The position numbers and the translations under genes were made by a program. The notes beneath the pieces are model-generated. The model had not been told where the DNA came from and made no database searches. It saw nothing but the letters and a program-made list of their open reading frames with translations. Of a DNA stretch of 64,000 nt, positions 1 through 64,000 are shown piece by piece; the stretch's first letter is position 1, and each line of letters opens with the position of its first letter. Source of the stretch: Bacillota bacterium. Lineage in GTDB: Bacteria; Bacillota; Clostridia; Acetivibrionales; JAMNXU01. Where the stretch lies: the NCBI GenBank assembly GCA_023623175.1, contig JAMNXU010000013.1, positions 3,933 through 67,932 on the forward strand, in the 5' to 3' direction.

Positions 1-1055
1 GCGTCATGACCTATTCCCTCCCACCATACATCGCCGTCATCGGTCAGTGCCACGTTGGTAAATATGGTGTTCTTGCTAATTGTTTCCATTGCATTGGGAT
101 TAGATTTATAGGATGTTCCCGGAGCGACGCCGAAGAATCCGGCCTCGGGATTAATGGCATACAGTCTGCCGTCAGCGCCGAACTTCATCCATGCGATATC
201 GTCGCCGATGGTTTCGACCTTCCAGCCGGGAATTGTGGGAACAAGCATTGCCAGGTTGGTTTTTCCGCATGCGCTCGGGAATGCGCCTGCCACGTACTTG
301 GTTTCGCCTTCGGGACTGGTTATGCGCAGGATGAGCATGTGTTCGGCGAGCCAGCCTTCATCACGCGCCAATACCGAAGCTATGCGCAGCGCAAAGCATT
401 TCTTGCCCAAAAGCGCATTTCCGCCGTAACCGGAACCGTAGGACCAGATTGTCCTTTCTTCCGGGAAGTGGCTTATATATTTCTTCTCCATTGGAGCGCA
501 CGGCCACGTGGAGTCTTTTTCTCCTTCCTTCAGCGGGGCCCCTACCGAATGCAGGCACGGTACGAAATCTCCATCATCGCCGAGAACCTCGAGCACCTTT
601 TTGCCTATGCGCGTCATAATGCGCATATTAACGACAACGTAGGGGCTGTCGGTAATCTGCACGCCGATCTTGGCAATGGGAGATCCGATCGGTCCCATTG
701 AGAAAGGAATAACGTACATTGTTCTTCCTTTCATGCATCCTGTATATAATTCAGTCATTGTCTTTTTAAGTTCAACGGGATCAATCCAGTTGTTTGTCGG
801 ACCTGCATCTTCCTGCTTCCTGGATGCAATGAACGTACGGTCCTCAACCCTGGCGACATCGGACGGATGGCTGCGGAAAAGGTAACATCCGGGGCGCTTT
901 TCAGGGTTTAAAGGCGTGGCCATTCCGGAAGCGACCATTTCATCCAGCAAACGCTGGTTTTCTTCTTCCGAGCCGTCGCACCAGTAAATCCTGTCTGGCT
1001 GGCACATTTCTGCAATTTGCTTAACCCAATCCTGCAATTTTTTATTGGATGTCAT
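1..1055 (-). CDS. pck: GTP-dependent phosphoenolpyruvate carboxykinase, N-terminal ~351 codons (3' end runs off the window start)
   Basis: Absent from the ORF track because it is open at the window edge. Minus-strand translation from the ATG at 1055-1053 gives [72 protein letters not shown], the canonical GTP-PEPCK N-terminus. A GGAG RBS lies upstream. Plus-strand ORFs 6..701 and 154..429 are antisense shadows. Confidence 0.9.
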
Positions 1056-1276
1056 AGTACTACTCCTCTCTAAAAAATAATTATTGCTATGTAAAATGTT
1101 TGTATCCTACCCCATTAAATTCATCCGGGCGGCTCTACGGGTTGTCATGACCGCTGTATGTCTTCGCCGCCATAATAACTTTTAGCATAATATATCACAA
1201 CGGGAATTATAATTCAACACCTTTGATAAAATATTATCAATATTATTATGAAAGTCCGGCAAAAAAATGTTGCAAA

Positions 1277-2107
1277 TCAGTCAATTTTAAAAATTTCGTT
1301 CAATTCTTCCCTTGATATTTGCGCGCCGTATTCGCAGAGCTGAAAAGCCTCGGCGCTGCGAATGCCGCTTCCCTTTTCGGCTCCATACCTGCTAATCAGC
1401 AAATCCCTGTATTTATCGGCCACTTTCGCTCCGCGCGCCTCAAGCTTTTTACGAAGCCAGCAAAATCTCTCTTCGTCTCCCCCGGGCACGGTGTCCAGCT
1501 CCCCGGCCACCCACGGAAGCCATTCAAAGAACTGGGATTTATGGCATGATGCCATTTTTGTCTTGACGTCCAATACATCGTCGATGTTTATTACAATGTC
1601 AGGTCTGAATTCCACGGGATCCCTGAAACCGTCGTACAGGTACATTATAACCGGCTGGCGCCTCATGGCCGGCACGTGGGGACAAATATTCGGCACCATA
1701 ACAAGGTAAGAGCTGTCCTGCACCAATATGCCGGTTCTTCGATGGTCGGGATGGTAATCGTGAGGCCTGTGGGTGAATATAATGTCGGGATTAAATCCGC
1801 GTATTATGGCAATCAGCTTCTCCCTCGTGGCAATATCCGTATCGAGCCTCCCGTCATCGGAATCCATCACCTCATATTCCACTCCGGCAACAAGTCCTGC
1901 CTGCCTTGCCTCTTCAGCCCTTACGCGCGCCAGTTCTCCGCCCCCGAGCCTGAAATGGCCGGCATTCCCGTTTGTTGCCGATACAAACTTAACTACATGC
2001 CCCTTGTTTCGAAATTTGACCGCCGTTCCTCCCGCCAGGAGGTCGCAGTCATCGGGATGGGCTCCAATCACGAGCAGCCTCAGCTGCCTGTTCCGGCCGC
2101 CGCACAT
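1277..2107 (-). CDS. PIG-L/LmbE family deacetylase
   Basis: 276 aa. Has the LLVIGAHPDDCDL motif and a downstream HPDH-type motif typical of LmbE/PIG-L zinc deacetylases. AAGGAG RBS upstream. Confidence 0.75.
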   Translation of the reverse strand: MCGGRNRQLRLLVIGAHPDDCDLLAGGTAVKFRNKGHVVKFVSATNGNAGHFRLGGGELARVRAEEARQAGLVAGVEYEVMDSDDGRLDTDIATREKLIAIIRGFNPDIIFTHRPHDYHPDHRRTGILVQDSSYLVMVPNICPHVPAMRRQPVIMYLYDGFRDPVEFRPDIVINIDDVLDVKTKMASCHKSQFFEWLPWVAGELDTVPGGDEERFCWLRKKLEARGAKVADKYRDLLISRYGAEKGSGIRSAEAFQLCEYGAQISREELNEIFKID

Positions 2108-2388
2108 AAAATCACCGCTCCTTAAATGGAATTACCTGGAAAGAAATTGCCGCTCATTACCCTTACAGAAGAAATCGGCGGGTTGGCCCCGCCTGCGCTT
2201 CAACACATTAATATATTAATACCACATATTATTTAATTTATATCATTTTTTAAATTTTAAAAGCAATAACCCGGAACCGGGTACATAACCACCGGATCCC
2301 GGGTCCTCGCTTAAAATTCCTCAATCATTGCATTGTCAAGTTCCTGTATTATACCGGACTTATTCCTGTAATGCAGACCTCACTCCTG

Positions 2389-3495
2389 CTAAACTGCCAG
2401 GGCGGCCTTGACTTCCCTGATCTGATCGACAATTTTGAGCTTCTGCGGGCATTTTTCCTCGCAAAGGCCGCATTCTTTGCATTTTGCCAGTTCCTGCCGG
2501 GGAGTCTGCCTGTGAACATACTTGGAGTACAGCCAGTTCTCCAGGTTTTCACTTCTGACCCCGTAAATCGTGTAATCCCTCATTGCCTGCATGAAGTGCG
2601 ACGGATCAAAGCCGTTGGGACACACGCGGCAATACCCGCAGCCGGTACAGAAATTGCCCTTGGTGTACTGAACCTCAGCCATCTTCGCGCCCAGCTCGAT
2701 CCTGTACGCTTCATCAAGATCTTCTGCTCCTTCAAGGGCTTTCATGTTTTCCTCGAGATGTTCAATGTCGGTCAATCCCAGCAGGCAAGTGGTAATACCC
2801 CTGTTGGCAACAAGGAACCTCAGCGCTCCGTAGCAGCTTCCGCAGCCGGGGCCCTTCAGAAATTCAAATTCCTTGCCGTCGGCCATGGCAAGGACGCCGC
2901 CGGCAAGCGGGTTCATGACAAACAGACCCACGCCTTTCTGATGGGCGTAATCAATAAGATTTTCCTGTTTCCGCGACATAATGTTGTATGAAATCGTGGC
3001 GCACAAAAACTCGCCGCTGTCCACCGCAGCCTTAAACACCTCATCGGGGCCGTGGAACGTAAAACCGGGGCCATACCTGACAAGGCCTTCATCCATAGCT
3101 TTACGTATGCCTTCCACCGTACCGCCCTTTGCAAGCGCTTTTTTCAGCGTCTCCATATTGCCGAGACCCCAAAGCTGGTAGAAATCAAAATATTCAAGGC
3201 CGGTTTCCCTGAGCTGCTTTTCTATTGTATGGCGGACCTTGGATTCATCGGGAGCGTCAGCCCAGTTGGACTTGTTTGAAAAGTAAATCTCCGATCTTCT
3301 GTGCTTTATTGCGTTGGCTGTCCAAACCTGGCTCTTTCCGCCGACATAGCCGGATGAAGTGTCCACATAATTCATTCCCAGGTCCATTCCGCGGTTCATT
3401 ATTTCATAGCAGCTTTCCTCAGACCTCCACCTCATTGCTCCGAAGGAAAAAACAGAAATTTTCAATCCGGTTTTCCCCAGCTCTCTGTATATCAT
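2389..3495 (-). CDS. Aldo/keto reductase with C-terminal 4Fe-4S ferredoxin-type domain
   Basis: N-terminus MIYRELGKTGLKISVFSFGAMR is the typical AKR start. The C-terminus carries CTGCGYCRVCP and CKECGLCEEKCP cluster motifs. Start moved to the ATG at 3495 (GAGGAGGGG RBS 5 nt upstream) rather than the ORF-track start at 3522. Confidence 0.75.
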   Translation of the reverse strand: MIYRELGKTGLKISVFSFGAMRWRSEESCYEIMNRGMDLGMNYVDTSSGYVGGKSQVWTANAIKHRRSEIYFSNKSNWADAPDESKVRHTIEKQLRETGLEYFDFYQLWGLGNMETLKKALAKGGTVEGIRKAMDEGLVRYGPGFTFHGPDEVFKAAVDSGEFLCATISYNIMSRKQENLIDYAHQKGVGLFVMNPLAGGVLAMADGKEFEFLKGPGCGSCYGALRFLVANRGITTCLLGLTDIEHLEENMKALEGAEDLDEAYRIELGAKMAEVQYTKGNFCTGCGYCRVCPNGFDPSHFMQAMRDYTIYGVRSENLENWLYSKYVHRQTPRQELAKCKECGLCEEKCPQKLKIVDQIREVKAALAV

Positions 3496-3572
3496 TCCGA
3501 CCCCTCCTCTGCTTTTCTCCATATATGTTACATTAAGCCCGCCGGCACTGTCAAATCCACATCACGGTACCC

Positions 3573-3629
3573 GGGACAGGGGAACCGTCCCCTTGTCCCA
3601 GCCCTTGTCCCATTCGGGGGAACCGTCCC
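3573..3629. repeat. GGGACA..TGTCCC 27-nt palindromic repeat: one full unit plus a fragmentary second copy
   Basis: gggacaggggaaccgtccccttgtccc at 3573-3599, then cccttgtccc / gggggaaccgtccc fragments. Fills the 115-bp spacer immediately after the RND gene stop codon (3638). Confidence 0.85.
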
Positions 3630-3637
3630 ATTTTGTG

Positions 3638-6600
3638 TTACGCCTTCGCGGCTTTTTTGCGATAGAAGATGGCGTACAATACGGGTACGAGCAGCAACGT
3701 CAGGAACGTTGCATAGAGCAGCCCGGCTATGGTGGTAATGGCCATCGGCTGCACAAGCTCCGTGCCTTCGCCGGCGCCGAACGATGTGGTTATGAGCGCG
3801 AAGATCGTGGTCAGGGCCGTCATCAGGATAGGCCTGATACGGTCATTTCCCGTTTTTACAAGGGCTTCCTCCATGCTCATTCCTTCTTCCCTCATCTTGT
3901 TGGCATAATCCACGAAAACTATGCCGTTATTGACAACGACCCCCGCAAGAACTATCAATCCGACAAAGGCAACTATTCCAAGCGGCATTCCTGTAATTAT
4001 CAATCCAAGGAACCCGCCCGTAAAGGCCAGCGGTATCGTAAACATAACGATGAAGGGCGAAAGCAGCGACTGGAACTGGGCTACCATTATCAGGTAGACA
4101 AAGGCCACAGCCATGGCAAGCATAAGGCCAAGGTCGCTGAACGACTCCTCGATCATTTCATTTTCTCCGCTCATCGTTACCGAATACCCTTCGGGAACTT
4201 CGTAACTGTCAAGCTTCTCTTTAATTTCATTGCTGACAATACCTATGTTGTAACCCTCTTTAAGTCCGGCTCTTACGGAAACATATCTCTGCTGGTTCGT
4301 CCTGGAGATGGACGCAAAACCTTCTGCTTCCTTTATTGAAGCAATATTCTTCAGTTTCACCTTCGTCCCCTGGGCGTTTTCAATTTCCAGCTCCATGATG
4401 TCACTGCGCCTGTATTCCCTGGTATCGCCCGCATCTCTTACAAAGATATCATAGTCCCCGCCGTCCGTTGAAAGCGTCGTGACCGCAGATTCATCGGCCA
4501 GCAGCTTGTTAATCTCCATGTAAACCTGCGCAACCGTCAGTCCTGCCGCAATGCTTTTCTCCTTGTCGACCACGATCCTTATTTCCGGAGCGGTCTCCTC
4601 AATGCCTTCGGAAACCTCCGTCGTTCCGTCGACAGACGCAACAATTTTCGATACGTCCTTTGCAATTTTTTCAAGGGTATCAAACTCCCTGCCGCGGATT
4701 TCAACAACTATCCTTCCTCCGCTGAGCGCTGACAGGTCCATGCCGGCGCTGCTGACCGAGATTTCATAATCAGTGCTATCGGTTTTCTTCCTTATAAGCT
4801 CCGCCACTTCGTCGGTGGTCCTGGTCCTGTCCTTCTTAAGCCTCAGGTAGAACGATACGGAGTTTCCCGAACCTCCGGACCTCATTCCTCCGATGGCGCC
4901 GGCTCCGAACATTCCCCCGCCCATGGAAGCGCCTACCGTTTCTACCTCATCAATATCCATGAGGATGTTCATTATTTTATCCGCTGCATCGGCAGTTTCC
5001 TTGAATCCGGTACCCTGGGGCATCGTCAGGGACATCGTAACCTGTCCCGAATCAACCGGAGGGAACAGTTCCGTTCCCATCATTGCAATACCCGCAATGC
5101 TTCCTGCAAACAACGCAATTACGATCAGTATAACAACCCACTTATGCCTTAGAGAAAAGCGCAGAGTCCTGATATATCCCCTCTTCATTCTTTCAAAGAA
5201 GCGGTGCTCCTTTTTGGTTTCCCTGGCAAGAATCTTTGACGCTGCCATCGGAACCAGCGTTAACGCGATCAAAAGGCTTGCCAGCAGGGAAAAGGCAATC
5301 GTAAGACCCATGTCGGTGAAAATCTGCCTCGTAAAGCCCTCGGTAAAGACTATCGGGAGGAAGACCGCAATTGTTGTCAGGGTCGATGAAGTAATGGCCG
5401 CGGCCACCTGTTTCGTTCCCTCAATGGCTGCTTCAGTGGCGCTTTTCCCTTCATTTCTCATCCTGTAGATATTCTCTATAACCACAATGGAGTTGTCCAC
5501 GAGCATACCTACACCCAGAGCCAGGCCGCCCATGGAAATAATATTGAGCGTTATCTTTCCGAAATACATCATTACAAAAGCAGTAACAAGGCTTATGGGA
5601 ATCGCAAGTCCGATAACTATCATAGGCTTGACATCGCGCAGGAACAGTATCAGGATAAGTATCGCGAGCAAACCGCCGATGATTATGTTTTTTATGACTG
5701 AATCAATAACAATATCCACATATTCGCCCTGGTCCATGAGGGAAGCGATTTCCACGTCCGGGTTTTTGCCCATTATCTCATCAATCTTTTTTCTTACGCT
5801 TCTTGCCACGTCGGCCGTGTTGTAACCGGTCTGCTTCTGTATCGTAAGTGTAATAGCGTCATTTCCGTTGACTTTTGAATACATGTTGCCCGTATCGGCA
5901 AACAGTTCCACATCGGCCACGTCCTGCAAAACAACGGGATCCATTCCCGGAACGGGCAGCTTTAAAATCGGCAGGGATTTGAGTTCTTCGAGATCCCTGA
6001 TTTTATCTCCCGTTCTTATTAAGTAGTCAACCTCGCCTTCGCTGATGTAACCGGCCGGCATGCTGAAATTCTGGCCTTTAAGTATGCCGGAAATCATATC
6101 CTTTGTAACTTTTATCTCAGGTATCTGCGCAGCCGGAACCCGGGACATCGAACCTGCCTGGGCAGCTGAACCTGCCTGCGATGCCTGGCCCGCCTGTGCT
6201 GCCATATCCGCTCCCGCCGGGACATTTCCTGCCGGAAGGCCCTGGGCTGCCGCCATTTGCGCCATAAGCGCCTGTTTTATCTTCTGGTTGACTTCATTTA
6301 TTTTCTTTTCGTTCAAAGTTACTATCACCTGGTTATCCACGAGCCCCGACGCAGAAACAGCCGCAACACCTTCCACGCTCTCCAGTTCGGGGATGATGCT
6401 CTTTTCAAGGAAGTCTGAAGACTTACTTATTTCCTGCCCCTTTACCGCGGCGGAAAGCACCATTATCGGCATCATATCAGGATTTATCTTCATAATTATC
6501 GGTGAACCTGCCTGTTCAGGCAGCATGGATTCTATCATGTCGAGGCTTTCCCTCATCTCAATTACCGCCGAGTCCATGTTTGTGTTTCCGCTGAACTCAA

Positions 6601-6874
6601 GAATTACCAGGGACATGTGTTCCCTGGAAATTGAACGCACTTCCTTTATGTTGCTGATGGAAGCCATCGTCTGCTCTATAGGCCTTGTAACGGCCATCTC
6701 GACCTGTTCCGGGCTTGCGCCTGGATAGGAAGTGACTATCACCGTATAGGGAAGATTAATGCTGGGAAGCAAATCCGTTGACATGTTCATGAAAGAAACT
6801 ACGCCGAGAATTATTATTAAAATTACTGCAACTACTACTGTATAGGGTTTTCTGACACTGAAATCGGCTAACAT
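3638..6874 (-). CDS. RND-superfamily efflux transporter permease (AcrB/SwrC-like)
   Basis: 1078 aa with 12-TM architecture and two large extracytoplasmic loops. AcrB-family motifs include GGLALGVGMLVDNSIVVIENI. AAGGAG RBS. No membrane-fusion or outer-membrane partner gene is adjacent. Confidence 0.85.
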   Translation of the reverse strand: MLADFSVRKPYTVVVAVILIIILGVVSFMNMSTDLLPSINLPYTVIVTSYPGASPEQVEMAVTRPIEQTMASISNIKEVRSISREHMSLVILEFSGNTNMDSAVIEMRESLDMIESMLPEQAGSPIIMKINPDMMPIMVLSAAVKGQEISKSSDFLEKSIIPELESVEGVAAVSASGLVDNQVIVTLNEKKINEVNQKIKQALMAQMAAAQGLPAGNVPAGADMAAQAGQASQAGSAAQAGSMSRVPAAQIPEIKVTKDMISGILKGQNFSMPAGYISEGEVDYLIRTGDKIRDLEELKSLPILKLPVPGMDPVVLQDVADVELFADTGNMYSKVNGNDAITLTIQKQTGYNTADVARSVRKKIDEIMGKNPDVEIASLMDQGEYVDIVIDSVIKNIIIGGLLAILILILFLRDVKPMIVIGLAIPISLVTAFVMMYFGKITLNIISMGGLALGVGMLVDNSIVVIENIYRMRNEGKSATEAAIEGTKQVAAAITSSTLTTIAVFLPIVFTEGFTRQIFTDMGLTIAFSLLASLLIALTLVPMAASKILARETKKEHRFFERMKRGYIRTLRFSLRHKWVVILIVIALFAGSIAGIAMMGTELFPPVDSGQVTMSLTMPQGTGFKETADAADKIMNILMDIDEVETVGASMGGGMFGAGAIGGMRSGGSGNSVSFYLRLKKDRTRTTDEVAELIRKKTDSTDYEISVSSAGMDLSALSGGRIVVEIRGREFDTLEKIAKDVSKIVASVDGTTEVSEGIEETAPEIRIVVDKEKSIAAGLTVAQVYMEINKLLADESAVTTLSTDGGDYDIFVRDAGDTREYRRSDIMELEIENAQGTKVKLKNIASIKEAEGFASISRTNQQRYVSVRAGLKEGYNIGIVSNEIKEKLDSYEVPEGYSVTMSGENEMIEESFSDLGLMLAMAVAFVYLIMVAQFQSLLSPFIVMFTIPLAFTGGFLGLIITGMPLGIVAFVGLIVLAGVVVNNGIVFVDYANKMREEGMSMEEALVKTGNDRIRPILMTALTTIFALITTSFGAGEGTELVQPMAITTIAGLLYATFLTLLLVPVLYAIFYRKKAAKA

Positions 6875-6955
6875 GCTATCGCTCCTTTTGTGAAATTACT
6901 TTTCGCAAAATATCTTTTCGGAAAATATCTCTGACCTTCCGCCCGGCTGTTTCCC

Positions 6956-7588
6956 TCAGCGCAACTCCCTGCGCCATTCACGTTTTCCGGGCATGCCGGC
7001 TCCGTTTACAAACAAATCAATGAGTTTTTCCTTTTCCCGTTGCATCTGCTCATCGGAAAGTCCTTTCAACACCCCCCTCATACCGTATCTTAAAATCATG
7101 TCCAGAAGCATATCCGATGCGAACTCCACGTCAATATCCCCAATCACTCCTTCGATGCGGCCAATTTCCACAATGTTTGAGAGGAGCTCTGCAATCCTGC
7201 TCCTTTCATCGAGCAGAAAATCGATTACTCCCCTGATGCTTTCATCGGTCAGATTAATGTCACTGGGGTTAATCATCATTATTGACGCTGATTTGATATT
7301 CTCACGGACAATTTCCCAGTGGGTCTTTATGAAAATATCCAGCTTGTTTCTGAAACCTTCCTGTCCATTTATCCGTTCTTCCATCGTTTTTCGGTACAGA
7401 TCCGCCTTGTACTTCAGCGTTTCAATAAAAAGAGAGCTTTTGCTGTCAAAATATTCATAAACCGTTCCCTTGCCAATACCGGCCTCCTCGGCGATATCCG
7501 CCATATTGGCGAGATAAAAGCCCCTGGACCCGAATATTTTGGCAGCCGCGGCCAGTATGTCCTCCCTTTTAGTTTTTTCCCTTGCCAT
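6956..7588 (-). CDS. TetR/AcrR family transcriptional regulator
   Basis: The N-terminal HTH (ILAAAAKIFGSRGFYLANMADIAEEAGIGKGTVYEYFDSK) is a classic TetR_N. Lies directly upstream of the RND gene. Start set at MAREKT (GAGGTG RBS). Confidence 0.85.
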   Translation of the reverse strand: MAREKTKREDILAAAAKIFGSRGFYLANMADIAEEAGIGKGTVYEYFDSKSSLFIETLKYKADLYRKTMEERINGQEGFRNKLDIFIKTHWEIVRENIKSASIMMINPSDINLTDESIRGVIDFLLDERSRIAELLSNIVEIGRIEGVIGDIDVEFASDMLLDMILRYGMRGVLKGLSDEQMQREKEKLIDLFVNGAGMPGKREWRRELR

Positions 7589-8198
7589 CTCGACACCTCG
7601 GCACATTGTAACTATTTCCGTTCCCCGGAAATTATAACCGACCGGCCGGTCGGTCGCAATATGTTTTTAAAAAAATTCACTCTTTATTAACAAATATTCA
7701 TTTCGTCCGATCCTTATATTAAATTTTATTAACTTTTTTCTTATACAGTCGATTTTTACCAACCTATTCCTTATGTAAAAGAATTTTACCAGCCCATTCT
7801 TTGCACATGCTTTATTATTTCCATCTATTATACAAATTTTTATAATTATCCATCTTCTAATAATTATCTTTTTCATACCAATTCTAAAATCAATCTTTAC
7901 ATTGACTGACCCCGGAGGAAAAAAATATATACAAGTCTAAATTTTTATATACAAGCCTAAATTTACCAATATTGTCAGAACAATCATAAAGCAGCACTGA
8001 ACAGTGTTTGTAAAAGGCAAAACGCAGAACCCGGAATTAAGCATATTAAATTCTTAAATTTTAAATTCTTAAATTGATTGAATCAAATTATGAAATTGAG
8101 TAAATCACTGTAATTGACAAATATAAAGCCTGGATTGAATAAAATCAAAGTCCGGATAACCGGGCTTCGTACCGTTTATCAGCTGCCTTCCGCGCGTT

Positions 8199-9608
8199 CT
8201 ACCGCCTCGCACCGCGTTTTGCTGCTTCCAGCGCGCTGTACAGCTTGGTCGGATATTTGCCCGTGAAGCATGCAATGCACAGCTCGCTGCGGCGCGCCGC
8301 CCTATAAAGCGCGTCCGTCGATAAAAAATGCAGGCTGTCGGCCCCGATTATCTCGCGGATCTCTTCCGCGCTGTGCTGTTTCGAAATCAGCTCCTCGTAG
8401 GACGAAGTATCCACGCCGTAGAAACAGGGATCCGTCATCTGCGGCGACGCTATGCGCACGTGCACTTCTGCGGCGCCGGCTTCGCGGAGAAGGCGGACTA
8501 TGTACCTCGATGTAGTGCCCCTGACAATGGAGTCGTCAATCAAAACAACGCGTTTTCCCTTGACTATGGTGGAAACGGCCGACAGCTTCATCCTGACGCC
8601 TTTTTCCCTCAGTTCCTGGGAAGGCTGGATGAACGTCCTTCCCACATATTTATTCTTGATCAGTCCCATTTCGTACGGAATGCCCGAAGCCTCCGAGTAA
8701 CCGATGGCGGCGCTTATGCTGGAATCGGGGACGCCGATGACAATATCCGCATCGGCAGGGGCTTCCTTATAAAGCAGCCTGCCCGATTCCTTGCGGAAGG
8801 CGTGGACGTTGCAGCCCTCTATGTCGCTGTCGGGCCGCGCAAAATAAATATATTCCATCGCGCACATGTAATGATTCCTGTGGGCGGAATAGCTGTAGCT
8901 GTAAATACCCCCGGAATCTATTACCAGGACCTCTCCGGGCTCCACGTCACGGTAGAATTTCGCGCCGGTCACCTCGAATGCGCATGTCTCGCTGGATATT
9001 ACATAACCGTCGCCCAGTTTCCCGATGGACAGCGGGCGCAGTCCGTACCTGTCCCTGCAGCAGTATATCCTGTCCTTTGTCATAATAAGAAATGCAAAAG
9101 CCCCTTCGAGCTTGTTCAGCGCCTCCATTATTCCATGAACCTGTATGGGACCCGAGTGTTCTTTCTTTATCAGGTGTGCCAGGATTTCGGAGTCCGATGT
9201 GGATTGAAAAATGCTTCCGCACTCCTCGAGGTAAATCCTCATCTCATTGGCGTTTACAAGGTTGCCGTTGTGGACAAGCGCAAAATCCCCGGTGTGGTGA
9301 TGGAACAAAAAAGGCTGGATATTCTCTATACCTCCCCTCGCCGACGTGCTGTAACGCACATGGCCGATAGCCATGTTCCCCTCGAGGTATTTCAGGTTCT
9401 CGCTGTTGAATACCTCGGAAACAAGGCCCATGCCTTTTATACGGCGCATGATGCCGTCGGCGTCCACCGTGACAATGCCGGCTCCCTCCTGCCCGCGGTG
9501 CTGCAGGGCGTGGAGCCCGTAATACATCAGGTCCCTCGCATTTTCAATGCCAAACATCCCCAGGACTCCGCATTCTTCATGGAGTCCCCTGTCTAAAACC
9601 TGTTCCAT
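8199..9608 (-). CDS. purF: Amidophosphoribosyltransferase
   Basis: A propeptide is followed by the catalytic CGVLGMFG. PRTase motif VVLIDDSIVRGTT and C-terminal Fe-S cysteines are present. Start set at MEQVL (AAGGTGA RBS) instead of the upstream GTG that overlaps the purL stop. Confidence 0.95.
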   Translation of the reverse strand: MEQVLDRGLHEECGVLGMFGIENARDLMYYGLHALQHRGQEGAGIVTVDADGIMRRIKGMGLVSEVFNSENLKYLEGNMAIGHVRYSTSARGGIENIQPFLFHHHTGDFALVHNGNLVNANEMRIYLEECGSIFQSTSDSEILAHLIKKEHSGPIQVHGIMEALNKLEGAFAFLIMTKDRIYCCRDRYGLRPLSIGKLGDGYVISSETCAFEVTGAKFYRDVEPGEVLVIDSGGIYSYSYSAHRNHYMCAMEYIYFARPDSDIEGCNVHAFRKESGRLLYKEAPADADIVIGVPDSSISAAIGYSEASGIPYEMGLIKNKYVGRTFIQPSQELREKGVRMKLSAVSTIVKGKRVVLIDDSIVRGTTSRYIVRLLREAGAAEVHVRIASPQMTDPCFYGVDTSSYEELISKQHSAEEIREIIGADSLHFLSTDALYRAARRSELCIACFTGKYPTKLYSALEAAKRGARR

Positions 9609-9623
9609 ATTCTTCACCTTCAC

Positions 9624-12600
9624 TTACCCGTTCATGAAATAATCCATGGCATTTTTGAATATATCCTGCATCTTGTTGCCGTAAATATTTTTATACAGGT
9701 TTGGCTCATAGCGCTCCGTATGGCCCATTTTGCCGAGAATCAGCCCGTCGCGCGAAACAATTCCCTCTATTGCGTAGTACGATCCGTTGGGATTCAGCGG
9801 CGAAGTCATCGTGGGATTGCCGTCGTAATCCGCGTACTGGAATGCGACCTGCCCGTTTTCGAACAGATCCCTTGCCATTTCCTCCGAAACGATGAACTTG
9901 CCTTCGCCATGGGAAACCGGTATCACAAAGGTTTCTCCCACGGTAAAGGACTTGAGCCACGGGGAATTCGTCGAAGCAACCCTTGTTATTACCATCTGGC
10001 TGCAGTGCCTGTTGATATCGTTCCTGAACAGCGTCGGGCTGTCGGCAGTCAGGTGACCGAGCTGGGAATAGGGCAGCAGTCCCGACTTCACAAGGGCCTG
10101 GAAACCGTTGCAGATCCCGAGAATCAGGCCTTTTCTCTCCAGCAGCGAGTTGATTTCACGGGCCACCTTGTCCGACATGAGCACATTGGCTATGAACTTG
10201 GCCGATCCGTCGGGCTCGTCCCCGGCGCTGAAGCCGCCGGACAATACAAAGATGTCGCATCCGGCAATGAGGCGGGCCATTTCATCGATCGACTCAAATA
10301 CATCACGGCTCGTGAGGTTCCTGAATACCGACGTCGTTATTTTCGCGCCCACCCTCCTGAAGGCCTTGATCGTGTCATAATCGCAGTTCGTTCCGGGGAA
10401 TACGGGCACATAAACTGTCGGAATTTTAGGCTCCATGCCATACCTGAACTCTCTCGGTTTGGGTATATAAATCTCAAGGGTGCCGTGCGCTTCCGTGCGA
10501 TCCCTGAAAACCGAGGCAAATTTCGCGGTATTTGCTTCGTACATTTTATCCATCGATAAAACTGTCCCGTTGATAACGCACCGGTCGCCAGTCTTCCCAA
10601 GGTATTCGCCGAAGGAAAGCTCCCGTGTGGCTTCAACCAGGATTGAGCCGTAATTTAAATTGAACAGATCCTCTTCGCTCACTTCCACTTCAAACCCTAC
10701 GCGGTTTCCGAAACTCATCTTCGCGAGGGCCTCGGAAACACCTCCGAAACCTATGGCGTATGCGCTTACAATGCTGCCTTCCAGGATAGCTTCATGGATC
10801 CTGCTGAAATTCTCCTTGAGCTCTTCTATGTTGGGATTGTAATTGTCAAGCGCATGGTGTTTGACAAGGTAGATGTAATTCCCTGCCTTCTTGAAATCGG
10901 TGGATATTACGTTTCGTGCATCCACTGTCGTTATGCCGAACGCCATCAGCATGGGAGGTACATGCAGGTCCCCGAAGGTGCCCGACATGGAGTCCTTGCC
11001 GCCGATGGAAGGCAGCTTGAAATCGTTCTGAATCTTGATTGCACCAAGCAGGGAACTGAAGGGAATACCCCACGAGCGCGCGTCGCTCATCTTCCTGAAA
11101 TATTCCTGGAACGAAAACCTTATTCTCCTGTAGTCCGCGCCCGCGGCAACAATTTTGGCGATTGCTTCAATCACTGCATACTGGCTGCCGTGATACGGGC
11201 TCCATTTTGAAATTTCAGGATTATATCCGTAAGCCATCATGGATGCCAGGTCGGTGTAGCCTTCCACGGGGAATTTCTGGACCGAAACCTGCGTCTCCGA
11301 CGCCTGGTATTTCCCGCCGAAAGGCATCAGTACCGTGGAGGCCCCGATGGTTGAGTCGAACATCTCAATAAGTCCTTTTTGAGAAAGCACATTCCTGTCA
11401 GACAGGTTATTCAGGATCTTTTCTTCAAGGTTGTTGCCGGGAATCTTTCTCTCAAAAGGATTCCTGTTCTCCACGGCCGCAACGACAACATCGGCACTGC
11501 GTTTTGCGCCGGCGCTGTCTATGAAGCTGCGCTTTAAGTTCACGCATTCCCTGCCGTTATAGAACATCCTCATGCGCCCGGTATCGGTGACATCGGCAAC
11601 GTGGACCACCTCGAGATTTTCCTCGTAACAGTATTTCATGAACTCTTCAGCATGTTTCGCATCAAGCACAACGGCCATGCGTTCCTGGGACTCGGAAATC
11701 GCGAGCTCCGTTTCATTGAGGCCGTTATATTTCACCTGCACCCTGTCAAGGTAAATATCCAGGCTGTCCGCGAGTTCTCCAATCGCAACCGAAACGCCAC
11801 CGGCCCCGAAATCGTTGGATTTCTTGATCAGCCTTGTAACCTCGGGTCTGCGGAACAATCTCTGGATCTTGCGTTCCTCGGGAGCATTACCCTTTTGCAC
11901 TTCGCTCGAGCACTCATCTATGGAGTTCAGGTTATGTTCCTTCGAGGAACCCGTGGCTCCTCCTATGCCGTCGCGCCCGGTTCTCCCGCCGAGCATCAGG
12001 ACCACGTCGCCGGGCGCCGGTTCCTCGCGGCGAATATTCTCATATTTTACAGCGCCTGCTACTGCGCCTACTTCAAGCCTCTTTGCCACGAATCCGTCGT
12101 CATATATTTCGCGGACATGGGTCGTCGCAAGGCCGACCTGGTTGCCATAGCTTGAAAAGCCATGGGCCGCCTTTGTTGAAATAACACGCTGCGGAAGCTT
12201 TCCGGGCAGTGTGTCTTCCACACTTTCATAAATATTGGCTGCGCCGGTGACACGCATTGCCTGGTACACGTAGCTTCTGCCCGAGAGAGGGTCGCGGATG
12301 GCCCCTCCAAGGCACGTGGAAGCGCCTCCGAACGGCTCGATCTCCGTCGGGTGATTATGGGTTTCGTTCTTGAACTGCAGCAGCCATTTTTCCACCCTGC
12401 CGTCTACGGGCACGTCAACGAAAATCGAGCACGCATTGCGTTCACCGGACTCCTCGAGGTCATCGAGGTATCCGTGTTTGCGTAAGTATTTTGCGGCAAT
12501 GACGGCCATGTCCATCAAAGAGACATCTTTCGATTCAGCCCCCAAATCCTTTCTCATCGCGTGGTACAAATCCAGGGCTTCCTCGAGTTCCTTCCTGATA

Positions 12601-13310
12601 AAGCTATCCTCGATCGTTATGGTTTTCAGCGAGGTATTGAACGTAGTATGCCTGCAGTGGTCCGACCAGTAGGTATCGAGAATCCGGATTTCCGTTTCAT
12701 TGGGGTCTCTTCCCTCTTCGCGGAAATAATCCTGCACGCACAGTATATCGTCCTCGCTCATCGCCAGTCCCATTTCCCGGATCAGGTCAGCCAGTCCCTG
12801 CCGGTCCAGGTTTCTGAATCCCTCAAGCACGGGAACGGGCTTCGGTATAGCCCTGTCACTGTATTCCAGCACCGACAGATCCTTTTCCCTCGACTCCACG
12901 CGGTTAATGTAATATTTCTTGATTTTTTCAATATCCTCTTCCGATACATCGTCGTCAAAAATAAGCAGCCGCGCGCTTTTCACCGCCACATTGCACTCAG
13001 GATCTATGAGCCTTACGCAGGATTCCGCTGAAGCCGCCCTCTGGTCAAACTGCCCGGGCAGGTATTCCACCGCGAGATATTTTTTGCCTGACAAATCCAG
13101 TTCTTCATATACGTTATCAGTCTGTATTTCGCCGAATACCCGGTATTTAGACTTCTCCAGCAGTTCCTCCGAAATGTTGAACAGGTCGTAGACGTTGAGA
13201 AGCCTGAGGGATTTGATATTCAGACCCAGGTTTGTGTTCAGGTCATTTTTCAGGCTTTCGGCTTCCACCCGAAATGCTTCCTTTTTTTCAACAAAGATAC
13301 GACAGTTCAT
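9624..13310 (-). CDS. purL: Phosphoribosylformylglycinamidine synthase, single-chain large form
   Basis: 1228 aa. Fused FGAM synthetase (AIR-synthase-like repeats) plus a C-terminal glutamine amidotransferase with the GICNGFQ nucleophile motif. Confidence 0.95.
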   Translation of the reverse strand: MNCRIFVEKKEAFRVEAESLKNDLNTNLGLNIKSLRLLNVYDLFNISEELLEKSKYRVFGEIQTDNVYEELDLSGKKYLAVEYLPGQFDQRAASAESCVRLIDPECNVAVKSARLLIFDDDVSEEDIEKIKKYYINRVESREKDLSVLEYSDRAIPKPVPVLEGFRNLDRQGLADLIREMGLAMSEDDILCVQDYFREEGRDPNETEIRILDTYWSDHCRHTTFNTSLKTITIEDSFIRKELEEALDLYHAMRKDLGAESKDVSLMDMAVIAAKYLRKHGYLDDLEESGERNACSIFVDVPVDGRVEKWLLQFKNETHNHPTEIEPFGGASTCLGGAIRDPLSGRSYVYQAMRVTGAANIYESVEDTLPGKLPQRVISTKAAHGFSSYGNQVGLATTHVREIYDDGFVAKRLEVGAVAGAVKYENIRREEPAPGDVVLMLGGRTGRDGIGGATGSSKEHNLNSIDECSSEVQKGNAPEERKIQRLFRRPEVTRLIKKSNDFGAGGVSVAIGELADSLDIYLDRVQVKYNGLNETELAISESQERMAVVLDAKHAEEFMKYCYEENLEVVHVADVTDTGRMRMFYNGRECVNLKRSFIDSAGAKRSADVVVAAVENRNPFERKIPGNNLEEKILNNLSDRNVLSQKGLIEMFDSTIGASTVLMPFGGKYQASETQVSVQKFPVEGYTDLASMMAYGYNPEISKWSPYHGSQYAVIEAIAKIVAAGADYRRIRFSFQEYFRKMSDARSWGIPFSSLLGAIKIQNDFKLPSIGGKDSMSGTFGDLHVPPMLMAFGITTVDARNVISTDFKKAGNYIYLVKHHALDNYNPNIEELKENFSRIHEAILEGSIVSAYAIGFGGVSEALAKMSFGNRVGFEVEVSEEDLFNLNYGSILVEATRELSFGEYLGKTGDRCVINGTVLSMDKMYEANTAKFASVFRDRTEAHGTLEIYIPKPREFRYGMEPKIPTVYVPVFPGTNCDYDTIKAFRRVGAKITTSVFRNLTSRDVFESIDEMARLIAGCDIFVLSGGFSAGDEPDGSAKFIANVLMSDKVAREINSLLERKGLILGICNGFQALVKSGLLPYSQLGHLTADSPTLFRNDINRHCSQMVITRVASTNSPWLKSFTVGETFVIPVSHGEGKFIVSEEMARDLFENGQVAFQYADYDGNPTMTSPLNPNGSYYAIEGIVSRDGLILGKMGHTERYEPNLYKNIYGNKMQDIFKNAMDYFMNG

Positions 13311-13484
13311 GTTGCACCCCTTCTATAAAATCGAAAAGCAGCGGCAGCAGCCACTGTTTTACACCACATAAATAAAGCTGCTCACCTTATGGCCTAAACC
13401 TTAACCGGCTTTATGGTAAGCAGTCTCAGATAAACAGAAAGCAAAAAACTATTATGCTTGCCACTAAAAGGAAACAGCGGCAAG

Positions 13485-13505
13485 CAAAAAAAGACCTTCC
13501 GGTCT
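13485..13505 (-). terminator. Terminator-like hairpin of the purine riboswitch expression platform
   Basis: The minus strand reads AGACC-ggaa-GGTCT followed by TTTTTTT, directly 3' of the aptamer. The stem is short (5 GC-rich bp plus an A-U extension), so the call is tentative. Confidence 0.4.
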
Positions 13506-13510
13506 GTTTA

Positions 13511-13578
13511 TCTTGTAGTCTCTAAATTTACGGTTTAGAGGTAGAAACTGGCTTACCAATTAAAGCCATTATACAAGA
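13511..13578 (-). promoter_or_regulatory. Purine riboswitch aptamer (guanine/hypoxanthine type)
   Basis: Minus-strand RNA is UCUUGUA-UAAU-GGCUUUAAUUGGUAAGCC-AGUUUCUACC-UCUAAACCGUAAAUUUAGAG-ACUACAAGA. This gives P1/P2/P3 with the conserved J2/3 AGUUUCUACC, L3 CCGUAAAU, and a C at the specificity position in J3/1. Located upstream of purL-purF. Confidence 0.85.
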
Positions 13579-13641
13579 TTATTTATTTTTATTCAATTTA
13601 CTTTTACATAATAACATAAAGCACAACATCATGCAACCCAT

Positions 13642-13698
13642 GGGACAAGGGGACGGCATGGGACAAGGGTGGGACACGGGGTCGGTTCCCCTGTCCCC
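13642..13698. repeat. GGGACA..TGTCCC repeat locus (two truncated units plus one full unit)
   Basis: gggacaaggggacgg, gggacaaggg, and gggacacggggtcggttcccctgtcccc. Confidence 0.8.
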
Positions 13699-13700
13699 AT

Positions 13701-13833
13701 ATCCCACCCTGTCTTCTTTCTTGTCAATCCCTAATTCTTCCTTAATGTATTCCCAATTTTCCTTAACCTTTCTTCCATTCTTACTTTAACATATCATTTC
13801 TTTCTTAACCTATCCCCAGTTCTTTCTTTATCG
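13701..13833. repeat. Decaying ~22-nt tandem array derived from the kbl 3' end
   Basis: Read on the minus strand from the coding end: aaagaaagaactggggataggTTAA | gaaagaaatgatatgTTAA | agtaagaatggaagaaaggTTAA | ggaaaattgggaatacaTTAA | ggaagaattagggattgacaa | gaaagaagacagggtgggat. The first unit encodes KKELGIG-stop. Confidence 0.7.
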
Positions 13834-14992
13834 AGGCAAATACCTCAACGGCAAAATCAAGATCTTCCCTGCTATGGGCTGCTGATACCTGCGTCCTTAT
13901 GCGGGCCTTGCCCCTGGGAACCACGGGATAGAAGAACCCGACGGCATAAATCCCCTTTTCGAACAGTTTTCGCGACATCTCCTGGGCAAGCAGCGCATCT
14001 CCCAGCATAACCGGCACTATTGGATGAATGCTGTCGTTGATTGAAAAGCCCTCCTCCTTCATCCTCCTGCGGAAATAGGCCGTATTTTCAAAAAGTTTGT
14101 CCCTCAGCGCCGTGGAGGATTCGAGAATGTCGAGGACCTTTATCGAAGCCGCAGCAATTGCAGGCGCCAGCGTATTCGAGAACAGGTAAGGCCTTGACCT
14201 CTGTCTCAGAAGGTCAATGATCTCCTTCCTGCCGCTGGCATAACCGCCGCTCGCTCCCCCGAGGGCTTTGCCCAATGTTCCCGTGATAATGTCGACCCTT
14301 CCCATTACGCCGCAGTATTCGTGGGTGCCGCGACCCTTTTCTCCCATGAAACCGACGGCATGGCTGTCATCCACCATGACTAGGGCATTGTAACGTTCGG
14401 CCAGGTCGCATATCGTTTTCAGGTCCGCTATAATCCCGTCCATTGAAAATACCCCGTCGGTTACAATAAGGCGAATGCGCGCATTTTGTGCTTCCTTCAG
14501 CTTAGCTTCAAGGTCTTCCATGTCATTGTTTTTGTACCTGTAACGGGCTGCCTTGCAAAGGCGAACACCGTCGATGATGCTTGCATGGTTCAGTTCATCG
14601 CTGATAACAGCGTCCTGTTCGTTCAAAAGCACTTCAAATATCCCGCCATTGGCGTCAAAACAGGATGAATAAAGAATGGTATCCTCCGTTCCGAGAAAAT
14701 TCGTAATTCTTCTTTCCAGTTCCTTGTGAATTGCCTGGGTTCCGCAGATAAAGCGGACGGAAGCAAGCCCGTAACCCCATTTGTCGTAGCTCTCCTTCGC
14801 CGCTTCTATAACTTCAGGGTGGTTCGCCAGGCCAAGATAATTATTGGAGCACATATTGAGCAGGCGACCGTACTTGCCCGTCTGTATGCGGGCATCCTGC
14901 GGACTCTCGATGACCACTTCATCTTTCCACAGTCCGCTCTCCCTGATATTCGACAGTTCATTTTCAAAAACTGACAGGATTTCTTTTTTCAT
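13805..14992 (-). CDS. kbl: Glycine C-acetyltransferase (2-amino-3-ketobutyrate CoA ligase)
   Basis: PLP-dependent alpha-oxoamine synthase family. Contains the [14 protein letters not shown] and TLGKALGG (Lys) motifs. Start set at MKKEIL (GGAGGGG RBS). Lies downstream of tdh. Confidence 0.9.
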
Positions 14993-15177
14993 TGTATCCC
15001 CTCCGTACAATATACTAAACCCGCGCTGTCAATTTTTCTGCGTGGTTTAACTGACCTCCCGGCTGTTTGGCACGGATCCCCCGCGCTTATATTCAGCACT
15101 GCGCATTGCTGACTTGTATGTGTACCATAAACATCTGAAATGCCCGTTACGGCTACCGTTCGGGACAAATCCATAAA

Positions 15178-16203
15178 TCAGCTCCATTCCAGTATGACCT
15201 TGCCGCAATTGCCCGAAATCATCGCTTCAAAGCCCTTTTCAAATTCGGTGTAATGGAACCGGTGGGTTATCACGGGCGAAATATCCAGGCCCGATTGGAC
15301 CATGACCGTCATCTTGTACCATGTCTCAAACACCTGGCGGCCGTAAATTCCTTTTATGGTCAAACCATTGAACACCACCCTGTCCCAGTCAATAGTGGCA
15401 CCGGGCTTTTGCAGCCCCAGCACGGCAATCTTTCCCCCGTGGGCCATTGAATTGACCAGCGTATTGAAAGCGCTTTCATTGCCCGACATTTCAAATCCCA
15501 CGTCAAAACCTTCCTTCATTCCAAGGCTCCTCATCGCTTCCTCCACGCTCTGGTTTTGCACGTCCACGGTAACGGTAGCGCCCATTTTTTTCGCCAGTTC
15601 CAGGCGATACGGATTAACATCGGTAACGACAATATAACGTGCGCCGGCATGCTTCGCCACTGCCGCAGACATTATGCCAATGGGTCCCGCACCCGTAATC
15701 AATACATCTTCCCCCAGAACATCAAAGGTGAGAGCCGTATGAACCGCATTTCCGAACGGATCAAAGCAGGACAGGATATCGGTCGGAATGGAAGGATCAC
15801 AGTGCCACACGTTGGTTTCCGGTATGCAGATATATTCTGCGAATGCCCCGTCGCGGTTGACGCCGACTCCGCTTGTGTTTTTGCACAGGTGCCTTCTGCC
15901 TGCAAGACAGTTTCTGCACACTCCGCATGTCAGGTGGCCTTCGCCCGAAACAAGATCACCGACTTTTACACTGCGGACATTGCTTCCGTAATCCACCACG
16001 GTCCCGACAAATTCATGGCCAATAACCATCGGCACCGGGATGGTTTTCTTCGCCCACTCATCCCAGTTGTATATATGTACATCAGTACCGCAAATGGAAG
16101 TTTTTTTAACCTTTATCAATACATCATTCGGACCGGGCTTTGGGACCGGAACCTCCCCGAGCCACAATCCCCGTTCCGGGTATTTCTTTATCAAAGCTTT
16201 CAT
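15178..16203 (-). CDS. tdh: L-threonine 3-dehydrogenase
   Basis: Zinc-dependent MDR family, with [15 protein letters not shown] and the structural zinc motif [15 protein letters not shown]. The MKALIKK start is homologous to the E. coli Tdh N-terminus. Confidence 0.9.
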
Positions 16204-16311
16204 TGTATTATTCCCCATAATCTTTACCCCCATCAGGATTTATGCCGTCTGAACAGGATGCCCTATCTTGTTCTTCCTGGCATTCCGAATTTTTATTCCT
16301 GTTACATTATA

Positions 16312-16325
16312 TTCAATATATTGAA
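16312..16325. promoter_or_regulatory. Perfect 14-bp palindrome TTCAATATATTGAA, candidate operator
   Basis: Sits at about +5 to +18 of the predicted tdh promoter, in the divergent region shared with the XRE-cupin regulator. Confidence 0.3.
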
Positions 16326-16336
16326 CTCTATGTAGA

Positions 16337-16365
16337 ATTATATTAAATTTCACTTGCCAATGCAA
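16337..16365 (-). promoter_or_regulatory. Sigma-A-type promoter for tdh-kbl
   Basis: Minus strand: TTGCAT, 17 nt, TATAAT. Confidence 0.5.
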
Positions 16366-16653
16366 CAAAATCACAGCAATAATTTGTTAAAAACAAAAAC
16401 ATTTTTCCGCCGGGATCCGCAGCGGAGCACGCCACCTTGAAATGGTCTGTTTATGAGATATATAATTGTGGAAGTAAATATTTGTGTACTTGTGGGATAA
16501 AACTTAACCAGGATAAATGTTGGAGGGTAATGCTAAAACCTGAGCAAAATTATAACCGGAGTTAATTATGACCGGGGTAAAATTTCAGCCGGCATTAAAC
16601 TATTGCGATTCCCGAGAACGGAAAGGAAATACGGCGTAAGGGAGAGTGAATTT

Positions 16654-17229
16654 ATGAACGACATGCAGCCTCCGGTTGTGGGTCGAAACATCATGAATTA
16701 CCGCAAAGCGAAAAACATGAGCCTCGATGAACTGTCAAAACGATCCGGGGTGTCCAAATCCATGCTTTCGCAGATTGAACAGATGAAAACCAACCCCACG
16801 GTAATCACGGTATGGAAAATTGCCCGTGCGCTGGAAACATCGCTTGAAGACCTGGTTGAAGCAGAATCGGACACGGATATCGAAGTGGTCCGCAACATGG
16901 ACGCCACGGTCATATATTCCGATGACAAATCCTGCAGGATAAAAATCAATTCTCCCATCCATCTGTCCGATACATTAGAACTCTACCATATGCAGTTCAA
17001 GCCCTTCGGCAAACTGAGCTCCAATCCCCACTACCCGAAAGTCGAGGAGTTTGTAACTGTAATTTCGGGTAAAGTAAAGATAACATCGGGGAACTTCGAT
17101 GTAGTCCTGAACGAGGGAGACACGGCGCGTTATCGTGCCGACCGCCCGCACAAAATAGAAAACCTTACTGACAAGGAAGCGGAAATATACATGGTGGTTG
17201 TATTCCCTAAAGAAATAAGATCGAAATAA
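16654..17229 (+). CDS. XRE-family HTH regulator with C-terminal cupin domain
   Basis: N-terminal HTH_3 (MSLDELSKRSGVSKSMLSQIEQMKTNPTVITVWKIARAL) plus a cupin_2-like C-terminus (GDTARYRADRPHKIEN). Start set at MNDMQ (AAGGGAGAG RBS). Confidence 0.8.
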   Translation: MNDMQPPVVGRNIMNYRKAKNMSLDELSKRSGVSKSMLSQIEQMKTNPTVITVWKIARALETSLEDLVEAESDTDIEVVRNMDATVIYSDDKSCRIKINSPIHLSDTLELYHMQFKPFGKLSSNPHYPKVEEFVTVISGKVKITSGNFDVVLNEGDTARYRADRPHKIENLTDKEAEIYMVVVFPKEIRSK

Positions 17230-17250
17230 TGAAGAACTCATACAAATCGA

Positions 17251-17466
17251 TGTGCCACAGCTATTTCAGGCGATTTGCCGTTGCCATTTAGAATATTGCG
17301 CCACGGCTAATTCCTGTGATTTGCTGTTGCTATTTAAAACTTGCTATTTAAAACGATATGCCACACAAAATCTGGCAATTCACTACTGCCAATTAATGCA
17401 GCGTGCCATTGCCAATTCATGCGATATTCCGTTGCGAATTAATAGTTCTCGCCAGCTGATGCACTG
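17251..17466. repeat. Degenerate tandem array related to the 3' end of the downstream-facing minus gene
   Basis: The minus strand after the stop of 17467..18198 repeats variants of TTAAATAGCAGTGC: attaattcgcaacgg, tgaattggcaatggc, attaattggcagtag, ttttaaatagcaag, ttttaaatagcaacagc, ttctaaatggcaacggc, ctgaaatagctgtggc. Confidence 0.55.
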
Positions 17467-18198
17467 CTATTTAATCAAGGCATTAAACAGCAAAACAATC
17501 GGCAGAATAACAGGCTGATGCAGCAGGTATATCAGCAGTGAATGCCTGCTCAGGAATAAAATAACCCTGTTCTCATAGCTGAATCCAAACAATGACTTTC
17601 TCTTGTAATAGTAGAGCTTGTACGCAATCACGCCGAGTATGAAAACCGCCATGTATGGACACAGCGGATAATAATCAAGGGAACTGAATCCTTCATACCT
17701 CACCCCGAAGGGCAGCAAAAGAGCACTGCCCGCGCTGATCCTTCTCAGGGGAATTGCCGCAAGGGCTGTAATAACCGACACAGCGAGCAAAAGAATATTA
17801 TTTGCTTTTTTCATGACCGGAAAAAGAATCATGCATACGCCCAAAAAGTGCAGGATCCCGAACCTGACATAGGACTCCCTGAAAAATATCCAGGTCGCGG
17901 CGGTGACAAGCATTCCTGCCCCAAGCACCCTGAGACCCCTTTTCACTGAATTGCGGCTGAACCCGCTGCTGATACCGGAGATAAAAATAAACAGAAGCGC
18001 TGAAGTTTTCCCCGTCCAGTACCACATGCCGGAAGTTATATCTATATTAACGGGCGTGAAAAAATACAGGTCATATGCCGTGTGAAAAATGACCATGAGG
18101 ATGATGGCAACTGCGCGGAAAAAGTCAATTTCCCAGATTCTTTTGTTCCCTGTGCCAGGTCCGGTGTTTCTGCTTTCGTTTTTTGATTTCCTAATCAT
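17467..18198 (-). CDS. DUF1624/heparan-alpha-glucosaminide N-acetyltransferase-like polytopic membrane protein
   Basis: 243 aa, multi-TM. The N-terminal RIWEIDFFRAVAIILMVIFH motif is typical of this acyltransferase-like family. Confidence 0.65.
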   Translation of the reverse strand: MIRKSKNESRNTGPGTGNKRIWEIDFFRAVAIILMVIFHTAYDLYFFTPVNIDITSGMWYWTGKTSALLFIFISGISSGFSRNSVKRGLRVLGAGMLVTAATWIFFRESYVRFGILHFLGVCMILFPVMKKANNILLLAVSVITALAAIPLRRISAGSALLLPFGVRYEGFSSLDYYPLCPYMAVFILGVIAYKLYYYKRKSLFGFSYENRVILFLSRHSLLIYLLHQPVILPIVLLFNALIK

Positions 18199-18289
18199 GT
18201 CGTTTTACGCTTTCTACATATTGCTTTACTTGGGTTTCCCTGTTGTTACCTGTTGATTATCTTTTCGCATTTTCTCGTGTGATATGCCA

Positions 18290-18632
18290 TTAATTCGATT
18301 TATTGCGCTTCTGCCCCCACTGCTCAAGCCTGAGCGGAACATCTTCTCCTATTACTTTCATTTCCAGGAGTGATTGCAAAAAATCCGGCTGTTCCTTCAG
18401 ATATTCCATTGCTTCTGCTACCGTCTTTCCTCTTTCCTATAACTTCCCCCGATGCAAAGCCAAATTCATCAATGCCGTACATAAAAAGCGTGTAGTTACC
18501 TGTATCGGACATGACCCATTCTATAAAATCCACCACATATCTTACATTGGGCGATTCTGCATTAAATACTTTTAAGGTCTGTCTATCATTTTCCTGAAGG
18601 GACTCCTGCAGTGTATAAAATTTATGTAGCAT
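18290..18632 (-). pseudogene. Small cytoplasmic protein gene interrupted by a +1 frameshift (possibly immunity-protein-like)
   Basis: Frame 1 reads MLHKFYTLQESLQ...GFASGEVIGK and then becomes implausible. Shifting one nt within the A/G run at 18424-18438 gives ..GKTVAEAMEYLKEQPDFLQSLLEMKVIGEDVPLRLEQWGQKRNKSN-stop. The 343-nt span (3k+1) fits a single-nt insertion. Confidence 0.45.
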
Positions 18633-18787
18633 TTTTTACTTGCCTTTGCAATCTCTTTACTGACTTCCTTTAATCTCGCTTCATAATATGGATCAGCAAT
18701 ATCCGCTTCGTCCGATATAGAAGTCGGTATGGCAAATGTCAATGTTATGAGGTTTCTGCCACCGACAGTTGGTGCTGAAGCACAAAA

Positions 18788-18812
18788 AACGCCTGATTCG
18801 TTGTCAGGCGTT
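18788..18812. terminator. Bidirectional rho-independent terminator
   Basis: AACGCCTGA-ttcgttg-TCAGGCGTT, flanked by an A-run on one side and a T-run on the other. Lies downstream of chrA. Confidence 0.65.
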
Positions 18813-18901
18813 TTCCAATATTTTGTGGCGTTTTTCTAAAGTATCTTTACCGTTTTATAATGCGTTTTCGTAAATAATTACTCCAATATCCAGAAACATA
18901 T

Positions 18902-19468
18902 TTAAAATTTAAATATTACCCCTATCACCGCGGCAACGGCAATATACACGATCGGATGCCTGTTCCATTTTAGTATCGCAAAAAGCATCGCCGCAAACAG
19001 CAATATCATTTTTAAATCTAACAAATCAACAAGCTTGCCCGTGTCAACAAATTTCTGGATATCTACCAGGGCCACTTTCGCCACCTCGAAACCGGCCGCC
19101 GCGATAAGTCCCGTAACCGCAGGTCTCAGCCCGCTGAAGGCCGATTTGACAATGGTGTTTTCATGGAATTTCATAAAATAATGGGCCAGGATAATCACTA
19201 TTATAAGCGACGGCATGCAAACACTCACCGAAGCAAGAACGGAACCCAAAACGCCGGCGGTTTTAAATCCCACGAATGTAGCCATGTTGATACCAATGGG
19301 ACCGGGCGTGGATTCGGAAATGGCTATCATGTCAATAAACTGCTGTGCCGTAAGCCATCCGTGTTTTGTAACGATCTCGTCCTGGAGCAGCGGAAGCATT
19401 GACAATCCGCCGCCGTAGGAAAACAACCCGATTTTAAAAAATGTAATCATCAGTTTCAGAAAAATCAT
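18902..19468 (-). CDS. chrA: Chromate transporter family protein (second half of a split ChrA pair)
   Basis: 188 aa. FKIGLFSYGGGLSMLPLL motif. 4-nt overlap with the upstream partner. Confidence 0.85.
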   Translation of the reverse strand: MIFLKLMITFFKIGLFSYGGGLSMLPLLQDEIVTKHGWLTAQQFIDMIAISESTPGPIGINMATFVGFKTAGVLGSVLASVSVCMPSLIIVIILAHYFMKFHENTIVKSAFSGLRPAVTGLIAAAGFEVAKVALVDIQKFVDTGKLVDLLDLKMILLFAAMLFAILKWNRHPIVYIAVAAVIGVIFKF

Positions 19469-20004
19469 TTGTTCCTAACCCCCGCCCTGTTTATTGCAAT
19501 ACCTGCCGCAGCGGCACCAAGTATGATCCATATGGGTGATATGTCCAGGAATGCCGAAATGCAAAACGCCAGTATCGCAAGGATAATCCCGTACCAGCCG
19601 CGCACTGATTTCTTTGCCATTTTTATAACGGAACTGACAATCAGTGCCACAACCGCCGCGGTTATTCCGCTAAAAGCGCTTCCCACAACGGGGATGTCCC
19701 TGAATTTCATGAAAAACGCGGCAATTGTCATGATGATCAAGAGCGACGGTGTGACCATGCCGGCGGTGGCCGCGACTGCGCCGGGGATTTTCTTTATCTT
19801 GTAACCTATAAACGTTGCCGTATTGATCGCTATGATTCCCGGCACGGACTGGCCCAGCGCGTAGTAATCCAGTATTTCTTCATCGGTTGTCCACTTCCTG
19901 GATACCATCTCCCTCTGGAGCAGGGGCAGCATGGCGTAGCCTCCCCCGAACGTGAATGCGCCGATTTTGAAAAAAGTCGAATATAATACCCACAAAACCT
20001 TCAT
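19465..20004 (-). CDS. chrA: Chromate transporter family protein (first half of a split ChrA pair)
   Basis: 179 aa. FKIGAFTFGGGYAMLPLLQRE motif. Confidence 0.85.
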   Translation of the reverse strand: MKVLWVLYSTFFKIGAFTFGGGYAMLPLLQREMVSRKWTTDEEILDYYALGQSVPGIIAINTATFIGYKIKKIPGAVAATAGMVTPSLLIIMTIAAFFMKFRDIPVVGSAFSGITAAVVALIVSSVIKMAKKSVRGWYGIILAILAFCISAFLDISPIWIILGAAAAGIAINRAGVRNK

Positions 20005-20169
20005 TCATACACTTCCTTCGAGTCGTTGTTCAAACACTTAAAAAAGTATAACAAACACACGGGACGCATTCAAGGCAGTTAATGGGTAGCTTACTGGTTG
20101 TACTTGTAAACTATAAACGAAATAAATCCCCCGGTTTAGGCATATTCGCTTAAAAACCGGGGGAGCAGG

Positions 20170-20275
20170 CATTATCAACAGGATTGCAGCATTGTCAACA
20201 CGAATTGCAGCATTGTCAACAGAAATTCTAACATAATCAGCAGTAATTGCAGTACATTATCAACGGTAATCGCAG
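20170..20275. repeat. Five degenerate ~21-nt tandem repeats abutting a gene's 3' end
   Basis: cattatcaacaggattgcag / cattgtcaacacgaattgcag / cattgtcaacagaaattctaa / cataatcagcagtaattgcag / tacattatcaacggtaatcgcag. These are followed by catcaatcaaaatcttcc, which contains the stop codon of 20285..22057. Confidence 0.75.
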
Positions 20276-20284
20276 GCTCGCGCA

Positions 20285-22057
20285 TCAATCAAAATCTTCC
20301 ATGTAGCCATCGAGCCCTTCGGTTGATTCCCCGTGGTATTCCAGTTCATACTTTGACAGAAGCTTCTTCGCCCTGTATTTTGACAGGTTAAACGACTGCC
20401 AGGGTTCAGACCTGTCCAGCCCCTCCTTTTTCCTGTAGAGACAATCCTCGGTGACCCTTGACACCTTCTCATCGCCATTTTCCATCAGTTTGACCAGTTC
20501 CGGCACTGCATCCCATGAAAGGCGCGACAGGTAATGCATGTCAATTTTGCCCGTATCGTAATACCTGTTTATATTATTCCTTGCAATTATCACATCGATG
20601 TTGATGTAGTTGATAATTACAAATGCCGCAATTGCCGTTATAATATACGGCCTGAGCAGGCGCACGCTTTCCCTCCAGATGCGGTACAGCGTTATTATGA
20701 ACAGCACGAGCAGGAAAACCATGAAAGCGTGGGTCAGCAGCCTCAGGTACGTGTAGCCGTACGCTTCCTCATACAGCGACATCCTGAAATGAGCTGAAAA
20801 CAGCATCACACCCGTATTGAAAACCAGCAGCGAAAACAGGACCCTTGCAGCCATGTTCACCGTCCCGGCGCCTTTTCCGGTGCCGTGCAGGAACACCAGC
20901 AGCAGGCTGAAATTTATCACCGTAACCGCTACAAGCTCGAAGAAGCCTCTGCGCGCATATTCCGAATAGGTGAATCCCTCAGGCAGGCCAATACTCAGGC
21001 TTCCGAACAAATATGAAAACTGGATGAACGTAAACAGCAGGTAAATAAGGTTGATAACGCAGAATACCGTCACAGTGATAACGGGATCCCATTTTTTCAT
21101 GTAACCGCCTTCCGGTTTGCCGTTACGTCCGTCGGCGCCGGGAGCGCCTTCTCCGGATACGCCGGGAACAGCAGTGTCCGGGCCGGCAGATACGCCTACA
21201 TCGCCAATCCAGTCAAATCCCACGATATTGTTTTTCTGGTACAGCATGCTCCACATGTAGCTGAATGCCAGCAATGCAATAACCAGGGCAACAAATATGT
21301 GGGAAATGTATCTGTCCAGCGCGATTTTTCTCAGAAGCTCCGGTATTTCTCCGAGAAAACTCTCAAATACAATGTCCGCCGAGGTCAGGAGGGGAATTGT
21401 AACCAGCAGGATGGGCACCGATACCAGGATACCTATCAGTACCTTGCCAAGGGTATTGTACCTGTCCCCTTTCATTTTGCTGCGAATCAATTTTGAAACG
21501 AGAGCAAAGGGTTTTCCGACAAAGGCAAGCGGCCTGTAGACAAACCCGATTATTAGGTCATACAGTACTCCCGGGGTATACCATTCGTATCTCGCGCTGT
21601 CGCTTACAAGCGTCGTCTGCAGCACTACGAGCACGGGTATGGCCAGGAAGTTCAGCACCCTGAATATCTCATTGGAAAAAAGCAGGTATGTCAGCGACAG
21701 CAGAAGCACCGGGACGCTCAGCGCCCAGCCGAAATCGGGCTTTACTTTAAGCCTGTCCCGGAGATTCAATTTGAATATTCCATAAAAAGCGACTACAAAA
21801 ATGGGATAGGAAACTCCAAGGGGCTTGCCGTTAAAAAGCACGTCAAACAGGATCCCCAGCACCAGCGCTGACAAAAGCAGGCAGACGTTTTTCCTGTTGC
21901 ATTGAATTTCGCCGGGCTTACCCTGCACGCCGTTTCCGCCGTGTTCATTACCTGTGTTCTGTACTTTGCCTGCGTCGTTACCTGAAACCCTGTCACCCAT
22001 CCTCCTGCTGTCCGAGCCCCCGTCAGCCAAATTCCTGTTATCAGTGTAATAGCTCAT
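20285..22057 (-). CDS. Large polytopic membrane protein (DUF4153/DUF4173-like)
   Basis: 590 aa with a G/N-rich cytoplasmic N-terminus, more than 10 predicted TM helices and a soluble C-terminal tail. 4-nt overlap with the upstream HTH gene. Confidence 0.55.
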   Translation of the reverse strand: MSYYTDNRNLADGGSDSRRMGDRVSGNDAGKVQNTGNEHGGNGVQGKPGEIQCNRKNVCLLLSALVLGILFDVLFNGKPLGVSYPIFVVAFYGIFKLNLRDRLKVKPDFGWALSVPVLLLSLTYLLFSNEIFRVLNFLAIPVLVVLQTTLVSDSARYEWYTPGVLYDLIIGFVYRPLAFVGKPFALVSKLIRSKMKGDRYNTLGKVLIGILVSVPILLVTIPLLTSADIVFESFLGEIPELLRKIALDRYISHIFVALVIALLAFSYMWSMLYQKNNIVGFDWIGDVGVSAGPDTAVPGVSGEGAPGADGRNGKPEGGYMKKWDPVITVTVFCVINLIYLLFTFIQFSYLFGSLSIGLPEGFTYSEYARRGFFELVAVTVINFSLLLVFLHGTGKGAGTVNMAARVLFSLLVFNTGVMLFSAHFRMSLYEEAYGYTYLRLLTHAFMVFLLVLFIITLYRIWRESVRLLRPYIITAIAAFVIINYINIDVIIARNNINRYYDTGKIDMHYLSRLSWDAVPELVKLMENGDEKVSRVTEDCLYRKKEGLDRSEPWQSFNLSKYRAKKLLSKYELEYHGESTEGLDGYMEDFD

Positions 22058-22275
22058 ACTTCTCCCTCCTCATCGGGCACATATTCGAGAATATCGCCGG
22101 GCTGGCAGTCCAGTGCCCTGCATATTGCGTCGAGCGTCGAAAACCTTATTGCCTTTGCCTTGCCCGTTTTCAAGATTGAAAGGTTTGCAAGCGTGATGCC
22201 TATCTGTGAAGCCAGCTCGGAAAGGGTTACTTTTCTTTTCGCCATTACCACATCAAGATTGACTATAATCGCCAT
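22054..22275 (-). CDS. Small XRE/Cro-type HTH transcriptional regulator (YozG-like)
   Basis: 73 aa, MAIIVNLDVVMAKRKVTLSELASQIGITLANLSILKTGKAKAIRFSTLDAICRALDCQPGDILEY. This is the characteristic short HTH found next to DUF2975 genes. Confidence 0.85.
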   Translation of the reverse strand: MAIIVNLDVVMAKRKVTLSELASQIGITLANLSILKTGKAKAIRFSTLDAICRALDCQPGDILEYVPDEEGEV

Positions 22276-22286
22276 ATAACCCTCCC

Positions 22287-22748
22287 CTATATCGTAAGAT
22301 CATTTTCTTCCTTGACGGTGACCGCCTGGTAGAAAACTTCCGCCAGTATTATCGAAAAGAAGCCCGCTATGGTGAAAACCATCGCCAGTATGATTGTAAG
22401 AAAGGAATTGAATGTAAATATTTTCACCACGTATGCCGCCGCGATTAAAAAAGAAGCGACCGCTATGCGTTTGAGGCTTTTCACATTGTCCATCATGAAC
22501 GGGTTTTTCCTGTTCAGCGTTTTAAAAATTCTGCGCATTTCGTACACGATGACGAGCGCAAGGATGCCCGTCACGTAGAAAAATCCCAACAAGAACGGGT
22601 ATTTTTCACTGGTGCCGAAAATAAGCCTCTCCAGGTACCATTTCACGGACCAGGGCAATGAAATGATTATCGCTATACCGCCCAGGAAAATCAGGTCCAG
22701 GAACCTTTTCACGATGCCTGAAAGGCCTTTTTCATCCAGTCTTTGCAT
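22287..22748 (-). CDS. DUF2975-like four-TM membrane protein
   Basis: About 153 aa. TM pattern and position upstream of the YozG-like HTH fit the family. Start set at MQRLDEK (GAGGTGG RBS). Confidence 0.6.
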   Translation of the reverse strand: MQRLDEKGLSGIVKRFLDLIFLGGIAIIISLPWSVKWYLERLIFGTSEKYPFLLGFFYVTGILALVIVYEMRRIFKTLNRKNPFMMDNVKSLKRIAVASFLIAAAYVVKIFTFNSFLTIILAMVFTIAGFFSIILAEVFYQAVTVKEENDLTI

Positions 22749-23111
22749 CTGGCAACCACCTCGCAATTAATTCTGGCTTTATTTTATACCAGCTTTTATT
22801 ATTTATCAATATATTTTTATTGTTTATCAATAAATGTTTTTCGTTTTTCGATTATGCCGCGTATCAATGGGATTGTAATTGTTTTTTAATGTTTTTGTAA
22901 ACCATTTATTGAAACAGTCACTTGGAAACAGCGCCAGAACCGGCTACTGGAAATAAAAAATGACAGTTATTTTTTTCTTGTATCGATATTCCTCATATTT
23001 TATGTTATTTTATAATAAATTGGATTAAACAGACTTCATTATCAATAAAATGCATGATTCGCAATGATTTCTTGCAGTTTAGTCACCACATTGACACCGG
23101 GAGGTTTTATT

Positions 23112-24275
23112 ATGAGTAAAGTTTTACTGGGAGCATGCGGAGACATTTCCTTCAACGGGCCTCTCAGCGGCCTGGTCAAAGAAAAGGGTCCGGACTTTGC
23201 CTTTGAAAATGTCATTGAATACCTTAAAAAGCCGGATATACTCGTAGGAAACATGGAATCGGTAATAGTCCCGCCCGATGTCACGCCGTATAAAAGAGGT
23301 CTCCATTGCCCTGAATACGTGGCTGAATGCCTCGTACGGGCCGGATTTGACATTCTCGACCTGGCAAACAACCACATCCTGGACTGCGGCTGGAAGGGGC
23401 TGCTCTACACGCAGGATGTATTCAGGAACCTGGGCATAAAGACCATGGGAGTCGGCAAAGACCGCGAAGAAGCCCACAGCATGCAGGTAATCGAAGCCAG
23501 GGGCACAAAATTCGGATTTTTGGCATACACTGACCCCTTCAACTGGACGCTCGAGGGCGGAGGCGGAAGAGTCGCATACTTCAACCTGTCCGAGGCAATT
23601 GAAAATGTGAAAAAGAACAAGCCTCTCGTAGATGTCCTGGTTGTGAGCCTGCACGCAGAAATGGAGTTCAACCCTTCGCCGTCCATGCTGAAGGTGGATT
23701 TCTGCAGGAAGCTCGCCGAAAGCGGAGCTGACATCATTCTCTGCCACCATCCCCATGTCCCCCAGGGAATCGAGTTATACGGCAACAGCCTTATTGCGTA
23801 CAGCCTCGGAAACTTTGCCTTTGATATAGACGACTACATGATGACGGCTTACCCCCATACCACGCGCAGCCACATGCTGTTTATTGAAATTGAGGACGGG
23901 AAGGTGACAAACTGGTACAGGGAATACTTGCGCATCAATGAAAAGGAAGGACGGCCGTACAGGCTGGATGAAGAAAAGCGCAGCGAGGAAGAGCAGTATT
24001 ACAGTTACCTCGACAGCATTGTAAAAGACGATAACAAGCTTCGCGAAATGTGGTATGAACACTGCAGGCGGTACCTGAAAATGTACCTCGAGGAAGCCCT
24101 GGAACTGGGCGTGGATGAATTCATAAGGCATTTCGGCTTCAGGGTGTTCTACCTGCTGGAAAACCAGCACTGGGTATTTGGCATTAAGGAGCTCGTAGAC
24201 CGCGAATGGGAAAAGAACAGGTACAATGACTTTGCCGACGTTCGTCCCAACAGTCCCTTTGACGTAAAAGCCTGA
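23112..24275 (+). CDS. capA: CapA family (PGA_cap metallophosphatase-like) protein
   Basis: Motifs GDISFNG, ANNHILDCG and LHAEMEF...CHHPHVPQGIE are typical of CapA/YwtB-type proteins. No signal peptide or TM segment is visible. Start set at MSKVLL (GGGAGG RBS). Confidence 0.8.
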   Translation: MSKVLLGACGDISFNGPLSGLVKEKGPDFAFENVIEYLKKPDILVGNMESVIVPPDVTPYKRGLHCPEYVAECLVRAGFDILDLANNHILDCGWKGLLYTQDVFRNLGIKTMGVGKDREEAHSMQVIEARGTKFGFLAYTDPFNWTLEGGGGRVAYFNLSEAIENVKKNKPLVDVLVVSLHAEMEFNPSPSMLKVDFCRKLAESGADIILCHHPHVPQGIELYGNSLIAYSLGNFAFDIDDYMMTAYPHTTRSHMLFIEIEDGKVTNWYREYLRINEKEGRPYRLDEEKRSEEEQYYSYLDSIVKDDNKLREMWYEHCRRYLKMYLEEALELGVDEFIRHFGFRVFYLLENQHWVFGIKELVDREWEKNRYNDFADVRPNSPFDVKA

Positions 24276-24372
24276 TGGAATATAATCAGAATCACGCCGG
24301 CGAAAAAAGGCTTACGAAAAATAACCAGGCTGACGGAAAATAAGAAAATAATTGAAGCGGTGAAACAGAAAA

Positions 24373-24421
24373 GCGGGTGGGTACCCAATATTAATTTTCG
24401 TCCGGTGCCCGCCCGCGTTTT
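24373..24421 (+). terminator. Terminator-like hairpin downstream of capA
   Basis: GCGGGTGGGTACC pairs with GGTGCCCGCCCGC (13 bp including 2 G-U pairs), 18-nt loop, followed by GTTTT. Confidence 0.45.
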
Positions 24422-24467
24422 GTACCTGTTATTTTAACTATACTTCCGTTTAAATTATACTGCGGTT

Positions 24468-25907
24468 TTAAGAATAAATATCCGAGAACTCAATATCAAT
24501 TTTATCAAAACTGTACTGTATGCCGCCGCTTTTGCCTGATTCGCCCTGGTTTTCCGTCTCCGGCAGGAGCCTGATCGGAATTACAAAAATGAATTCGCTT
24601 CCTTCCCCCTCCTTACTCCTGAGGGTGATTCGGCCACCATGTTTCTCCACCAGGGCTTTCACAAGGAACAAACCTATTCCGCTTCCCTCATTTGTTCTGG
24701 CAAGGGACTTGTCTACCTTCTGGAATCGATCAAATATGCACTTTTGCATTTCCTGCGGAATTCCAATTCCGTTGTCCCTTACAGATACCCGCAGGTAACC
24801 TCCCTGTTCTTTAACATCTACCCAGATGCTGCCCCCGCCTGGCGTAAATTTAATCGCGTTGGAAAGCAGGTTGAGAATAATGCGCTCTATCTGCTCAGGA
24901 TCACAGGCAATAATCTTTTTTTCAAATTCAGAACTGTAATTAATGGTAATGCCCTTGTTCGCCGCATATGCAGCAACGGCCGAAACAATTTCGCCTATGA
25001 GATATATTATGTCACAATTTTTCAGGTCGAGCCTGTACGAACCGATATCAATTTTAAACATGTCTATAATATTGTTCGTTAGCTTCAGCAGCCTGTAACA
25101 GTTCTGCTCCATGACCTCCAGGTATTTTCCGCTTTTTTGCTCCGCGTTGGCACTGGTTTTCTGGATTTTCATAAGCTGAATAGCCGACAAAATCACATTT
25201 AAGGGAGTCCTGAGCTCGTGGGAAAGGTTGGTGAAAAACTCGTCCATTACTTTTTCACTTGTAATAAAACTGCAGAGATTTCCTTCCTCTTCTTCCCCAT
25301 GCCTGTTTTTTGCGGTCAGATCGATATTTTTAACAAGTTTCAGGGATTTTCCGTGCTTTGTCAAAATATACGCATGGCTTTTAATTATTCTCGCAACCTC
25401 GAATGCATCAAGCTTGTTAAAATCATAAAGGCATAATTTTAACATGGGCCTGCTGGGAACAATTCCGTTCAAAATTCGCTCATATTTATGAAAGTTCGCA
25501 GAACAGCACATTTTGATCCATGAAGTGTCCACAACTGCCCTGATGCCTTCAAAGCCGTTATCAGCAGCATGGCAGATCAAATCATTCCATTTTTTACTTA
25601 TGTAAATGTCATCAAAAAAATAGCCATCTATGAGCCATTCATTACAGGGAAGAAACAACAGGCGGCCTTTTGTCCTGTTCTCTTCGATATCTATACCGGC
25701 CGCTGCCAGCATTTTAGTTATTTTATTGACATTAATGCCGCAACCGTACACACATATGCATAGCTCGTTATTTTCCAGCCCTGCACTGATATAAGGGCTT
25801 AATATGTTCATTAAATCCTTCGTTGAGTCATAAAAACATCCCATGTGAACGCCCCATGGGACAGCCCCCACAACATCTATACCTGTATTTCTCAGTTTTT
25901 TTTTCAT
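24468..25907 (-). CDS. Cytoplasmic sensor histidine kinase with N-terminal MEDS-type domain
   Basis: The N-terminal ~190 aa (HMGCFYDSTKDLMNILSPYISAGLENNELCI...) resembles the MEDS sensory domain. This is followed by HisKA (FFTNLSHELRTPLN) and HATPase_c (DNGIGIP...GSGIGL). No TM helices. No response regulator gene is adjacent. Confidence 0.8.
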   Translation of the reverse strand: MKKKLRNTGIDVVGAVPWGVHMGCFYDSTKDLMNILSPYISAGLENNELCICVYGCGINVNKITKMLAAAGIDIEENRTKGRLLFLPCNEWLIDGYFFDDIYISKKWNDLICHAADNGFEGIRAVVDTSWIKMCCSANFHKYERILNGIVPSRPMLKLCLYDFNKLDAFEVARIIKSHAYILTKHGKSLKLVKNIDLTAKNRHGEEEEGNLCSFITSEKVMDEFFTNLSHELRTPLNVILSAIQLMKIQKTSANAEQKSGKYLEVMEQNCYRLLKLTNNIIDMFKIDIGSYRLDLKNCDIIYLIGEIVSAVAAYAANKGITINYSSEFEKKIIACDPEQIERIILNLLSNAIKFTPGGGSIWVDVKEQGGYLRVSVRDNGIGIPQEMQKCIFDRFQKVDKSLARTNEGSGIGLFLVKALVEKHGGRITLRSKEGEGSEFIFVIPIRLLPETENQGESGKSGGIQYSFDKIDIEFSDIYS

Positions 25908-26306
25908 TGGTCCCCCCAACCTTCTTATCATAGGATATTGAAAAATTACAATGCCCCCCTAAAATCACAAATATTTTAGCATAATGAAACTATAAATACA
26001 TATTTTTAATTTTTTTTAATAAAAAAATAACATAAGTTTTCTTAATTTTTTTAACGCTTATGAATTCCGATACTAACAGGGTACAAGCTTTCATTATTTC
26101 GGTATTATTCCTGTATAAATATCTGGACATTTCAAACGCGCAGTATATAACCGCGTCCTCATCGCTGTATAATATTGAATAAAACTTTACATGGCTGTAT
26201 ACTTATTGTAATACCTGCTTTGCCGGATGCGTTTGCGCATTCGCACGGTTGTTTTTCAGATGCATAACTCCGGCCAAATCTAAATTGTTGAAACGGAGCA
26301 ATCATT

Positions 26307-27104
26307 ATGACAAAAATGGCTAAAAAAGTCGCTCGAAAATATATAATTGATCTTGACGGAACCATATATCGCGGAAATGTGCCCATCCGATATGCAAAGG
26401 AATTTATAGAATATCTCTACAGCAACGGCAGGGATTTTTTGCTCGCAACCAACTGTCCCGAAAACACTCCTCCGCTTTTGGCCGAAAAGCTTGGAAAAAT
26501 GGGTATTGAAGTCAGGGAGGAAAACATTATCACCTCCGGCCAGGTGACAATAAATTATTTGCTTAGAAAGGCAGCCAATCCCGAGGTCTATCTTATCGGG
26601 AGCGAGCCTTTGAGGAATTTGTTTACAGCAAGCGGCATAAAATTAAACAGTACCGCTCCGCGCTACGTAGTGACGGGTTTTGACAGAAGTTTCGACTATG
26701 AGAAAATGAAGCTGGCTTCGCAGCTGGTTATGGCAGGAGCTGAATTCATAAGCACAAACCTGGATGCCACAATTCCCGACGGGGACAGGCTAATTCCCCA
26801 TACGGGCGCGCTGGCCGCTTCGATTGAAACCGCAACAGGTGTAAAGCCGCTCAACATGGGCAAGCCAGGATCCTACATGATGGAGGAAGCGCTTCTCAGG
26901 CTTGGTTGCAAAAAGGATGAGTGCTGCGTCATAGGCGACCGCCTTGATACCGACATCCTGTTCGGCAAGGCAAACGGCGTGGAGGCTTTTCTTGTCCTCA
27001 CCGGGGTCACCGGCAGAGAGCACCTTGCTGGATCCGGAATTCAGCCCGACAGGGTTTTTGAAAATCTGTATGAACTGATGAAATTTGATAAAAGCAGTGT
27101 TTGA
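26307..27104 (+). CDS. HAD-IIA family hydrolase (NagD-like sugar phosphatase)
   Basis: DLDGTIY nucleophile motif, TN motif, and C-terminal GDRLDTDILFG. Confidence 0.85.
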   Translation: MTKMAKKVARKYIIDLDGTIYRGNVPIRYAKEFIEYLYSNGRDFLLATNCPENTPPLLAEKLGKMGIEVREENIITSGQVTINYLLRKAANPEVYLIGSEPLRNLFTASGIKLNSTAPRYVVTGFDRSFDYEKMKLASQLVMAGAEFISTNLDATIPDGDRLIPHTGALAASIETATGVKPLNMGKPGSYMMEEALLRLGCKKDECCVIGDRLDTDILFGKANGVEAFLVLTGVTGREHLAGSGIQPDRVFENLYELMKFDKSSV

Positions 27105-27231
27105 AACAGGCAGCATGGTATTTGCAATAAAATGCCCATTTACAGAAGCAGAATGGAATTTAAAATGCGCTGATCAAAATAGCAGGGGGATTTAACCCTA
27201 CGGGACAGGTTTTTATGAAGGAGTAGGTAGT

Positions 27232-27894
27232 ATGGATATAGCAAGAATATTTTTACGTTTGACGCTGGCCGTGATTTTCGGCGGCATTGTGGGAATAGAA
27301 CGCGAAAACAAGCAACGGCCTGCAGGTTTCCGAACCCATATCCTTGTGTGTGTCGGCTCTGCACTCGTAATGCTGACATCGGAACATATATTCAACCTGT
27401 ACAGTGACAAGGTAAACCTTGACCCCGCCCGCCTCGGAGCCCAGGTAATCAGCGGAATCGGTTTTTTGGGCGCCGGCACCATAATACGTGAAGGCATGAG
27501 CGTCAGGGGTCTTACAACCGCCGCCAGCCTGTGGGCGGTAGCCTGCATAGGACTTGCCACGGGTATGGGTTTTTATGTGGGAGCTGCCTACGGTACGGCC
27601 ATCATTTATCTTACGCTGTTTTTATTGAGAAAGCTTGAGAACGTATTGAGGAAAAAAGTCATCCTTACACTAAAAGTAACAATCAAAACTGAAAGCAATA
27701 CATCGCTGCTCGGCGAAATCTGGTCCGTACTGGGCAGGTACGGCGTTCATATCCGCTCCATGGAATTTCTTGCGGAAGACGAAGAGTACACCCGGATAAA
27801 ATACAGGCTTGAACTTCCAGGCGGCCTGAGCGGTGACGTCATAACCAAAAAAATCAATGAAATACCCGGACTTAGCGCCGTTACCGAAAAGTGA
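27232..27894 (+). CDS. mgtC: MgtC/SapB family membrane protein
   Basis: GGIVGIERE...RPAGFRTHILVCVGSAL signature, plus a C-terminal ACT-like soluble domain. Confidence 0.85.
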   Translation: MDIARIFLRLTLAVIFGGIVGIERENKQRPAGFRTHILVCVGSALVMLTSEHIFNLYSDKVNLDPARLGAQVISGIGFLGAGTIIREGMSVRGLTTAASLWAVACIGLATGMGFYVGAAYGTAIIYLTLFLLRKLENVLRKKVILTLKVTIKTESNTSLLGEIWSVLGRYGVHIRSMEFLAEDEEYTRIKYRLELPGGLSGDVITKKINEIPGLSAVTEK

Positions 27895-27898
27895 AACC

Positions 27899-27933
27899 GG
27901 GACACGGGGACACGGGGACGGTTCTCTTGTCCC
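27899..27933. repeat. GGGACA..TGTCCC repeat unit with an internal 8-nt duplication
   Basis: gggacacggggacacggggacggttctcttgtccc, beginning 5 nt after the mgtC stop. Confidence 0.85.
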
Positions 27934-28056
27934 AGGTACAAAAAACAATTCTCCAGTTTCAGAAAAAGGTAAGCATGGGGCACTCCCCGATCCCGGTTTT
28001 CTGAGCGAAAAATAACAGTTACCCGGGCAAAAATTAAGATATAACGGAGGTCACAA

Positions 28057-28845
28057 ATGATAATAGACATACATGCTCACTGTTTCCCCGACGAACTGGC
28101 CCCAAAGGCCATTTCTTTATTGTCGGAAAGAGCGGGCATCCCCGCATTTCTTGACGGAACAGTCAGACAACTGAAGCAATCAATGGCCGCAGCAGGAATT
28201 GACATAAGCGTTCTTCAGCCTATCGCTACTAAGCCCTCGCAAACACCGGGCGTGAATCGTTGGGCAGTTAGCATGCAGGACAATAATATACTGTCCTTCG
28301 GCACCATACACCCTGAATATTCCGATTGGAAAGACGAATTGAAATGGCTTAGGGAAAACGGTGTGAAAGGCATAAAATTTCATCCCGACTACCAGGATTT
28401 TTTCGTGGACAGGCCGGAAATGTACCCGATCTATGAAGCAATATTCAACGCAGGCATGATGATATTGTTCCACGCCGGCGTGGACCTCGGCTATTCAGAG
28501 CCATACCGCTGTACGCCGGACAGGCTCAGGAAGGTTCTTGACGATTTCCCCGGGGGAACCGTTATTGCGGCCCATATGGGGGGTTATAAATTCTGGGACG
28601 AGGTTGAAAGGTATTTATTGGGCTCGGATATATATTTCGATACCGCCTACTGCCTGGGCGAAATGGACGATGAAACGCTCATCCGTCTCATAAGATGCCA
28701 CGGTGCTGACAGGGTGCTCTTTGCCAGCGACTCTCCGTGGATGGACCAGTCGGACAACGTTGCCAAATGCAAAGCCCTTGGCCTGAGCGAAACGGAACTC
28801 GACGCGGTGCTCGGCGGCAATGCGCGGCGTCTTTTGGGAATTTAA
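28057..28845 (+). CDS. Amidohydrolase-2 family metal-dependent TIM-barrel hydrolase
   Basis: MIIDIHAHCFP N-terminal metal-binding motif. 262 aa. FASDSPW near the C-terminus. Confidence 0.75.
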   Translation: MIIDIHAHCFPDELAPKAISLLSERAGIPAFLDGTVRQLKQSMAAAGIDISVLQPIATKPSQTPGVNRWAVSMQDNNILSFGTIHPEYSDWKDELKWLRENGVKGIKFHPDYQDFFVDRPEMYPIYEAIFNAGMMILFHAGVDLGYSEPYRCTPDRLRKVLDDFPGGTVIAAHMGGYKFWDEVERYLLGSDIYFDTAYCLGEMDDETLIRLIRCHGADRVLFASDSPWMDQSDNVAKCKALGLSETELDAVLGGNARRLLGI

Positions 28846-28854
28846 CCGAAATTA

Positions 28855-28884
28855 ACCAGGGGCAGGGTTTAACCCGCCCCTGGT
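28855..28884. terminator. GC-rich hairpin between convergent genes
   Basis: ACCAGGGGC, 12-nt loop, GCCCCTGGT. There is no clean T-tract. The region is itself a stutter: ggaatTTAAcc / gaaaTTAAcc / agggtTTAAccc. Confidence 0.4.
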
Positions 28885-28949
28885 CATATATCACCGTTAA
28901 TGTGCAAACTAGTAGTTATATATTATTATATATCATTTCAGTAGTTATA

Positions 28950-29465
28950 TCATTTCGCATGAATACGTTCACCCAGGGCTTTCCACAGGGTAAAAATCAT
29001 GACTGTCTGGACGGGCAGCATGATTGCCGAAACTATTAACCGTATGCCAATCAGGGCCTTCCAGGATGTTTTTAACATGATTGTCAGCCACACCGTATTG
29101 AGCCCGACGTCCACAAATAACCTGATTAATAAAACTGTAAAAAGAACTCTGAAAAATGTAATTTGCTTTTTATGAAGTAACAGCCCGTAAATTACTCCGC
29201 ACAAAAATGCACTTACCGTAAAACCCGGAAAATAAGGCCCCGTTGACGACGGGAAAAGCATTATACCGATTGTATCCGACAGTGCGGCCGTTACCCCGGC
29301 AAGAACAGGCCCAAACATTATACCGGAAAAAGCAATGGGTATAAAACCAAATGAAATTCTTACCATTGATGTAGCGATCCATGTAGTAATCCCCAGCATC
29401 CGGGTTAATACCACATCCATGGAAATAAACAAAGCCATAAAAACAAGAGTCCTTACTCTCTTCAT
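28950..29465 (-). CDS. folT: ECF transporter S component, folate family
   Basis: The true start is MKRVRTLVFMALFISMDVVLTRML (GGGGG RBS). About 171 aa with 6 TM helices. The longer ORF-track N-terminus (to 29630) reads through the THF riboswitch. Confidence 0.75.
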   Translation of the reverse strand: MKRVRTLVFMALFISMDVVLTRMLGITTWIATSMVRISFGFIPIAFSGIMFGPVLAGVTAALSDTIGIMLFPSSTGPYFPGFTVSAFLCGVIYGLLLHKKQITFFRVLFTVLLIRLFVDVGLNTVWLTIMLKTSWKALIGIRLIVSAIMLPVQTVMIFTLWKALGERIHAK

Positions 29466-29522
29466 GTTAAACCCCCTAAAAAATTCCAAGCAAGCCACAT
29501 AAAGAGAATAAGTCTCTTTATT

Positions 29523-29644
29523 GTGGCAGCGGAATGCGACGTATGCACCGCAAATCCCGGCATAACTGCTGCCATCCTGGGATTTTTCGTCCAGCGGCAA
29601 CTTCCCGTCCGACTGACACTTAACGCGCATACATCTACTCTGCC
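29523..29644 (-). promoter_or_regulatory. THF (tetrahydrofolate) riboswitch
   Basis: Minus-strand RNA is GGCAGAGUAGAUGUAUGCGCGUUAAGUGUCAGUCGGACGGGAAGUUGCCGCUGGACGAAAAAUCCC...GCGGUGCAUACGUCGCAUUCCGCUGCC. It matches the conserved GAGUAG..GCGUUAAGUG..GGGA..ACGA..GCGGUG..GCAUxCCGCU blocks of the folT motif and lies upstream of folT. Confidence 0.8.
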
Positions 29645-29835
29645 ATTGTTGTAATATAGTGTATTATACTCAAATGCTCCCGGTCCATCAACGAAAAATA
29701 CGTTTTATTTTGTAATTTTTTGCTCTTCCTGCTAACGCGTCGGGAATTTTCCCGACTATAAGGTTGAAATCATTCATGAATGATATTAAAATTACGGGAT
29801 ATCCAAAAAAAATTATCTTAATTAAAAAGGTGCTT

Positions 29836-31542
29836 ATGGGAACAGGGGAAGCAATCAAAAAGCTTGGCGACAGGGAATTTTTGGACAAACTTTATGGATT
29901 TGCGTATAAAAGGTGCAGCAGCTCCCATGAGGCGGAGGATTTGTGCTCGGAAATTTTGTGTGCAATACTCCGAGGTATTCAAAAAAACACAGAAATAAAA
30001 AATTTCTATGCCTTTGCATGGACTGTTGCTCACAGGATCTACGCCGATTTTTGTGAAAAACGCAGGCAACAGGGAGAAAAGCTTGTATCGTGGAACAGCT
30101 GTACAGGTACTTCTCATTCAATTTCCGGCAAAAGCACTAGTTATGTTGAAAATCTCCCCGATGTTAACGCAGACCAGATCTCCGATTATATCGAAAGCGA
30201 GTATGACCGCCTGCAATACAGAAGGATTATGCGGGAGATATCATTCCTCTCAAAAATATACCGCGATGTAATGGTCATGTTTTACCTTGACGAAAAGCCC
30301 GTAGCAGAAATTGCCCGTGAGCTCAATATTTCAGAAAACACCGTCAGGCAGCGATTGTTTTCCGCCCGTAACACAATTAAAAAAGAAGTTGTTAAAACGG
30401 AGGTTGTCAAAATGGATACAAGTAATTTAAGTTTAAAACCTGTACACCTGGCATTTTGGGGAACAGGAAAACCTGTCGGAAATGATCCCCGTAAGAAAGC
30501 AGAGCGCACATTTTCACAAAACCTTGTATACCTCTGCAAAGACACCGAACGCAGCGCCAGGGAAATTTCAGAGCTGCTTGGAGTGCCCATGGTATATGTG
30601 GAAGAAGAGCTTGATATCCAGTGTCGTGGTGAGAACGGGCATTATGGTCTTCTCAGGAGACTCGATAACGGTAAGTATATTTCCAACTGCATCATCGTGG
30701 ATGCGGAAGATTTCAAAACTGCAGCTTCAGTTTATAACCAATATATTGATGCCCTTACCGACAGGCTCGCCGCTTATATTGAAGCCAATAAAGACCGCAT
30801 ACTACGATTCCCTTTTCTTTCGAAACAAACCGATGTAAAGTTCATAACCTGGTCGCTGATATGCCATATGATTTGGGGATTTGAGCGCCGGGTATTTGAT
30901 TTTGTAAAAAGCAAGCACATAAGTAACATTGAAATTTTGAAAAGGGAGTTCAGTTTATTTTGCATTGCTGCAAGGAACGCCGGAGAAATCGATTTTGGTT
31001 TTTTCGGATGCGACGGCATCTACGCAATGAATGTATGCGGGTATTCGTATGCCTTGGCTACGAACATATATGGCAAAAGAATCAAAGCGCATTTCCACTG
31101 TGGTCATAATATTTCCAATGACCCCCTGTTGCTGATAACATTAAGGGCAATAGATGGTGGAATCGAAATAGACAGGCTGTCCGAAAATGAAAAAGAGATC
31201 GCGGCTAAAGCCATCGAGGAAGGCTATCTCAGAAAAGAAGGCGGCAGATTAATTCCGAAGGTACTGGTCATGGACAAAAAGAATGAACAGGATTTTTATG
31301 ACCTGGCAACCAGCTTTTCAAAGGAAGTGGACGATATAGCCAATACCTGTGCGAAAAGCATTGCGGAGATGGTAAGGAAATTTGTTCCGAAGCATGTTAT
31401 GAATGAATACAACATATTTGTTCAAATGTCCACCTGCGGCGTTTTGCATAATGTGATAGAAAAATGTATCGAAAAAGGCATTTTGAATGCGCCGGAAAGC
31501 AGCCCCTGCGCAGAAGGCACGTGGATCGTGGTGAAAAAGTAA
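29836..31542 (+). CDS. Sigma-70/ECF-like sigma factor fused to a ~390 aa uncharacterised C-terminal domain
   Basis: Region 2 (FLDKLYGFAYKRCSSSHEAEDLCSEILCAIL...FYAFAWTVAHRIYADF) and the region 4 HTH (YRDVMVMFYLDEKPVAEIARELNISENTVRQRLFSARNTIKKE) are clear. The remaining ~390 aa has no TM segment and no motif I recognise. The start is uncertain (29776 or 29836). Confidence 0.7.
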   Translation: MGTGEAIKKLGDREFLDKLYGFAYKRCSSSHEAEDLCSEILCAILRGIQKNTEIKNFYAFAWTVAHRIYADFCEKRRQQGEKLVSWNSCTGTSHSISGKSTSYVENLPDVNADQISDYIESEYDRLQYRRIMREISFLSKIYRDVMVMFYLDEKPVAEIARELNISENTVRQRLFSARNTIKKEVVKTEVVKMDTSNLSLKPVHLAFWGTGKPVGNDPRKKAERTFSQNLVYLCKDTERSAREISELLGVPMVYVEEELDIQCRGENGHYGLLRRLDNGKYISNCIIVDAEDFKTAASVYNQYIDALTDRLAAYIEANKDRILRFPFLSKQTDVKFITWSLICHMIWGFERRVFDFVKSKHISNIEILKREFSLFCIAARNAGEIDFGFFGCDGIYAMNVCGYSYALATNIYGKRIKAHFHCGHNISNDPLLLITLRAIDGGIEIDRLSENEKEIAAKAIEEGYLRKEGGRLIPKVLVMDKKNEQDFYDLATSFSKEVDDIANTCAKSIAEMVRKFVPKHVMNEYNIFVQMSTCGVLHNVIEKCIEKGILNAPESSPCAEGTWIVVKK

Positions 31543-31568
31543 AAATACGTATAATAATGCGGACGGCA

Positions 31569-31590
31569 AAGGGGTTCACCAGAACCCCTT
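31569..31590 (+). terminator. Rho-independent terminator
   Basis: AAGGGGTTC-acca-GAACCCCTT followed by attacttttta. Lies between convergent genes. Confidence 0.65.
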
Positions 31591-31655
31591 ATTACTTTTT
31601 ATTATAATTTTATAATCGATTTTGTATACAAATTTCTCATGCAAGTTTTGATTTG

Positions 31656-32783
31656 TCATAGTTCCACTTTATAAATCGCCGGTAATCCATCCTTATCCGA
31701 AGTAAAAATAACAAAAGATCCGTCGGGCGAAAATGCCGGATGCGGATGGGAGTCCTGCGTAGTTTTATAGCATTTCCATGAGGTACCATGCCAGCAAAGC
31801 TTTTCTTCTGTCTTTAATTCCAAATTAACCAGATAAATAAAGGCTTCTTCCGGATGGTGCCCGTCGGCCACAATCATACTGTTATCATGGTTTGATATGA
31901 AATGACTGTAACCATGGCACTCCATTAGTATTTCCTCTTCGAGTGTTATAGGGTCAATCAGCCTTATGGTAGCATCCACCCCATAGTCCTTCTTGAAATG
32001 AACAAAGGCCAGTTTCGAACCATCGCTCAGCCAGAATTCATGCCCAACCTGCTCATTCCCTTCTCTTGGTCTAGCACACCTTAAGTTGGTGCCGTCTGAA
32101 TTAACAAGCCATATACGGGCATCAACCCTGTCCCACGGGCCCTCATGGCAAAACATTACAGTATTGTTATCATTAGGCCTTATTTGAGCATGTCCCAGCT
32201 GGCAATGTTCATTCTCATGTACAACCCAACTTGCTCTTTTATTAATATCTATCATTATAATACGGCAATGGGGCCTGGCTTCAAACTGCGGGACAAAAGC
32301 TGACCACCCCCCTGCAGGTTTGACCCTGTCGCTTTCTTTCATTTCTACAAGCACCAGGTATTTATCATCGGACCCTAAGGAAGGAACGCTTAACATAAAC
32401 CATTCCACAGGGGTTTCATAAATAATTTCTTCATTAAGGGTTCTCAGATCAAGTTTATAGATAGCATTGCTCCTTTTGTAAACCAAGAAAGTATCATCGC
32501 TGCTTAAATTCGCACTAAAAGCTCCTACGTGGGGACCTTCAGTCAACTGTAAAGCATCACCGGTTGACAGGTCCATTTTATAAAGGTTTCTAATATTATC
32601 GCAGCTACTTGTATCGTAGCTGCTTGCGTAGATAAGATATTTGCTGTCATTGGTTATCATTTTGTTATAGAAATAAGGGTGGTGGCTGAGCCTTTCTGCA
32701 GAAGTCAGCTGTGTCACCAGTCTGCCGGTATACTTGTCCCTGTATTCTCTGAAGGTATTTTTTACTATATCACCTTTAGCCAC
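31656..32783 (-). CDS. ogl: Oligogalacturonide lyase family protein (PL22-like)
   Basis: Collinear with enterobacterial Ogl: MAKG.. start, HxxYFYxK, QLTEG, FCHEGPWDRVDARIWLVNSDGTNLR, HEFW, HPHPAFSPDGSFVIFTSDKDGLPAIY. Start set at the GTG at 32783 (GGGG RBS 8 nt upstream). Confidence 0.85.
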   Translation of the reverse strand: MAKGDIVKNTFREYRDKYTGRLVTQLTSAERLSHHPYFYNKMITNDSKYLIYASSYDTSSCDNIRNLYKMDLSTGDALQLTEGPHVGAFSANLSSDDTFLVYKRSNAIYKLDLRTLNEEIIYETPVEWFMLSVPSLGSDDKYLVLVEMKESDRVKPAGGWSAFVPQFEARPHCRIIMIDINKRASWVVHENEHCQLGHAQIRPNDNNTVMFCHEGPWDRVDARIWLVNSDGTNLRCARPREGNEQVGHEFWLSDGSKLAFVHFKKDYGVDATIRLIDPITLEEEILMECHGYSHFISNHDNSMIVADGHHPEEAFIYLVNLELKTEEKLCWHGTSWKCYKTTQDSHPHPAFSPDGSFVIFTSDKDGLPAIYKVEL

Positions 32784-32910
32784 ATCAGGCACCCCTTTTC
32801 TTTATTTCCGCTATTATCCTGACATTTCTGTCACAGTGTTTAACCATTATGCAGAATAGTTCCGATCCCGATGAGAAGTCCCGGGATCCGCATCAGTTTA
32901 AACAGGCTTC

Positions 32911-34710
32911 CTACCAGCCCAAAACTTTCCCAATCTCCTCCGCAATCTGCTCGCCCATGCGCTGGTGGGTTTTCACCGACGGATGCCAGTTTGCTCCCGC
33001 GCCTTCCGTTTCGGTATCCATGAGCGGGATTTCAACAAAATGAACCTTTTTGTCTCCCTGCTCGTTGAAATCTTCTACAACCTTTTTCACATATTCCAGC
33101 GCCCTGTGGTTCATGGGCCCTACCGAGCAGAAAATGTGGGCATCGGGGTAATTTCCCCTGATAAACTTTAAGAATTCGTCGTAAGCCTTCATGAAAGCAT
33201 CGGTATCCACTTCACCGGGATTTGAAAAATCGTTGGTCCCAAGGTTGATAACCACGGCATGGGGTATCCAGTTCTCAAAGTTCCAGCGGCTTGACGTATT
33301 TTTCGGCGTTGTTCTCAGGTAAAGCTGCGGCATGGGATTTTCAGTGGTTCCGTCCACATTCCTGTAGACTCCTCTTCCGCTCCAGGCAACGGAAATCTGC
33401 TCGGCATCCAGGAGCCTTGCTGCAACTGAGCTGAAGGCGAGATAGTTGTTTTCCGTGCTGGCCTTCCATTCCTCATCGCCGCTCGATGCTTCATTTCCAT
33501 AACCGCAGGTTATCGAATCGCCTATAAACTCGATTCTCCTCTCTGCCCTCGGAGGAGGCGGAAGCATTTCTCCCTCTTCCGGCACAAATCCCAGGAACTG
33601 CAAATCGCCGCTGGACGCTCCCGTCCGTTTCCAGACAATAACCTCATGTTCTCCGTCCTCGAGGCTGGAAGCTATTGTATATATGTTTTCGGAATTAATC
33701 TGTATCGGGACCGGTTCCTGGCCGTCAATGATTATATTTAACCAGTTATCCCTTTCCACGGGATTCATCGGTTTCATTGCCATTTTAAGTCCCGTTCCCT
33801 TGAATCTTGCCCTGATATAACTGCCGGGCCATCCGAAAACAGGGCCGTAGGAATCACTGAAATCAAAGCGCCCGATAAACTGTGCGCTGAATTTCTTAAC
33901 TGCCGCTTCATCTTTATAACCTGACATATCTTTTCCAAACCAAGTCATAGATATATTCTCCAGCACCCTTTCTGACGCCATTTCCACCAGCGTTTCATGT
34001 ATTTTATCCATCAGGGTTTTGTCTTTTTCACGGAATCCGACAGCGTATTCTGCGGGGGATACAGTTTCGTCTATGATCTTCAGGCCTTCTCCCCTCATGG
34101 TCGTGTAATACGACGCTGACGCCTCGTCCATGACAACGGCATCCACATTGCCGTCTTTCAATTCCGCCATGGCCTCTTCATAATTCCCCCGTTTCACCAC
34201 TTCCGCCAGTTTTGAGCGGAATTCCTCCATGGCATTTAAAGCTGCTTCGCCCGCTGAATCGGCCACGACGGCGACTTTTTTCCCTTCAAATTCCGCAAGT
34301 GACCCAAGCGGCGAATAACCTGCCGCGACGAGCACATACCGGTTCAGCAAATAAGGTTTGTCGAAGTGGATGCCCTCATTGCTTTCATCCCATGCGGGCA
34401 ATGCGCTCCACAGAAAGTCAATGCCGCCTTTATCAAGTTCCTGTTTCTTTGAATTCTTATCAACGCGCTTAAACTTCAAATTAACTTCCAGGCGACTGCT
34501 CAATTCCGTGGCTGCGTCGGCAATAAATCCCATGTATGTTTCGTCTTCCTCAGTAAACATCGGCAGGACGTTATCATCAACGCCAATGGTAATTTCGCCT
34601 TTTTCCCTGACCTTTTCCCATGAACGGTCGCTGCCCGAATTGCTGCAGCCGGTCAGCATTATTCCGGCAAGCATCGCCAGGACAGTTAAGACCGCTATGC
34701 ACTTTCGCAT
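32911..34710 (-). CDS. Lipoprotein fusing a family-3 solute-binding domain to a CE2-type acetyl esterase (beta-sandwich + SGNH)
   Basis: Lipobox LAGIMLTGC. Residues ~40-250 look like SBP_bac_3 (ITIGVDDNVLPM...GIDFLWSAL...KKVAVVADSAGE...VDAVVMDE). The C-terminal ~330 aa has the CE2 layout (FIGRFDFSD.., IEFIGDSITCGYGNE, VINLGTNDF, NWHPS). Confidence 0.7.
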   Translation of the reverse strand: MRKCIAVLTVLAMLAGIMLTGCSNSGSDRSWEKVREKGEITIGVDDNVLPMFTEEDETYMGFIADAATELSSRLEVNLKFKRVDKNSKKQELDKGGIDFLWSALPAWDESNEGIHFDKPYLLNRYVLVAAGYSPLGSLAEFEGKKVAVVADSAGEAALNAMEEFRSKLAEVVKRGNYEEAMAELKDGNVDAVVMDEASASYYTTMRGEGLKIIDETVSPAEYAVGFREKDKTLMDKIHETLVEMASERVLENISMTWFGKDMSGYKDEAAVKKFSAQFIGRFDFSDSYGPVFGWPGSYIRARFKGTGLKMAMKPMNPVERDNWLNIIIDGQEPVPIQINSENIYTIASSLEDGEHEVIVWKRTGASSGDLQFLGFVPEEGEMLPPPPRAERRIEFIGDSITCGYGNEASSGDEEWKASTENNYLAFSSVAARLLDAEQISVAWSGRGVYRNVDGTTENPMPQLYLRTTPKNTSSRWNFENWIPHAVVINLGTNDFSNPGEVDTDAFMKAYDEFLKFIRGNYPDAHIFCSVGPMNHRALEYVKKVVEDFNEQGDKKVHFVEIPLMDTETEGAGANWHPSVKTHQRMGEQIAEEIGKVLGW

Positions 34711-34771
34711 TAAATCCACCCCCGTTGGTTATCCGTCAGTGTTTTCTCAATATGCAAACGGGAATAAAAGA

Positions 34772-35422
34772 TCATTCCCATTTGAAACCGACAGCTTTCA
34801 GGAATTCCTTTGCAATGAGCATCTGGCCTATGGTATTCGGATGAATTCTGTCCAATGCCAGCGCCGCGGAGTAATAACGGGTAAGAAGCCTGTCAAACGC
34901 GGCCTGTATGTCGACAAACACCGCGCCGTACTTGTCGGCAATTTTCTTTACAATGGCGCCGTACCTGTCCATCATTTGGCGCATGGCGTCATTTTTATTT
35001 GATTCAATTATGTAAGGCGTCATCAGGACCAGGCCCTTAAGGGTCGGCAGAGTTGTTTTCACGAGGTTTTCCAGGGTTTCTTCGTATTCGTCGGGATAGA
35101 CATGGCTCTCGATAACATTCGGCCGGCTGAACTGGCGCCATACATCATTTATACCTATCATTACGGAAAGCCAGTCGGGCTTCAGGTCCAGCACATCGGT
35201 CTGCCACCTCGCAGCCAGGTCCCTGACGGTATCTCCGCTGATGCCCATATTCACCACCCTGATCCTTTTCTCAGGGCAGGTTGCTCCAATCAGTGCCGAA
35301 ACCATGCTTACGTATCCTGTTCCGAGATTTCCTCCGTCACCTTCACCTACGGGTCTCTTGCGCCCGCAGTCGGTAATGGAATCCCCTATCATTACAAGTT
35401 TGCTGTTATCATGAATTAACAT
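34772..35422 (-). CDS. SGNH/GDSL hydrolase family esterase
   Basis: LVMIGDSITDCGR block I, a GxND-type block (MIGINDV), and the C-terminal DRIHPN catalytic block. Start set at MLIHDN (GGAGGTG RBS). Confidence 0.8.
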   Translation of the reverse strand: MLIHDNSKLVMIGDSITDCGRKRPVGEGDGGNLGTGYVSMVSALIGATCPEKRIRVVNMGISGDTVRDLAARWQTDVLDLKPDWLSVMIGINDVWRQFSRPNVIESHVYPDEYEETLENLVKTTLPTLKGLVLMTPYIIESNKNDAMRQMMDRYGAIVKKIADKYGAVFVDIQAAFDRLLTRYYSAALALDRIHPNTIGQMLIAKEFLKAVGFKWE

Positions 35423-35654
35423 ATTTTGCACCTCCGTCTTTAATTATGATACCATGAACCCGTTTCAAATAAAATCCATGGATTTTCAAATTTTTTCTTT
35501 TACGTCAGCGTTTTTTGCTCTATACTAAATTTGTTAAATCAATAATAAATAGCAATAAATCAAAAATATTAAAATTAAAATACAAAAAACGAAGATTAAA
35601 ACTCGCAAGACACTGTGAAACCTATACTTCGGATAAGTCAAAAGGAGGAGAAAA

Positions 35655-36632
35655 ATGATCAGGATAGGCATTGTCGGATACGGTAATCTTGGAAGAGGAG
35701 TGGAACTTGCGCTTAAGCAAAATCCAGACATGCAGCTTGTGGCCGTGTTCACCCGGCGTTCGCCCGGTGTAATAGGTGTAAGCGACAATAATGTGAGAGT
35801 TTTGCATGTTTCCGAAGCAGAAAAAATGAAAGAAGAAATAGACGTGATGATACTCTGCGGCGGCTCAGCCACGGACCTTCCGGAGCAGGGACCGTTATTT
35901 GCCGGTATGTATAATACCGTGGACAGTTTTGACACCCATGCGAAAATACCTGAATATTTCGAAAAAGTAGACCGGGCAGCCAAATCCGCCGGTAAAACGG
36001 GGATTATATCCGTGGGATGGGACCCGGGTCTGTTCTCCATAAACAGGCTGATGGCCGAAGCCATACTCCCCCGGGGAAAAGGCTATACATTCTGGGGAAA
36101 GGGCGTCAGCCAGGGGCACTCCGACGCCATCCGCCGCGTCAGGGGAGTGAAGAACGCGATCCAGTATACCGTCCCCATTGAAGAAGCGCTGGAAAAAGTG
36201 CGCAGGGGCGAAAATCCCGAGCTTTCCACGAGGGAAAAGCACCTCAGGGAATGCTATGTCGTGGCCGAAGAGGGCGCAGACAGGGCTGCCATTGAAAGGG
36301 AAATAAAAACCATGCCGAACTATTTCGCCGATTATGACACAACTGTGACTTTTATCACCGAGGAAGAACTCCGGAAAAAACACTCCGGCATGCCCCACGG
36401 CGGTTTTGTCATCCACAGCGGTATCACCGGCAATAACAACAAACAGGTAATTGAATTTTCCCTCAGGCTCGACAGCAACCCGGAATTCACATCGAGCGTG
36501 CTTGTCGCATATGCAAGGGCCGCATACCGCATGAATAAGGAAGGCCAGACCGGCGCAAAAACCGTGTTCGACGTCCCGCCGGCCTACCTGTCGCCCAAGT
36601 CCGCGGAACAACTGCGCGGGGAACTGCTGTGA
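35655..36632 (+). CDS. ddh: meso-Diaminopimelate D-dehydrogenase
   Basis: MIRIGIVGYGNLGRGVELALKQNPDMQLVAVFTRR matches the Ddh N-terminal Rossmann motif. 325 aa. AAAGGAGGAG RBS. Confidence 0.9.
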   Translation: MIRIGIVGYGNLGRGVELALKQNPDMQLVAVFTRRSPGVIGVSDNNVRVLHVSEAEKMKEEIDVMILCGGSATDLPEQGPLFAGMYNTVDSFDTHAKIPEYFEKVDRAAKSAGKTGIISVGWDPGLFSINRLMAEAILPRGKGYTFWGKGVSQGHSDAIRRVRGVKNAIQYTVPIEEALEKVRRGENPELSTREKHLRECYVVAEEGADRAAIEREIKTMPNYFADYDTTVTFITEEELRKKHSGMPHGGFVIHSGITGNNNKQVIEFSLRLDSNPEFTSSVLVAYARAAYRMNKEGQTGAKTVFDVPPAYLSPKSAEQLRGELL

Positions 36633-36687
36633 GACCGTGAATTATCCAAATTACAGAAAAATATTATTCAGCTCTAAATAACAAAAA

Positions 36688-36727
36688 GGTACAGGAGGAT
36701 CATAAGGGGTCGTTCCTGTACCTTTTT
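36688..36727 (+). terminator. Rho-independent terminator of ddh
   Basis: GGTACAGGA, 17-nt loop, TCCTGTACC, followed by TTTTT. Confidence 0.7.
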
Positions 36728-36850
36728 AAATAACAATGTATTATCCTTAAAAGAAATCAGTGCAATCATGAAAGGCCCAAATCTGCGTAAAATCTGAAAA
36801 GCACTGTTATGATATTTTTGTAAACTTTAGCTTAGCGAAGACAGCTGAAT

Positions 36851-36949
36851 CGCCGGGATGCAGAGCCGGGATATGCATCGTCGGGATACAGAGCCGGAAT
36901 TGGCATCCCCGGGATGTACTGCCGGTTCAGCAAAAATCTGTTCTGAAAC
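36851..36949. repeat. Degenerate 11-16-nt tandem arrays echoing the 3' end of the beta-helix gene
   Basis: cgccgggatgcaga / gccgggatatgcatc / gtcgggatacaga / gccggaattggcatcc / ccgggatgtact / gccggttcagc echo the in-gene gccggatataaccgaag. The stop region is itself agaatagatac / agaataggtttc / agaacagattttt on the minus strand. Confidence 0.6.
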
Positions 36950-38569
36950 CTATTCTGTATCTATTCTCGTATTGCCGGATATAACCGAAGCGGTGGCTCC
37001 ATCCCTTGATACAATCGCGCCGGTTGTTTTATTGTTCGTTATTTGGACTCCCGTTGTTGCAGGCCACCTGTACTCGATGGAATTAGGATAATTGTTGAGG
37101 GTGTAGCAGGTATTATTGTCAATGATTGTGTCCGGAGCATTTTCTATACCAATTCCGACATCCCTTACCGTCTCTACGAAATTGTTTCTTATGATACATC
37201 CAGGATTCAGGTTGCCGGTGCCCATTCCAATGTATATTCCCCTCTCACTGTTCAATACCGTACAGCCTTCAATGACCACGCCGGTAGACCCGTTCCAGAA
37301 GTGTATCGCAGGTTCGGTCATCGCACCGCCCGGATTCACTATATTTTTAACAACACAGTTCCGTACCGTCCAGTTCCTGCACTTGTGACCGTCTATCGCA
37401 CAGGTATACCAATTTGCAACCTTTCCTGCGCTGAATTCAAACAGGCAGTTCTCAACAAGCCCGTTGTCCGAATAGGTGGATGAATAGCTTGGATTGGCGT
37501 CAGCGGACACTTTCAGCATCTGCTCGTATATATCCATAAAACGTACATTGCGAATTACGATGCCATCGGTATCATTTTCACCCGTTACCTGGATGCCGTG
37601 CCACCGGACATTCTTCAGTGTCATGTTTTCGCAGGTAAAGTTGTCAGCGTTTACCCAGAAAATGTGGCGTACCTTTGCCTGGGGAGACATTGCATCCCCT
37701 GTAAGTATGACATTATCCCTGTCCCTGGGAGAATTGCCGCGCACAGTTATATTTTCCGCTCTGATTGCAAAGGCTTCAGCTCCGATAGTGCTGAGGTCAT
37801 AGGTTCCATTGCTGCAGATGATCTCCATATGCCCGCCCACCGTGTTTGCAGTACTTATGGAGTAGCTCAGTTCCTGGACATTGCTGACATACACCGTCGA
37901 GTCAATATAAGTTACAACCAGCTCGGGATGTATGTCCTTATTGGGATTGTCCCTTGACGCAAAAACTGCATATGCCGGGCTGTCACCGGGTTTTTGTATA
38001 ATTTCCATTCCATAATTGGCATGAATACCGTCATACCAGGATCTCACCAAACCTGTGACATCCCATTCAACCCAACCTGTGGAATTAATGGTTAAAGAAC
38101 TGCTGACTTCAGGGGCATAGTCGCCTCCGGGTGTGGTCCAGTTATTTGTACCGTCACAGGTAGTCCATGTAACTCCCTTGTGATGTTTGTATTTCCAGTT
38201 ACCATTACCCTCCACCCATGAACGGGTAACCCGGTAAATCTCATTGGTGACTGTGCCGTTAACTTCAAGGCAATTCATCCTGAGCCTGGCCTCTTTGATT
38301 CTCTTGCCTTCAGGTATGGAAGACAGGTCGAACTCAATGAGAATTCTCTTTTCCTGTGTACCAGATACACAGGTTTGAATTTTTTTATCCTTTCCCCCGT
38401 TATCAAGACCCGACACGATCTGCGCGTCGGCAACGGGCTTCAAGGTAACTGTGGATTCTTCAATCACATTATCGGCTGTGACGGGAAAAAGGGTTGGAGT
38501 TGCAAAAAGGTTCACAGCAATCGCCATCAGCAAAATCATGTTAATTTTCACGAATAACTTTTTGTTCAT
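36950..38569 (-). CDS. Secreted protein: signal peptide + DNRLRE-type domain + right-handed parallel beta-helix domain (paralog 1)
   Basis: Signal peptide MNKKLFVKINMILLMAIAVNLFA. The N-domain carries ILIEFDLSSIP..ARLRM..IYRVTRSWVEGNGNWKY. The C-terminal ~330 aa beta-helix core is shared with 40792..41892 and 46242..47384. Confidence 0.65.
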   Translation of the reverse strand: MNKKLFVKINMILLMAIAVNLFATPTLFPVTADNVIEESTVTLKPVADAQIVSGLDNGGKDKKIQTCVSGTQEKRILIEFDLSSIPEGKRIKEARLRMNCLEVNGTVTNEIYRVTRSWVEGNGNWKYKHHKGVTWTTCDGTNNWTTPGGDYAPEVSSSLTINSTGWVEWDVTGLVRSWYDGIHANYGMEIIQKPGDSPAYAVFASRDNPNKDIHPELVVTYIDSTVYVSNVQELSYSISTANTVGGHMEIICSNGTYDLSTIGAEAFAIRAENITVRGNSPRDRDNVILTGDAMSPQAKVRHIFWVNADNFTCENMTLKNVRWHGIQVTGENDTDGIVIRNVRFMDIYEQMLKVSADANPSYSSTYSDNGLVENCLFEFSAGKVANWYTCAIDGHKCRNWTVRNCVVKNIVNPGGAMTEPAIHFWNGSTGVVIEGCTVLNSERGIYIGMGTGNLNPGCIIRNNFVETVRDVGIGIENAPDTIIDNNTCYTLNNYPNSIEYRWPATTGVQITNNKTTGAIVSRDGATASVISGNTRIDTE

Positions 38570-38678
38570 AACAATTCTCCTTTCCATTTATATCTCTTCA
38601 TTGATGTAACATTGATCCCCGGGCACAGGCCACTTTTGTACGGGCCACTTGGTATGCCTGGGCTTTCAGCCCTGCAAG

Positions 38679-38719
38679 GGCCATTAAATGATATGCATGA
38701 AGCATATCATTTAATGGCC
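38679..38719. other. Perfect 18-bp inverted repeat (5-nt loop) in the intercistronic spacer
   Basis: GGCCATTAAATGATATGC-atgaa-GCATATCATTTAATGGCC. Lies 17 nt downstream of the stop of 38736..40685 and ~90 nt upstream of the next gene's start. No T-tract. Confidence 0.6.
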
Positions 38720-38735
38720 ATATCATCATTTTTGC

Positions 38736-40685
38736 TTACCTGTATATGACAACCAGCTGCGGACGCAATGAAGGATTGGAAACCTCCCTTGATCTAAACC
38801 ATGCATAGGCATGTTTGTTGCTGGAAGGCTGCATCAGTATCATGCCGTAATTGGGATACGTGCCGTTATACCAGGAATTGACCAGGTCAGTAATATTCCA
38901 TTCCTTCCACCCGGTAGTACTGAATGTCAGTGAAGCGCTGACAGTTGAAGAAAAATCCCCGCCTGCCGCTGTCCAGTTGTTTGTGCCGTTATAGGTTGCC
39001 CAGGAGACACCGTTTGTAGCGTTATATCTCCAATCACCCGTACCTTCGACCCACGAACGCGTAACACGATGGATCTCGCTGTTGATTGTATTGTAAATAG
39101 TATCGCAGTACAGCCTTAACTTGGCCTCAATTATTGTTTTACCTGCGGGAATCGATGAAAGATCGAATCTCAACAGCGAACGTCTTTCAGGCTGTCCTGA
39201 AACATATACCTGAAGTTCAGAATCAGCTCCGCCGTTTCCCATACCGATTATAATCTGTGCATCGGCCACGGCATTAAGGGTTACAGTTACTGGCGATGAT
39301 GTCGGTGTTGGCACCGGACTTGGAGTTACTGTCGGCGTAGGAGTTATTGTGGGTGTGGGCGTTGGAGTCGGGGTTGGGGTTGGTGTAGGAGTAGAAGTCG
39401 GTGTCTGTGAAGGAACTGTGGATGCTGTAGGAGTCGGCGGAGGCGATCCGCTCACGTTGATCTGATAAACGTCAATACGGGGTTCTTCACCAAAGTTCTG
39501 GGCAATATACAGCCTTCCGGTCATGGGGTCGTACCCGGCTCCGCGGATGCCGGCGCTTCCGTCTGAATTCATTTCAGTAAGCTGCCAGACAGCATAAGGC
39601 TGTACTTCCCAGGATTGCTTCGTGCCATTTTTTACTGCGAGCAGGTCATTCGCGTCGTAGGCCCATACCTGGTGTACATAGGGATACGCGTGCCATCCCT
39701 TGGACGAGTCTGTGGGGTCATAACACCATACACCGCCCTCGGTAGGCTGGCCGTCAAGGGCCGGATTACTTGTACCAGGTCCATATCCCACTTTCCCTAT
39801 ACCATGTCTCCCTATGAAAAGTACACTTCGGCTTCCGGGCGGAAAAGCAATTCCTCCTATCCGGGTAGTTCCGTTAAAGAGAGGATTCTGGGCAGAGATA
39901 TCAGCCAGCGGATGATCAACAGGATAATAAAGAAGCTTAGTCCCCGGAACAGGGTTTTTCACTCCAACATCATCCGGGTCAAAAACAGCACAGGCAGGTC
40001 CACTTGAAGTAGTACTGATAACGTTGAGACAGCCGTTTCCTGTAAGTGCGGGTCCTCCCAGGAGTGACTGCCATTCCGTAGGAATTAGTGTCATCCATCC
40101 GCCAAGGGCACGTGCAGGCATTCCACCGGCGCTCATCGGATAAAAATGTGAAAAATCGTTGCTTACTGACAGGTCAAATCCGGAAACACCGAGTGATTTT
40201 GTTTGGTCCGGACTGTAGAATGTGGATGAACCAACAATTAGCCTCCCATTATAGGGCAGCATCCCGTAAATTACAGCGTCATATCCAATTTCATCCAGAT
40301 TCCCGTCCGTTATATCATAAAAATTCTGGAGCACATTCGCCATGGGAAGATTATTCCAATTCTGGCTTTTTACAAATGTCGAAGGGACTTCCACCTGGGC
40401 TACATAGCCGGGATACCAGGCATGTCCCTCCATAAAGAGGGTATGTTTGCCTGTGGACGGATCATAATATGGAGTAAGGCCGCTTCCGCCATAACCAAAC
40501 CTGGAACCGCCATAGGTCCCTGTCGGCAGGCGGAAAGCTCCGAGATATACGAAGTCCGAGCTCTGAACCAACGGCAGGGTGGTCGGATCATCCGCCCTGA
40601 CAGGCGGAGAAGGAAACACAAATGCCGTGATCAGAAATACCAACGCCAACAATAAACGCAGTGGCCTATGAATTTTTCTTTTCAT
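38736..40685 (-). CDS. Secreted protein: unplaced ~420 aa N-domain + Pro/Thr linker + C-terminal DNRLRE-type domain
   Basis: Signal peptide MKRKIHRPLRLLLALVFLITAFVFPSPPVRA. Linker PPPTPTASTVPSQTPTSTPTPTPTPTPTPTPTITPTPTVTPSPVPTPTSSP. The C-terminal domain carries SLLRFDLSSIP..AKLRLY..IHRVTRSWVEGTGDWRY. Start set at MKRKIH (AAGGAG RBS). Confidence 0.6.
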   Translation of the reverse strand: MKRKIHRPLRLLLALVFLITAFVFPSPPVRADDPTTLPLVQSSDFVYLGAFRLPTGTYGGSRFGYGGSGLTPYYDPSTGKHTLFMEGHAWYPGYVAQVEVPSTFVKSQNWNNLPMANVLQNFYDITDGNLDEIGYDAVIYGMLPYNGRLIVGSSTFYSPDQTKSLGVSGFDLSVSNDFSHFYPMSAGGMPARALGGWMTLIPTEWQSLLGGPALTGNGCLNVISTTSSGPACAVFDPDDVGVKNPVPGTKLLYYPVDHPLADISAQNPLFNGTTRIGGIAFPPGSRSVLFIGRHGIGKVGYGPGTSNPALDGQPTEGGVWCYDPTDSSKGWHAYPYVHQVWAYDANDLLAVKNGTKQSWEVQPYAVWQLTEMNSDGSAGIRGAGYDPMTGRLYIAQNFGEEPRIDVYQINVSGSPPPTPTASTVPSQTPTSTPTPTPTPTPTPTPTITPTPTVTPSPVPTPTSSPVTVTLNAVADAQIIIGMGNGGADSELQVYVSGQPERRSLLRFDLSSIPAGKTIIEAKLRLYCDTIYNTINSEIHRVTRSWVEGTGDWRYNATNGVSWATYNGTNNWTAAGGDFSSTVSASLTFSTTGWKEWNITDLVNSWYNGTYPNYGMILMQPSSNKHAYAWFRSREVSNPSLRPQLVVIYR

Positions 40686-40791
40686 ATTTGCCATCTCCTT
40701 TTTTAAATTTTTCATTTTCATTTTTCAACTTGTCTCTTCTCTCTGTCTCATTTCGCAATGTATTAAGTTCGCAATTGAATTGCCCTCTTTA

Positions 40792-41892
40792 TTACGGAAG
40801 CGGTATTTTGATATTGCCCGATACTTGTGAAGCGGTGGCGCCATCCCTGGATACAATATTGCCGGTTGTTTTGTTATTGGTTATCTTTGTACCTGTTGTT
40901 CCGGGCCACCTGTACTCAATGGAGTTCGGATAATTGTACGTATAGCAGGTATTATTATCAATCACGTTATTTGGAGCATTCTCTATGCCAATCCCGACAT
41001 CCCTTATCGTGGTAACCGTATTGTTTTTGATGGTGCAGTTGGAATTGATACTGTCGGTGCCCATTCCTATATAAATGCCTCTTTCGCTGTTTAATATGGT
41101 GCACCCTTCTATGGTAATACCCGTCGAGCCGTTCCAGAAATGTATTGCAGGCTCTGTTAAGGTTCCGCCGGGATTTTTGATATCTTTTACAATGGTATTG
41201 CGTACCGTCCAGTTTTTGCAATGGTGCGCGTCTATTCCGCAGGTATACCAGTTAGGTGCCTGTCCCGCACTGTATTCAAAAATGCAGTCCTCTATGAGGC
41301 CATTGTCAGAGTATGTGCTTGACTGGCTCGGATTGGCATCAGCAGACACTTTCAGCATCTGCTCATATGTGTCCATGAAGCGTACATTCCGGATCACCGG
41401 GGCATCGGCGTCATCTTCCCCGCAAATTTGTATTGCGTGCCAGCGCACATATTTTAACGTCATGTTTTCACACCTGAAATTGTCGCCGGTCACCCTGAAT
41501 ATTAGACGAACATTTGCATTGGGGGACATGGCGTCGCCCCTGAGAATAACATAATCCCTGTCGCCGGGCGTGTTCCCGCGTATTGTAATGTTGTCGGCAG
41601 TAATGTTAAAATGGGTAAGGCCAATGGAATTGAGGTTGTAGGTGCCGTTATTGCAAATAATTTCAACATTGCCGTCGCTTGCATTGGCATTGTTGATTGC
41701 GTTTCTTAATTGGGTTATATTGCTCACGTACACAGTAGAGGCACGGGTGGGCACATTTTCAGGCGAAAGCGAAGAATTGCCGATACCTGCTGCAGCAACA
41801 CATGTTCTTTCTGTGGAAAAATTAGATCCCAACATGGTAAAGACGGCAAACAGTAAAATCACACTCAGTTTTTTAACAGCTTTTTTGTTCAT
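40792..41892 (-). CDS. Secreted right-handed beta-helix protein (paralog 2, signal peptide only)
   Basis: Signal peptide MNKKAVKKLSVILLFAVFTMLG. The core shares RNVRFMDTYEQMLKVSADANPS, NWTVRN, TEPAIHFWNGSTG, NSERGIYIGMGT, YPNSIEYRWP and SRDGATAS with paralog 1. Confidence 0.65.
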   Translation of the reverse strand: MNKKAVKKLSVILLFAVFTMLGSNFSTERTCVAAAGIGNSSLSPENVPTRASTVYVSNITQLRNAINNANASDGNVEIICNNGTYNLNSIGLTHFNITADNITIRGNTPGDRDYVILRGDAMSPNANVRLIFRVTGDNFRCENMTLKYVRWHAIQICGEDDADAPVIRNVRFMDTYEQMLKVSADANPSQSSTYSDNGLIEDCIFEYSAGQAPNWYTCGIDAHHCKNWTVRNTIVKDIKNPGGTLTEPAIHFWNGSTGITIEGCTILNSERGIYIGMGTDSINSNCTIKNNTVTTIRDVGIGIENAPNNVIDNNTCYTYNYPNSIEYRWPGTTGTKITNNKTTGNIVSRDGATASQVSGNIKIPLP

Positions 41893-42532
41893 AACCATTC
41901 TCCTTTTCTCAAATATTTAATTTTTCTTTAAGCTTTTAATTTGAAAATGCTATTCCGTCTCAGTCGGCCCGGTTGAAATATTAATAAACAAATGAAATAG
42001 TAAAATTACGTAGTATTCCCTTCTCCGATATCACCTCCTGAATATTGGTATGCGGGGAATAAAATGCACCTCCTTTACGGTTTATTGGTTTATAAGTTAT
42101 GGTTTATAAGTTTATAATGTTAATAATATTGATAAAAAGCTGATAAATCCCTTATTGAGCCTGGATTGCGCGCCTGAAGCTGAGAATGATCATGAACACA
42201 ATGGTGCAAAAGATTAGCAATTAGAATTCGGCAAGAGAATGATATGCAACTGTCAAATTAATGAGTAACGGCAAGTTAAATTGTCAGATGATGTTTGATA
42301 ATGAAATTTGTCTATATCGATATTATACCACTATTTTGATTTTTGTTTATTATTTGGGAAATATTCAATAACCATTTGGGAAATAAAGGGCGGCTCTTCT
42401 GTCCGGGACAGGAATAAAGGAATCAGTCAAGAGAATGATTTGTATTTACATTCCGGACATTTATCTTACGATATCTTCCGAAACATAATTCCACATTTGT
42501 GTCTAACAGTCTTCAAAAGCGATGTCGTCACT

Positions 42533-44086
42533 TCATTTCTCTTTCCCGGCCATCCATTCATCCAGTTGGGTTTGTATTTCCTCCACCATCGGGTCGGTTA
42601 TTTTTTTCTGCGCGCTAAGAAAATCATCTATTTCTCCCGGTGTCAACTCCCCGTTCAGAACACTTGACTCAAACCTGCTACGGCTGTTGAAATCAAATTC
42701 GGGAAAACGTTCGCGAATTTTGACAATATCGATGGTAAAGCCAGTATGAGGGAAATATTTTGACCTGCTTTCGATGTATTGTATCCTTGCCTTTAGCTGG
42801 TCTTTATCCTGAAAATCCAGGTTATTGTTCACGATAAACCATGACCTGTGTATAACATTGTATATGCAGCTTTCATCGTAACCCTCGCGGGCAATAAGCT
42901 TTACCCGGTCCTTTTTGTCCAGCTTGTAATCCTTGCCTTTAATGCCGTACATAAATAGCCTGTATGCCTCTTTGTCGGTCATAAGCCAGTCCAGGAAAGC
43001 CAGGGCCCTTTCGGTGTTATTGGAATGGGAATTGAATATGACAATATTCCCGGGATCGAATGTTCTCTGGGTAATGCTTTCCGGATACAGGTCAAACTCG
43101 GCAAATTTGACCTGGACGCCCGATTCCTGCCTTATCTGTTCGCTAATTTTTTCGCCGTCGCCTTTATAACCAATTATTGAAGCATATTCCCGGAGCTTTA
43201 CGCCCTGGTTGCTAATAAATCCCCTGCTCCTCCATCTTCGAAGGGTCTCCAGGGCATTTCTGTACTCAGGGGTCTGCTTCCAGTCCATGAGTTTTATCGC
43301 GGGGTCGTCGGGGCGGTATACAAGTTCAATCTGGTTGTTGACCGCAATGGCATAACCGCCGGCCTCTGCAAACATTTCCAAAATAGATGGAGTTTTCGAA
43401 TAGAACGGCGTCAATCTTGTGGGAATCAATTCCGGTTTATTCTTTTTAACCAGTTCCAGAAAATTTTCGAACTCTTCGTAGCTGCTTATATTCTTTATCC
43501 TGAACTCTTCCAGCAGGTCTTCCCTGATTATGGCATGTAATCTCCTGGTGTCAGGCAGGTTATATGAAGGAACGGCTAAAATTTTGCCGTTAAAGGATAC
43601 TGTATCAAGCTCTTCCCTGGCAAACAGCCTGAAATAATTGGGAGCATTCCCAGCAAACAACTCTGTTATGTCTTTTATAAAGCCCGATTCGTAAAGGGTT
43701 TTTAAATCAAAAAATGACTTGCTGTTTTCATTTATAAACAACATATCACAAACGTTTCCATTTAATGCATACCAGGTATCGGGATCTACTTCGGCCACCC
43801 ATCCGCCGTCTTCCTTCTGAACCACCCTGAGGTTTGTTATTTCAATGTTAACATTCAGTTTTTGCTCCGCTTTCCTGTTAAGCTCCTTCAAAACTTCATC
43901 CAGCAACGTACTGCCATACACCGAAACGTACTGTGGAAAGTGAGGCGGCATAAATATATTGAGCGTAACTTTTTCCGGCTTTTTACCGTTTGTCCATTCT
44001 TCATTATTTGCTGCTTCCCTGGAACATGCAGTAATTTGGGTTAACAGCATGCCAACAATTAAGATTGTTAAAAACATTCTCTTCAT
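42533..44086 (-). CDS. Large extracellular solute-binding lipoprotein (ABC family-1 / LplA-like), orphan
   Basis: Lipobox LLTQITAC. 517 aa. The overall layout matches the ~500 aa sugar-binding lipoproteins of Firmicutes. No permease or ATPase gene is nearby. Confidence 0.65.
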   Translation of the reverse strand: MKRMFLTILIVGMLLTQITACSREAANNEEWTNGKKPEKVTLNIFMPPHFPQYVSVYGSTLLDEVLKELNRKAEQKLNVNIEITNLRVVQKEDGGWVAEVDPDTWYALNGNVCDMLFINENSKSFFDLKTLYESGFIKDITELFAGNAPNYFRLFAREELDTVSFNGKILAVPSYNLPDTRRLHAIIREDLLEEFRIKNISSYEEFENFLELVKKNKPELIPTRLTPFYSKTPSILEMFAEAGGYAIAVNNQIELVYRPDDPAIKLMDWKQTPEYRNALETLRRWRSRGFISNQGVKLREYASIIGYKGDGEKISEQIRQESGVQVKFAEFDLYPESITQRTFDPGNIVIFNSHSNNTERALAFLDWLMTDKEAYRLFMYGIKGKDYKLDKKDRVKLIAREGYDESCIYNVIHRSWFIVNNNLDFQDKDQLKARIQYIESRSKYFPHTGFTIDIVKIRERFPEFDFNSRSRFESSVLNGELTPGEIDDFLSAQKKITDPMVEEIQTQLDEWMAGKEK

Positions 44087-44133
44087 TTTTGATCTACTCC
44101 ATGTTTAATAACTCATGTTAATAACTCATGTCA

Positions 44134-45730
44134 TCAGTTCAGGTTTTTATTCACTGTTCTCCACTCGTCAAGCCGCTTTTGAATTTCCTGCAAAATCGGG
44201 TCGGTTATTTTTTTCTGCTCCTTTAAAAATTCATCCAGTTCCTCGAGTGTCTTGTTTCCTGCAACATAGGATCTCTCAAACCGTCTCCGGTCAGCACTGC
44301 TGAAATTGCTATAGCTCCGAAGAATACTGTTTATATCGATTCTAAAAGCCAGATGCGGCATATATCTCGATTTGCTCTCGACATACCTGCTTTTTTCCCT
44401 GAAAAGTTCTTCATCCTGGATATCCAGTTTGTTATTTACAAGGCTCCAGGATTTGTGAATGTTGAAATATATGTCGTTTTCCGTGTAACCCTCGGGAATA
44501 AGCAGCTTTACGTGATTTTTCTCATCAAGGGTGTAATCTTTTCCCTGGATCCCGTATACAAACAAATTGTAAGCTTCGCGGTCGGTCATGAGCCAGTCGA
44601 CGAAAGCCAGGGCCTTTTCGGTCTTTTCGGATTTTGAACTGAACACGACTATATTCCCCGGATCAAACGTCCTTGTTGTTATTAAATCCGGGTACAGTTC
44701 AAATTCCACAAATTCAGCCGGTTTGCCCGTTTCCTCCATTACAAGGTTGCTGATTTTTTCCGAATCACCCTTATAACTGATAATGGACGCATATTCCGAC
44801 CACTTTCTTTTATTCATGGACACGTCGGCATATCCTTTGCGCCTCCAATTCATAAAAGTCTCCACGCCCTTTTTGTATTCCGGCGTTTGTTTCCAGTCCA
44901 AAAGCTTAATGTCGGGATCATCGGTGCGATAAACAATTTCGAGGTCGCCGGATGACAGAATGGTATATCCTGCCGCCTCTGCAAATATATCCAAAACTGA
45001 GGGACCCGGCAGGTCAACACTTGTCGGCGCCGGTTTGAAGGGTGTTATCACCGTGGGTACCAGTTCCGGTTTGTTTTTTCTGACTTTGTCAAGGAGCTCA
45101 AATTCACTGAAACTTCCAATGCTGCTGATTTTAAGTTCTTCCGGCACGTCTTTCCTGATTATGGCCTGCAGTCTTTTTGTTTCAGGCAGGCTATAGGACG
45201 GAACGGCAAGGATTTTACCCTTGTATGATACGGTCTCAAGTTCTTCCCTGGAAAACAGGCTGAAATAATTGGGAGCGTTTTCAATAAATAATTGGGTTAT
45301 ATCTTTTATCTTTCCTTCTTCATAAAGGCTTTCCAGGTCAAACATCGCTCTGCTGTCCGCATTTATGGAACAACATGTCGCAATCGATTTTATCAAGAGC
45401 TTCCCCGGTATCTCGCCTGATTACAGCAGCCGAACCGTCTGCGCCGCTGACCAGGTCCAAATTGGCTATATTGATGTGGATATTCATCTTCTTTTCCGCT
45501 TTTTTGTTTAATTCCTCCAACACTTCCTTCAGCAGCGTATAAGCATACTGGGACAAATAATATGGCGGTTGCACAGGCATGTAAATATTGAGCGTAACTA
45601 TTTTTGACCTTTTGCCTGCCGCTTCCTCTTCACCTGAAGTTTTCCGGGAACATGCTCCAAGCTGGACCGCCAGGAGAACGATGAACATGAAAAATAACAA
45701 ATTTTTAATTTCCTTTTCATAAACTTTCAT
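44134..45730 (-). pseudogene. Paralog of the solute-binding lipoprotein, disrupted by a single-nt insertion
   Basis: ORFs 45338..45730 (signal peptide/lipobox LAVQLGAC...DCDMLFH) and 44134..45396 (..INADSRAMFDLESLYEEGKIKDITQLF..) are collinear with 42533..44086 (CDMLFINENSKSFFDLKTLYESGFIKDITELF). The frames join if one G of GG at 45367-45368 (+ strand) is removed. Confidence 0.75.
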
Positions 45731-45969
45731 CTACCCTGATATTAAGAACATCAACCGTATGTCTGTATACGACGCACAATAAAACTGGAAATGTCTATGA
45801 AATTATTATATTTAATATTTTTCGCGTGGTAAATGTGTATTAGTTACTATATTTTTACTTCCTGATACGGATTTTATTGTATAAATTGTACAAAAATATC
45901 CTCAAAAACAGAAATATAATCCTTCGCACTGAATTGGAAACAGAAAAACTATCCCGGTCATCCGCCGCT

Positions 45970-46154
45970 TTGAATTTAGAACAAAGGAATTTTTTTCATG
46001 TCCTGCTGCCCTGAATTTGTGACACACAAACCGTCCACGTATCCCCATGTGTACCACACCCTGAATTTGGGACAAAGGAACCGTCCCCGTGTCCCACTTT
46101 GAAAGAACCGTCCCCGTGTCCCACTTTGAGACAGAGGAACCGTCCCCGTGTCCC
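45970..46154. repeat. Tandem array of five GGGACA-family units in the 'aaccgtcccc' orientation
   Basis: The units show increasing decay toward the 5' side: cctgaatttgggacaaaggaaccgtccccgtgtccc, ctttgaaagaaccgtccccgtgtccc and ctttgagacagaggaaccgtccccgtgtccc, plus degenerate cctgaatttgtgacacacaaaccgtccacgtatcccc and ttgaatttagaacaaaggaattttt.. Confidence 0.85.
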
Positions 46155-46165
46155 GCCCTTGGACT

Positions 46166-46193
46166 AAAAAAACTTGGGGTATTCCCCCAAGTT
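46166..46193 (-). terminator. Rho-independent terminator downstream of beta-helix paralog 3
   Basis: Minus strand: AACTTGGGG-gaata-CCCCAAGTT followed by TTTTTTT. Confidence 0.7.
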
Positions 46194-46241
46194 TAATATA
46201 TAGAAGCTTGCTTGAATCGATAAAAGGCTGCTCTTGTTTTT

Positions 46242-47384
46242 TTAATCATTAAGTATCATATTGTCCTCGACCTTTGCAGCCGTTGCGCCGTCCCTTGCCA
46301 CAATTTTACCGTTTGTCCTGTTACCGGTGATTACGACGCCGGTAGTATCGGGCCAGCGGTATTCGATTGAGTTGGGATAGCCGGCCCCCGTGCGGCACTC
46401 GTTGCCTTCAATCACGGTATTCGGCGCGTTTTCTGCGGCTATGCTCACATCCCTGTTCGTCTCCACCCTGTTGTTGCGAATTACGGAGTCGGGACAGATA
46501 GTCCCGGTTCCCATGCCTACCATTATGCCTCTTTCACAGTTGGTTATCGTATTGCCTTCTATGAGAATGCCCGAAGAATTGTTCCAGAAATGTATCGCTG
46601 GTTCAGTCATATCCCCGCCGGGATTTACAATATCCTTTATTACATTATTCCTGACTGTCCAGTTTCTGCAGCGATGGCCGTCAATGGCGCAGGTATAATA
46701 TCCCGGGGCTTTGCCGGCGCTGTATTCAAATATGCAGTCCTCGATCAGGCCGTCGTCGGAATATATCTCAACATCCTCGGCGCCCCTGTAGGCCGAAACC
46801 TTTAACATCTGCTCGTATGTGTCCATGAAGCGCACATTGCGGACCACTATGCCGTCGGCATCCACTTCGCCGGCCACCTGGATCGCATGATACCGTACAT
46901 TTTTAAGCGTCATGTTTTCACAGGTAAAATTGTCTGCCCTGACCAGGAAAATATGCGTTACATTGGCCGTTTCAGACATGGCGTCGCCCGTGAGGATAAC
47001 CTTGTCCCTGCTCTCTTTCGATTCTCCCCTTATCGTAATGTTGTCGGCCTCAATAATAAAACCGCCAATATATATGGAATCCAGGTCATATGTACCGTTT
47101 GCCAGGACAATCTCCACGTTTCCGCCTTCCCTGTTGGCCTTTTCAATGGCTTCCATGAGCTCTTCGACTTTGCTGACACGAACAACGGGTTTTGTCGAGT
47201 AATGTTCAGGTTTTACCGGTGTATCCATGGCAGCCTCCCCATTTTTAGAATCTCCCGAAGTATTGCCGAAAATTCCGTCAAGCTTTCCGTTTAGCCCCAA
47301 TACAACTGCGGTAATAACAACCGCCACCACGACCAGCGCAATACCCGCATAAATCAGGTATTTCTTTGAATTCTTCCCGCTCAA
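46242..47384 (-). CDS. Membrane-anchored right-handed beta-helix protein (paralog 3)
   Basis: N-terminal single TM helix (YLIYAGIALVVVAVVITAVVLGL) instead of a cleavable signal peptide. The core shares RNVRFMDTYEQMLKVSA, NWTVRN, TEPAIHFWN, YPNSIEYRWP and RDGATA. Probable TTG start with an AAAGGAG RBS. Confidence 0.6.
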   Translation of the reverse strand: MSGKNSKKYLIYAGIALVVVAVVITAVVLGLNGKLDGIFGNTSGDSKNGEAAMDTPVKPEHYSTKPVVRVSKVEELMEAIEKANREGGNVEIVLANGTYDLDSIYIGGFIIEADNITIRGESKESRDKVILTGDAMSETANVTHIFLVRADNFTCENMTLKNVRYHAIQVAGEVDADGIVVRNVRFMDTYEQMLKVSAYRGAEDVEIYSDDGLIEDCIFEYSAGKAPGYYTCAIDGHRCRNWTVRNNVIKDIVNPGGDMTEPAIHFWNNSSGILIEGNTITNCERGIMVGMGTGTICPDSVIRNNRVETNRDVSIAAENAPNTVIEGNECRTGAGYPNSIEYRWPDTTGVVITGNRTNGKIVARDGATAAKVEDNMILND

Positions 47385-47502
47385 AACAGACCGCTCCTTT
47401 CAACTGCAGAATTAATCCCCGATAATATTTACATAATACCATTATACATAAATTCTCACCTGTAATTAATAATATTCAAAGTCCTATATTCGAACCGCTT
47501 TT

Positions 47503-47583
47503 GTTCCGGTGTCTGCATCCAGTCAATAAGCTTCATGTCGGGATCATCGACGCGGTAAACAATTTCGAGATTACCGGTTTCCA
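47503..47583 (-). pseudogene. ~80-nt remnant of a third solute-binding lipoprotein paralog
   Basis: The minus strand encodes GNLEIVYRVDDPDMKLIDWMQTPEQKR. This matches GDLEIVYRTDDPDIKLLDWKQTPEYKK (44134..45396) and IELVYRPDDPAIKLMDWKQTPEYRN (42533..44086). Nothing recognisable lies on either side. Confidence 0.7.
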
Positions 47584-47604
47584 GAAGGGGCTTTGTATCC
47601 CCCT

Positions 47605-47661
47605 GGGACACGGGGACGGTTCTTCTATCCCCCTGGGACACGGGGACGGTTCTTCTGTCCC
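47605..47661. repeat. Two tandem GGGACA-family units in the 'ggggacggtt' orientation
   Basis: gggacacggggacggttcttctatcccc and gggacacggggacggttcttctgtccc, each preceded by ccccct. Confidence 0.9.
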
Positions 47662-47716
47662 AAAACAAAACCAGGGGAGATTCTTATTCATGTTGACCGG
47701 CATAAGAACCTCCCCC
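47662..47716 (-). terminator. Probable rho-independent terminator of the hyd maturation operon
   Basis: Minus strand: AGGGGAGGTTCTTAT, 14-nt loop, ATAAGAATCTCCCCT (15 bp, one mismatch), followed by GGTTTTGTTTTGG. Confidence 0.6.
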
Positions 47717-47770
47717 TGCAGATTTTCGTTTGTATTACTTACAGCACACTACAGATCACCGTTTTGCGAA

Positions 47771-47940
47771 GCGACAAGAAAACAATCCCTGTGTCATATT
47801 CTGCTATGAATTTGGGACAAAAGAACCGCTCCCTTGTCCCGTACCCTGCTACGAATTTGGGACAAGAGAACCGTCCCCGTGTCCCAAATTGGGACAAGAG
47901 AACCGTCCCCGTGTCCCAAGGGAACCGTGTACCAGGTCCC
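47771..47940. repeat. Array of 3 full plus 2 degenerate GGGACA-family units, orientation opposite to 47605-47661
   Basis: gggacaaaagaaccgctcccttgtccc (47814-47840) and gggacaagagaaccgtccccgtgtccc (47859-47885 and 47891-47917). Two units are preceded by ctgctaYgaattt. The array abuts the hydG stop codon (47942). Confidence 0.9.
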
Positions 47941-47941
47941 G

Positions 47942-49369
47942 TTAAAACCTCAAATCCCGCTCGCCGTTGCGAATTCGCTGCAGATATTCAATTGCGCGCT
48001 GTCTCTGCCTTTCATTGGGAACATTCTGTATCTCGCTGTCTATAAGCCTGCGGCCCATTTCCAACAGTTCATCGTCGGCATAATCCTGCAGATATTCCTC
48101 AAAGGTCAAAAGCGCATTGGGCAGGCAGCAGTTTTTAATCTGCCCCGATTTGGCCAGAGCCATGAACCGGTCGCCCGTCCTGCCTTCCCTGTAACAGGCG
48201 GTGCAATAACTCGGAATGTACCCGTCCCTTACAAGGCTCTTGAGCACATCAATGGGCTTCCTGTGGTCAGCAAGGTAAAACTGGGGCTTTTCATCCACAT
48301 CTTCATCTTCAGCGTAACTTTTCTTTGCGTAACCGCCGACGCCCACGCAGGAACCGGCGCTCATCTGGGAAATGCCAATATCCAGCAGTTCATTGCGGAA
48401 CTCGACTCTTTCCCTCGTTGACAGGATCATTCCCGTATAAGGTACGGCAAGGCGGATGGTAGCCACCACCTTTTTGAAATCCCTGTCGTTGACGAGATAC
48501 GGGAAAGACGAATAATCCACACCCTCCGCCGGCAAGAGCCTCGGGATTGAAATCGTGTGCGGACCGACGCCGGCGACAGCCTCAAGATGCTCCGCGTGCA
48601 TCAGCAAGGCGACCACTTCGTAGTGGTAATCGTAAAGCCCGAACAGCGGACCGATCCCCACGTCGTCAATTCCTCCTCCCAGCATGGCCCTGTCCATGGC
48701 CTCGGTATGCCACTCGTAGTCAGCCTTTGGACCGGAATGCATCGCAAGGTATGTGGGCTTGTGATAGGTTTCCTGGAACAGGGTGTATGTGCCGATCTTG
48801 GCTTCCTTGAGCTTTCTGTAATTTTCCTCCGTGGTTGCCGCAATATCTATGTTAATTCTGCGAATCGAGCCGTTTTCAAACTTCTCGCTGTAAATGGTAT
48901 TTATGCACTCAAGAATGTATTCAATCGGGCAGTTTTGGTCGTCTTCGCCGGCTTCCAGCAGGAGCCTCTTATGCCCCATTCGCTCCAGCGCACGGACTTC
49001 TTCCCTCAACTCCTCCTGGGACAGCCGGTGTCTCGCAATCTTGTTTGAACACTTGTAACCGCAATATTTGCAGTTGTTCACGCAGTAATTCGAAAGATAC
49101 AGCGGGGCGAAAATGACGATCCTCTTTCCGTAAATTGCCTCCTTGACTTCTTTTGCGATTTTGAACATCAGCCCGAGAGTTTCGTCGTCGTCCACTTCCA
49201 GCAGGACCGCAGCTTCGCGGTGAGTGAGGCCCTTGTAATTTCTTGCCTTTTCCAGGATCCTGTAAACTTCCGCCTTGTTTTTAACGAGCTTTTTCGCCTC
49301 ACTTATTGATTCCAGCACCTCGCCGTCATCAATATACTCGTTGCAGTCCATGGATTTTACGTTATACAT
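47942..49369 (-). CDS. hydG: [FeFe]-hydrogenase maturase HydG (radical SAM tyrosine lyase)
   Basis: 475 aa. Radical-SAM motif CVNNCKYCGY, and the C-terminal auxiliary-cluster motif CTACYREGRTGDRFMALAKSGQIKNCCLPNA. Confidence 0.92.
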   Translation of the reverse strand: MYNVKSMDCNEYIDDGEVLESISEAKKLVKNKAEVYRILEKARNYKGLTHREAAVLLEVDDDETLGLMFKIAKEVKEAIYGKRIVIFAPLYLSNYCVNNCKYCGYKCSNKIARHRLSQEELREEVRALERMGHKRLLLEAGEDDQNCPIEYILECINTIYSEKFENGSIRRINIDIAATTEENYRKLKEAKIGTYTLFQETYHKPTYLAMHSGPKADYEWHTEAMDRAMLGGGIDDVGIGPLFGLYDYHYEVVALLMHAEHLEAVAGVGPHTISIPRLLPAEGVDYSSFPYLVNDRDFKKVVATIRLAVPYTGMILSTRERVEFRNELLDIGISQMSAGSCVGVGGYAKKSYAEDEDVDEKPQFYLADHRKPIDVLKSLVRDGYIPSYCTACYREGRTGDRFMALAKSGQIKNCCLPNALLTFEEYLQDYADDELLEMGRRLIDSEIQNVPNERQRQRAIEYLQRIRNGERDLRF

Positions 49370-49457
49370 TTTATTACCCCTTTCAAAAATAAATTTGATT
49401 GCAATTTAACAGAATAAATCCGTTTGTTCTTTTGAATAATTCAATACCGGTCACTAA

Positions 49458-49537
49458 GGCTGACTCCGATTATTTCAGGCTAATCCCGGTTATTTCAGGC
49501 TGATTCCGGTTATTCCAGCCCGAGTCCGGTTATTTCA
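49458..49537. repeat. Four 20-nt tandem units copying the hydF 3' end, stop codon included
   Basis: ggctgactccgattatttca / ggctaatcccggttatttca / ggctgattccggttattcca / gcccgagtccggttatttca, then ggctgatttt (coding). The fourth unit contains the real hydF stop (49530-49532). Confidence 0.85.
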
Positions 49538-50780
49538 GGCTGATTTTATCCAAAATGCCGGACAGGTAGGCAATCGCGACGCCGTAATTGGTCATTGGCA
49601 CTTTCTGCCTCGATGCCCTGTCTATTCGTGAAAGCATGTACCTGCGGTTAAACATGCACGCTCCGCAATGGATGATCAAATCATATGATGACAGGTCCTC
49701 GGGGAAATCATTGCCGCTCACCACGTCCACAGTAAGTCCCGGTCCTACCTTGCGGCGCAGCATGGCGGGAATCTTTTCCCTGCCTATGTCCTCGCTGAGC
49801 GGCGCATGGGTGCAGGCTTCAGCTATAAGAACCCGCGAATTTTCCGTAAGGCTTTCAATGGCAGCGGCGCTTTCCGCGTAGTAATCAATATCGCCCTTGT
49901 ATCCGGCATACAGCACCGAGAAGGATGTAAGCCTGCTTTCGGCGGGTTTCTTTTCATACACGGTTTTAAAAACCTGGGAGTCCGTTATTATGACTGCCGG
50001 CGGCTCTTTCAGCGCGCTCAATGCTTCGTCGATCTTTTCCGCCGTTGTGCATATCACCATGCATTTTCTGTCCAGCAACTCCCTGATCGTCTGGACCTGC
50101 GGAAGAATCAGCCTGCCCTTTGGCGCCTGTATGTCCTGGGGCATGACGAGCAACACGGTATCGCCGTCGCTGACCACATTGCCCGTTATTAACGGGTTCT
50201 CATAATCTTCGGGCAGGTTCTCCAGTATAGCCTTGTAAATCCGGGAAACGACATCCTTATCCCGCGCGCTGACCGCGACAGGTCTGATGCCCGTACCCTT
50301 CTCAACAAGATCCTGCGCTGCTTTTACTTCGCTTGAACCATTCAGCATGTCGCACTTGTTCAACACCGTGATTACGGGAATATTCATCCTTCTAAATTCG
50401 GCGATCCATTTTTTCTCAATATCGAAAACGGAACTCTCCATACCGGTATCAGGCTTATTGCTAACTGGAACCAGTTTGCTCCCGTCGAATACTACGAGCG
50501 CAACATCGGTTTTAAGCGCAGCTTCCCGCGTCTTTTTCATCCTGAGCCCGCCTATCTCGCCTTCATCATCAAACCCGGCCGTGTCAATGAGCACGCACGG
50601 TCCTATCGGATGGATTTCCATCGACTTGTACACGGGATCAGTGGTTGTGCCGGCAATATCAGAAACCAGCGCCGTTTCATGCCCGGTGATCGCGTTGATC
50701 AGCGAAGACTTCCCGCTGTTTCTTCTGCCGAAAATGCCTATGTGCAACCGGTTGCTCCTGGGTGTGTTATTCAGACTCAT
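49530..50780 (-). CDS. hydF: [FeFe]-hydrogenase maturation GTPase HydF
   Basis: P-loop GRRNSGKSS, TTDPV, and the C-terminal cluster motif CTHAP...HCGACMFNR. Confidence 0.92.
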   Translation of the reverse strand: MSLNNTPRSNRLHIGIFGRRNSGKSSLINAITGHETALVSDIAGTTTDPVYKSMEIHPIGPCVLIDTAGFDDEGEIGGLRMKKTREAALKTDVALVVFDGSKLVPVSNKPDTGMESSVFDIEKKWIAEFRRMNIPVITVLNKCDMLNGSSEVKAAQDLVEKGTGIRPVAVSARDKDVVSRIYKAILENLPEDYENPLITGNVVSDGDTVLLVMPQDIQAPKGRLILPQVQTIRELLDRKCMVICTTAEKIDEALSALKEPPAVIITDSQVFKTVYEKKPAESRLTSFSVLYAGYKGDIDYYAESAAAIESLTENSRVLIAEACTHAPLSEDIGREKIPAMLRRKVGPGLTVDVVSGNDFPEDLSSYDLIIHCGACMFNRRYMLSRIDRASRQKVPMTNYGVAIAYLSGILDKISLK

Positions 50781-51910
50781 TGTACCGCCTCCTTCACAGC
50801 CTTCTTTACAGGCTCCTGCACTGCTTCCTTCACAAAATCCCCGCGGTCCACCACGAGCTCATAGCCTATTCCCTTCATGCGGCTTTGCAGGCAATGGCGG
50901 CATTCTGCCGCTTCTTCGCCAGTACAGATCTTATTGTCATAGAGCGAGTACTTCTTCCTGACTCCCACGGGCGAAAGATTGGGCATTACCACGTTGGCGC
51001 CGGCCAATATTCCCAGTTCCCGGCCCCTGGGATGGACAGTGCCGAGGGCCGTCGTCGCCGGAATCAGGGCATTGGGCAGCATCAGCCGCAGGATTCCTAT
51101 GAGAAACAGCGTCATTTGGGCTTCGCCGGCCGGGAACGACGCAAAGGGCGTGTCATGATGCGGTATAAACGGGCCTATTCCGACCATCTCCGGCTCCAGT
51201 TCCTTTATAAACAACAGGTCCTCCACAATATTGTCAACGGTCTGCCAGGGCGATCCAACCATGAAGCCAGCACCTACCTGGTATCCGAGTTTTTTCAGGT
51301 CATACAGGCAGCGCCTACGGTTTTCATAACTCATTTCCCCGGGATGCAGCCTGTAATAGTGCTCCCTGTTTGCCGTTTCATGCCTCAGGAGATACCTGTC
51401 CGCTCCCGCTTCGCGGTATTTTTTATATTGCTCGTAGGTTCGCTCGCCGATAGAAAGCGTTATAGCGCAGTCGGGATACGAACGCCTTATTGAAGAAATT
51501 ATGTCAACAAGCATGTCATCGCTGTACCACGGGTCCTCGCCGCCCTGCAGGACGAAGGTCCTGAACCCGAGTTCGTATCCCCCGGCACAGCATTCCAATA
51601 TTTCATCCTTGCCCAGGCGGTAGCGTTCCGCGGCCGTGTTGCCTCTTCTTATGCCGCAGTAAAAACAGTTGTTTTTACAGTGGTTCGTAAATTCTATCAA
51701 ACCCCGCGTATAAATTCTTTTACCGAAAAACGAGTCCGCCACGGCCCTTGATTTAGAAAACAGGTACTGCGCGTCTTCGTCGGTGAAATCCGTCAGCAGC
51801 TCTGCAAACTCCCGGGCGTCCAGGCATCTTTCCCTGTGCAGTTTATCTATGAGACCGCGTTTGTCCGTTCCTGTGCACACTTTCTTCTTTCCTTTCAGGA
51901 TAGATTTCAT
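50777..51910 (-). CDS. hydE: [FeFe]-hydrogenase maturase HydE (radical SAM)
   Basis: CKNNCFYCGIRRGN radical-SAM motif and biotin-synthase-like fold motifs. 4-nt overlap with hydF. Confidence 0.9.
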   Translation of the reverse strand: MKSILKGKKKVCTGTDKRGLIDKLHRERCLDAREFAELLTDFTDEDAQYLFSKSRAVADSFFGKRIYTRGLIEFTNHCKNNCFYCGIRRGNTAAERYRLGKDEILECCAGGYELGFRTFVLQGGEDPWYSDDMLVDIISSIRRSYPDCAITLSIGERTYEQYKKYREAGADRYLLRHETANREHYYRLHPGEMSYENRRRCLYDLKKLGYQVGAGFMVGSPWQTVDNIVEDLLFIKELEPEMVGIGPFIPHHDTPFASFPAGEAQMTLFLIGILRLMLPNALIPATTALGTVHPRGRELGILAGANVVMPNLSPVGVRKKYSLYDNKICTGEEAAECRHCLQSRMKGIGYELVVDRGDFVKEAVQEPVKKAVKEAVQ

Positions 51911-51962
51911 GCTCTGTTTGTTTCACCTTTCCGAATAAATTTCATGCTCCATTTGTTTAAAC

Positions 51963-52220
51963 TCAATCATTGAAAAACATCCTGGAATAAACAGCCTTGG
52001 CCGACACGGCCGGAATCATTCCGAGCTTCCCCGATAATGCGCTGATTACGTCGTTGGGAGCGTCCATCACAATGCAGATTATGGATATACCCCGTTTGCG
52101 GTACGGTATTCCCATGCGTCCGATTATGTAATCCCGGTATTCATGAAGAGTGCTGTTCACCTTTTCCACGGAATCAGGATTTTCAACAATAATGCTGACA
52201 GCGGCAATTCTTGTTTCCAA
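51963..52220 (-). CDS. TM1266-family putative iron-only hydrogenase system regulator
   Basis: 85 aa, METRIAAVSIIVENPDSVEKVNSTLHEYRDYIIGRMGIPYRKRGISIICIVMDAPNDVISALSGKLG. This is the small ACT-like protein typically found with hydEFG. TTG start behind an AGGAGGTGA RBS. Confidence 0.8.
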   Translation of the reverse strand: METRIAAVSIIVENPDSVEKVNSTLHEYRDYIIGRMGIPYRKRGISIICIVMDAPNDVISALSGKLGMIPAVSAKAVYSRMFFND

Positions 52221-52471
52221 AAACCTTCACCTCCTAAAAAATCCGCTTCAACCGAAAAAATCTGCTTCAGCCAAAATTCCCTGTTCAACCAAAATTCCTT
52301 GGGCGAGTATTATTGAGCAAAATTCAATTACAAGGCAAAATTCCCGTGTCGGAATACTAAGCCTGAGGTCAAAACTAATGAGTCAAAACTCCCTCGTCAA
52401 AAATTACCGGATCAAAATAACTAAAGAAACAAAGTAAAATCCCCGGAACAAAATTCCGGTCTAAACCCCCG
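52221..52471. repeat. About 12 degenerate 14-22-nt repeats with core GGAATTTTG (minus strand)
   Basis: Minus strand: ccggaattttgttcc, gggattttactttg, agttattttgatcc, taatttttgacgag, agttttgactcatt, agttttgacctcag, gggaattttgccttg, ttgaattttgctc, aaggaattttggttgaac, agggaattttggctgaagc, agattttttcggttgaagc, ggattttttaggagg. The array starts at the terminator tail GGGGATTTTTGTTTTGG. Confidence 0.6.
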
Positions 52472-52510
52472 ACCAAAACAAAAATCCCCGCCCGGGGAAA
52501 AGGCAGGGAT
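52472..52510 (-). terminator. Intrinsic terminator-like hairpin inside the hyd operon leader
   Basis: Minus strand: ATCCCTGCC-ttttccccg-GGCGGGGAT (9 bp, one G-U pair), followed by TTTTTGTTTTGG. Confidence 0.6.
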
Positions 52511-52868
52511 TGTGTTATATGATAAACATAACTTAAATGCGGCAAGTTATCTTGTATACAGTGGGCTCCAACGGACTGCCCGCCTGCACAAGATGAGCTG
52601 TGGCACTTAACGGGCTTTTGTCATCAATTCGTCATTTAAGGTAAGAATTGATCTTTTAAATAACATTTGCCTTGCCCGTATACAACAATCCGCATTCAAA
52701 TTATGACAAGGACCATATCCTATAAACACTATATGCGCTTGCCTTCCCACTCGGGACGTACCCTTGTGAATCAGGGCAATTTCAGGTTTTCAATTTCGGG
52801 CTCGATGTAAGGCGCAGTCCCTTGCATCTTGCCCAAAGCAAATTCGTTAACTTTTTAACACTCTTTCC
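52511..52868 (-). ncRNA. Candidate structured leader / cis-regulatory RNA upstream of the regulator-hydEFG operon (class unknown)
   Basis: About 360 nt with no ORF of 60 aa or more on either strand. Bounded by a promoter-like element and the terminator. Nested long-range complementarity: 52536-52542 with 52690-52696, and 52552-52559 with 52678-52685. An 8-bp hairpin pairs 52623-52630 with 52645-52652. Confidence 0.35.
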
Positions 52869-52874
52869 TATAAA

Positions 52875-52903
52875 AGTATACTGCAGTCAGCGCAGTTTTT
52901 CAA
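52875..52903 (-). promoter_or_regulatory. Sigma-A-type promoter for the hyd leader
   Basis: Minus strand: TTGAAA, 17 nt, TATACT. Confidence 0.45.
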
Positions 52904-52959
52904 TACCTTTTGTTAAAAAATTGTCTATTTATTTTGGGATAATATTTTCTGAAAATTCC

Positions 52960-53317
52960 CTGTCCGGCCCTTAATTGATCTCTACATCTGTACTGTACTG
53001 TTCTGTTTTGTTTTTATTTGTTATTATCTGTTTTTATTTGTTATTATCTGTTTTTATTCAATTTGTTATCTTTCTTTTTTCTTTATCTATCCTCTTTTTC
53101 TTAATTTGTTATCTATCTTTTTTCTTTTCTTTATCTATTTCTTTTCCTTGACTATTTCTTTACTTTTTCTAATTCTTTTCTTTTTCTAATTCTCTTCTTT
53201 ATCTTTTCTTTTCTTTGACTATTTCTTCTCTTTACTATTTCTTTTCTTTTACTATTTCTTTTTCCATTTCTTTTCTTAATCCTTTTTTTACCTGTTTTTC
53301 TTCATTTATTTCTTTTT
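52960..53317. repeat. ~360-nt purine-rich (minus strand) low-complexity tract of degenerate repeats after the ntpD stop
   Basis: The minus strand continues the ntpD end (aagatgaagaaaagaaataaataa) as gaaataaatgaagaaaaacagg.., aagaaaagaaatggaaaaagaaatagtaaaagaaaagaaatagtaaagagaagaaatagtcaaagaaaag.. Stop codons occur in every frame. Confidence 0.75.
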
Positions 53318-53932
53318 TTATTTATTTCTTTTCTTCATCTTTTTGATCTTGAAAAAGTCCTCCCTTTCCTTTTCTTCGAGGACCTCCTCTATATATTTGA
53401 CTTGCTCCCTGTATCTCGGTATCAGTATATGCTGAAGCGCATTTGTTCTTTTACTTGTTTTTTCAATCTCCCGCGCCAGCTTAAAAATTGAATTTTCAAT
53501 TTCGGCCAGCTCATACAGTTTATACTTAACTTCGTTGAATTTCAGCCGCGCCTCATCCAGGGATGTATTGGTGTTGAAAAAGCCATAGGAAGGCTTTATT
53601 TCCTGCCTTTTATATTTAACCACGGGAATATCCACGCCCATGATGCTCTTTAACAGCACCTCGAAATTCTCATCATTGGGAATACTGTTGGTGATGTCGT
53701 CCACGTCCCTTATTCCCAGCGTGAGATTCGCTACCTGGAGCGCATTGTACGCTTCCTCGAATATCCCGTATATCTCATTTTGAATATTCTTCGCCCTGTC
53801 AACCATGTCCATCATTTCGCGGATGAGGACGTTCCTCTTTTTATCCAGGAGTTCATAGCCGCTCCTGGAAAGGGCAAGCGCGGTTTTGGCTTTTATAAGG
53901 TTGGCTTTTGTGGGCGCAGTCAGCTGAGACAT
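53318..53932 (-). CDS. ntpD: V-type ATPase subunit D
   Basis: 204 aa. MSQLTAPTKANLIKAKTALALSRSGYELLDKKRNVLIREMM is the canonical V/A-ATPase D N-terminus. Confidence 0.9.
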   Translation of the reverse strand: MSQLTAPTKANLIKAKTALALSRSGYELLDKKRNVLIREMMDMVDRAKNIQNEIYGIFEEAYNALQVANLTLGIRDVDDITNSIPNDENFEVLLKSIMGVDIPVVKYKRQEIKPSYGFFNTNTSLDEARLKFNEVKYKLYELAEIENSIFKLAREIEKTSKRTNALQHILIPRYREQVKYIEEVLEEKEREDFFKIKKMKKRNK

Positions 53933-54332
53933 TACTTATACACCTTGCTTCTGCAATTTGCTCAATTATACCTGTTCTTATATCTGTTTTATATTATCGT
54001 TTTATACAATTTTGATTTTATAAAATTTCTTTATGTTCATTTTTTATATAATCTGTTTTTCATATATAATCTGTTTTTCTTATATAATCTGCTTTTCTTT
54101 AAATAAACAATCTGCTTTTCCTCATATAATTCTTCATATAATTTGATTTTCTTTATATAATTCGCTTTTTTATATATTCTGCTTTTCTTTACATAATCCG
54201 TTTTTCTTGTTTTATATAATTTGTGTTTTTAGGGAGGCCGCTCTCTCCATATATTACATCATGTCCTGCACCATGGTTATATCCGTTTTTTGCATCTTTT
54301 TATCTTCATGTCTTGCATCGTGTTTTACCATT
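53933..54332. repeat. 400-nt untranslated spacer inside the V-ATPase operon, made of ~12 degenerate ~18-nt repeats
   Basis: Minus-strand units: aagaaaagcagaatatata, aaaaagcgaattatata, aagaaaatcaaattatatg, aggaaaagcagattgtttattta, aagaaaagcagattatata, agaaaaacagattatatat, gaaaaacagattatata. These resemble the ntpB end cagaagtattataaaggcaaacag. Confidence 0.75.
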
Positions 54333-55718
54333 TTACCTGTTCTGTTTGCCTTTATAATACTTCTGCACGAACTCGGTGCGGATACGGTCAAGTTCTGTGA
54401 CAGGCAGCATGGAAAGTATCTCCCACCCGAGATCGAGCGTTTCGGCAATACTCCTGTTCTCGTCTGCGCCCTGGGAAATGAACCGGTTTTCCAGCTCGCG
54501 CCCGAACTCGAGGTAAAGCCTGTCAATATCTCCGAGGTCCTCTTCCCCTATAATCTGGGAAAGGGACCGCACATCCTGGACCCGGGAATAGGCTGCAAAT
54601 ATCTGGCTTGCGAGGTCCGCATGGTCCTCGCGCGTATAATCTTTGCCTATGCCGTCCTTCATGAGACGAGAAAGCGACGGAAGTATGTCAATCGGCGGAT
54701 AAATGCCCTTCTGGTTCAATTCGCGGCTCAGGACTATTTGTCCCTCGGTAATGAACCCGGTCAAATCGGGAATCGGGTGCGTAATATCATCATTGGGCAT
54801 TGTCAGGATGGGTATGAGGGTTATGGAACCTTCCCTGCCCTTTATCATTCCGGCTCTCTCGTATATGGTTGACAGGTCGCTGTAGAGGTAGCCGGGATAG
54901 CCCTTGCGCGACGGAACTTCTTCCTTTGCCGACGATATCTCGCGCAGAGCTTCCGCATAGCTTGTCATGTCCGTCAGGATTACAAGCACGTGCATGTCGA
55001 GCTCAAAAGCCAGGTATTCAGCAGCAGTAAGCGCGCACCGCGGAGTTGCTATCCTCTCGACAATCGGGGCATCGGCCGTGTTAATATACATCACCACGTG
55101 GTCCGAAACCCCCGATTCCTGGAAACTTCTCACGAAAAAGTCGGCGTCGTCATGCTTGACGCCCATTGCTCCGAAAACCACGGCGAAATTCCTGTTGTCG
55201 TCGCCTTCAATGCGGGCATTTTTGACAATATGCGCCGCCAGCTGATTGTGGTTGATGCCGCTTCCGGAAAATATCGGGAGCTTCTGGCCGCGTATCAGCG
55301 TCATCAGCGCGTCAATGGCCGAAATACCCGTCTGTATAAAATTCCTCGGGTATTTGCGCGCAACGGGATTAATCGGCCGCCCGTTAATATTCCTTCTTAC
55401 GTTGGTCAGCACCTCGCCCATCCCGTCAATTGGCTCTCCCACGCCGTTAAATGTCCTGCCCAGTATTTCCTCCGATACGGGTACCGTCATGGGTTCGCCC
55501 GTAAACGTAACGGCTGCGTTGTTGGCCGATATGCCCGCAGTTCCTTCAAAAACCTGGACAACAACCCTGGTGCCGTCGATAAGTATTACCTTGCCTTTCC
55601 TGTTTTCCGAGCCATCCACCCGGATTGACACCAGTTCGCCGTATTGCACGTCATGTACATTTGTCAATACAATGAGAGGGCCTTCTACCTTCTCCAGTTT
55701 CAAGTATTCCTTCCTCAT
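54333..55718 (-). CDS. ntpB: V-type ATPase subunit B
   Basis: [18 protein letters not shown] start. Non-catalytic nucleotide-binding subunit motifs ([14 protein letters not shown]-type: [21 protein letters not shown]). Confidence 0.93.
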
Positions 55719-55839
55719 AGACAAAGTCCCTCGTTCTGAAACTTATTAATCTTCATGTTTTAATGCTCAATTGTTTCTAAGGTTTATGCTTCCCGCCCAG
55801 TCATCATCTGCCCTGGTTAATCCTTATTCCCAGCCGCGC

Positions 55840-57609
55840 TCATTCATACTTTCTGCTTAGTTCACTGAAATCATTGACAATCCTGTCATGGAGCTGATCC
55901 AGCAGCTCAGTCCTGTCATTGGGAATGTCAAACTTCATTTTCAGCACTTCCTGTACCACATCGAGGCTTCTTATGGTAGAAACCGGTATCCCCATCTTTA
56001 CAGCCTTAAGAGCATTTTCATACAGCGTATCAATTACCATAAGCATTTTATACTGCTTCTCCAGCGTTGTATAAGTATCCTCGCGATGAAGCGCGTTTTG
56101 CTGCAGGAAGCCTTTCTTGATAATCCGCGCCATCTCCAGTACCAGTGCCTGGTCATTGGGAAGCACATCCTCGCCGACAAGCTGGACGATCTCGTTCAGC
56201 TTGGCCTCCTCCTGCAGGAGCCGCATCATTTTCGTTCTCAGTTTCATCATGTCGGGCGACACGTTTTCGCTGTACCAGTTTTCAAGGACACCGGCATAAC
56301 CGCTGTAGCTTGTCAGGTAATTTATCGACGGATAATGCCGTGCGTAGGCCAGCTTTTTGTCGAGCGCCAGGAATGCGGAAACGAACCTCTTTGTGTTTTC
56401 CGTGACCGGTTCCGAAAAATCGCCGCCGGGTGGCGAAACGGCTCCTATTATCGTAATTGAGGCTTCCTGCCCGCCAAGGGTCTCGACGCATCCCGCGCGC
56501 TCATAAAATTCCGCAAGTCTAGAAGGCAGGTAGGCGGGATAACCTTCTTCGGCCGGCATTTCCTCGAGCCGCCCGGATATTTCTCTCAGGGCTTCGGCCC
56601 ATCTTGACGTTGAATCGGCCATCACGGCGACATCGTACCCCATGTCCCTGTAATACTCCGCCATGGCAATACCGGTGTATATGCTCGCTTCGCGCGCCGC
56701 CACGGGCATGTTCGACGTATTTGCAATCAATATGGTTCTTTCCATCAGGGGCCTGTTTGTCCTCGGGTCGATAAGCGCAGGGAACTCCTCGAGGACATCG
56801 GTCATTTCATTGCCGCGTTCGCCACAACCAATATATATGATAATATCGGCGTCGCTCCATTTTGCCAGCTGGTGTTGCGTAACGGTCTTGCCCGTTCCGA
56901 ATCCTCCCGGGATTCCCACAGTGCCGCCCTTGGCGATGGGGAAAAAGCTGTCGATTACCCTTTGCCCGGTAATCAGCGGCTTGTAGATCGGCAGCCTCTT
57001 TTTTACAGGCCTTGCCTGCCTGACCGGCCACTTGCTGCACAGTGTCAGGTCGACACGGCGTCCGTCGGGCGTTTCCAGCACCACTACCGTGTCGTTGAGC
57101 GTATACGGTCCGTCGGGTTTTGCTTCAGCTACCCTTCCGCTTATATTTGCAGGGACCATCAATTTGTGGACAATGCTCAGCGTCTCCTGCACCGTCGCAT
57201 AAACGGTTCCCGGCTGCAGGAAATCCCCCGGCCTGGCAGTTACGGTGACATCCCATTTTTTCTGATCGTCGAGGGTCAGCAGTCCTATGCCTTCGGGGAT
57301 AAAATCAGCTGAGATTTCGTTTATTTTTGCAAGCGGCCTCTGGATACCGTCAAATATGTTGCCGAGCATGCCCGGTCCCAGTGTTACCGACAGCGGTCTG
57401 CCCGTATAGTGAATTTTCTCTCCGACCTTAAGACCCTCAGTTTCCTCGTACACCTGCACCGTGGCTGTATCTCCGTCAATGGAAACAACTTCTCCGATCA
57501 GTTGCTTCTCACCGACCGTGACCATTTCATTTACCTTGAATGATCCCATGTTGACACCCTTGACCACGGGGCCGTTTATAAACACTACAATGCCTTCCCT
57601 ATGCTCCAT
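55840..57609 (-). CDS. ntpA: V-type ATPase catalytic subunit A
   Basis: Walker [23 protein letters not shown], and [17 protein letters not shown]. Start set at MEHREGIVV (AGGTGA RBS). Confidence 0.95.
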
Positions 57610-58261
57610 TTGTTTCACCTGTTTCCATTGCCCTGAACAATTCATTCATTATATAGGTCCTGTTGTCTTCCAGGAGCCTTTGAACCGACAGGTCCACGCG
57701 GACGTTGCGCGAAGAATCTACGGCTATGAATCCTCCTATTATGCTGTCAGGCGCCTTTTCAAAAACAACGTCAATATCCCGCGAATCGGCTTCCGCCTCC
57801 CGGGCGACCGACGCGGCAATCCGGCTTCTGACAATATCCGCAAACCTTGCGCAGTCCCTCTCCGTCATATATACGGTCACGCCCGTTGAAGGGCGTTCGG
57901 TCTCCATGTATTTCCCCACGAGCTGTTCCAAATATCCACCGTATTTTTCTGACTGCACAAACCTGTCGATTTCTTCCCTGAGGCGCTTCATAAACGTTTC
58001 AAAAAGGTTTTGCCGCACGGCAGTTATCTCCTTTTTGAGCCATATCCTGTCGCGGCTTTCTGTCCTTGCCTTTTCCGCCTCGGCTTTCTTCACTGATTTT
58101 CTTATTATTTCCTCGGCCTCGGCATCGGCCGCTTCGCGGTTTTTCAAAATTTTATCCCTGTATTCGGCCTTCAGCTTCTCCAGGTCCCCGGCGAACTTTT
58201 CGTTCATCGAGCGTTGCAAAAGACTGGAAAACAGCGCGAGTTTCTGATCAATCGTTACCAT
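57599..58261 (-). CDS. ntpE: V-type ATPase subunit E
   Basis: About 220 aa. Charged coiled-coil N-half plus a globular C-half. Position between F and A. Start set at MVTIDQK (GAGGTGG RBS). Confidence 0.75.
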   Translation of the reverse strand: MVTIDQKLALFSSLLQRSMNEKFAGDLEKLKAEYRDKILKNREAADAEAEEIIRKSVKKAEAEKARTESRDRIWLKKEITAVRQNLFETFMKRLREEIDRFVQSEKYGGYLEQLVGKYMETERPSTGVTVYMTERDCARFADIVRSRIAASVAREAEADSRDIDVVFEKAPDSIIGGFIAVDSSRNVRVDLSVQRLLEDNRTYIMNELFRAMETGETNGA

Positions 58262-58274
58262 TGAAAGAACCACC

Positions 58275-58583
58275 TCATATGCGTATTCCTACCGACTCCC
58301 TGATATAGTTCGTTATCCTGTCCCGTGAACGCGAAGTGCCGTGCCTGTCAGGAATCTCAACGATCAGGGGCCTTTTGCTCTTGAGCTTGAGTTTCATTAT
58401 CTCGTCGGCGCATGTGTCTACTGCTTTCTCCGTCAGGATGAGAATGCCGATTTCTTCATTTTTGAGCGCATCCCTGACCGCCTGCATTACCTCTTCGCGG
58501 GTGTGTGCTATGACGCCGTCAATTCCCGCAAGCTTCATGCCGACCCATGTATCCTTGTTGTCGCTTATCAGGAAAGATTTCAT
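58275..58583 (-). CDS. ntpF: V-type ATPase subunit F
   Basis: 102 aa, MKSFLISDNKDTWVGMKLAGIDGV...IGILILTEK. This is the typical F-subunit fold signature. GAGGGA RBS. Confidence 0.85.
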   Translation of the reverse strand: MKSFLISDNKDTWVGMKLAGIDGVIAHTREEVMQAVRDALKNEEIGILILTEKAVDTCADEIMKLKLKSKRPLIVEIPDRHGTSRSRDRITNYIRESVGIRI

Positions 58584-58623
58584 ATTGGTATCCCTCGTTA
58601 ATTCCTGTAAAAGTAACAAATCC

Positions 58624-59067
58624 TCAGACGAAAAGGATCAATATGGATATGATCATTCCATATATGGCTATACCTTCGGCCATTCCCACGAAAATCAGAG
58701 TTTTGCCGAGCAGCGAGGCGTCTTCCGAAACCGCACCGACAGCCGAAGAACCAACGGATCCGACGGCCAGGCCCGTTCCTATCGTAGCGAGGCCGGTACT
58801 CAGCGCCGCAGCGAGATACTTGAATCCTTCAGCAAGTCCCGAGCCCGTTGCAGCCGCATTTGCAGTTTCCGGTTCAACCGCGGCAAAAACGGTGTTCCCG
58901 GACAACAATTGAATGAACAGAGCGATCATTACGACCCCGAAAGCCGATACCGACGCAAACACTGCCTTTTTGACGCTTCCCTTTTTATTTCTCTTCAGGG
59001 CTCTCCTGCCGTACAAAACGGTACCCGAAGCGATTGCCACCAGCGCTGCCATCAGAAAAATTTCCAT
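58624..59067 (-). CDS. ntpK: V-type ATPase proteolipid subunit K
   Basis: 147 aa, hydrophobic. Gly-rich helices GLAVGSVGSSAVGA and the essential Glu in GMAEGIAIYG. Confidence 0.85.
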   Translation of the reverse strand: MEIFLMAALVAIASGTVLYGRRALKRNKKGSVKKAVFASVSAFGVVMIALFIQLLSGNTVFAAVEPETANAAATGSGLAEGFKYLAAALSTGLATIGTGLAVGSVGSSAVGAVSEDASLLGKTLIFVGMAEGIAIYGMIISILILFV

Positions 59068-59308
59068 AAAGATTCATCCTTTCTTTTACCTGCATTTAAA
59101 TATGTGAAATACTGCATAAATATTTGTAATATTGCAATTAGCAATGTTGCAATTTAAATGCTGCATAATGTCTTTTTCGCTGCCGTCGCTTAAACTGCCT
59201 GTCCCCGTCCTGTCCTTGTCAATTCAGGTAACCATTCTATTGTTTCATATGCCCTGACAATTTTCACAGCATTTTCCGTCCTTGAGCCAACCACTTGATT
59301 TTGTATGC

Positions 59309-61300
59309 TTAACCGTCTATTCTCACGGGGTCAAACGCAACTCCTTCGCCGCGGAAGAACTTGCTGAACATTTCGTAGTACGACAGCCTCAGCCCCTGGA
59401 TAAACACAACAAGGCCCTCAAGGCTGAGTATCAGTATGTTTCCGAGCAGCAGGATCAGCAGTTTCGCGAAGAAATTCTCCGTTAGCTCGGACATTACCAG
59501 GAACGCGAGAAAAAGTCCCGCATGGTTCAGCGCAAACGCGCCGACGCGGATAAAGGAAATAGCGTTGCTCAGCGTGGCCAGTATGGTTTCGACGCCTTCA
59601 AATATGCTTTCGGTCAGGAAAGTGCCGACACTGCCGTGAATGAGCGGTTTCTTGTGCTGCACGAGATTGGCGATCGGCTCCCTGAAAAGCATTACGAAAA
59701 AGCTCACAACGAGCGCCGTGACAGGAACTCCCACCGGAAGCGCTACAAAGCCCGCAAGGGAAGCTCCAGCCAGTACAAGGCTTATGAAAAACACGTATCC
59801 TGCGACTCCGTTCCTTCCGAATATTCCCTCTCCCAAATCTCCGACGCGCAGTGAATTTATTATGCCAAAGGCAAAGGACACTGTAAGCGCCGCCACTCCG
59901 AATATGACGCCCGTCAGCAGGATTGCCGGGATATTTTTCGGGTCAAGGGGTTTCCCGATAAGGCTGGGGAGCCATGGCAGCTCCGACTGCTCCAGGCCGA
60001 AGAAACTGCCGTAAACAAAGCCAAAAGCCGTCGAGCTCGCGCCCAGTCTCATCAAGACCTGTCCCGCGACCTTCATTTTCTTCCGGAGGAAGACGCCCGC
60101 GAGAAAATACACGAGTCCCTGCCCTATATCCCCGAACATTATCCCGAACATCAGGCAGAACGCAATTGCAATAAAAGGAGTCGGGTCGAGTTCGTAATAG
60201 GACGGAAGACCATACAGGCTTATCAATTCTTCAAAAGGTTTGAAAAGCCTGTTGTTCCTGAACTTCGTAGGAGGCGTCACATGATGCTCCAGTTCGTCGG
60301 CGCTCCTTTCCTCTATAATCAGCCTCGGCATTACAGGAGCCAGCGCGCTTGCGACCCTGTCCCTGTCGCTGATCCTGATCCATGCGTTCAGGACAAAGGT
60401 GGCCTGCCCGACGACGATTTCCTTCTCGAGGCTCAGTATCTTTTTTTCGAGCTTTACTACAGTGAAAATGCGGTTTAAAACGTCGCCGTATTCCTGCCTG
60501 TTTTTCTCAAGGTCCCCGGACAGTTCTCCTATTTCCCTGTTCAATAATTCTATTTTTTCCCTGGCTTTTTCGATCGTTCCGCGGATCGAATTGCCGGGCT
60601 CGTTTCTCAGGCATTCAGGAATCTCAAGCCGCGTCCAGTTCAGGGATCTCAGCAGGCTTGCAGTTTCTTCGCGGAAACTCTTCGGGAAAACAATTATGCA
60701 CAGGTTTTCCCCGGATTTCTCATGAGTGCCCAGGTTGAGCGCTATGGCGCTTATATTTTCATAGTTCTTTCTGAGCCGAATGGTGCTCTCCCTGGAAAGC
60801 GAACCTATTTCATAGTCGAAATAATTCAGGTGGGATATGGCATCAAGGTCCAGGTCCCTGTACTTGATAAATTCCAGTTTTTCTGCAAAGTTCTCCAGCC
60901 GGGCGATTTCCTCTCTTTTTTGATTTACTTCCCTTATCCTGGGTCCTATAAGCTCAGTGAGGCTTTTCAGATCATCATAGGCTTCCTTCAGGCCATAACC
61001 GTTGTCCATGACAATTTCCCGGTTGATTTTCAGCTCAACATTTAATCCCGCTGCAAGGTTTTCGAGCGTTTGCTCCATTTCACGGCATTGTTCTTCGACC
61101 TGCCTGTAATCTTCGTGGACAGCTTCCGTATGATGCGTCATAATAGACTCATATTTATGAATAATATAACTGTTGTCGTAAGATTCGCCGCTGTTGAAAA
61201 CAACATGCAGGTTTTCGCACAGAATCAGCCTTTTCAGCACTTCATGCATGTCTTCCACGGAACCCACAATTTTAAGAAACGCCATTTTCTGTATTGCCAC
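59309..61300 (-). CDS. ntpI: V-type ATPase subunit I (a-subunit homolog)
   Basis: 663 aa. Soluble coiled N-half plus a multi-TM C-half with the conserved RLxxL-type Arg region (LSNAISFIRVGAFALNHAG). GTG start behind a GGAGGTGA RBS. Confidence 0.9.
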   Translation of the reverse strand: MAIQKMAFLKIVGSVEDMHEVLKRLILCENLHVVFNSGESYDNSYIIHKYESIMTHHTEAVHEDYRQVEEQCREMEQTLENLAAGLNVELKINREIVMDNGYGLKEAYDDLKSLTELIGPRIREVNQKREEIARLENFAEKLEFIKYRDLDLDAISHLNYFDYEIGSLSRESTIRLRKNYENISAIALNLGTHEKSGENLCIIVFPKSFREETASLLRSLNWTRLEIPECLRNEPGNSIRGTIEKAREKIELLNREIGELSGDLEKNRQEYGDVLNRIFTVVKLEKKILSLEKEIVVGQATFVLNAWIRISDRDRVASALAPVMPRLIIEERSADELEHHVTPPTKFRNNRLFKPFEELISLYGLPSYYELDPTPFIAIAFCLMFGIMFGDIGQGLVYFLAGVFLRKKMKVAGQVLMRLGASSTAFGFVYGSFFGLEQSELPWLPSLIGKPLDPKNIPAILLTGVIFGVAALTVSFAFGIINSLRVGDLGEGIFGRNGVAGYVFFISLVLAGASLAGFVALPVGVPVTALVVSFFVMLFREPIANLVQHKKPLIHGSVGTFLTESIFEGVETILATLSNAISFIRVGAFALNHAGLFLAFLVMSELTENFFAKLLILLLGNILILSLEGLVVFIQGLRLSYYEMFSKFFRGEGVAFDPVRIDG

Positions 61301-61306
61301 CTGTTC

Positions 61307-62377
61307 TCACCTCCGCTCATGTTTCTTCAGGGGACCCAGATACCGGTAAAGTTCCTCCCTCGGCAACGAATACCTTATTCCTTCCGTGGCAGTTACAAGT
61401 TCCCTCACTATAATATCCAGCATGTAGATGTATAAAATCACCGGGCCTATCGTTCCTTCGAACTTCGATTTCCTGGCATATTCAAACAAAAAACCGTCAA
61501 TGTTTCGTTCAATGTCCAGGTCATTCGCGTCCGTCCCGTCCGGATGCCCGGACGTAAATATATTAAAACCGAGCAATTTGTTTGACAACTTCTGAATTTC
61601 GTCAACGGTCTTCAAATAGCACAATTGCTTCAAACGGTTAAACCCGAGCTTTTTTCCTCCCTGCAAGCTGTAAATAAGCATTTCTTCCGGCGAAATATCA
61701 AAATATTTCTTCGCCCTGTATATCCACTGCACATTGAGCAGGTCGATTTTCAGCCCTATTATGTCCATCGCCGCCTGCCTGTCGGCAGAAGCCAGTTTTT
61801 GAGCCCTGTTCAGCAGGGTTTTATAAAAAAGAAGATGAAGCTTCATTTCTATATGAAATTCCCGTTCCACCACATCCTCGTCGGTGACGGTTTTCAGGGA
61901 ATAATAGTAGGCAGTCTTTTTCAGGTATTCGAGGCACTGCGTCACATTTTTCGCCGCAAGCAGCCTGTCAATGGGCACGGAGCGATAACCGGCCGGAAGA
62001 ATGAGGATATCGGCGGCATTGTCCACCGTTTCCCCCTTGGCAATCTTCCTGATTATCGTAACGAGGTCGTTAATCTCGTATTCCATTAAAAAAGTCCGCA
62101 CAAATTCCTTATACGGTCCTGAAAAGTAGTGCAGGATGCTTTCTATTTCCTCCACCAGGTATCTTTTCAGCAGGGTTTCAAGGTCATTCCTGTGCAGTTC
62201 CCTGCTTCCGGCCCTGTCTATGATATCTTTCATGGAATAGTTGTTCCGTATATACTCTGTAACCTCGTCGACGTTTTTACAGTCCAGCAGCCGGTCGAAC
62301 TTCTCCCTGTCCGCAATATGGCCCAGTCTTGACTTTATTTTAACACTCACGGCTTCATAAGCCATGTAGGAGTTCAT
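61307..62377 (-). CDS. ntpC: V-type ATPase subunit C (d-subunit homolog)
   Basis: 356 aa, all-helical. Position upstream of ntpI. Confidence 0.8.
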   Translation of the reverse strand: MNSYMAYEAVSVKIKSRLGHIADREKFDRLLDCKNVDEVTEYIRNNYSMKDIIDRAGSRELHRNDLETLLKRYLVEEIESILHYFSGPYKEFVRTFLMEYEINDLVTIIRKIAKGETVDNAADILILPAGYRSVPIDRLLAAKNVTQCLEYLKKTAYYYSLKTVTDEDVVEREFHIEMKLHLLFYKTLLNRAQKLASADRQAAMDIIGLKIDLLNVQWIYRAKKYFDISPEEMLIYSLQGGKKLGFNRLKQLCYLKTVDEIQKLSNKLLGFNIFTSGHPDGTDANDLDIERNIDGFLFEYARKSKFEGTIGPVILYIYMLDIIVRELVTATEGIRYSLPREELYRYLGPLKKHERR

Positions 62378-62408
62378 CCAAACGTCTCCCTTCCCTCGAT
62401 GTTGCCCG

Positions 62409-62717
62409 CTACATGAAGAGCTTTTCCATCACTTTCTTCAGAACGGCGCTTTCAACCTTTTTGTAATTTTCGTTGATCCGGTCCGCCATATCCCTCATCT
62501 TTTGTTCCTGTTTCCTGTGGTTTTCCATCGCTTCACCGACAATCCGGTCATATATTTGCACGGCCTGCTTTTCAGCATCCTTCAGTCTCTTTTCCCTGTA
62601 TTCCCTCATCTCATTTTCAAGCCTTGCTCTTTCATTTTCAAGCAAGTGCCTGTTTTTACGCTCGGTTTCAAAAGCTTCGGAATCTATTCTTACTATCTGC
62701 TCAATAACTTCCTTCAC
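62409..62717 (-). CDS. Small coiled-coil protein, probable V-ATPase peripheral-stalk subunit (G/H-like)
   Basis: 102 aa, highly charged and helical (ERKNRHLLENERARLENEMREYREKRLKDAEKQA). First gene of the operon. GTG start behind a GGAGGT RBS. Confidence 0.45.
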   Translation of the reverse strand: MKEVIEQIVRIDSEAFETERKNRHLLENERARLENEMREYREKRLKDAEKQAVQIYDRIVGEAMENHRKQEQKMRDMADRINENYKKVESAVLKKVMEKLFM

Positions 62718-63114
62718 GACCGTTACCTCCGATACGCTCCATGGGCTTGTAAAATTCCATAAAATATGTACAACAATTGTTCGTTATTCTACTATATATA
62801 CTGCATCAACGGGCATGCTTACATTCCTGAGTCTCCACGTCCGCTGTTTCCGTAAAAGAAAAGCAAAAAACTTCCATTCAATGGAAGTCTTTGGGATCCA
62901 GCCGCTCCTTGTTCCATTCCAAAAGTCCCTGTGTTCATTTGTACTGCATGCCATATATGATAGTACACTATAGTACAATTTTTTTTGCAAGTCAATATGC
63001 CTCCGGATTCATAATTGGCAAAACCGGAAGGGTTTTTGCCCCTGACGGCGAATAGTGCATATATAATGCAGGAAAAATTAAAATATTCGGGAGTTTTAGA
63101 CTCAGGAACAGTTT

Positions 63115-63173
63115 GGGACACGGGGACGGTTCTCCTGTCCCAGGTTGGGACATGGGGACGGTTCTCTTGTCCC
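63115..63173. repeat. Two tandem GGGACA-family units 22 nt upstream of the hydrogenase start codon
   Basis: gggacacggggacggttctcctgtccc (63115-63141) and gggacatggggacggttctcttgtccc (63147-63173). Confidence 0.9.
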
Positions 63174-63194
63174 GAGTGACAGAACTTAGAAAGG

Positions 63195-64000
63195 ATGATC
63201 AATATAAAAAACACAAACAACAGGTTCAGTGATTTCCAGGAAAAAAGGATGATAATATTCGGCGAGCTCGTAAAAAGGTACTGGAACGGGCAGCTGCAAA
63301 ATCCCGCGGACCTTGATAGCCTTGCCAAAGACATGATGGAAAAACTCGGGCTCCTTGAAGAAGATCTACCCTTTATCAAGGACCACATAAGGATAGCCAT
63401 GGGACTTGATCCCAAGGGCGACAAGAACTTCAGCGATGAGCTTGACCTGATAAAAAAATCGAAGGAAATAAGCGAGCCCGTTATTGCGAAGATACATGGA
63501 GCCTGTGAACTTTGCGGCCATGAACGCTGTGTTTGCGAAGATGTCTGCAAGTATGACGCCCATATTTATAAAAGGAACGAAGAACCAGTAATCGTTGACA
63601 ACAAATGCCTCAGCTGCGGAGAATGCATTTCCGCATGCGATTCCGGGGCGCTCGCTGACAAGATCGAATTTGTCCCGCTGATAGATTTGCTGAAAGACAA
63701 GGCTACCCCCGTATATGCCTCGGTGGCTCCGGCCATAGTCGGCCAGTTTGGCGACGATGTTTCCATGGGACAACTTAGGACGGCTCTGAAGCTCCTGGGC
63801 TTTCGCGACATGGTGGAAACCGCGCTGTTTGCTGATATCCTGACTATAAAAGAAGCTTTTGAGTTCAGCCGGCTCGTACAGAAGGAAGGAGACTTCTTTC
63901 TCACCAGCTGTTGCTGCCCGGTATGGTTCAATATGACTAAAAAACACTATCCCCGGTTGTTCGAGCACATGTCCCCGTCCGTATCGCCCATGATTGCTTC
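63195..64000 (+). CDS. [FeFe]-hydrogenase, N-terminal ~268 codons (runs off the window end)
   Basis: Absent from the ORF track because it is open-ended. Translation: MINIKNTNNRFSDFQEKRMIIFGELVKRYWNG...CELCGHERCVCEDVCKY...DNKCLSCGECISACDSGA (two ferredoxin-type clusters), then the H-domain start PVYASVAPAIVGQFG...FFLTSCCCPVWFNM. An alternative start is ATG at 63249. Confidence 0.85.
   Translation, partial: MINIKNTNNRFSDFQEKRMIIFGELVKRYWNGQLQNPADLDSLAKDMMEKLGLLEEDLPFIKDHIRIAMGLDPKGDKNFSDELDLIKKSKEISEPVIAKIHGACELCGHERCVCEDVCKYDAHIYKRNEEPVIVDNKCLSCGECISACDSGALADKIEFVPLIDLLKDKATPVYASVAPAIVGQFGDDVSMGQLRTALKLLGFRDMVETALFADILTIKEAFEFSRLVQKEGDFFLTSCCCPVWFNMTKKHYPRLFEHMSPSVSPMIA

Follow-up and report, generated by a model that had tools for sequence, protein, structure and literature searches.

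Between positions 36950 and 47587, the minus strand of the analysed window (a stretch of 64,000 nucleotides of Firmicute DNA, to which all coordinates refer) carries three beta-helix paralogs, two DNRLRE/CBM96 copies, one intact solute-binding lipoprotein, a broken copy of the latter and a 93-nt remnant (Table 1). The question raised by this locus is whether these proteins belong together, and on what they would act. An initial annotation had proposed a system for the processing of a surface polysaccharide, an interpretation that is partly supported by the analysis described here. The duplicated cluster of secreted proteins, built on beta-helix and beta-propeller proteins, is real. All open reading frames listed earlier are present at their coordinates on the minus strand, and the motifs RNVRFMD, YEQMLKVSA, NWTVRN, TEPAIHFWN, YPNSIEYRWP and RDGATA are seen in the translations. 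The gene order is remnant, helix, broken copy, intact copy, helix, propeller, helix.

Table 1. Features of the cluster and of related sequences in the window.
Feature	Position	Strand	Evidence
545-aa secreted protein: signal peptide, CBM96/DNRLRE, A1 beta-helix core	36950..38587	-	Pfam, NCBIfam, A1 profile
545-aa protein, CBM96/DNRLRE part	aa 46-227, nt 37907-38452	-	Pfam CBM96 54.2 bits, NF033679 88.6 bits
545-aa protein, beta-helix core, family A1	aa 215-544, nt 36956-37945	-	A1 profile 464 bits
661-aa secreted protein: signal peptide, A2 beta-propeller, Pro/Thr linker, CBM96/DNRLRE	38736..40721	-	
661-aa protein, predicted A2 beta-propeller	aa ~45-425, nt 39447-40589	-	AF2 pLDDT 92.7, all-beta
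661-aa protein, Pro/Thr linker	nt 39288-39446	-	
661-aa protein, CBM96/DNRLRE	aa 508-658, nt 38748-39200	-	NF033679 101.4 bits
368-aa secreted beta-helix protein, family A1	40792..41898	-	AF2 pLDDT 90
Intact 517-aa lipoprotein, family-1 solute-binding protein, DUF3502 class	42533..44086	-	lipobox ITAC
Binding-protein paralog with +1 frameshift	44134..45730	-	55% identical to the intact 517-aa copy, lipobox LGAC, extra C near 45368
380-aa beta-helix paralog, single N-terminal transmembrane anchor	46242..47384	-	
Third binding-protein gene, remnant	47495..47587	-	31 aa, 68% identical to frameshifted copy; repeat family D7
Fourth, weaker binding-protein remnant, outside cluster	18327..18635, match 18471-18569	-	query aa 343-383
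Terminator-like hairpin directly 3' of 380-aa beta-helix gene	46170..46194	-	10-bp stem, then T run
Short intergenic repeat array, core GAACCGTCCCCGTGTCCC	46045..46186		

All three beta-helix proteins are members of the right-handed parallel beta-helix superfamily, and their paralogy is borne out by cores that are 62-70% identical over ~325 aa (tblastn within the window, E = 1e-126 to 1e-154). Pfam assigns Beta_helix/NosD to each of them (PF13229 and/or PF05048 above cut-off), and the AF2 model (pLDDT 90) has a regular three-strand coil pattern. As had been read before, the proteins are secreted or surface-anchored, carrying signal peptides or, in one case, a transmembrane anchor. Their core defines a family, here denoted A1, with 677 matches at ~45% identity across phyla and an occurrence in 320 of 185,579 species genomes. 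The family has 36 invariant columns, including H154, Q157, D176, Q180, K183, Y218, D223, H225, W230, H253, W255, R273, N293, Y329 and R330; all of these named residues are kept in the three window paralogs. Judged from the alignment, this conservation is what one would expect of an enzyme, less so of a scaffold.

Neither Pfam nor a profile search of the PDB ties A1 at the sequence level to a PL, GH or CE family, in agreement with the earlier suggestion of an undescribed system. None of 35 A1 members gives a family-specific Pfam match to the characterised beta-helix CAZymes compared (PL1, PL3, PL6, PL9, GH28, GH87, CE8 and others), and the family profile retrieves from the PDB just a weak N-terminal match to CE8 (E = 1e-3, 108 positions). 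The best solved matches of the fold (Foldseek) are the mannuronan C5-epimerases AlgE6 and AlgE4, a Paenibacillus alginate lyase (6kfn), GH28, PL6 and RbmB, all acting on polysaccharides and mostly on uronic-acid polymers; with TM ~0.5 (0.54 at best) and identities of 10-16%, these are generic fold matches. The AlgE4/AlgE6 A-modules, 6kfn and PL6, which are secreted and act on polyuronates, share the fold class of A1 and are the top matches (E = 8e-7 to 2e-5), but identity is 11-14% at TM ~0.5, no sequence match is obtained even with the family profile, and the A1 proteins of the window, unlike AlgE, do not have the Ca-binding R-modules. The catalytic motif of mannuronan C5-epimerases of the AlgE/AlgG type is Y...DPH(D/E), located on the groove. 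With the AlgE modules as top fold matches, A1 has invariant Y218, D223 and H225, that is, an Asp-x-His on one coil, together with conserved Tyr, His, Lys and Arg; D223-x-H225 may resemble the DPH(D/E) of the alginate epimerases.

The second component is the 661-aa protein, whose ~420-aa N-terminal domain the initial annotation could not place. According to its confident, all-beta AF2 model (pLDDT 92.7), this domain is a predicted beta-propeller, and it belongs to a large uncharacterised family, here denoted A2, with 929 matches at ~50% identity across phyla and without a Pfam domain. Members bear dockerin, SLH or T9SS tails, and A2 is therefore extracellular. The domain has no match in Pfam or NCBIfam, a search of the PDB with the A2 profile gives no match at E<=10, and Foldseek returns generic propellers alone (TM 0.3-0.4). 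An assignment to the known beta-propeller CAZymes (PL22, PL24/25, PL42/GH145, GH43/62, GH130) was rejected, as there is no sequence match or close structural match. For A1 and A2 alike, the searches gave neither a specific Pfam or NCBIfam model nor a close solved structure. The two families occur in bacteria of sludge, sediment and soil, as well as in candidate-phyla-radiation lineages and in Firmicutes.

A1 and A2 are linked well beyond this genome. Within the neighbourhoods of A1 relatives, A2 is the sole strongly recurrent neighbour, adjoining or fused to A1 in 17 of the 67 species loci with sufficient flanking sequence. In the reverse test, starting from A2, 13 of 45 metagenome loci have A1 directly upstream. 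Fusions into a single open reading frame occur in at least four loci: L045, L049, L091 (A2-A1 order), L151 (A1-A2 order). The propeller domain is thus a conserved and sometimes fused partner of the beta-helix family. The window shares the order A1-then-A2 with other phyla, the gene for the 368-aa helix protein being located directly upstream of the propeller gene. About three quarters of the A1 and A2 genes have no partner alongside, so that pairing is frequent, not obligatory.

The polymer on which these proteins would act is suggested by the DNRLRE modules. The second copy noted earlier (IHRVTRSWVEGTGDWRY vs IYRVTRSWVEGNGNWKY) is seen in the translations; the two are 52-54% identical (tblastn within the window, E = 1e-58) and are each other's closest relatives. 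Both score above the cut-off of NF033679 (DNRLRE_dom, 34 bits), and the copy of the 545-aa protein also above that of PF24517 (Pfam CBM96, 26 bits); PF24517 is not listed for the 661-aa protein at E<=0.01. The current name of the DNRLRE modules is CBM96; modules of this kind bind polyuronates, binding to alginate has been shown, and they occur on lyases for alginate, hyaluronate and pectate (PMC9971899). In the founding member, TM6-N4 of alginate lyase Dp0100 (7vbo), Arg36 is essential for alginate binding (PMC9971899). Aligned to 7vbo (E = 0.0016), the module of the 661-aa protein places the R of 'PERR' at the Arg36 position, and the alignment of the paralogs places there the K of 'QEKR' of the 545-aa protein, with the numbering offset taken from the pattern Lys31/Asp34/Arg36. 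A basic residue is thus kept at this site in both copies, but identity to 7vbo is low and the other alginate-binding lysines are outside the aligned region. The DNRLRE modules being real and CBM96 being polyuronate-binding, a role in polysaccharide processing is therefore the best reading of the cluster. Among the sampled relatives, only this genome has CBM96 on both the A1 and the A2 partner.

We consider the chances about even that A1 and A2 constitute a two-enzyme extracellular module acting together on a single polysaccharide. This would most likely be an acidic exopolysaccharide or matrix polymer with uronic acids. The acidic nature of the substrate is argued by analogy, from the one characterised CBM96 member and the weak ranking of fold matches. 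Against the module speak the generic fold matches, the varied genomic contexts and the fact that, in the window, the cluster has no genes for polysaccharide synthesis or uptake beside it. A link to pectin, proposed earlier, is weak: its sole basis is a group of genes at 31.6-35.4 kb, which do encode a PL22 oligogalacturonate-lyase homolog (E = 4e-77), a fusion of SBP_bac_3, CE2_N and GDSL, and a GDSL esterase as described, but which are separated from the cluster by a housekeeping gene on the opposite strand (diaminopimelate dehydrogenase, 35655-36632, plus strand).

The solute-binding lipoproteins had been proposed to capture the oligosaccharides released. Their assignment stands. The 517-aa protein by itself has no Pfam match; the profile of its relatives, of which 24 of 40 carry SBP_bac_1 and 24 of 40 carry DUF3502, matches PDB entries 5swa/5mlt/5suo over the full length (E = 5e-49), and by this homology the protein is assigned to the DUF3502 class of family-1 solute-binding proteins, sugar-type. 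Intact, frameshifted and remnant copies are confirmed. The tblastn matches to the frameshifted copy comprise 45387-44161 and 45700-45368, the break being a single extra C in the context 'TTC C ATA AAT'. This reflects either an error of sequencing or a pseudogene that arose very recently. The remnant upstream has E = 1.5e-9 (tblastn), and a fourth sequence near 18.4 kb, absent from the earlier list, has E = 1e-5 (tblastn) and 1.5e-6 (phmmer). The N-glycan binding protein of S. pneumoniae (5swa/5suo/5mlt), Smon0123 (5gub) and AlgQ1/AlgQ2 likewise have ~500 aa and a lipoprotein signal, and are parts of sugar ABC importers. The window copies, in contrast, have no nearby transporter: a Pfam scan of all window ORFs >=150 aa detects no ABC_tran, BPD_transp_1 or FtsX, in line with the earlier reading. 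Their closest relatives outside this genome are instead found in complete ABC operons of the MacB/FtsX type (three separate loci in two gene orders, with an HlyD-like protein, a ~950-aa MacB/FtsX permease and two ATPases); DUF3502-type binding lipoproteins may have a previously unrecognised partnership with MacB/FtsX-type ABC machines. Given these complete operons elsewhere, the window copies look like decaying orphans. As one copy is broken, two are remnants and the relatives belong to complete ABC operons, the proposed capture of released oligosaccharides by these proteins is weakened.

The same findings bear on the possibility that there is no coherent system at all, the cluster reflecting tandem duplication and decay, with binding-protein genes left over from a lost ABC operon and functionally unrelated to the helix and propeller proteins. 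We regard this as unlikely. Besides the decay and the operons of the relatives, it is favoured by the fact that the loci of A1 or A2 examined in other taxa showed no homolog of the binding proteins as a neighbour, and by short dispersed repeats: further copies of GAACCGTCCCCGTGTCCC at 47591-47664 (inverted) and 47835-47922, together with the array at 46045-46186, bracket the 380-aa gene and the remnant. However, the alternating gene order suggests that a unit of binding protein and beta-helix was repeatedly duplicated as a block, one binding-protein copy is intact with a good lipobox, and the explanation covers the binding proteins only, the linkage of A1 and A2 being independently supported. 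For the binding-protein part of the earlier proposal alone, the decayed copies and the complete operons of the relatives come close to the rearrangement scar that had been named as grounds for its rejection.

The genomic contexts of A1-A2 elsewhere are heterogeneous, and they bear on whether the module instead remodels or disperses the matrix of the cell itself, trimming its own surface polysaccharide or exopolysaccharide during growth or dispersal and not serving to forage on foreign polymers. In Proteobacteria and Desulfobacterota the pair is found inside loci for exopolysaccharide synthesis and export, with Wzy_C, GT2, GT4, Poly_export, GNVR, BBP2_2 porin and AAA_22 as neighbours. Hydrolases, lyases and epimerases acting on the cell's own polymer are typically encoded in such loci (alginate, Psl, Pel, cellulose). 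AlgL/AlgG, PslG, PelA and BcsZ are enzymes of this kind. In several Proteobacteria, A1-A2 lie amid Wzy, glycosyltransferase, Poly_export and chain-length genes; the likeness to these enzymes is one of genomic context alone, and such neighbours are absent in the window. The membrane anchor of one window paralog also speaks for an action on the own matrix, as does the disaggregatase of Methanosarcina mazei, a secreted protein with DNRLRE-type modules and a beta-helix region that degrades methanochondroitin, a uronic-acid-containing matrix polymer (PMC12369344; PMC2447325). The comparison with disaggregatase, drawn before, is reasonable as an analogy because both would involve a uronic-acid matrix polymer (PMC12369344). 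Membership in the disaggregatase family is rejected: Disaggr_assoc gives no match at E<=0.01, Disaggr_repeat scores 32.3 bits (below) and 35.7 bits (just above) against a cut-off of 33.9 (Pfam), the window proteins have a single module vs tandem repeats in disaggregatase, and their host is bacterial, with a helix core from a different, widespread bacterial family. On balance we judge an action on the own matrix unlikely. In addition to the absence of Disaggr_assoc, Pfam detects no glycosyltransferase, Wzx/Wzy or export gene near the cluster in the window, and several relatives look degradative, having a dockerin or being located near SusC/SusD and a hybrid sensor kinase (L039), sulfatases (L071, L087) or GH29, a Pel9A-like protein and Cthe_2159 (L089). 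It is improbable that the helix and propeller proteins have no catalytic function and serve as adhesins of the surface or as structural components of the wall. Such a role is favoured by the frequency of both folds among adhesins and proteins associated with S-layers, by the SLH, dockerin or T9SS tails of relatives and by the failure to recognise a catalytic motif known from other families. On the other side, conservation across phyla is unusually strong in both families (45-50% identity), with dozens of invariant polar and aromatic residues, and the proteins form compact single domains of ~350-420 aa without repeats and here carry a carbohydrate-binding module typical of enzymes.

For the two-enzyme module on an acidic polymer, we propose the following picture. 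The A1-A2 module would have been duplicated in this Firmicute and its copies diversified by location, with one helix protein freely secreted, one anchored in the membrane and one joined to CBM96, as is the propeller. The two CBM96 copies would keep the helix and the propeller enzyme on a common polymer. The groove of the beta-helix, with invariant His, Asp, Lys, Arg, Tyr, Gln and Trp predicted to line it on successive coils, would bind the chain and cleave or epimerise it, and the propeller would contribute another activity, directed at that chain or at products derived from it. The solute-binding lipoproteins would be a lineage-specific add-on, decaying and without a transporter here, that possibly binds released oligosaccharides at the cell surface. 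The analysis thus demonstrates the paralogy, the domain content, the signals for secretion, the recurrent adjacency and fusion of A1 with A2 and the absence of characterised relatives, and from these it infers the enzymatic activity, the acidic substrate, the cooperation of the two proteins and any part played by the binding proteins. A bolder version, which we put forward tentatively, is that A1 and A2 are the founders of two new carbohydrate-active enzyme families and an obligate pair on bacterial acidic exopolysaccharides, for example an endo-acting lyase or epimerase with a second lyase or hydrolase. Such a pair would be used by producers, inside EPS loci, as well as by degraders such as this Firmicute, with the possible partnership of binding proteins and MacB/FtsX as a side issue.

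If the pair is enzymatic, two widespread and unnamed families would join the enzymes for the synthesis or breakdown of bacterial exopolysaccharides. Enzymes of this type are sought for the dispersal of biofilms and for understanding the cohesion of sludge granules and soil aggregates. The fused forms and the CBM96-tagged cluster offer clear constructs for expression; the practical gain is a defined target pair, not a new principle, and the cluster is a lead to two possible new families of carbohydrate-active enzymes.

The seven features of the cluster occupy positions 36950-47587 of the minus strand and are all transcribed one way (table). Their paralogy was quantified by tblastn of each protein against the window. 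The beta-helix cores are 62-70% identical to one another, the two DNRLRE modules 52-54%, and the intact and broken solute-binding lipoproteins (hereafter binding proteins) 55%; the remnant at 47.5 kb matches the broken copy with 68% identity over 31 aa (E 1.5e-9). All motifs quoted in the initial annotation are present in the translations. The broken copy has one extra C near 45368 (TTC C ATA AAT), reflecting either a very recent event or a sequencing error. Promoter and terminator scans stayed at background level, with the hairpin 3' of the 380-aa gene as sole exception. The G+C content is ~0.41 in the binding-protein genes (42001-46000) versus 0.48-0.50 in the beta-helix genes and flanks; no integrase or transposase gene is found near the low-G+C stretch. 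A short dispersed intergenic repeat with the core GAACCGTCCCCGTGTCCC, often arranged as 'TTTGGGACAAGA GAACCGTCCCCGTGTCCC' in 2-4 tandem copies ~30 nt apart and in both orientations, resembles REP or MITE elements. It has 12 copies in the window versus 0 expected by chance, and its copies bracket the 380-aa beta-helix gene.

Features of the cluster, of its surroundings and of homologous loci (L numbers) fetched from other genomes and metagenomes
Sequence	Feature	Positions	Strand	Remark
Window	Binding-protein gene remnant, 93 nt	47587-47495	-	first in transcription direction
Window	380-aa beta-helix protein	47384-46242	-	second; N-terminal membrane anchor
Window	Strong hairpin and T run	46194-46170	-	3' of 380-aa gene; terminator scan
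Window	Frameshifted binding-protein gene	45730-44134	-	third; single frameshift
Window	Intact 517-aa binding lipoprotein	44086-42533	-	fourth
Window	368-aa secreted beta-helix protein	41898-40792	-	fifth
Window	661-aa secreted protein	40721-38736	-	sixth
Window	545-aa secreted protein	38587-36950	-	seventh, last
Window	Fourth, weaker binding-protein fragment	18327-18635	-	between HGSNAT-type acetyltransferase gene (17467-18198) and chromate-transporter pair
Window	592-aa sigma-70 protein	29764-31542	+	ECF-type
Window	SBP_bac_3-CE2 lipoprotein	32911-34719	-	
Window	Diaminopimelate dehydrogenase	35655-36632	+	flank
Window	Three [FeFe]-hydrogenase maturases	47942-51910		flank
Window	GAACCGTCCCCGTGTCCC-core repeat	3582-3599, 13671-13688, 27907-27924, 46045-46186, 47591-47664, 47835-47922, 63115-63164	both	
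L084, L085	Binding protein, HlyD-like protein, FtsX/MacB-type permease (~960 aa), two ABC ATPases	7719-15028 (L084), 1594-8903 (L085)		in this order
L086	Same operon genes first, binding protein last	3259-10288		4-nt overlap with preceding gene
L172	Binding-protein gene after ABC ATPase	3-2183		3-nt gap
L036	1970-aa propeller protein	12544-18453		
L171	Second, divergent beta-helix copy	1398-1931		after P0004; no signal peptide

The first of two protein families, A1, comprises right-handed beta-helix proteins, represented in the window by the 380-aa and 368-aa proteins and the core of the 545-aa protein. A large protein collection contains 677 relatives of the 368-aa protein, ~40-50% identical apart from a few on short contigs at 56-99%, and the family extends over KSB3/Moduliflexus, Saprospiraceae and other Bacteroidota (with T9SS tails), Acidobacteriota, Desulfobacterota, Gamma- and Betaproteobacteria, Aegiribacteria and several candidate-phyla-radiation groups. 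A1 is present in 320 of 185,579 species genomes; the GTDB species representatives contain no close relative (best, 46% identical). Of the short-contig relatives, one has a sulfatase directly after it and another a divergent helix paralog, and none has a binding-protein gene beside it. In an alignment of 35 members 36 columns are invariant, many of them His, Asp, Lys, Arg, Tyr, Gln or Trp, and all three window paralogs retain these residues; the C-terminal '...GDLHL...DIGADE' tail of most other members is absent from the window clade.

Checks by Pfam, PDB profile and Foldseek gave no confident assignment of the helix core to a characterised PL or GH family, so the outcome that would have contradicted the initial annotation did not arise. 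In Pfam the three window cores match the generic Beta_helix and NosD models alone, and no family-specific model is matched by any of the 35 members. AlphaFold predicts the structure with confidence (pLDDT 90), and the only Foldseek matches of the model in the PDB are generic beta-helix carbohydrate enzymes (TM ~0.5, 10-16% identity), led by the mannuronan C5-epimerases AlgE6 and AlgE4 and including a Paenibacillus alginate lyase (6kfn), GH87, GH28 and PL6 enzymes, phage tailspikes and RbmB. The family profile has no PDB match beyond a weak one of its N-terminal cap to CE8 esterases. Membership in the CE8 pectin methylesterases was rejected, as this match (E 1e-3) is limited to the cap and first coils, outside the catalytic region.

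The second family, A2, is represented by the ~420-aa N-domain of the 661-aa protein, which has 929 relatives of ~45-60% identity across phyla, many with dockerin, SLH or T9SS tails; none of the 929 has a Pfam domain. Its predicted structure, an all-beta propeller modelled with confidence (pLDDT 92.7), has generic propellers alone as Foldseek matches (TM 0.3-0.4), and the family profile has zero PDB matches. A2 occurs in tandem arrays, such as the runs of two to three genes on contigs from soil and rhizosphere (L105, L110, L137, L155); elsewhere both families tend to form arrays of tandem paralogs.

A first hint of linkage was a 22-kb contig on which an A1 and an A2 homolog are adjacent, inside a Wzy/glycosyltransferase/aminosugar cluster. 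Profiles of both families were searched across the fetched loci, and A2 is the sole strongly recurrent neighbour of A1, mostly at position +1. It is adjacent or fused to A1 in 17 of the 67 GTDB species loci whose sequence extends at least 1.3 kb to either side of A1, and A1 lies directly upstream of A2 in 13 of the 45 metagenome loci found with A2 and having room upstream. Single ORFs contain both domains, in A2-A1 order (L045, L049, L091) or A1-A2 order (L151). The window order, 368-aa helix followed by propeller, matches. Because both families are rare, yet adjacent and independently fused in both orders, the genomic comparison provides strong evidence that A1 and A2 proteins would work together. 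Nothing relevant to the pair was found in the literature.

Two of the partners carry DNRLRE modules, which with 88.6 and 101.4 bits lie far above the NCBIfam cut-off of 34; that of the 545-aa protein also exceeds the Pfam CBM96 threshold. By itself this module has no PDB match, unlike its paralog on the 661-aa protein. Methanosarcina surface proteins served to define the domain (PMC2447325), and in 2022 it was shown to be a type B carbohydrate-binding module, CBM96, that binds internal alginate chains and is also found on lyases for alginate, hyaluronate and pectate (PMC9971899). At the position of Arg36, which is essential for binding, both window modules have a conserved basic residue. Among 35 helix homologs sampled, CBM96 occurs on the window's 545-aa protein only, and the tail of a 663-aa propeller homolog differs from it, which points to sister CBM96 copies on both partners as a feature of the window genome. 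Their presence on both argues that the two act on one polymer.

The function that we infer for the cluster is that of an extracellular module of two enzymes with an acidic polysaccharide as substrate. The conserved groove of the helix would hold the chain for cleavage or epimerisation, the propeller would contribute a second activity, and CBM96 would tether two of the proteins to the polymer, with the other helix copies free or membrane-bound. We give this full reading about an even chance; enzymes acting on some extracellular glycan are more likely than an acidic substrate. The cluster would thereby resemble secreted beta-helix polyuronate enzymes. Its likeness to the Methanosarcina disaggregatase is one of analogy, membership tests being negative for that family and for all characterised beta-helix and propeller CAZyme families tested.

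The binding protein by itself has no Pfam match and resembles glycan-binding proteins of Streptococcus pneumoniae in the PDB (E 8e-12). An exhaustive search yielded 1554 cluster representatives as relatives, 104 of them at E<=1e-30. Because a profile built from 40 relatives aligns end to end with 5swa/5mlt/5suo (E 5e-49), and SBP_bac_1 and DUF3502 are each found on 24 of the 40, the window protein is, judged by sequence, an oligosaccharide-type binding lipoprotein of family 1 and the DUF3502 class; the same profile gives weaker matches to Smon0123 and AlgQ1/AlgQ2. The nearest homologs outside the window genome (L084, L085, L086, L172) are 27-37% identical and have no sugar-importer permeases beside them. 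Their apparent MacB/FtsX-type operons show two distinct gene orders and a permease of ~950 aa. Gene order in the four loci argues that the subfamily would normally belong to complete ABC operons, though not of the type expected. It is unusual for a solute-binding protein to be paired with an exporter-type (MacB-like) ABC machine, and no description of binding proteins in MacB-type operons was found in the literature.

A Pfam scan of every window ORF of at least 150 aa found ABC_tran, BPD_transp_1 and FtsX in none, in agreement with the earlier statement that the window contains no transporter of this kind. The binding-protein copies are one intact, one frameshifted and two remnants, and the fragment at 18.4-18.6 kb indicates that copies were once spread beyond the cluster. 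From the alternating gene order it seems that a binding-protein/helix unit was duplicated repeatedly and then decayed. Of the proposal that the binding proteins belong to the system, their identity survives and the coherence is weakened, the closest relatives being in complete ABC operons and the window copies seemingly decaying. A link in function between these proteins and the enzymes is plausible, if unproven; that the copies are unrelated, decaying leftovers is a somewhat unlikely alternative, and one compatible with the two-enzyme model.

The flanks are housekeeping in nature, with purine synthesis genes, an RND pump and a V-type ATPase operon; the names HydG and HydE for the maturases are presumptive, being our own reading of radical-SAM matches. 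The pectin-type neighbours at 31.6-35.4 kb, a PL22 homolog, an SBP_bac_3-CE2 fusion and a GDSL esterase, are real. The opposite-strand dehydrogenase gene lies between them and the cluster. The fusion is a lipoprotein that joins an amino-acid-type SBP_bac_3 domain to a CE2 esterase (CE2_N and GDSL), and an SBP_bac_3 gene lies directly 3' of a beta-helix gene in three fetched loci (representative L028, a Moduliflexus MAG); binding-protein folds may have been put to another use here, as modules that bind carbohydrates or other ligands and not as parts of a transporter. The 592-aa protein adjoining the PL22/CE2/GDSL genes begins with sigma-70 regions 2 and 4, continues in ~380 aa of uncharacterised C-terminal sequence, and is a possible regulator of this group.

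In Proteobacteria, the A1-A2 pair is found among genes of exopolysaccharide synthesis and export (Wzy_C/DUF5935, GT2, GT4, Poly_export, GNVR, BBP2_2 porin, AAA_22 ATPase). In one such export locus, with BBP2_2 porin and AAA_22 ATPase (L036, a MAG titled 'uncultured Enterobacteriaceae bacterium'), a protein of repeated lactonase-type seven-bladed propellers directly follows the pair. A role of the window cluster in remodelling the organism's own matrix is considered unlikely. Degradative settings comprise SusC/SusD with a hybrid sensor kinase nearby (L039), adjoining sulfatases (L071, L087) and a dockerin-bearing propeller among GH29, Pel9A-like, Cthe_2159 and CBM4_9 proteins (L089). The two families therefore appear in polymer producers and likely degraders alike; many members are solitary. 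Recurrent hybrid two-component sensors of the polysaccharide utilisation loci type were discarded as a candidate association, since they are generic histidine kinases and response regulators in unrelated loci; a true hybrid sensor with SusC/SusD occurs in L039 only. That the helix and propeller proteins are non-catalytic adhesins is highly improbable.

The cluster as first described is real. Its core is more interesting than described because of the conserved A1-A2 pair, and its periphery, namely the binding proteins and the pectin link, is less coherent. Demonstrating no surprising principle, the cluster is best described as a CBM-tagged secreted glycan-processing set from two undescribed families.

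Follow-up and report, generated by a model that had tools for sequence, protein, structure and literature searches.

A dispersed family of 27-nt REP-like hairpins in a Clostridia genome and its probable class-2 Y1 transposase partner

Short palindromic sequences that begin with GGGACA and end with TGTCCC recur between the genes of a 64-kb stretch of a Clostridia contig (64,000 nt; hereafter the window), and they raise the question as to what kind of element they are and how they came to be spread. A sequence-only reading of the window had described them as a REP/BIME-like family of about 20 units at seven loci, all intergenic and in both orientations.

The family itself is sound. The 27-nt unit GGGACAcGGGGACGGTTCyyyTGTCCC has 12 matches at ≤3 mismatches in the 64-kb window, compared to 0.00 in 100 dinucleotide-preserving shuffles, and its 11-nt core, GGGGACGGTTC, occurs exactly 11 times where ~0.03 occurrences are expected, showing that the repeats are not random; at ≤1 mismatch there are 13 cores, every one inside the seven loci. 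Inclusion of degenerate and partial units seen by eye brings the total to ~20, in agreement with the earlier count. Three units at two distant loci (27907, 47859, and 47891) are identical to the consensus, the unit at 63115 has no mismatch to the degenerate pattern, and those at 47635 and 63147 each have one. ORF and Pfam-supported gene calls place all seven loci in intergenic DNA, and both orientations are indeed represented, with the G-rich form (G-form) on the minus strand at three loci (A, D, and F) and on the plus strand at B, C, E, and G. The units and the features beside them are as follows.

Array A, 3573-3629, G-form on the minus strand
3573..3599, minus strand: full unit GGGACAAGGGGACGGTTCCCCTGTCCC, with an entirely Watson-Crick inner stem and an ssDNA fold of -10.8 kcal/mol
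3600..3629, minus strand: two partial units, GGGACAAGGGCT and (T)GGGACGGTTCCCCCGAAT
Array B, 13642-13698, G-form on the plus strand
13642..13670, plus strand: two partial 5' units, GGGACAAGGGGACGGCAT and GGGACAAGGGT
13671..13697, plus strand: full unit with the core variant GGGGTCGGTTC
Array C, 27899-27933, G-form on the plus strand
27899..27906, plus strand: 8-nt partial duplication GGGACACG, beginning 4 nt past the mgtC stop codon
27907..27933, plus strand: full unit with 0 mismatches to the consensus
Array D, 45927/45970-46154, G-form on the minus strand
46128..46154, minus strand: unit 1, ~15 nt beyond the intrinsic terminator (46170-46194, minus strand) of gene 46242..47384
46096..46122, minus strand: unit 2, core intact and 3' arm gone
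46069..46095, minus strand: unit 3, then spacer AAATTCAGGG (G-form orientation)
46019..46045, minus strand: unit 4, degenerate, with core GTGGACGGTTT
45927..45995, minus strand: one or two strongly decayed composite units in which only an AAATTCA-type spacer motif is recognizable
Array E, 47605-47661, G-form on the plus strand
47605..47631, plus strand: unit 1
47635..47661, plus strand: unit 2, directly adjacent to the hairpin of the hydG terminator, on its U-tract side
47668..47718, minus strand: probable hydG/hydEFG terminator between arrays F and E, a long hairpin with a U-tract and not a unit
Array F, 47771-47940, G-form on the minus strand
47771..47797, minus strand: unit 4, strongly degenerate
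47814..47840, minus strand: unit 3, with core GGGAGCGGTTC, then spacer AAATTCATAG (G-form orientation)
47859..47885, minus strand: unit 2, identical to the consensus, then spacer AAATTCGTAG (G-form orientation)
47891..47917, minus strand: unit 1, identical to the consensus
47918..47940, minus strand: partial or degenerate unit, ending 1 nt away from the stop codon of hydG (47942-47944)
Array G, 63115-63173, G-form on the plus strand
63115..63141, plus strand: unit 1, upstream of the [FeFe]-hydrogenase large-subunit gene, which starts at 63195
63147..63173, plus strand: unit 2

The arrays run head to tail with a period of 27-32 nt, or of 45-59 nt where a spacer is included, and carry partial or decayed copies at one end, much as the sequence-only reading had it. 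Growth at one fixed array end was considered and rejected, since arrays D and F decay toward the 3' side of the G-form, and the partial units of A, B, and C are on the 5' side. Unit-plus-spacer composites are common to arrays D and F, with the decayed composites of D (families D2 and D3) being 60-65% identical, and the 5' extension noted previously (CTGAATTT / CTACGAATTT) is real but restricted to these same two arrays. Direct tandems with partial units are structures that slippage alone could make, without a transposase.

The positions of the arrays relative to genes are more varied than had been claimed: the description of most loci as lying near a stop codon is overstated, as only three of the seven begin within ~2-10 nt of one, next to the RND pump gene, mgtC, and hydG. 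The end of array A is separated by 8 nt from the RND/AcrB stop codon (gene 3638..6874, minus strand), array B is ~107 nt past a stop codon with its full unit between a purine riboswitch (13496-13596) and an aminotransferase stop codon (13805), and array G is ~22 nt ahead of the [FeFe]-hydrogenase start codon. Arrays E and F face each other across ~110 nt, the sole facing pair in the window, and the hydG terminator hairpin between them folds at -24 kcal/mol (z = -3.3) and is followed by UUUUGUUUU. The 5' arm of this terminator, CAGGGGGAGGTTCTTAT, is core-like with two mismatches; chance alone would produce ~16 matches of this quality in the window, and we leave it out of the family. Seven loci are likewise too few to assert an orientation bias with respect to transcription or the replication strand.

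A short (20-40 bp) imperfect palindrome in multiple extragenic copies is what is expected of a REP, and the 27-nt unit has all of these properties. No Rfam family was found on the repeats, either at gathering thresholds or in a permissive E-value search of the window, and literature text searches with the strings GGGACGGTTC and GAACCGTCCC gave unrelated primer matches only. We conclude that the repeats are real and are REP-like hairpin units, belonging to a known class of miniature mobile DNA rather than being a new kind of element.

The motif is not confined to the window. A pattern scan of one genome per species identified at least 106 loci, with matches in Bacillota, Bacteroidota, Actinomycetota, Chloroflexota, and Armatimonadota. 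Chance alone is expected to give ~70 matches to a pattern of 17 specified bases in 596 Gb, and those without a closing arm in GC-rich coding DNA look like such chance matches; Streptomyces L019, L049, and L104, the archaeal L014, and also L040, L053, L081, and L091 are of this type and were not counted. Across genomes the unit consists of a variable 5-8-bp stem ending in CA, zero to two nucleotides (N0-2), the core GGGGACGGTTC, two to four pyrimidines (Y2-4), and TG followed by the complementary stem, which in the genome of the window is GGGACA/TGTCCC. Among the matches listed, there are 31 distinct stem types in 29 loci around this one core. The contiguous Watson-Crick stem averages 5.0 bp, compared to 2.56 ± 0.10 bp after exchange of arms among the loci (200 permutations, with a maximum of 2.81); the stem thus co-varies around an invariant core, indicating that the hairpin is under selection.

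The variation is also asymmetric between the strands. In 110 aligned units, G9-G11 are essentially fixed, and a pyrimidine occupies positions 19, 20, and 21 in 109, 95, and 98 units, respectively; because C or T nearly always faces the G run, a complete hairpin can form only on the G-rich strand, through G·T or G·U wobble pairs. Folded as RNA, the G-form gives -14.4 kcal/mol and its complement -9.4 kcal/mol, and array F as G-form RNA reaches -73.8 kcal/mol (z = -7.9). The 5' tetranucleotide GT[AG]G is absent in the 110 aligned units and positions -6 to -2 have no conserved bases; position -1 is the sole biased position of the 5' flank, with T in 64%, and the 3' flank of the aligned units is T-rich across genomes.

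The sequence-only reading had recommended looking for a RAYT-type gene, and such a family is present in other genomes. When ORFs were clustered over the at least 106 loci listed, a single recurrent neighbor emerged, a protein of ~250-270 aa found in L024, L025, L080, L085, L088, L095, and L096, and in L003 at a contig end; a unit directly adjoins its gene in 7-8 of the at least 106 loci. The protein matches PF01797 (Y1_Tnp; E = 3e-15 and 1e-10), one member reaches 80.8 bits with NF047646 ('REP-associated tyrosine transposase'; cut-off 80), the HuH and Y..NP motifs are invariant, and the best solved structure is that of E. coli TnpA_REP (4ER8). The repeats are strictly oriented, with the G-form 5' of the Y1 gene and its complement 0-10 nt past the stop codon at all six loci where both flanks can be read, and with the G-form first and the complement second in every one of the at least 16 close inverted pairs seen in other genomes. 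The sequence-only reading had named membership in a larger element, such as IS termini, as an outcome that would count against it, and this applies by half: elsewhere the units are inverted repeats around a transposase gene, but in the window they are solo, nonautonomous copies.

The association also holds when approached from the protein. Among 80 metagenome loci chosen by protein similarity alone, the upstream flank carries the core in G-form at 38/75 and in complementary form at 1/75, and the downstream flank carries the complementary form at 25/70 and the G-form at 7/70, where the chance level is ~0.003 per flank. About half of these loci have no core, and it is absent also from a Collinsella homologue that is 31% identical, from which we conclude that the association is true of a sub-clade and not of the whole protein family. 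The RAYT subclass concerned is large, comprising no fewer than 7,310 protein clusters at E ≤ 1e-20. Homologues of the protein occur in 29 plasmid records and one phage record, and the unit pattern has two matches in 2.9 million viral contigs; these numbers do not support phages as the main vector between phyla.

The isolate Acetoanaerobium noterae DSL2 provides an example of a gene together with its repeats. Its Y1 gene is flanked by inverted units, and ~16 units are found within 40 kb; two distant 50-kb samples contain no copies. We therefore rejected genome-wide dispersal in A. noterae, where the units are local to the gene, and this clustering indicates that dispersal across a genome is not a given. 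No Y1 homologue was found within the 64-kb window (tblastn best E = 0.16).

How does this pairing compare with known systems? The canonical REP/REPIN-RAYT systems are those of Enterobacteria and Pseudomonas, reportedly described by Nunvar in 2010, Bertels and Rainey in 2011, and Ton-Hoang in 2012. The repeats described here are similarly short, extragenic, imperfect palindromes, clustered and often at gene 3' ends, and the Y1/HUH gene is flanked by inverted copies, as in a REPtron, with 4ER8 as its closest structural relative. They differ in having no 5' GT[AG]G guide tetranucleotide and in being common to several phyla, whereas REPs are usually species- or genus-specific; the protein is ~100 aa longer, and that of L025 has only 22% identity to E. 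coli RAYT b0228 (E = 2e-8 over 101 aa). In the window, the arrays form direct head-to-tail tandems rather than inverted doublets or alternating BIME mosaics. With these reservations, the REP/BIME-like reading is supported.

The closest known systems are the TIRYTs/TIRtrons (Di Nocera 2013), equated with TnpA_Y1 subclass 2.1, especially 2.1.2 (Quentin 2018), the latter being a provisional placement drawn from identity and description; RAYT Group 1 (Bertels 2017) is probably also close. TIRYT genes are described with inverted repeats on both sides together with dispersed families 'organized as REPs in dimers or clusters' (PMC3733652), and subclass 2.1 proteins are long, with an HTH C-terminus and a patchy distribution fitting horizontal transfer (PMC6006769). 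Several of these features recur here: the Y1 protein is long with a C-terminal extension that may be of HTH type, its gene is bracketed by inverted repeats, it is patchy across phyla, and the flanking repeat occurs as dispersed singles, dimers, and clusters (at the seven window loci, in A. noterae, and at several loci per MAG or genome). With TIRYT 'dau 2153' the L025 protein shares 34% identity over 147 aa (E = 6e-33), and because this exceeds its identity to b0228, its catalytic domain groups with the TIRYTs and not with the E. coli-type RAYTs. The Y1 proteins carry the shared N-terminal signature MPR..R....YH...RGN as well as A[YF]CLM.NH.H, and the C-terminal 60-70 aa give sub-threshold HTH similarities only (HTH_23 in 3/5, HTH_28 in 1/5, and HTH_38 at E = 2e-4). 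The G-rich TIRYT motif GGGGWSAS, or GGGG[AT][CG]A[CG], is matched exactly by GGGGACA[CG] in some genomes and with one mismatch by GGGGACGG, and the 5' arm in the window is TGGGACAC.

There are nonetheless clear departures from the TIRYTs. The exact motif is a feature of some variants only, each repeat is a compact 27-nt hairpin that folds on itself around an invariant 11-nt apical core and not just a long terminal inverted repeat, and the C-terminal tail is unlike that of the TIRYTs listed in 2013, which ends in GRPRK. Quentin et al. report no REP-like sequences beside subclass 2.1 genes (PMC6006769). RAYT Group 1 has the widest range, spanning 21 bacterial classes including Clostridia, is occasionally plasmid-borne, as are, rarely, the homologues here, and has moderately abundant flanking 16-mers and signs of horizontal transfer, although the repeat sequence and structure are not described (PMC5581495). 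IS200/IS605 elements share with this system a Y1 HUH enzyme, which in their case recognizes subterminal ssDNA hairpins (PMC6006769). They have distinct left and right ends, a class-1 TnpA of ~130-150 aa, often tnpB, and multiply as whole elements, whereas here a single unit lies inverted on both sides of a class-2 gene (~260 aa) and only the units multiply.

Taken together, we consider it probable that the units are nonautonomous REP-like hairpins whose autonomous partner is a class-2 Y1 (HUH) transposase of the TIRYT / TnpA_Y1 subclass 2.1 type. That partner is likely ~250-270 aa long and made up of a catalytic Y1 domain followed by an HTH-like tail at the C-terminus. Mobilization of the units by the transposase is inferred by analogy: TnpA_REP cleaves and rejoins REPs, the E. 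coli enzyme being the only one for which biochemistry on single-stranded repeats is known (PMC6006769), and the mechanism that we propose draws on hairpin recognition by the IS200/IS605 Y1 HUH enzymes (PMC6006769). The transposase would recognize the folded G-rich strand as ssDNA, as IS200/IS605 TnpA and E. coli TnpA_REP do, with the core as the protein-contact element and the stem perhaps serving as a scaffold only. Cleavage and rejoining at the foot of the hairpin would carry units into further intergenic sites, many of them beside terminators or at the 3' ends of genes, where arrays may then enlarge by slippage or unequal exchange as older copies decay; the 8-nt GGGAC repeat internal to the unit and the composites common to D and F are the reasons for proposing this form of growth. 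The cognate gene would be elsewhere in the genome of the window, or lost.

A different explanation is that the units are mainly RNA elements selected by the host, acting as mRNA stabilizers, terminators, or modulators of translation termination, with the link to the transposase being incidental or historical. The stability of the G-form hairpin, per unit and across array F, is in keeping with this, as are the T-rich, terminator-like 3' flank across genomes, the presence of the G-form on the sense strand of the neighboring gene at 5/7 loci, and the three arrays that start 1-8 nt past a stop codon. Liang, Rudd and Deutscher are said to have found in 2015 that E. coli REPs near stop codons lower translation. 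However, two of the seven loci, B and E, run antisense to the transcription around them. The window units have no U-tract and are followed by A-rich or mixed sequence, and terminators already precede arrays D and E and follow array F, which argues that the units are not terminators here; they do not have the form of intrinsic terminators, and better ones are present at 46170-46194 and 47668-47718. A host RNA function also does not account for Y1 genes in many phyla being bracketed in a strict orientation, or for an 11-nt core that is invariant between phyla while the stems vary, and we regard this explanation as unlikely. A side effect of mobile units on RNA is possible: transcripts containing the G-form after hydG, mgtC, and the RND gene would carry a predicted RNA hairpin of -14 kcal/mol per unit, which could alter 3'-end stability or translation termination.

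That the window copies are dead relics, with the transposase gone and the arrays grown by replication slippage and unequal recombination, is doubtful but somewhat more plausible. It would fit the lack of a Y1 gene within 64 kb, the many partial units (such as GGGACACG and GGGACAAGGGT) and an internal 8-nt repeat that favors slippage, and the decay gradients and shared D/F composites; yet consensus-identical units at two distant loci point to recent spread or continuing homogenization, the 64-kb stretch covers only a small part of a genome, and RAYT-type genes usually number one or two (PMC5581495). A domesticated Y1 protein binding GGGGACGGTTC as a duplex through its HTH tail, or another host protein doing so, in some chromosome-level function would explain an invariant core within a variable stem. 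The weak HTH similarity of the C-terminal region and the published case for RAYT domestication (PMC5581495; PMC8266576) are compatible with this, but the HTH matches are all sub-threshold in Pfam, the covarying stem and the restriction to pyrimidines opposite the G run indicate a folded single strand, and the invariant catalytic HuH and Y residues suggest that nuclease/ligase activity is retained; we find a duplex site quite improbable. Other short-repeat systems are scarcely credible. CRISPR arrays, type III toxin-antitoxin RNA repeats, and the termini of IS200/IS605-derived MITEs (PATEs) come to mind for hairpin-forming tandems of 27-32 nt, and Y1 transposases do also move IS200/IS605, but the gaps here are 0-5 nt or a repeated 18-nt spacer with no unique 25-40-nt spacers, there is no cas gene among the Pfam-scanned flanking genes, the loci are dispersed (seven of them) with no adjoining toxin gene, the protein is of class 2 (Y..NP, ~260 aa) and not a ~130-150-aa IS200 TnpA, no tnpB was noticed beside the loci in an unsystematic look, and Rfam has no match at the repeats.

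Returning to the transposase-partnered hairpins, we tentatively raise the possibility that they form a distinct REP class, defined by an invariant 11-nt apical core, GGGGACGGTTC, across five phyla, lineage-specific co-varying stems, and HTH-tailed class-2 Y1 partners. If so, recognition would be split, with the protein reading the core and the stem free to drift, and the DNA signal would be near-identical and far more conserved than the protein (31-37% identity); the hairpin and transposase would be a tractable, portable pair and a marker for cross-phylum transfer. The association ties a large and poorly characterized RAYT subclass to a concrete candidate hairpin substrate and offers an explanation for near-identical 27-mers in distant phyla, and the core-plus-stem design, backed by natural covariation, can be used directly to design in vitro binding and cleavage tests.

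Over 21 kb around the nearest hydG relative (87% identity) there is no unit, and the intergenic gap after its hydG is only ~80 nt, suggesting that presence of the repeat is lineage-specific. An empty-site comparison with the closest hydG relative (L107-L109) gave no clean insertion boundary, with other genes downstream. HydG of the window is 83-88% identical to homologues in MAGs, a 'Clostridiaceae bacterium,' and Defluviitalea. For annotation, the arrays mark gene 3' ends, and their RNA hairpins may change the expression of hydG, mgtC, and the RND pump; they also create spurious ORFs, such as the read-through frame at 47593..48045 that the sequence-only reading had pointed out and that is indeed present, and are best masked as REP-like repeats.

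The 27-nt hairpin repeats are a real, non-random family, and their REP-like interpretation is supported. The sequence at 47605-47940 agrees with its description in the sequence-only reading, whose consensus has 12 matches in the window at ≤3 mismatches, while 100 dinucleotide-preserving shuffles contain no match. Exact copies of the 11-nt core GGGGACGGTTC number 11 (∼0.03 expected) and are confined to the seven loci proposed there. The proposed total of ∼20 units includes degenerate and partial ones. ORF and Pfam evidence places all seven loci between genes, as had been suggested; the further claim that most arrays start within a few nucleotides of a stop codon holds for three loci and fails for the rest. 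The arrays are located as follows:

3573-3629, minus strand: array A, 3' of an AcrB-type RND gene
13642-13698, plus strand: array B, flanked by an aminotransferase gene and the purL purine riboswitch
27899-27933, plus strand: array C, 4 nt 3' of mgtC
45927-46154, minus strand: array D, ∼15 nt beyond a beta-helix protein gene's terminator
47605-47661, plus strand: array E, directly beyond the hairpin at 47668-47718
47771-47940, minus strand: array F, separating the hydG stop codon from the strong terminator hairpin at 47668-47718
63115-63173, plus strand: array G, ∼22 nt upstream of the start codon of an [FeFe]-hydrogenase gene

Tandem Repeats Finder and a repeat finder recovered the arrays with a period of 27 to 32 nt; arrays D and F also contain unit-plus-spacer composites of ∼45 to 59 nt, with the common spacer AAATTC(A/G)(G/T)(G/A)G. 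By mismatch search, three units from two loci reproduce the consensus without a change, and another three fit the degenerate pattern with ≤1 mismatch, which suggests recent activity or homogenisation. The hydG terminator hairpin (47668-47718, minus strand) folds at -24 kcal/mol, and the hydG region of a relative is without units. We note that the 5' arm of this hairpin, CAGGGGGAGGTTCTTAT, is like the repeat core plus pyrimidine tail, with two mismatches in 11; judged by sequence, the hairpin could have originated as an inverted doublet of the family that has since decayed, although chance alone predicts ∼16 core matches with two mismatches in the window. ORF 47456..47668 has a non-repeat part (47456-47600, minus strand) that lies between array E and the beta-helix gene; its translation, PLLETGNLEIVYRVDDPDMKLIDWMQTPEQKRFEYRTLNIINYR, has no match in a Pfam search, and the stretch has the look of a small gene or of a coding remnant.

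Scanning one genome per species with the pattern GGGACANGGGGACGGTTC (17 specified bases; ∼70 chance matches expected in 596 Gb) yielded at least 106 loci, some of which, in Streptomyces, in an archaeon and within coding sequence without a closing arm, are likely chance matches. Among the matches listed, the unit is strictly closed by its complementary arm at 64 loci, many more loci have long inverted pairs or arrays, and in 16/16 close inverted pairs the G-form (the G-rich strand) comes first, followed by its complement. The unit is not species-specific: both isolates and metagenome-assembled genomes (MAGs) contribute, and it is present in Lachnospiraceae, Oscillospiraceae, Peptococcaceae, Desulfitobacteriia and Syntrophaceticus, in isolates of Bacillus, Mesobacillus and Virgibacillus, in Prevotellaceae, Muribaculaceae and other Bacteroidales, and in Propionicimonas (Actinomycetota), Flexilinea (Chloroflexota) and one Armatimonadota MAG. 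The same ∼35 nt follow each of two units in a sheep-gut Clostridia MAG (L096, 6962-7210) and in Mesobacillus subterraneus (L102, 562-3644), where units may travel with adjacent DNA or sit beside paralogous genes. Three matches (L035, L060 at 6699, and L083) have no TGTCCC closure and run on as GGGGACGGTTCGA(A/G)ACC(A/G)CTGAA in a different, common context that includes the tRNA T-arm-like GGTTCGAAACC; this may be an unrelated conserved element sharing the 17-mer by chance.

When every ORF of the scan loci was clustered all-against-all, one protein family of ∼250 to 270 aa was found to recur directly beside the unit among the matches listed (L024, L025, L080, L085, L088, L095 and L096, with L003 at a contig end). 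These proteins are Y1 transposases (PF01797, E = 3e-15 and 1e-10); the Peptococcaceae member scores 80.8 bits with the NCBIfam "REP-associated tyrosine transposase" model (cut-off, 80), and the nearest solved structure is E. coli TnpA_REP (4ER8). The HuH (N-H-x-H) and Y..NP motifs are invariant among members only 31 to 37% identical, and HTH matches at the C terminus are all sub-threshold. At all six loci with both flanks readable, the G-form lies 40 to 130 nt 5' of the Y1 gene and the complementary form starts 0 to 10 nt past its stop codon, an oriented bracketing that is the REPtron/TIRtron arrangement. The orientation was tested independently on 80 metagenome loci picked by protein similarity only (32 to 56% identity), counting cores with ≤1 mismatch within 350 nt (chance ∼0.003 per flank): upstream, the core is in the G-form in 38/75 flanks and in the complementary form in 1/75, and downstream, it is in the complementary form in 25/70 and in the G-form in 7/70.

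Anchoring these protein-first loci on the core alone reveals arms that vary between loci and are complementary within a unit, with 31 distinct stem types in 29 loci (for example AGACA/TGTCT, GAGTCA/TGACTC, GGATCA/TGATCC and AACACA/TGTGTT). The contiguous Watson-Crick stem averages 5.0 bp, versus 2.56 ± 0.10 bp with 5' and 3' arms exchanged between loci (200 permutations; maximum, 2.81), and the architecture is [stem...CA]-N0-2-GGGGACGGTTC-Y2-4-[TG...stem'], with pyrimidines at 109/124 post-core spacer positions. In 110 GGGACA-stem units, G9-G11 are essentially fixed and positions 19, 20 and 21 are pyrimidines in 109, 95 and 98 units, respectively; variation between C and T at the bases facing these Gs preserves pairing (G-C or G·T/U) on the G-rich strand only. 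With RNA parameters the G-form folds completely, at -14.4 kcal/mol, and its complement reaches -9.4; DNA parameters leave G·T pairs out of account and give the outer 7-bp stem alone (∼-5.7 kcal/mol), and with them the CCCC variant at 3573 reaches -10.8 kcal/mol. Stem covariation, strand asymmetry and folding together indicate that selection sees the unit as folded single-stranded DNA or RNA, one of the two strands being the defined active one; this agrees with the substrate recognition that excerpts of Quentin 2018 (PMC6006769) describe for Y1/HUH enzymes of the IS200/IS605 type and for TnpA_REP.

A plausible mechanism is that the Y1 enzyme would bind the folded G-strand on single-stranded DNA, then cut and rejoin at the hairpin foot, and so spread the units; arrays would afterwards lengthen by slippage, to which the internal 8-nt GGGAC repeat of the unit lends itself, and as unit-plus-spacer composites are duplicated, with older copies decaying. 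In arrays A, C, D, F and G, whose G-form is the transcribed one, the units could act in RNA as stabiliser, terminator or translational brake, which is plausible as a side effect; a primary role of this kind leaves both the bracketing of Y1 genes and the antisense loci B and E unexplained, and the units are not the local terminators. A search for a Y1 partner gene within the 64-kb window found none, and we regard it as possible, if rather doubtful, that the arrays are a relic kept up by slippage after loss of the transposase. The anatomy argues against duplex binding by an HTH tail, and likewise against CRISPR, type III antitoxin repeats and IS200/IS605 PATEs.

[quoted passage not shown]" Those of Quentin 2018 equate TIRYTs with TnpA_Y1 subclass 2.1, whose long proteins carry a Bac_DnaA_C, HTH_23 or HTH_28-like domain at the C terminus and whose subgroup 2.1.2 is patchy across phyla, fitting horizontal transfer, and report that REP-like sequences were not found beside subclass 2.1 genes; in excerpts of Bertels 2017 (PMC5581495), Group 1 RAYTs are the widest-ranging, Clostridia included, with moderately abundant flanking 16-mers. 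The Y1 protein found here is, over its catalytic domain, 34% identical to TIRYT 'dau 2153' (E = 6e-33), against 22% to the E. coli RAYT, and the units lack the GTAG tag of canonical REPs. We therefore reject canonical GTAG-REPs or BIMEs and file the window repeats with the REP-like/TIR-repeat kind of TIRYT-type Y1 transposases; systems of this kind are known, and the present data add some detail that is new and testable. In the literature searched, with Di Nocera 2013 represented by text excerpts apart from its figures, we found neither the pairing of an invariant core with a freely varying stem nor the reach across phyla, so we do not claim either as undescribed.

The whole system is present in an isolate genome, that of Acetoanaerobium noterae DSL2, where AATCAnnAGGGACGGTTCTTTTTGATT units bracket a Y1 gene. 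There are ∼16 copies in the 40 kb around it (L190; NZ_CP154629.1, 401884-442645), dense within ∼20 kb of the gene, and no copies in two distant 50-kb samples (L191 and L192); the family is thus clustered near the Y1 gene in this genome, a pattern suggestive of spread over short distances. Although labelled a plasmid, the 2.63-Mb record has the size of a chromosome.

The window also contains other repeats and RNA elements. Purine (13496-13596, minus strand, 80.7 bits, upstream of purL/purF) and THF (29525-29644, minus strand, 80 bits) riboswitches are both well over Rfam gathering scores and consistent with a Bacillota/Clostridia origin. Approximately 4.4 direct repeats of 20 nt at 49457-49545, unrelated to the 27-nt family (CAGCCTGAAATAACCGGAAT on the minus, coding strand), run across the stop codon of hydF and the interval between hydF and hydG, and could be a protein- or RNA-binding array regulating hydG. 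Long T-rich tandem repeats (53007-53344 and 54040-54208; periods of 10, 17, 18 and 33 nt, ≤13 copies) occupy a GC-poor region (38.5%) surrounding the gene for V-type ATPase subunit D (53318..53932, minus strand). Finally, five tandem copies of the 21-nt GCATTATCAACAGTAATTGCA at 20169-20275, between minus-strand ORFs 19465..20004 and 20285..22057, could form an operator-like array.

Follow-up and report, generated by a model that had tools for sequence, protein, structure and literature searches.

Gene organization and tandem arrays

The window, i.e., the whole stretch of DNA analyzed here, comprises 64 kb of an uncultured anaerobic Bacillota-like bacterium. Nearly all of its genes lie on one strand, and the directions of transcription and replication are therefore inseparable here. 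Among them are hydE, hydF, and hydG, which belong to a hydrogenase-maturation operon, and the ntp genes of a V-ATPase operon. Short tandem arrays were detected at the ends of these and several other genes (Table 1). Arrays were scored with Tandem Repeats Finder (TRF), in some cases with relaxed scoring, against dinucleotide shuffles. Ungapped 18-nt matching of gene tails under-detects the DUF1624 and folT cases, and a gapped junction-segment test was used for similarity to the gene tail.

Table 1. Tandem arrays and related features of the window
Feature	Coordinates	Strand	Description	Basis
kbl tail array	13714..13830	-	Five ~21-nt units resembling GAAAGAACTGGGGATAGGTTAA, each with terminal TTAA or TAA	TRF and junction test
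DUF1624/HGSNAT_cat array	17248..17466	-	~23-nt units, ATTAAATAGCAnnGGCAnATCG; across the stop codon, filling the convergent spacer	TRF, 0/200 shuffles; Pfam PF07786
DUF4153 array	20165..20275	-	21-nt unit, 5 copies, CTGCAATTnCTGTTGAnAATG; between the gene and its terminator	TRF 98, relaxed 131 (0/200 shuffles); Pfam DUF4153
folT tail duplication	28911..28966	-	GAAATGATATAACTACT including the TGA stop, one repeat; internal ATATAA stutter	TRF, period 17, 3.0 copies
beta-helix gene arrays	36846..36972	-	11-nt stutter in last codons (36950-36972); separate 28-nt array, 2.9 copies, further downstream	TRF
hydF tail array	49444..49549	-	Terminal 15 nt of hydF with the adjoining 5 nt of spacer; this 20-nt unit then recurs four more times between hydF and hydG	
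hydF	49530..50780	-	[FeFe]-hydrogenase maturation GTPase; source of the repeated tail	Pfam HydF_tetramer, HydF_dimer, MMR_HSR1
TM1266/hydE junction duplication	51891..51958	-	35-nt tandem duplication including ATG and first codons	TRF, period 35, 1.9 copies, 84% matches
Leader terminator copies	52221..52500	-	Copies of terminator 3' arm and T-tract (GGAATTTTG-type units), upstream of the TM1266-like gene	Motif count
ntpD tail array	52960..53344	-	~13 units of 17 nt, AAAGAAAAGAAATAG	TRF; thirteen ungapped tail matches; 0/200 shuffles (53001-53342)
ntpB-ntpD spacer	53933..54332	-	400 nt; ~9 units of 18 nt, AGCAGATTATATAAGAAA, plus distal ntpB tail copy, GAACAGGTATAAT	TRF 119, relaxed 168
ntpA-ntpB spacer	55725..55839	-	115 nt; enlarged, weak repeat signal	TRF 46, reached by 9/200 shuffles
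ntpI-ntpK spacer	59068..59308	-	241 nt; 20-nt repeat in two copies (59097-59136) plus more decayed repeats	TRF

Gene-tail copies downstream of hydF

The original prediction held that the end of hydF is repeated downstream of its stop codon, and this was borne out. On the minus strand, the gene ends in ...ATCAGCCTGAAATAA and is followed by four further units, namely, CCGGACTCGGGCTGGAATAA, CCGGAATCAGCCTGAAATAA, CCGGGATTAGCCTGAAATAA, and TCGGAGTCAGCCTTAGTGAC. TRF delimited an array at 49457 to 49545 (period of 20, 4.4 copies, 79% matches, score of 122). The score rose to 139 with relaxed settings, against a maximum of 72 among 200 dinucleotide shuffles (0/200 reached it), and the junction-segment test gave a summed score of 92 versus a shuffle maximum of 33 (0/100). 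The predicted progressive divergence of the copies was not found: units 1 to 4 were identical to the gene tail at 12/20, 16/20, 14/20, and 10/20 positions, respectively, which is non-monotonic. TAA, said to be kept by every copy, is retained in three, but the fourth carries TAG and TGA instead. Many of the differences among copies are A/G transitions.

The array showed no significant RNA structure (fold z = -1.3, no stable centroid hairpin), and no terminator-like site was found in 49444 to 49529, so that it is not an intrinsic terminator (GC-rich hairpin plus U-tract). The hydF protein is 69 to 71% identical to those of its nearest relatives. The hydF-hydG spacer measures 160 nt here, versus 54 to 58 nt, without an array, in relatives; in one of these (L002), the hydF tail is identical (...AGCCTGAAATAA, ISLK-stop). 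Arrays were absent from the orthologous junctions of the nearest relatives. The same construction occurs sporadically after the hydF stop in unrelated genomes (L007, L011/L016, and L049/L064/L109).

Arrays at other gene ends

Nine other loci had been named as carrying similar arrays, eight of which proved significant; the amidohydrolase locus is weak (10-nt unit in two copies, TRF score of 33, overlapping a terminator hairpin). Derivation from the gene's own 3' end, claimed for all of them, holds for hydF, kbl, DUF1624/HGSNAT, folT, and ntpD and is marginal for ntpB. The arrays thus beat dinucleotide shuffles at most loci, but gene-tail similarity was not significant for the DUF4153 and beta-helix genes in the junction test or for the amidohydrolase, where 6/100 shuffles reached it.

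The kbl array (13714 to 13829 under relaxed scoring) had a TRF score of 115, against a maximum of 64 in 200 dinucleotide shuffles. Three ungapped tail matches of at least 12/18 were found there (junction test, 0/100 shuffles), and its units agree with the tail at 15 to 19 of 19 to 24 positions. At the DUF1624/HGSNAT gene, the span 17248 to 17335 beat all 200 shuffles under relaxed scoring, and the junction test recovered 4 copies (0/100 shuffles); a perfect 14-nt duplication lies within this array at 17327 to 17354. The folT array is borderline by TRF (2/200 shuffles reached its score) and was reached by 0/100 shuffles in the junction test. The 28-nt array of the beta-helix gene (36846 to 36925) was matched by 0/200 shuffles, and the 11-nt stutter confirmed the earlier observation that the last codons of this gene take part in the repetition. 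The gene next to the DUF4153 array had been labeled DUF4173 and is DUF4153 according to Pfam.

A dispersed GGGACA-type (REP-like) element, represented by the 18-mer GAACCGTCCCCGTGTCCC, was also observed in 14 copies at 7 other intergenic sites. The gene-tail arrays contain none of these copies; the one at 13671 to 13688 borders the kbl array.

Enlarged junctions in the ntp and hyd operons

The longest arrays interrupt the V-ATPase operon. In the ntpD array, TRF detected higher-order periods of 17, 33, and 67 nt, and a perfect 20-nt repeat (2.5 copies, 53009 to 53058) lies at its distal end. Similarity to the ntpD tail was significant (0/100 shuffles), with a thin margin owing to low-complexity sequence. 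Relatives, the best of which have NtpD proteins 79 to 81% identical, show no such array downstream of ntpD. Genes ntpB and ntpD are separated by 2 nt in two relatives (L161 and L162), versus 400 nt here; the array at 54040 to 54208 in this spacer was reached by 0/200 shuffles, although its similarity to the ntpB tail is marginal, with the best junction match reached by 1/100 shuffles. TATAAT-like hexamers are repeated on its plus strand. The ntpI-ntpK and ntpA-ntpB junctions, at 241 and 115 nt, compare with 22 to 23 and 32 to 39 nt, respectively, in relatives.

Copies are not confined to gene tails. Downstream of the leader terminator (52511 to 52483), the GGAATTTTG motif has 7 matches versus 0.49 expected (0/500 shuffles), and the distance from the T-tract to the ribosome-binding site of the TM1266-like gene is 260 nt, versus 10 to 30 nt in relatives. 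These terminator-derived units include small terminator-like hairpins. True terminators adjoin some arrays and do not lie inside them (20005 to 20284 and 52511 to 52483). The only RNA families that Rfam recognized were purine and THF riboswitches in other parts of the window, with nothing credible in 52400 to 52960. Between the TM1266-like gene and hydE, which overlap (TGATG) in relatives, there is a gap of 52 to 109 nt here, and the 35-nt duplication at this junction is a start-side copy (hydE head test, 0/100 shuffles). The arrays therefore do not always extend in the transcription-downstream direction, contrary to what had been stated. With the terminator 3' end copied as well, they are also not restricted to sites after stop codons.

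Abundance, age, and derivation of the arrays

Ten of 38 spacers beat all 200 dinucleotide shuffles by TRF. Arrays crossing stop codons were found at 8/39 genes, versus 45/1194 in 160 taxonomically mixed control loci (2.4 Mb) whose gene calls are heuristic ORF picks (odds ratio, 6.6; P = 1.5e-4). A TRF score of at least 80 was reached by 10/40 spacers here and by 4/100 spacers of the closest relatives (P = 6e-4), and array density was 3 to 8 times that of relatives. The median gap between co-directional genes was 148 nt, versus 39 nt in the comparison. The enrichment is specific to this lineage. Tandem repeats cover 12.5% of noncoding bases and 0.44% of coding bases, i.e., they are ~29 times denser in spacers.

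The arrays are of all ages. Copies within them are 20 to 35% diverged, and the identity classes 90 to 99%, 80 to 89%, and 65 to 79% are each 3- to 4-fold enriched. Perfect duplications were observed 6 times versus 0.94 expected (P = 4e-4); perfect repeats lie at 8046 to 8075, 17327 to 17354, 42086 to 42112, and 53009 to 53058. Over all ages, perfect copies included, tandem duplicates are 3 to 6 times commoner than in the control loci. Since perfect duplicates are enriched and sit inside older arrays (at 53009 to 53058 and 17327 to 17354), the process is ongoing and new copies are faithful. Units and periods (11 to 35 nt) are specific to each locus: swapped tails score at background, and no motif common to the arrays of the window was found. 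Promoter and terminator counts in the arrays are near shuffle expectation, and arrays are likewise present downstream of monocistronic genes that are unrelated and in the spacers of convergent pairs.

Tail-derived copies were significant at 5 to 6 of 36 genes and head-derived copies at 1 to 2 of 38, and the counts behind the stop-codon bias are therefore small (about 6 versus 1 to 2). Because the orthologous junctions of relatives lack arrays, those of the window are derived insertions. The nearest relatives found in genome and metagenome scans share ~70 to 80% protein identity (best HydF, 71%), a distance too great to reveal copy-number polymorphism, when the duplications took place, or where they originally began and ended.

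Origin of the arrays

The arrays are probably noncoding tandem repeats generated by repeated, slippage-type short duplication of local junction sequence (usually the final ~20 bases of the gene upstream), filtered by selection and then left to decay. They look like the product of ordinary copying slippage that is unusually active here rather than a new functional element. Replication slippage would duplicate junction sequence, with unequal recombination between the copies following. A duplication in a spacer or across a stop codon would survive, because the first copy keeps the stop and the upstream protein is unharmed; duplications within genes would be purged, and those across start sites would mostly be purged because decoy ribosome-binding sites and start codons arise. 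Such a selective filter may explain the stop-codon bias, the arrays themselves being presumably neutral; the sparse repeat cover of coding bases and the excess of tail-derived over head-derived copies speak for it. Once two copies were present, further rounds could expand the array, and point mutations and small indels would then erode it. In this lineage the process may be unusually active, or deletion unusually weak, and tight, translationally coupled ancestral junctions would therefore have swollen to 100 to 400 nt.

Slippage was among the causes offered in the original prediction, and it is supported by the absence of arrays from relatives' junctions, the enrichment of duplicates of all ages, and the higher-order periods at ntpD. 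The accompanying statement that no established mechanism predicts the pattern was too strong, since slipped-strand duplication combined with purifying selection on reading frames leads to arrays abutting stop codons. A published survey reports that divergent tandem repeats are enriched beside the start and stop codons of prokaryotes (DetectRepeats, PMC12418385).

That the arrays are selected cis-elements (intercistronic or 3'-UTR spacers acting in translation uncoupling, subunit ratios, or mRNA stability, or carriers of tandem protein-binding sites, internal promoters, or internal terminators), with duplication only their origin, seems rather unlikely. Inside two operons whose junctions are tightly coupled in relatives, they must change translational coupling, and they persist despite the divergence between copies; the hairpins of the terminator-derived units and the TATAAT-like hexamers of the ntpB-ntpD array would also suit such a role. 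Yet units and periods that differ at each locus make a common trans-factor implausible, and all relatives with the same operons lack the arrays. The unstructured hydF array, the arrays after monocistronic genes or between convergent genes, and the shuffle-like promoter and terminator counts likewise argue against function. For neutral arrays this diverged, persistence is nevertheless not what the usual deletion bias of bacteria would lead one to expect. It is conceivable, though unlikely, that this lineage has an uncommon mutational process, possibly dedicated or driven by conflict, that preferentially makes tandem copies at the ends of translated regions, or that the spacers were co-opted as translation-uncoupling insulators in the hydrogenase-maturation and V-ATPase operons; candidate steps for the former would be a break or a stalled fork at the point where the RNA is no longer covered by ribosomes, followed by template-switch repair.

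Quite unlikely, in our judgment, is an origin of each array in one or a few error-prone templated insertions (for example, by repeated realignment of a primer or by template switching while a double-strand break is repaired or a stalled fork restarts), with copies imperfect from birth. Strongly diverged copies beside intact flanking genes, the non-monotonic divergence, and the A/G transitions at hydF fit this model, whereas the 6-fold enrichment of perfect duplications, their position inside older arrays, the population of every identity class, and the ntpD periodicity, which indicates several successive block duplications, do not. The suspicion of an assembly, polishing, or sequencing artifact draws on the source being one contig, all of whose proteins form singleton clusters. 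We consider it very improbable: of 10 proteins tested, 7 exactly match NCBI entries of a single contig, so the window is genuine NCBI sequence, and conserved genes are full-length and free of frameshifts (HydG is 83% identical over 475 amino acids; HydE, HydF, and the Ntp subunits are complete). Moreover, the diverged copies have k-mers of their own that make their assembly unambiguous, isolates and metagenome-assembled genomes from independent assemblies carry similar arrays, and assembly errors would not spare coding sequence 29-fold. The arrays are real. A synthetic or machine-generated sequence was rejected in view of the exact protein entries and conserved synteny. Selection for backup stops in all reading frames, also proposed originally, is scarcely credible. 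Most units do keep TAA, TAG, or TGA, and stops come to lie in every one of the three frames where a period is not divisible by three; but the next in-frame stop lies 20 codons beyond that of hydF (median, 12 codons for genes of the window, with 16% within 3 codons), arrays of 100 to 400 nt far exceed the need, and terminator- and start-derived arrays cannot serve this purpose.

Relation to known repeats

Bacterial VNTRs and minisatellite-like intergenic repeats are products of slipped-strand mispairing, and copy-number polymorphism is the defining property of VNTRs. The arrays described here resemble them in their head-to-tail units of 10 to 35 nt, their concentration in spacers and rarity in genes, and their mixture of young perfect and old diverged copies. 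They differ in that the units are the last codons and stop of the adjacent gene, a terminator end, or a start region and in that they inflate several junctions of single conserved operons at 3 to 8 times the density of relatives. Self-similarity beyond chance, local derivation, and the continuing birth of perfect copies would place them in a VNTR-like class.

Copies of a gene 3' end downstream of an intact gene also occur at attachment sites of integrative elements and in the template/variable pairs of diversity-generating retroelements (DGRs). Those copies are single, and either a mobile element lies in between or a reverse transcriptase gene goes with them, whereas the copies here abut, number 2 to 13, and lie in a window encoding no integrase, transposase, or reverse transcriptase (48 proteins scanned for the RT domain). 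A DGR was rejected on this ground and because multicopy units of 11 to 35 nt do not match a single ~100-bp template differing at adenines. A transposon footprint was rejected given the lack of transposase or integrase in the window and the locus-specific units, and a CRISPR array was rejected because the units abut without spacers between them.

Other comparisons come from the literature. MIRUs, as outlined in the review of Supply et al. 1997 in PMC3184786, form one dispersed family of 40- to 100-bp elements at ~40 to 50 loci, with ORFs and signs of transposition. They share with the present arrays the tandem intercistronic position in operons, ends overlapping flanking genes (the hydF, ntpB, and ntpD arrays likewise overlap the upstream stop codon), and absence from the orthologous site in a related species. 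Each locus here has its own unit from its own flank, with periods of 11 to 35 nt (e.g., 20 and 17) that are often not multiples of three and stops in all frames; membership in the MIRU family was rejected because there is no homologous unit across loci and periods vary. Beggiatoaceae likewise carry many intergenic direct-repeat arrays in one lineage, but these consist of one heptamer, TAACTGA, genome-wide, which suggests a common factor (PMC4679880), whereas the arrays here share no motif. In organelle genomes, tandem duplication followed by decay yields intergenic gaps from abutting gene sequence (PMC5370444). The gaps in both cases are recognizable as degraded neighboring gene ends, although whole genes are duplicated there and short multicopy arrays occupy many bacterial operon junctions here. 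Our literature search found general intergenic tandem-repeat enrichment only and did not find gene-tail-derived arrays described in bacteria.

Implications

Bacterial operon junctions are normally tight and deletion-biased. The comparative evidence indicates that one lineage turned junctions of 2 to 55 nt into spacers of 100 to 400 nt by gene-end copying. In practice, arrays of this kind can confuse gene callers as well as programs that look for motifs or noncoding RNAs, and strain typing could make use of them as markers. If a dedicated process or an insulator role were true after all, this would be a genome growing noncoding DNA by junction stutter, against deletion bias. If the pattern is genome-wide, the organism would offer a natural system to measure the rates of short duplication and deletion, a case of reading-frame selection shaping where repeats persist, and a test of tolerated loss of translational coupling in V-ATPase and HydEFG.

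Tandem copies of the hydF 3' end

The 3' end of hydF, ...AAAATCAGCCTGAAATAA, was followed over 80 nt past the stop codon (minus strand) by four extra 20-nt units, CCGGACTCGGGCTGGAATAA, CCGGAATCAGCCTGAAATAA, CCGGGATTAGCCTGAAATAA, and TCGGAGTCAGCCTTAGTGAC. The repeat unit consisted of the final 15 nt of the gene and ~5 nt of spacer. Tandem Repeats Finder (TRF) reported a period of 20, 4.4 copies, 79% matches, and a score of 122; with relaxed scoring, the array reached 139, compared with a maximum of 72 among 200 dinucleotide-preserving shuffles. A gapped search with the 25-nt junction segment (the junction-segment test) gave a summed score of 92, whereas the best of 100 shuffles scored 33 (0/100). 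The original prediction that the hydF tail is repeated in tandem after its stop was thus borne out. The copies did not diverge progressively, as had been proposed, their identities to the gene tail being, in order, 12, 16, 14, and 10 of 20, and the TAA said to persist in every copy was replaced in the fourth by TAG and TGA. The hydF array showed no significant RNA structure (fold z=-1.3).

Coordinates of arrays and other features in the window
Feature	Position	Strand	Remarks
hydF	49530-50780	minus	Pfam: HydF tetramerisation and dimerisation domains, GTPase domain
hydF array	49457-49545	minus	
kbl array	13714-13829		
DUF1624/HGSNAT gene array	17248-17335		Pattern runs on to 17466
DUF4153 gene array	20165-20275		
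Beta-helix gene array	36846-36925		
ntpD array	53001-53342		
ntpB array	54040-54208		
TM1266/hydE junction duplication	51891-51958		35 nt; carries ATG and first codons
TM1266-like/HydE protein ends	51853-51963		Includes first ~19 residues of longest HydE ORF
ORF after ntpB	54254-54331	minus	25 codons
Sigma-70-like hexamer pairs	54043-54197	plus	ntpB-ntpD array
Leader RNA	~52870-52483	minus	
Leader promoter-like site	52903-52875		
Leader intrinsic terminator	52511-52483		
THF riboswitch	29525-29644	minus	
Longest folT ORF	28950-29630		
Purine riboswitch	13496-13596	minus	
purL	9624-13310		
GAACCGTCCCCGTGTCCC repeat sites	3582-3612, 13640-13700, 27899-27924, 46028-46154, 47596-47661, 47823-47919, 63109-63173		
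Three consecutive ORFs	42533-45730	minus	517, 420, 130 aa
Beta-helix/CBM96/disaggregatase-repeat protein cluster	36950-41898, 46242-47384		

Arrays at other gene ends

With relaxed TRF and 200 shuffles per spacer, the arrays behind kbl, the DUF1624/HGSNAT gene, the DUF4153 gene (the Pfam assignment; initially named DUF4173), the beta-helix gene, ntpD, and ntpB were reached by no shuffle. Two more spacers beat all 200 shuffles but contain a distinct dispersed element. The folT array was borderline (2/200), and the amidohydrolase case comprised just two copies of a 10-nt unit (TRF score, 33) overlapping a bidirectional terminator hairpin. Downstream of the leader terminator we found seven GGAATTTTG-type motifs versus 0.49 expected (0/500 shuffles); the first coincides with the 3' arm and T-tract of the terminator itself, and the last copy of this terminator-derived array adjoins the ribosome-binding site of the following gene.

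Own-tail origin was significant (junction-segment test, 0/100 shuffles) at hydF, kbl, DUF1624/HGSNAT, folT, and ntpD, although the margin at ntpD (13 ungapped tail matches) was thin because of low-complexity sequence. The ntpB result was marginal, its best match, a distal GAACAGGTATAAT tail copy, being reached by 1/100 shuffles, and own-tail origin was not significant in this test (100 shuffles) at DUF4153, amidohydrolase, or beta-helix. Recurrence, claimed for nine loci besides hydF, therefore holds for hydF and about five others (~6 loci, not ten) and was overstated for the rest.

Enrichment relative to control loci

For comparison we used 160 control loci (2.39 Mb) surrounding hydF homologues. 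Stop-spanning arrays occurred at 8/39 genes in the window (20.5%) and 45/1,194 in the controls (3.8%; odds ratio, 6.6; P=1.5e-4). TRF scores of at least 100 were obtained for 8/40 window spacers and 20/647 in the first 80 control loci, and scores of at least 80 for 10/40 window spacers and 4/100 in the closest relatives only (183 kb; P=6e-4). Counting units of 10 nt or longer, there were 6 perfect tandem duplications per 64 kb, with 0.94 expected from controls (P=4e-4); for duplicates of 90-99%, 80-89%, and 65-79% identity, the counts were 11, 19, and 8 (3.3, 5.3, and 2.6 expected). The median co-directional gene gap was 148 nt, compared with 39 nt in controls. Repeats covered 12.5% of non-coding and 0.44% of coding bases, in a window whose non-coding share (15.5%) is unremarkable overall. 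The arrays form a real pattern, solid in statistical terms and specific to this lineage. A 2025 survey found divergent tandem repeats to be over-represented immediately outside the start and stop codons of prokaryotic genes (PMC12418385). Multi-copy gene-tail arrays inflating bacterial operon junctions had no earlier description in the one open-access library searched.

Junctions in related genomes

The operon of leader-terminator, TM1266-like gene, hydE, hydF, and hydG is syntenic in six comparison loci from other genomes (L001, L002, L008, L081, L082, and L085). The V-ATPase operon was compared with the nearest NtpD relatives (L161 and L162/L163).

Junction lengths in relatives and in the window
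Junction	Relatives	Window
hydF-hydG	54-58 nt, no repeat	160 nt
TM1266-like/hydE	overlapping genes (TGATG)	52 nt to first ATG, 109 nt to first conserved HydE residue
Terminator T-tract to ribosome-binding site	10-30 nt	260 nt
ntpB-ntpD	2 nt	400 nt
ntpI-ntpK	22-23 nt	241 nt
ntpA-ntpB	32-39 nt	115 nt

The hydF gene of L002 ends in an identical ...AGCCTGAAATAA (ISLK-stop), so the tail is ancestral and the downstream copies derived. Compared with the junctions of the relatives, the arrays are derived insertions. Decayed C-terminal coding sequence was ruled out as their source, since the window proteins have normal ends, with Pfam profiles extending to the C-termini.

Copies of the hydF stop region also follow hydF in L007, L011/L016, and several Bacteroides loci; the gene-end copying construction is not unique to the window. 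Unlike the window's lineage-specific arrays, the Bacteroides stop-spanning arrays are conserved between species: a stop-rich 21-nt unit, AAGTAGTTAGTAGATAAGTAGT, follows a ~500-aa gene (L042 2803-2857, L043 7472-7525, L047 7307-7369, and L054 7319-7373), and 2.5 to 3.5 copies of a 23-nt unit, ACTAAGGGAAGACCTCCCACCCC, lie right behind hydF in L049, L064, and L109 (from 11178, ending at 11235-11258).

Stop and start codons

TRF arrays spanned 8/39 stop codons versus 4/41 start codons in the window, and the gene-start equivalent of the junction test gave one clear case among 38 genes, the TM1266/hydE duplication. The stop-codon bias is genuine but not absolute; arrays do not always extend in the transcription-downstream direction, as had been proposed, given the start-side duplication at hydE. 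Because nearly all window genes are minus-strand and the GC skew shows no change along the window, transcription and replication direction are inseparable here.

The N-terminal extension of the longest HydE ORF has no counterpart in relatives, whose HydE begins M(L)SLVDKLHRE, overlapping the upstream stop codon; the window TM1266-like protein is 5 to 6 residues shorter than theirs. Duplication at the junction apparently reshaped the ends of both proteins, and the real hydE start may be a GTG near 51880. The 25-codon ORF one base past the ntpB stop (TAA-A-ATG) may be what is left of the ancestral ntpD start, or a decoy of it; relatives have that start 2 nt behind ntpB.

Other elements in the window

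With up to 3 mismatches allowed, the 18-mer GAACCGTCCCCGTGTCCC was found 14 times where 0.03 would be expected; its copies, on both strands, sit at 7 intergenic sites, often as 2 to 3 tandem copies of 27 to 32 nt, including one perfect 32-nt repeat (×2). This family looks like a REP-like element of this genome, distinct from the gene-tail arrays. An unannotated conserved leader RNA, with a shared core (AATTGYCCTGATTCAYRAGGGTWCGTCCCGAGTGNGAAGGCAAG), a promoter-like site, and an intrinsic terminator, lies upstream of the TM1266-like/hydE/hydF/hydG operon, with counterparts upstream of the TM1266-like gene in L001 (~8230-8540), L002, L081, and L085; in the window, ~200 extra nt separate core from terminator. 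It matched no Rfam family and is a candidate riboswitch or attenuator for the [FeFe]-hydrogenase maturation genes.

The longest folT ORF shares its first ~35 codons with a THF riboswitch, so translation of folT must in fact begin further downstream. Just past the kbl array, a purine riboswitch sits ahead of purL. The ntpB-ntpD array contains five sigma-70-like hexamer pairs (TTxATA, 16-18 nt, TATAAT) antisense to the ntp operon because the repeat unit includes TATAAT; they may be meaningless, the scan total for the whole region being about the shuffle expectation. Three consecutive ORFs without Pfam matches at E<=1e-5 adjoin the beta-helix/CBM96/disaggregatase-repeat cluster.

Origin of the arrays

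To our knowledge, stop codons cannot be recognised by any process acting at the DNA level, which makes selection the best explanation for arrays abutting stops. If a duplication crosses a stop, the protein would stay intact and the duplication would be tolerated; one within a gene would not leave it intact, and one across a start would add a decoy ATG and ribosome-binding site, the situation at hydE. With an ancestral spacer of few bases, any tolerated duplication would necessarily have taken in the gene tail. Arrays would begin as short tandem duplications of junction sequence, faithful at birth, whose copies misalign, expanding the array further, and afterwards decay. The evidence fits duplication, expansion, and then decay: perfect copies are present, some within older arrays (53009-53058 and 17327-17354), duplicates of all age classes occur, and the ntpD array has higher-order periods of 17, 33, and 67 nt. 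We infer that the molecular step is slippage, that the arrays are neutral, and that in this lineage either duplications arise more often than usual or the bias towards deletion has weakened. Ordinary slippage plus reading-frame selection, acting at unusual intensity, is the most likely cause.

A selected intercistronic function would accord with the arrays necessarily abolishing ancestral translational coupling, but the units are locus-specific, the hydF array lacks significant RNA structure, relatives lack the arrays, and arrays also follow unrelated genes. One-step error-prone templated insertion is at odds with the excess of perfect duplicates. Backup stops, suggested originally, were not borne out, the next in-frame stop beyond hydF lying 20 codons on. 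The other suggestion, an artefact of assembly or sequence production, is unlikely, as the genes are intact and repeats avoid coding sequence 29-fold.

Conserved window genes are full-length and unbroken, and the window's genes are of ordinary chromosomal kinds (PEPCK, purF/purL, kbl/tdh, AcrB, hydEFG, a V-type ATPase operon, and an [FeFe]-hydrogenase); no reverse transcriptase, transposase, or integrase is encoded in the window. The stutter resembles what a sequence generator might output, and provenance was therefore examined: 7 of 10 proteins tested were exact entries in a 15-billion-protein collection, all from NCBI and one contig of 171,933 bp, and singletons at 90% identity. The nearest HydF proteins (185,579 species genomes plus JGI/ENA metagenomes) were 69-71% identical, from Bacillota/Clostridiales MAGs, mostly bioreactor; the nearest NtpD was 79-81% identical. 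The source is a genuine, phylogenetically isolated anaerobe.

The closest known kinds are bacterial VNTR/minisatellite-like repeats and MIRUs. MIRUs are intercistronic, overlap flanking genes, and belong to a single dispersed family whose 40-100 bp units carry ORFs (PMC3184786); the window arrays share the first two features but are not one such family. Membership tests rejected the MIRU, DGR, CRISPR, terminator, and dispersed-repeat readings.
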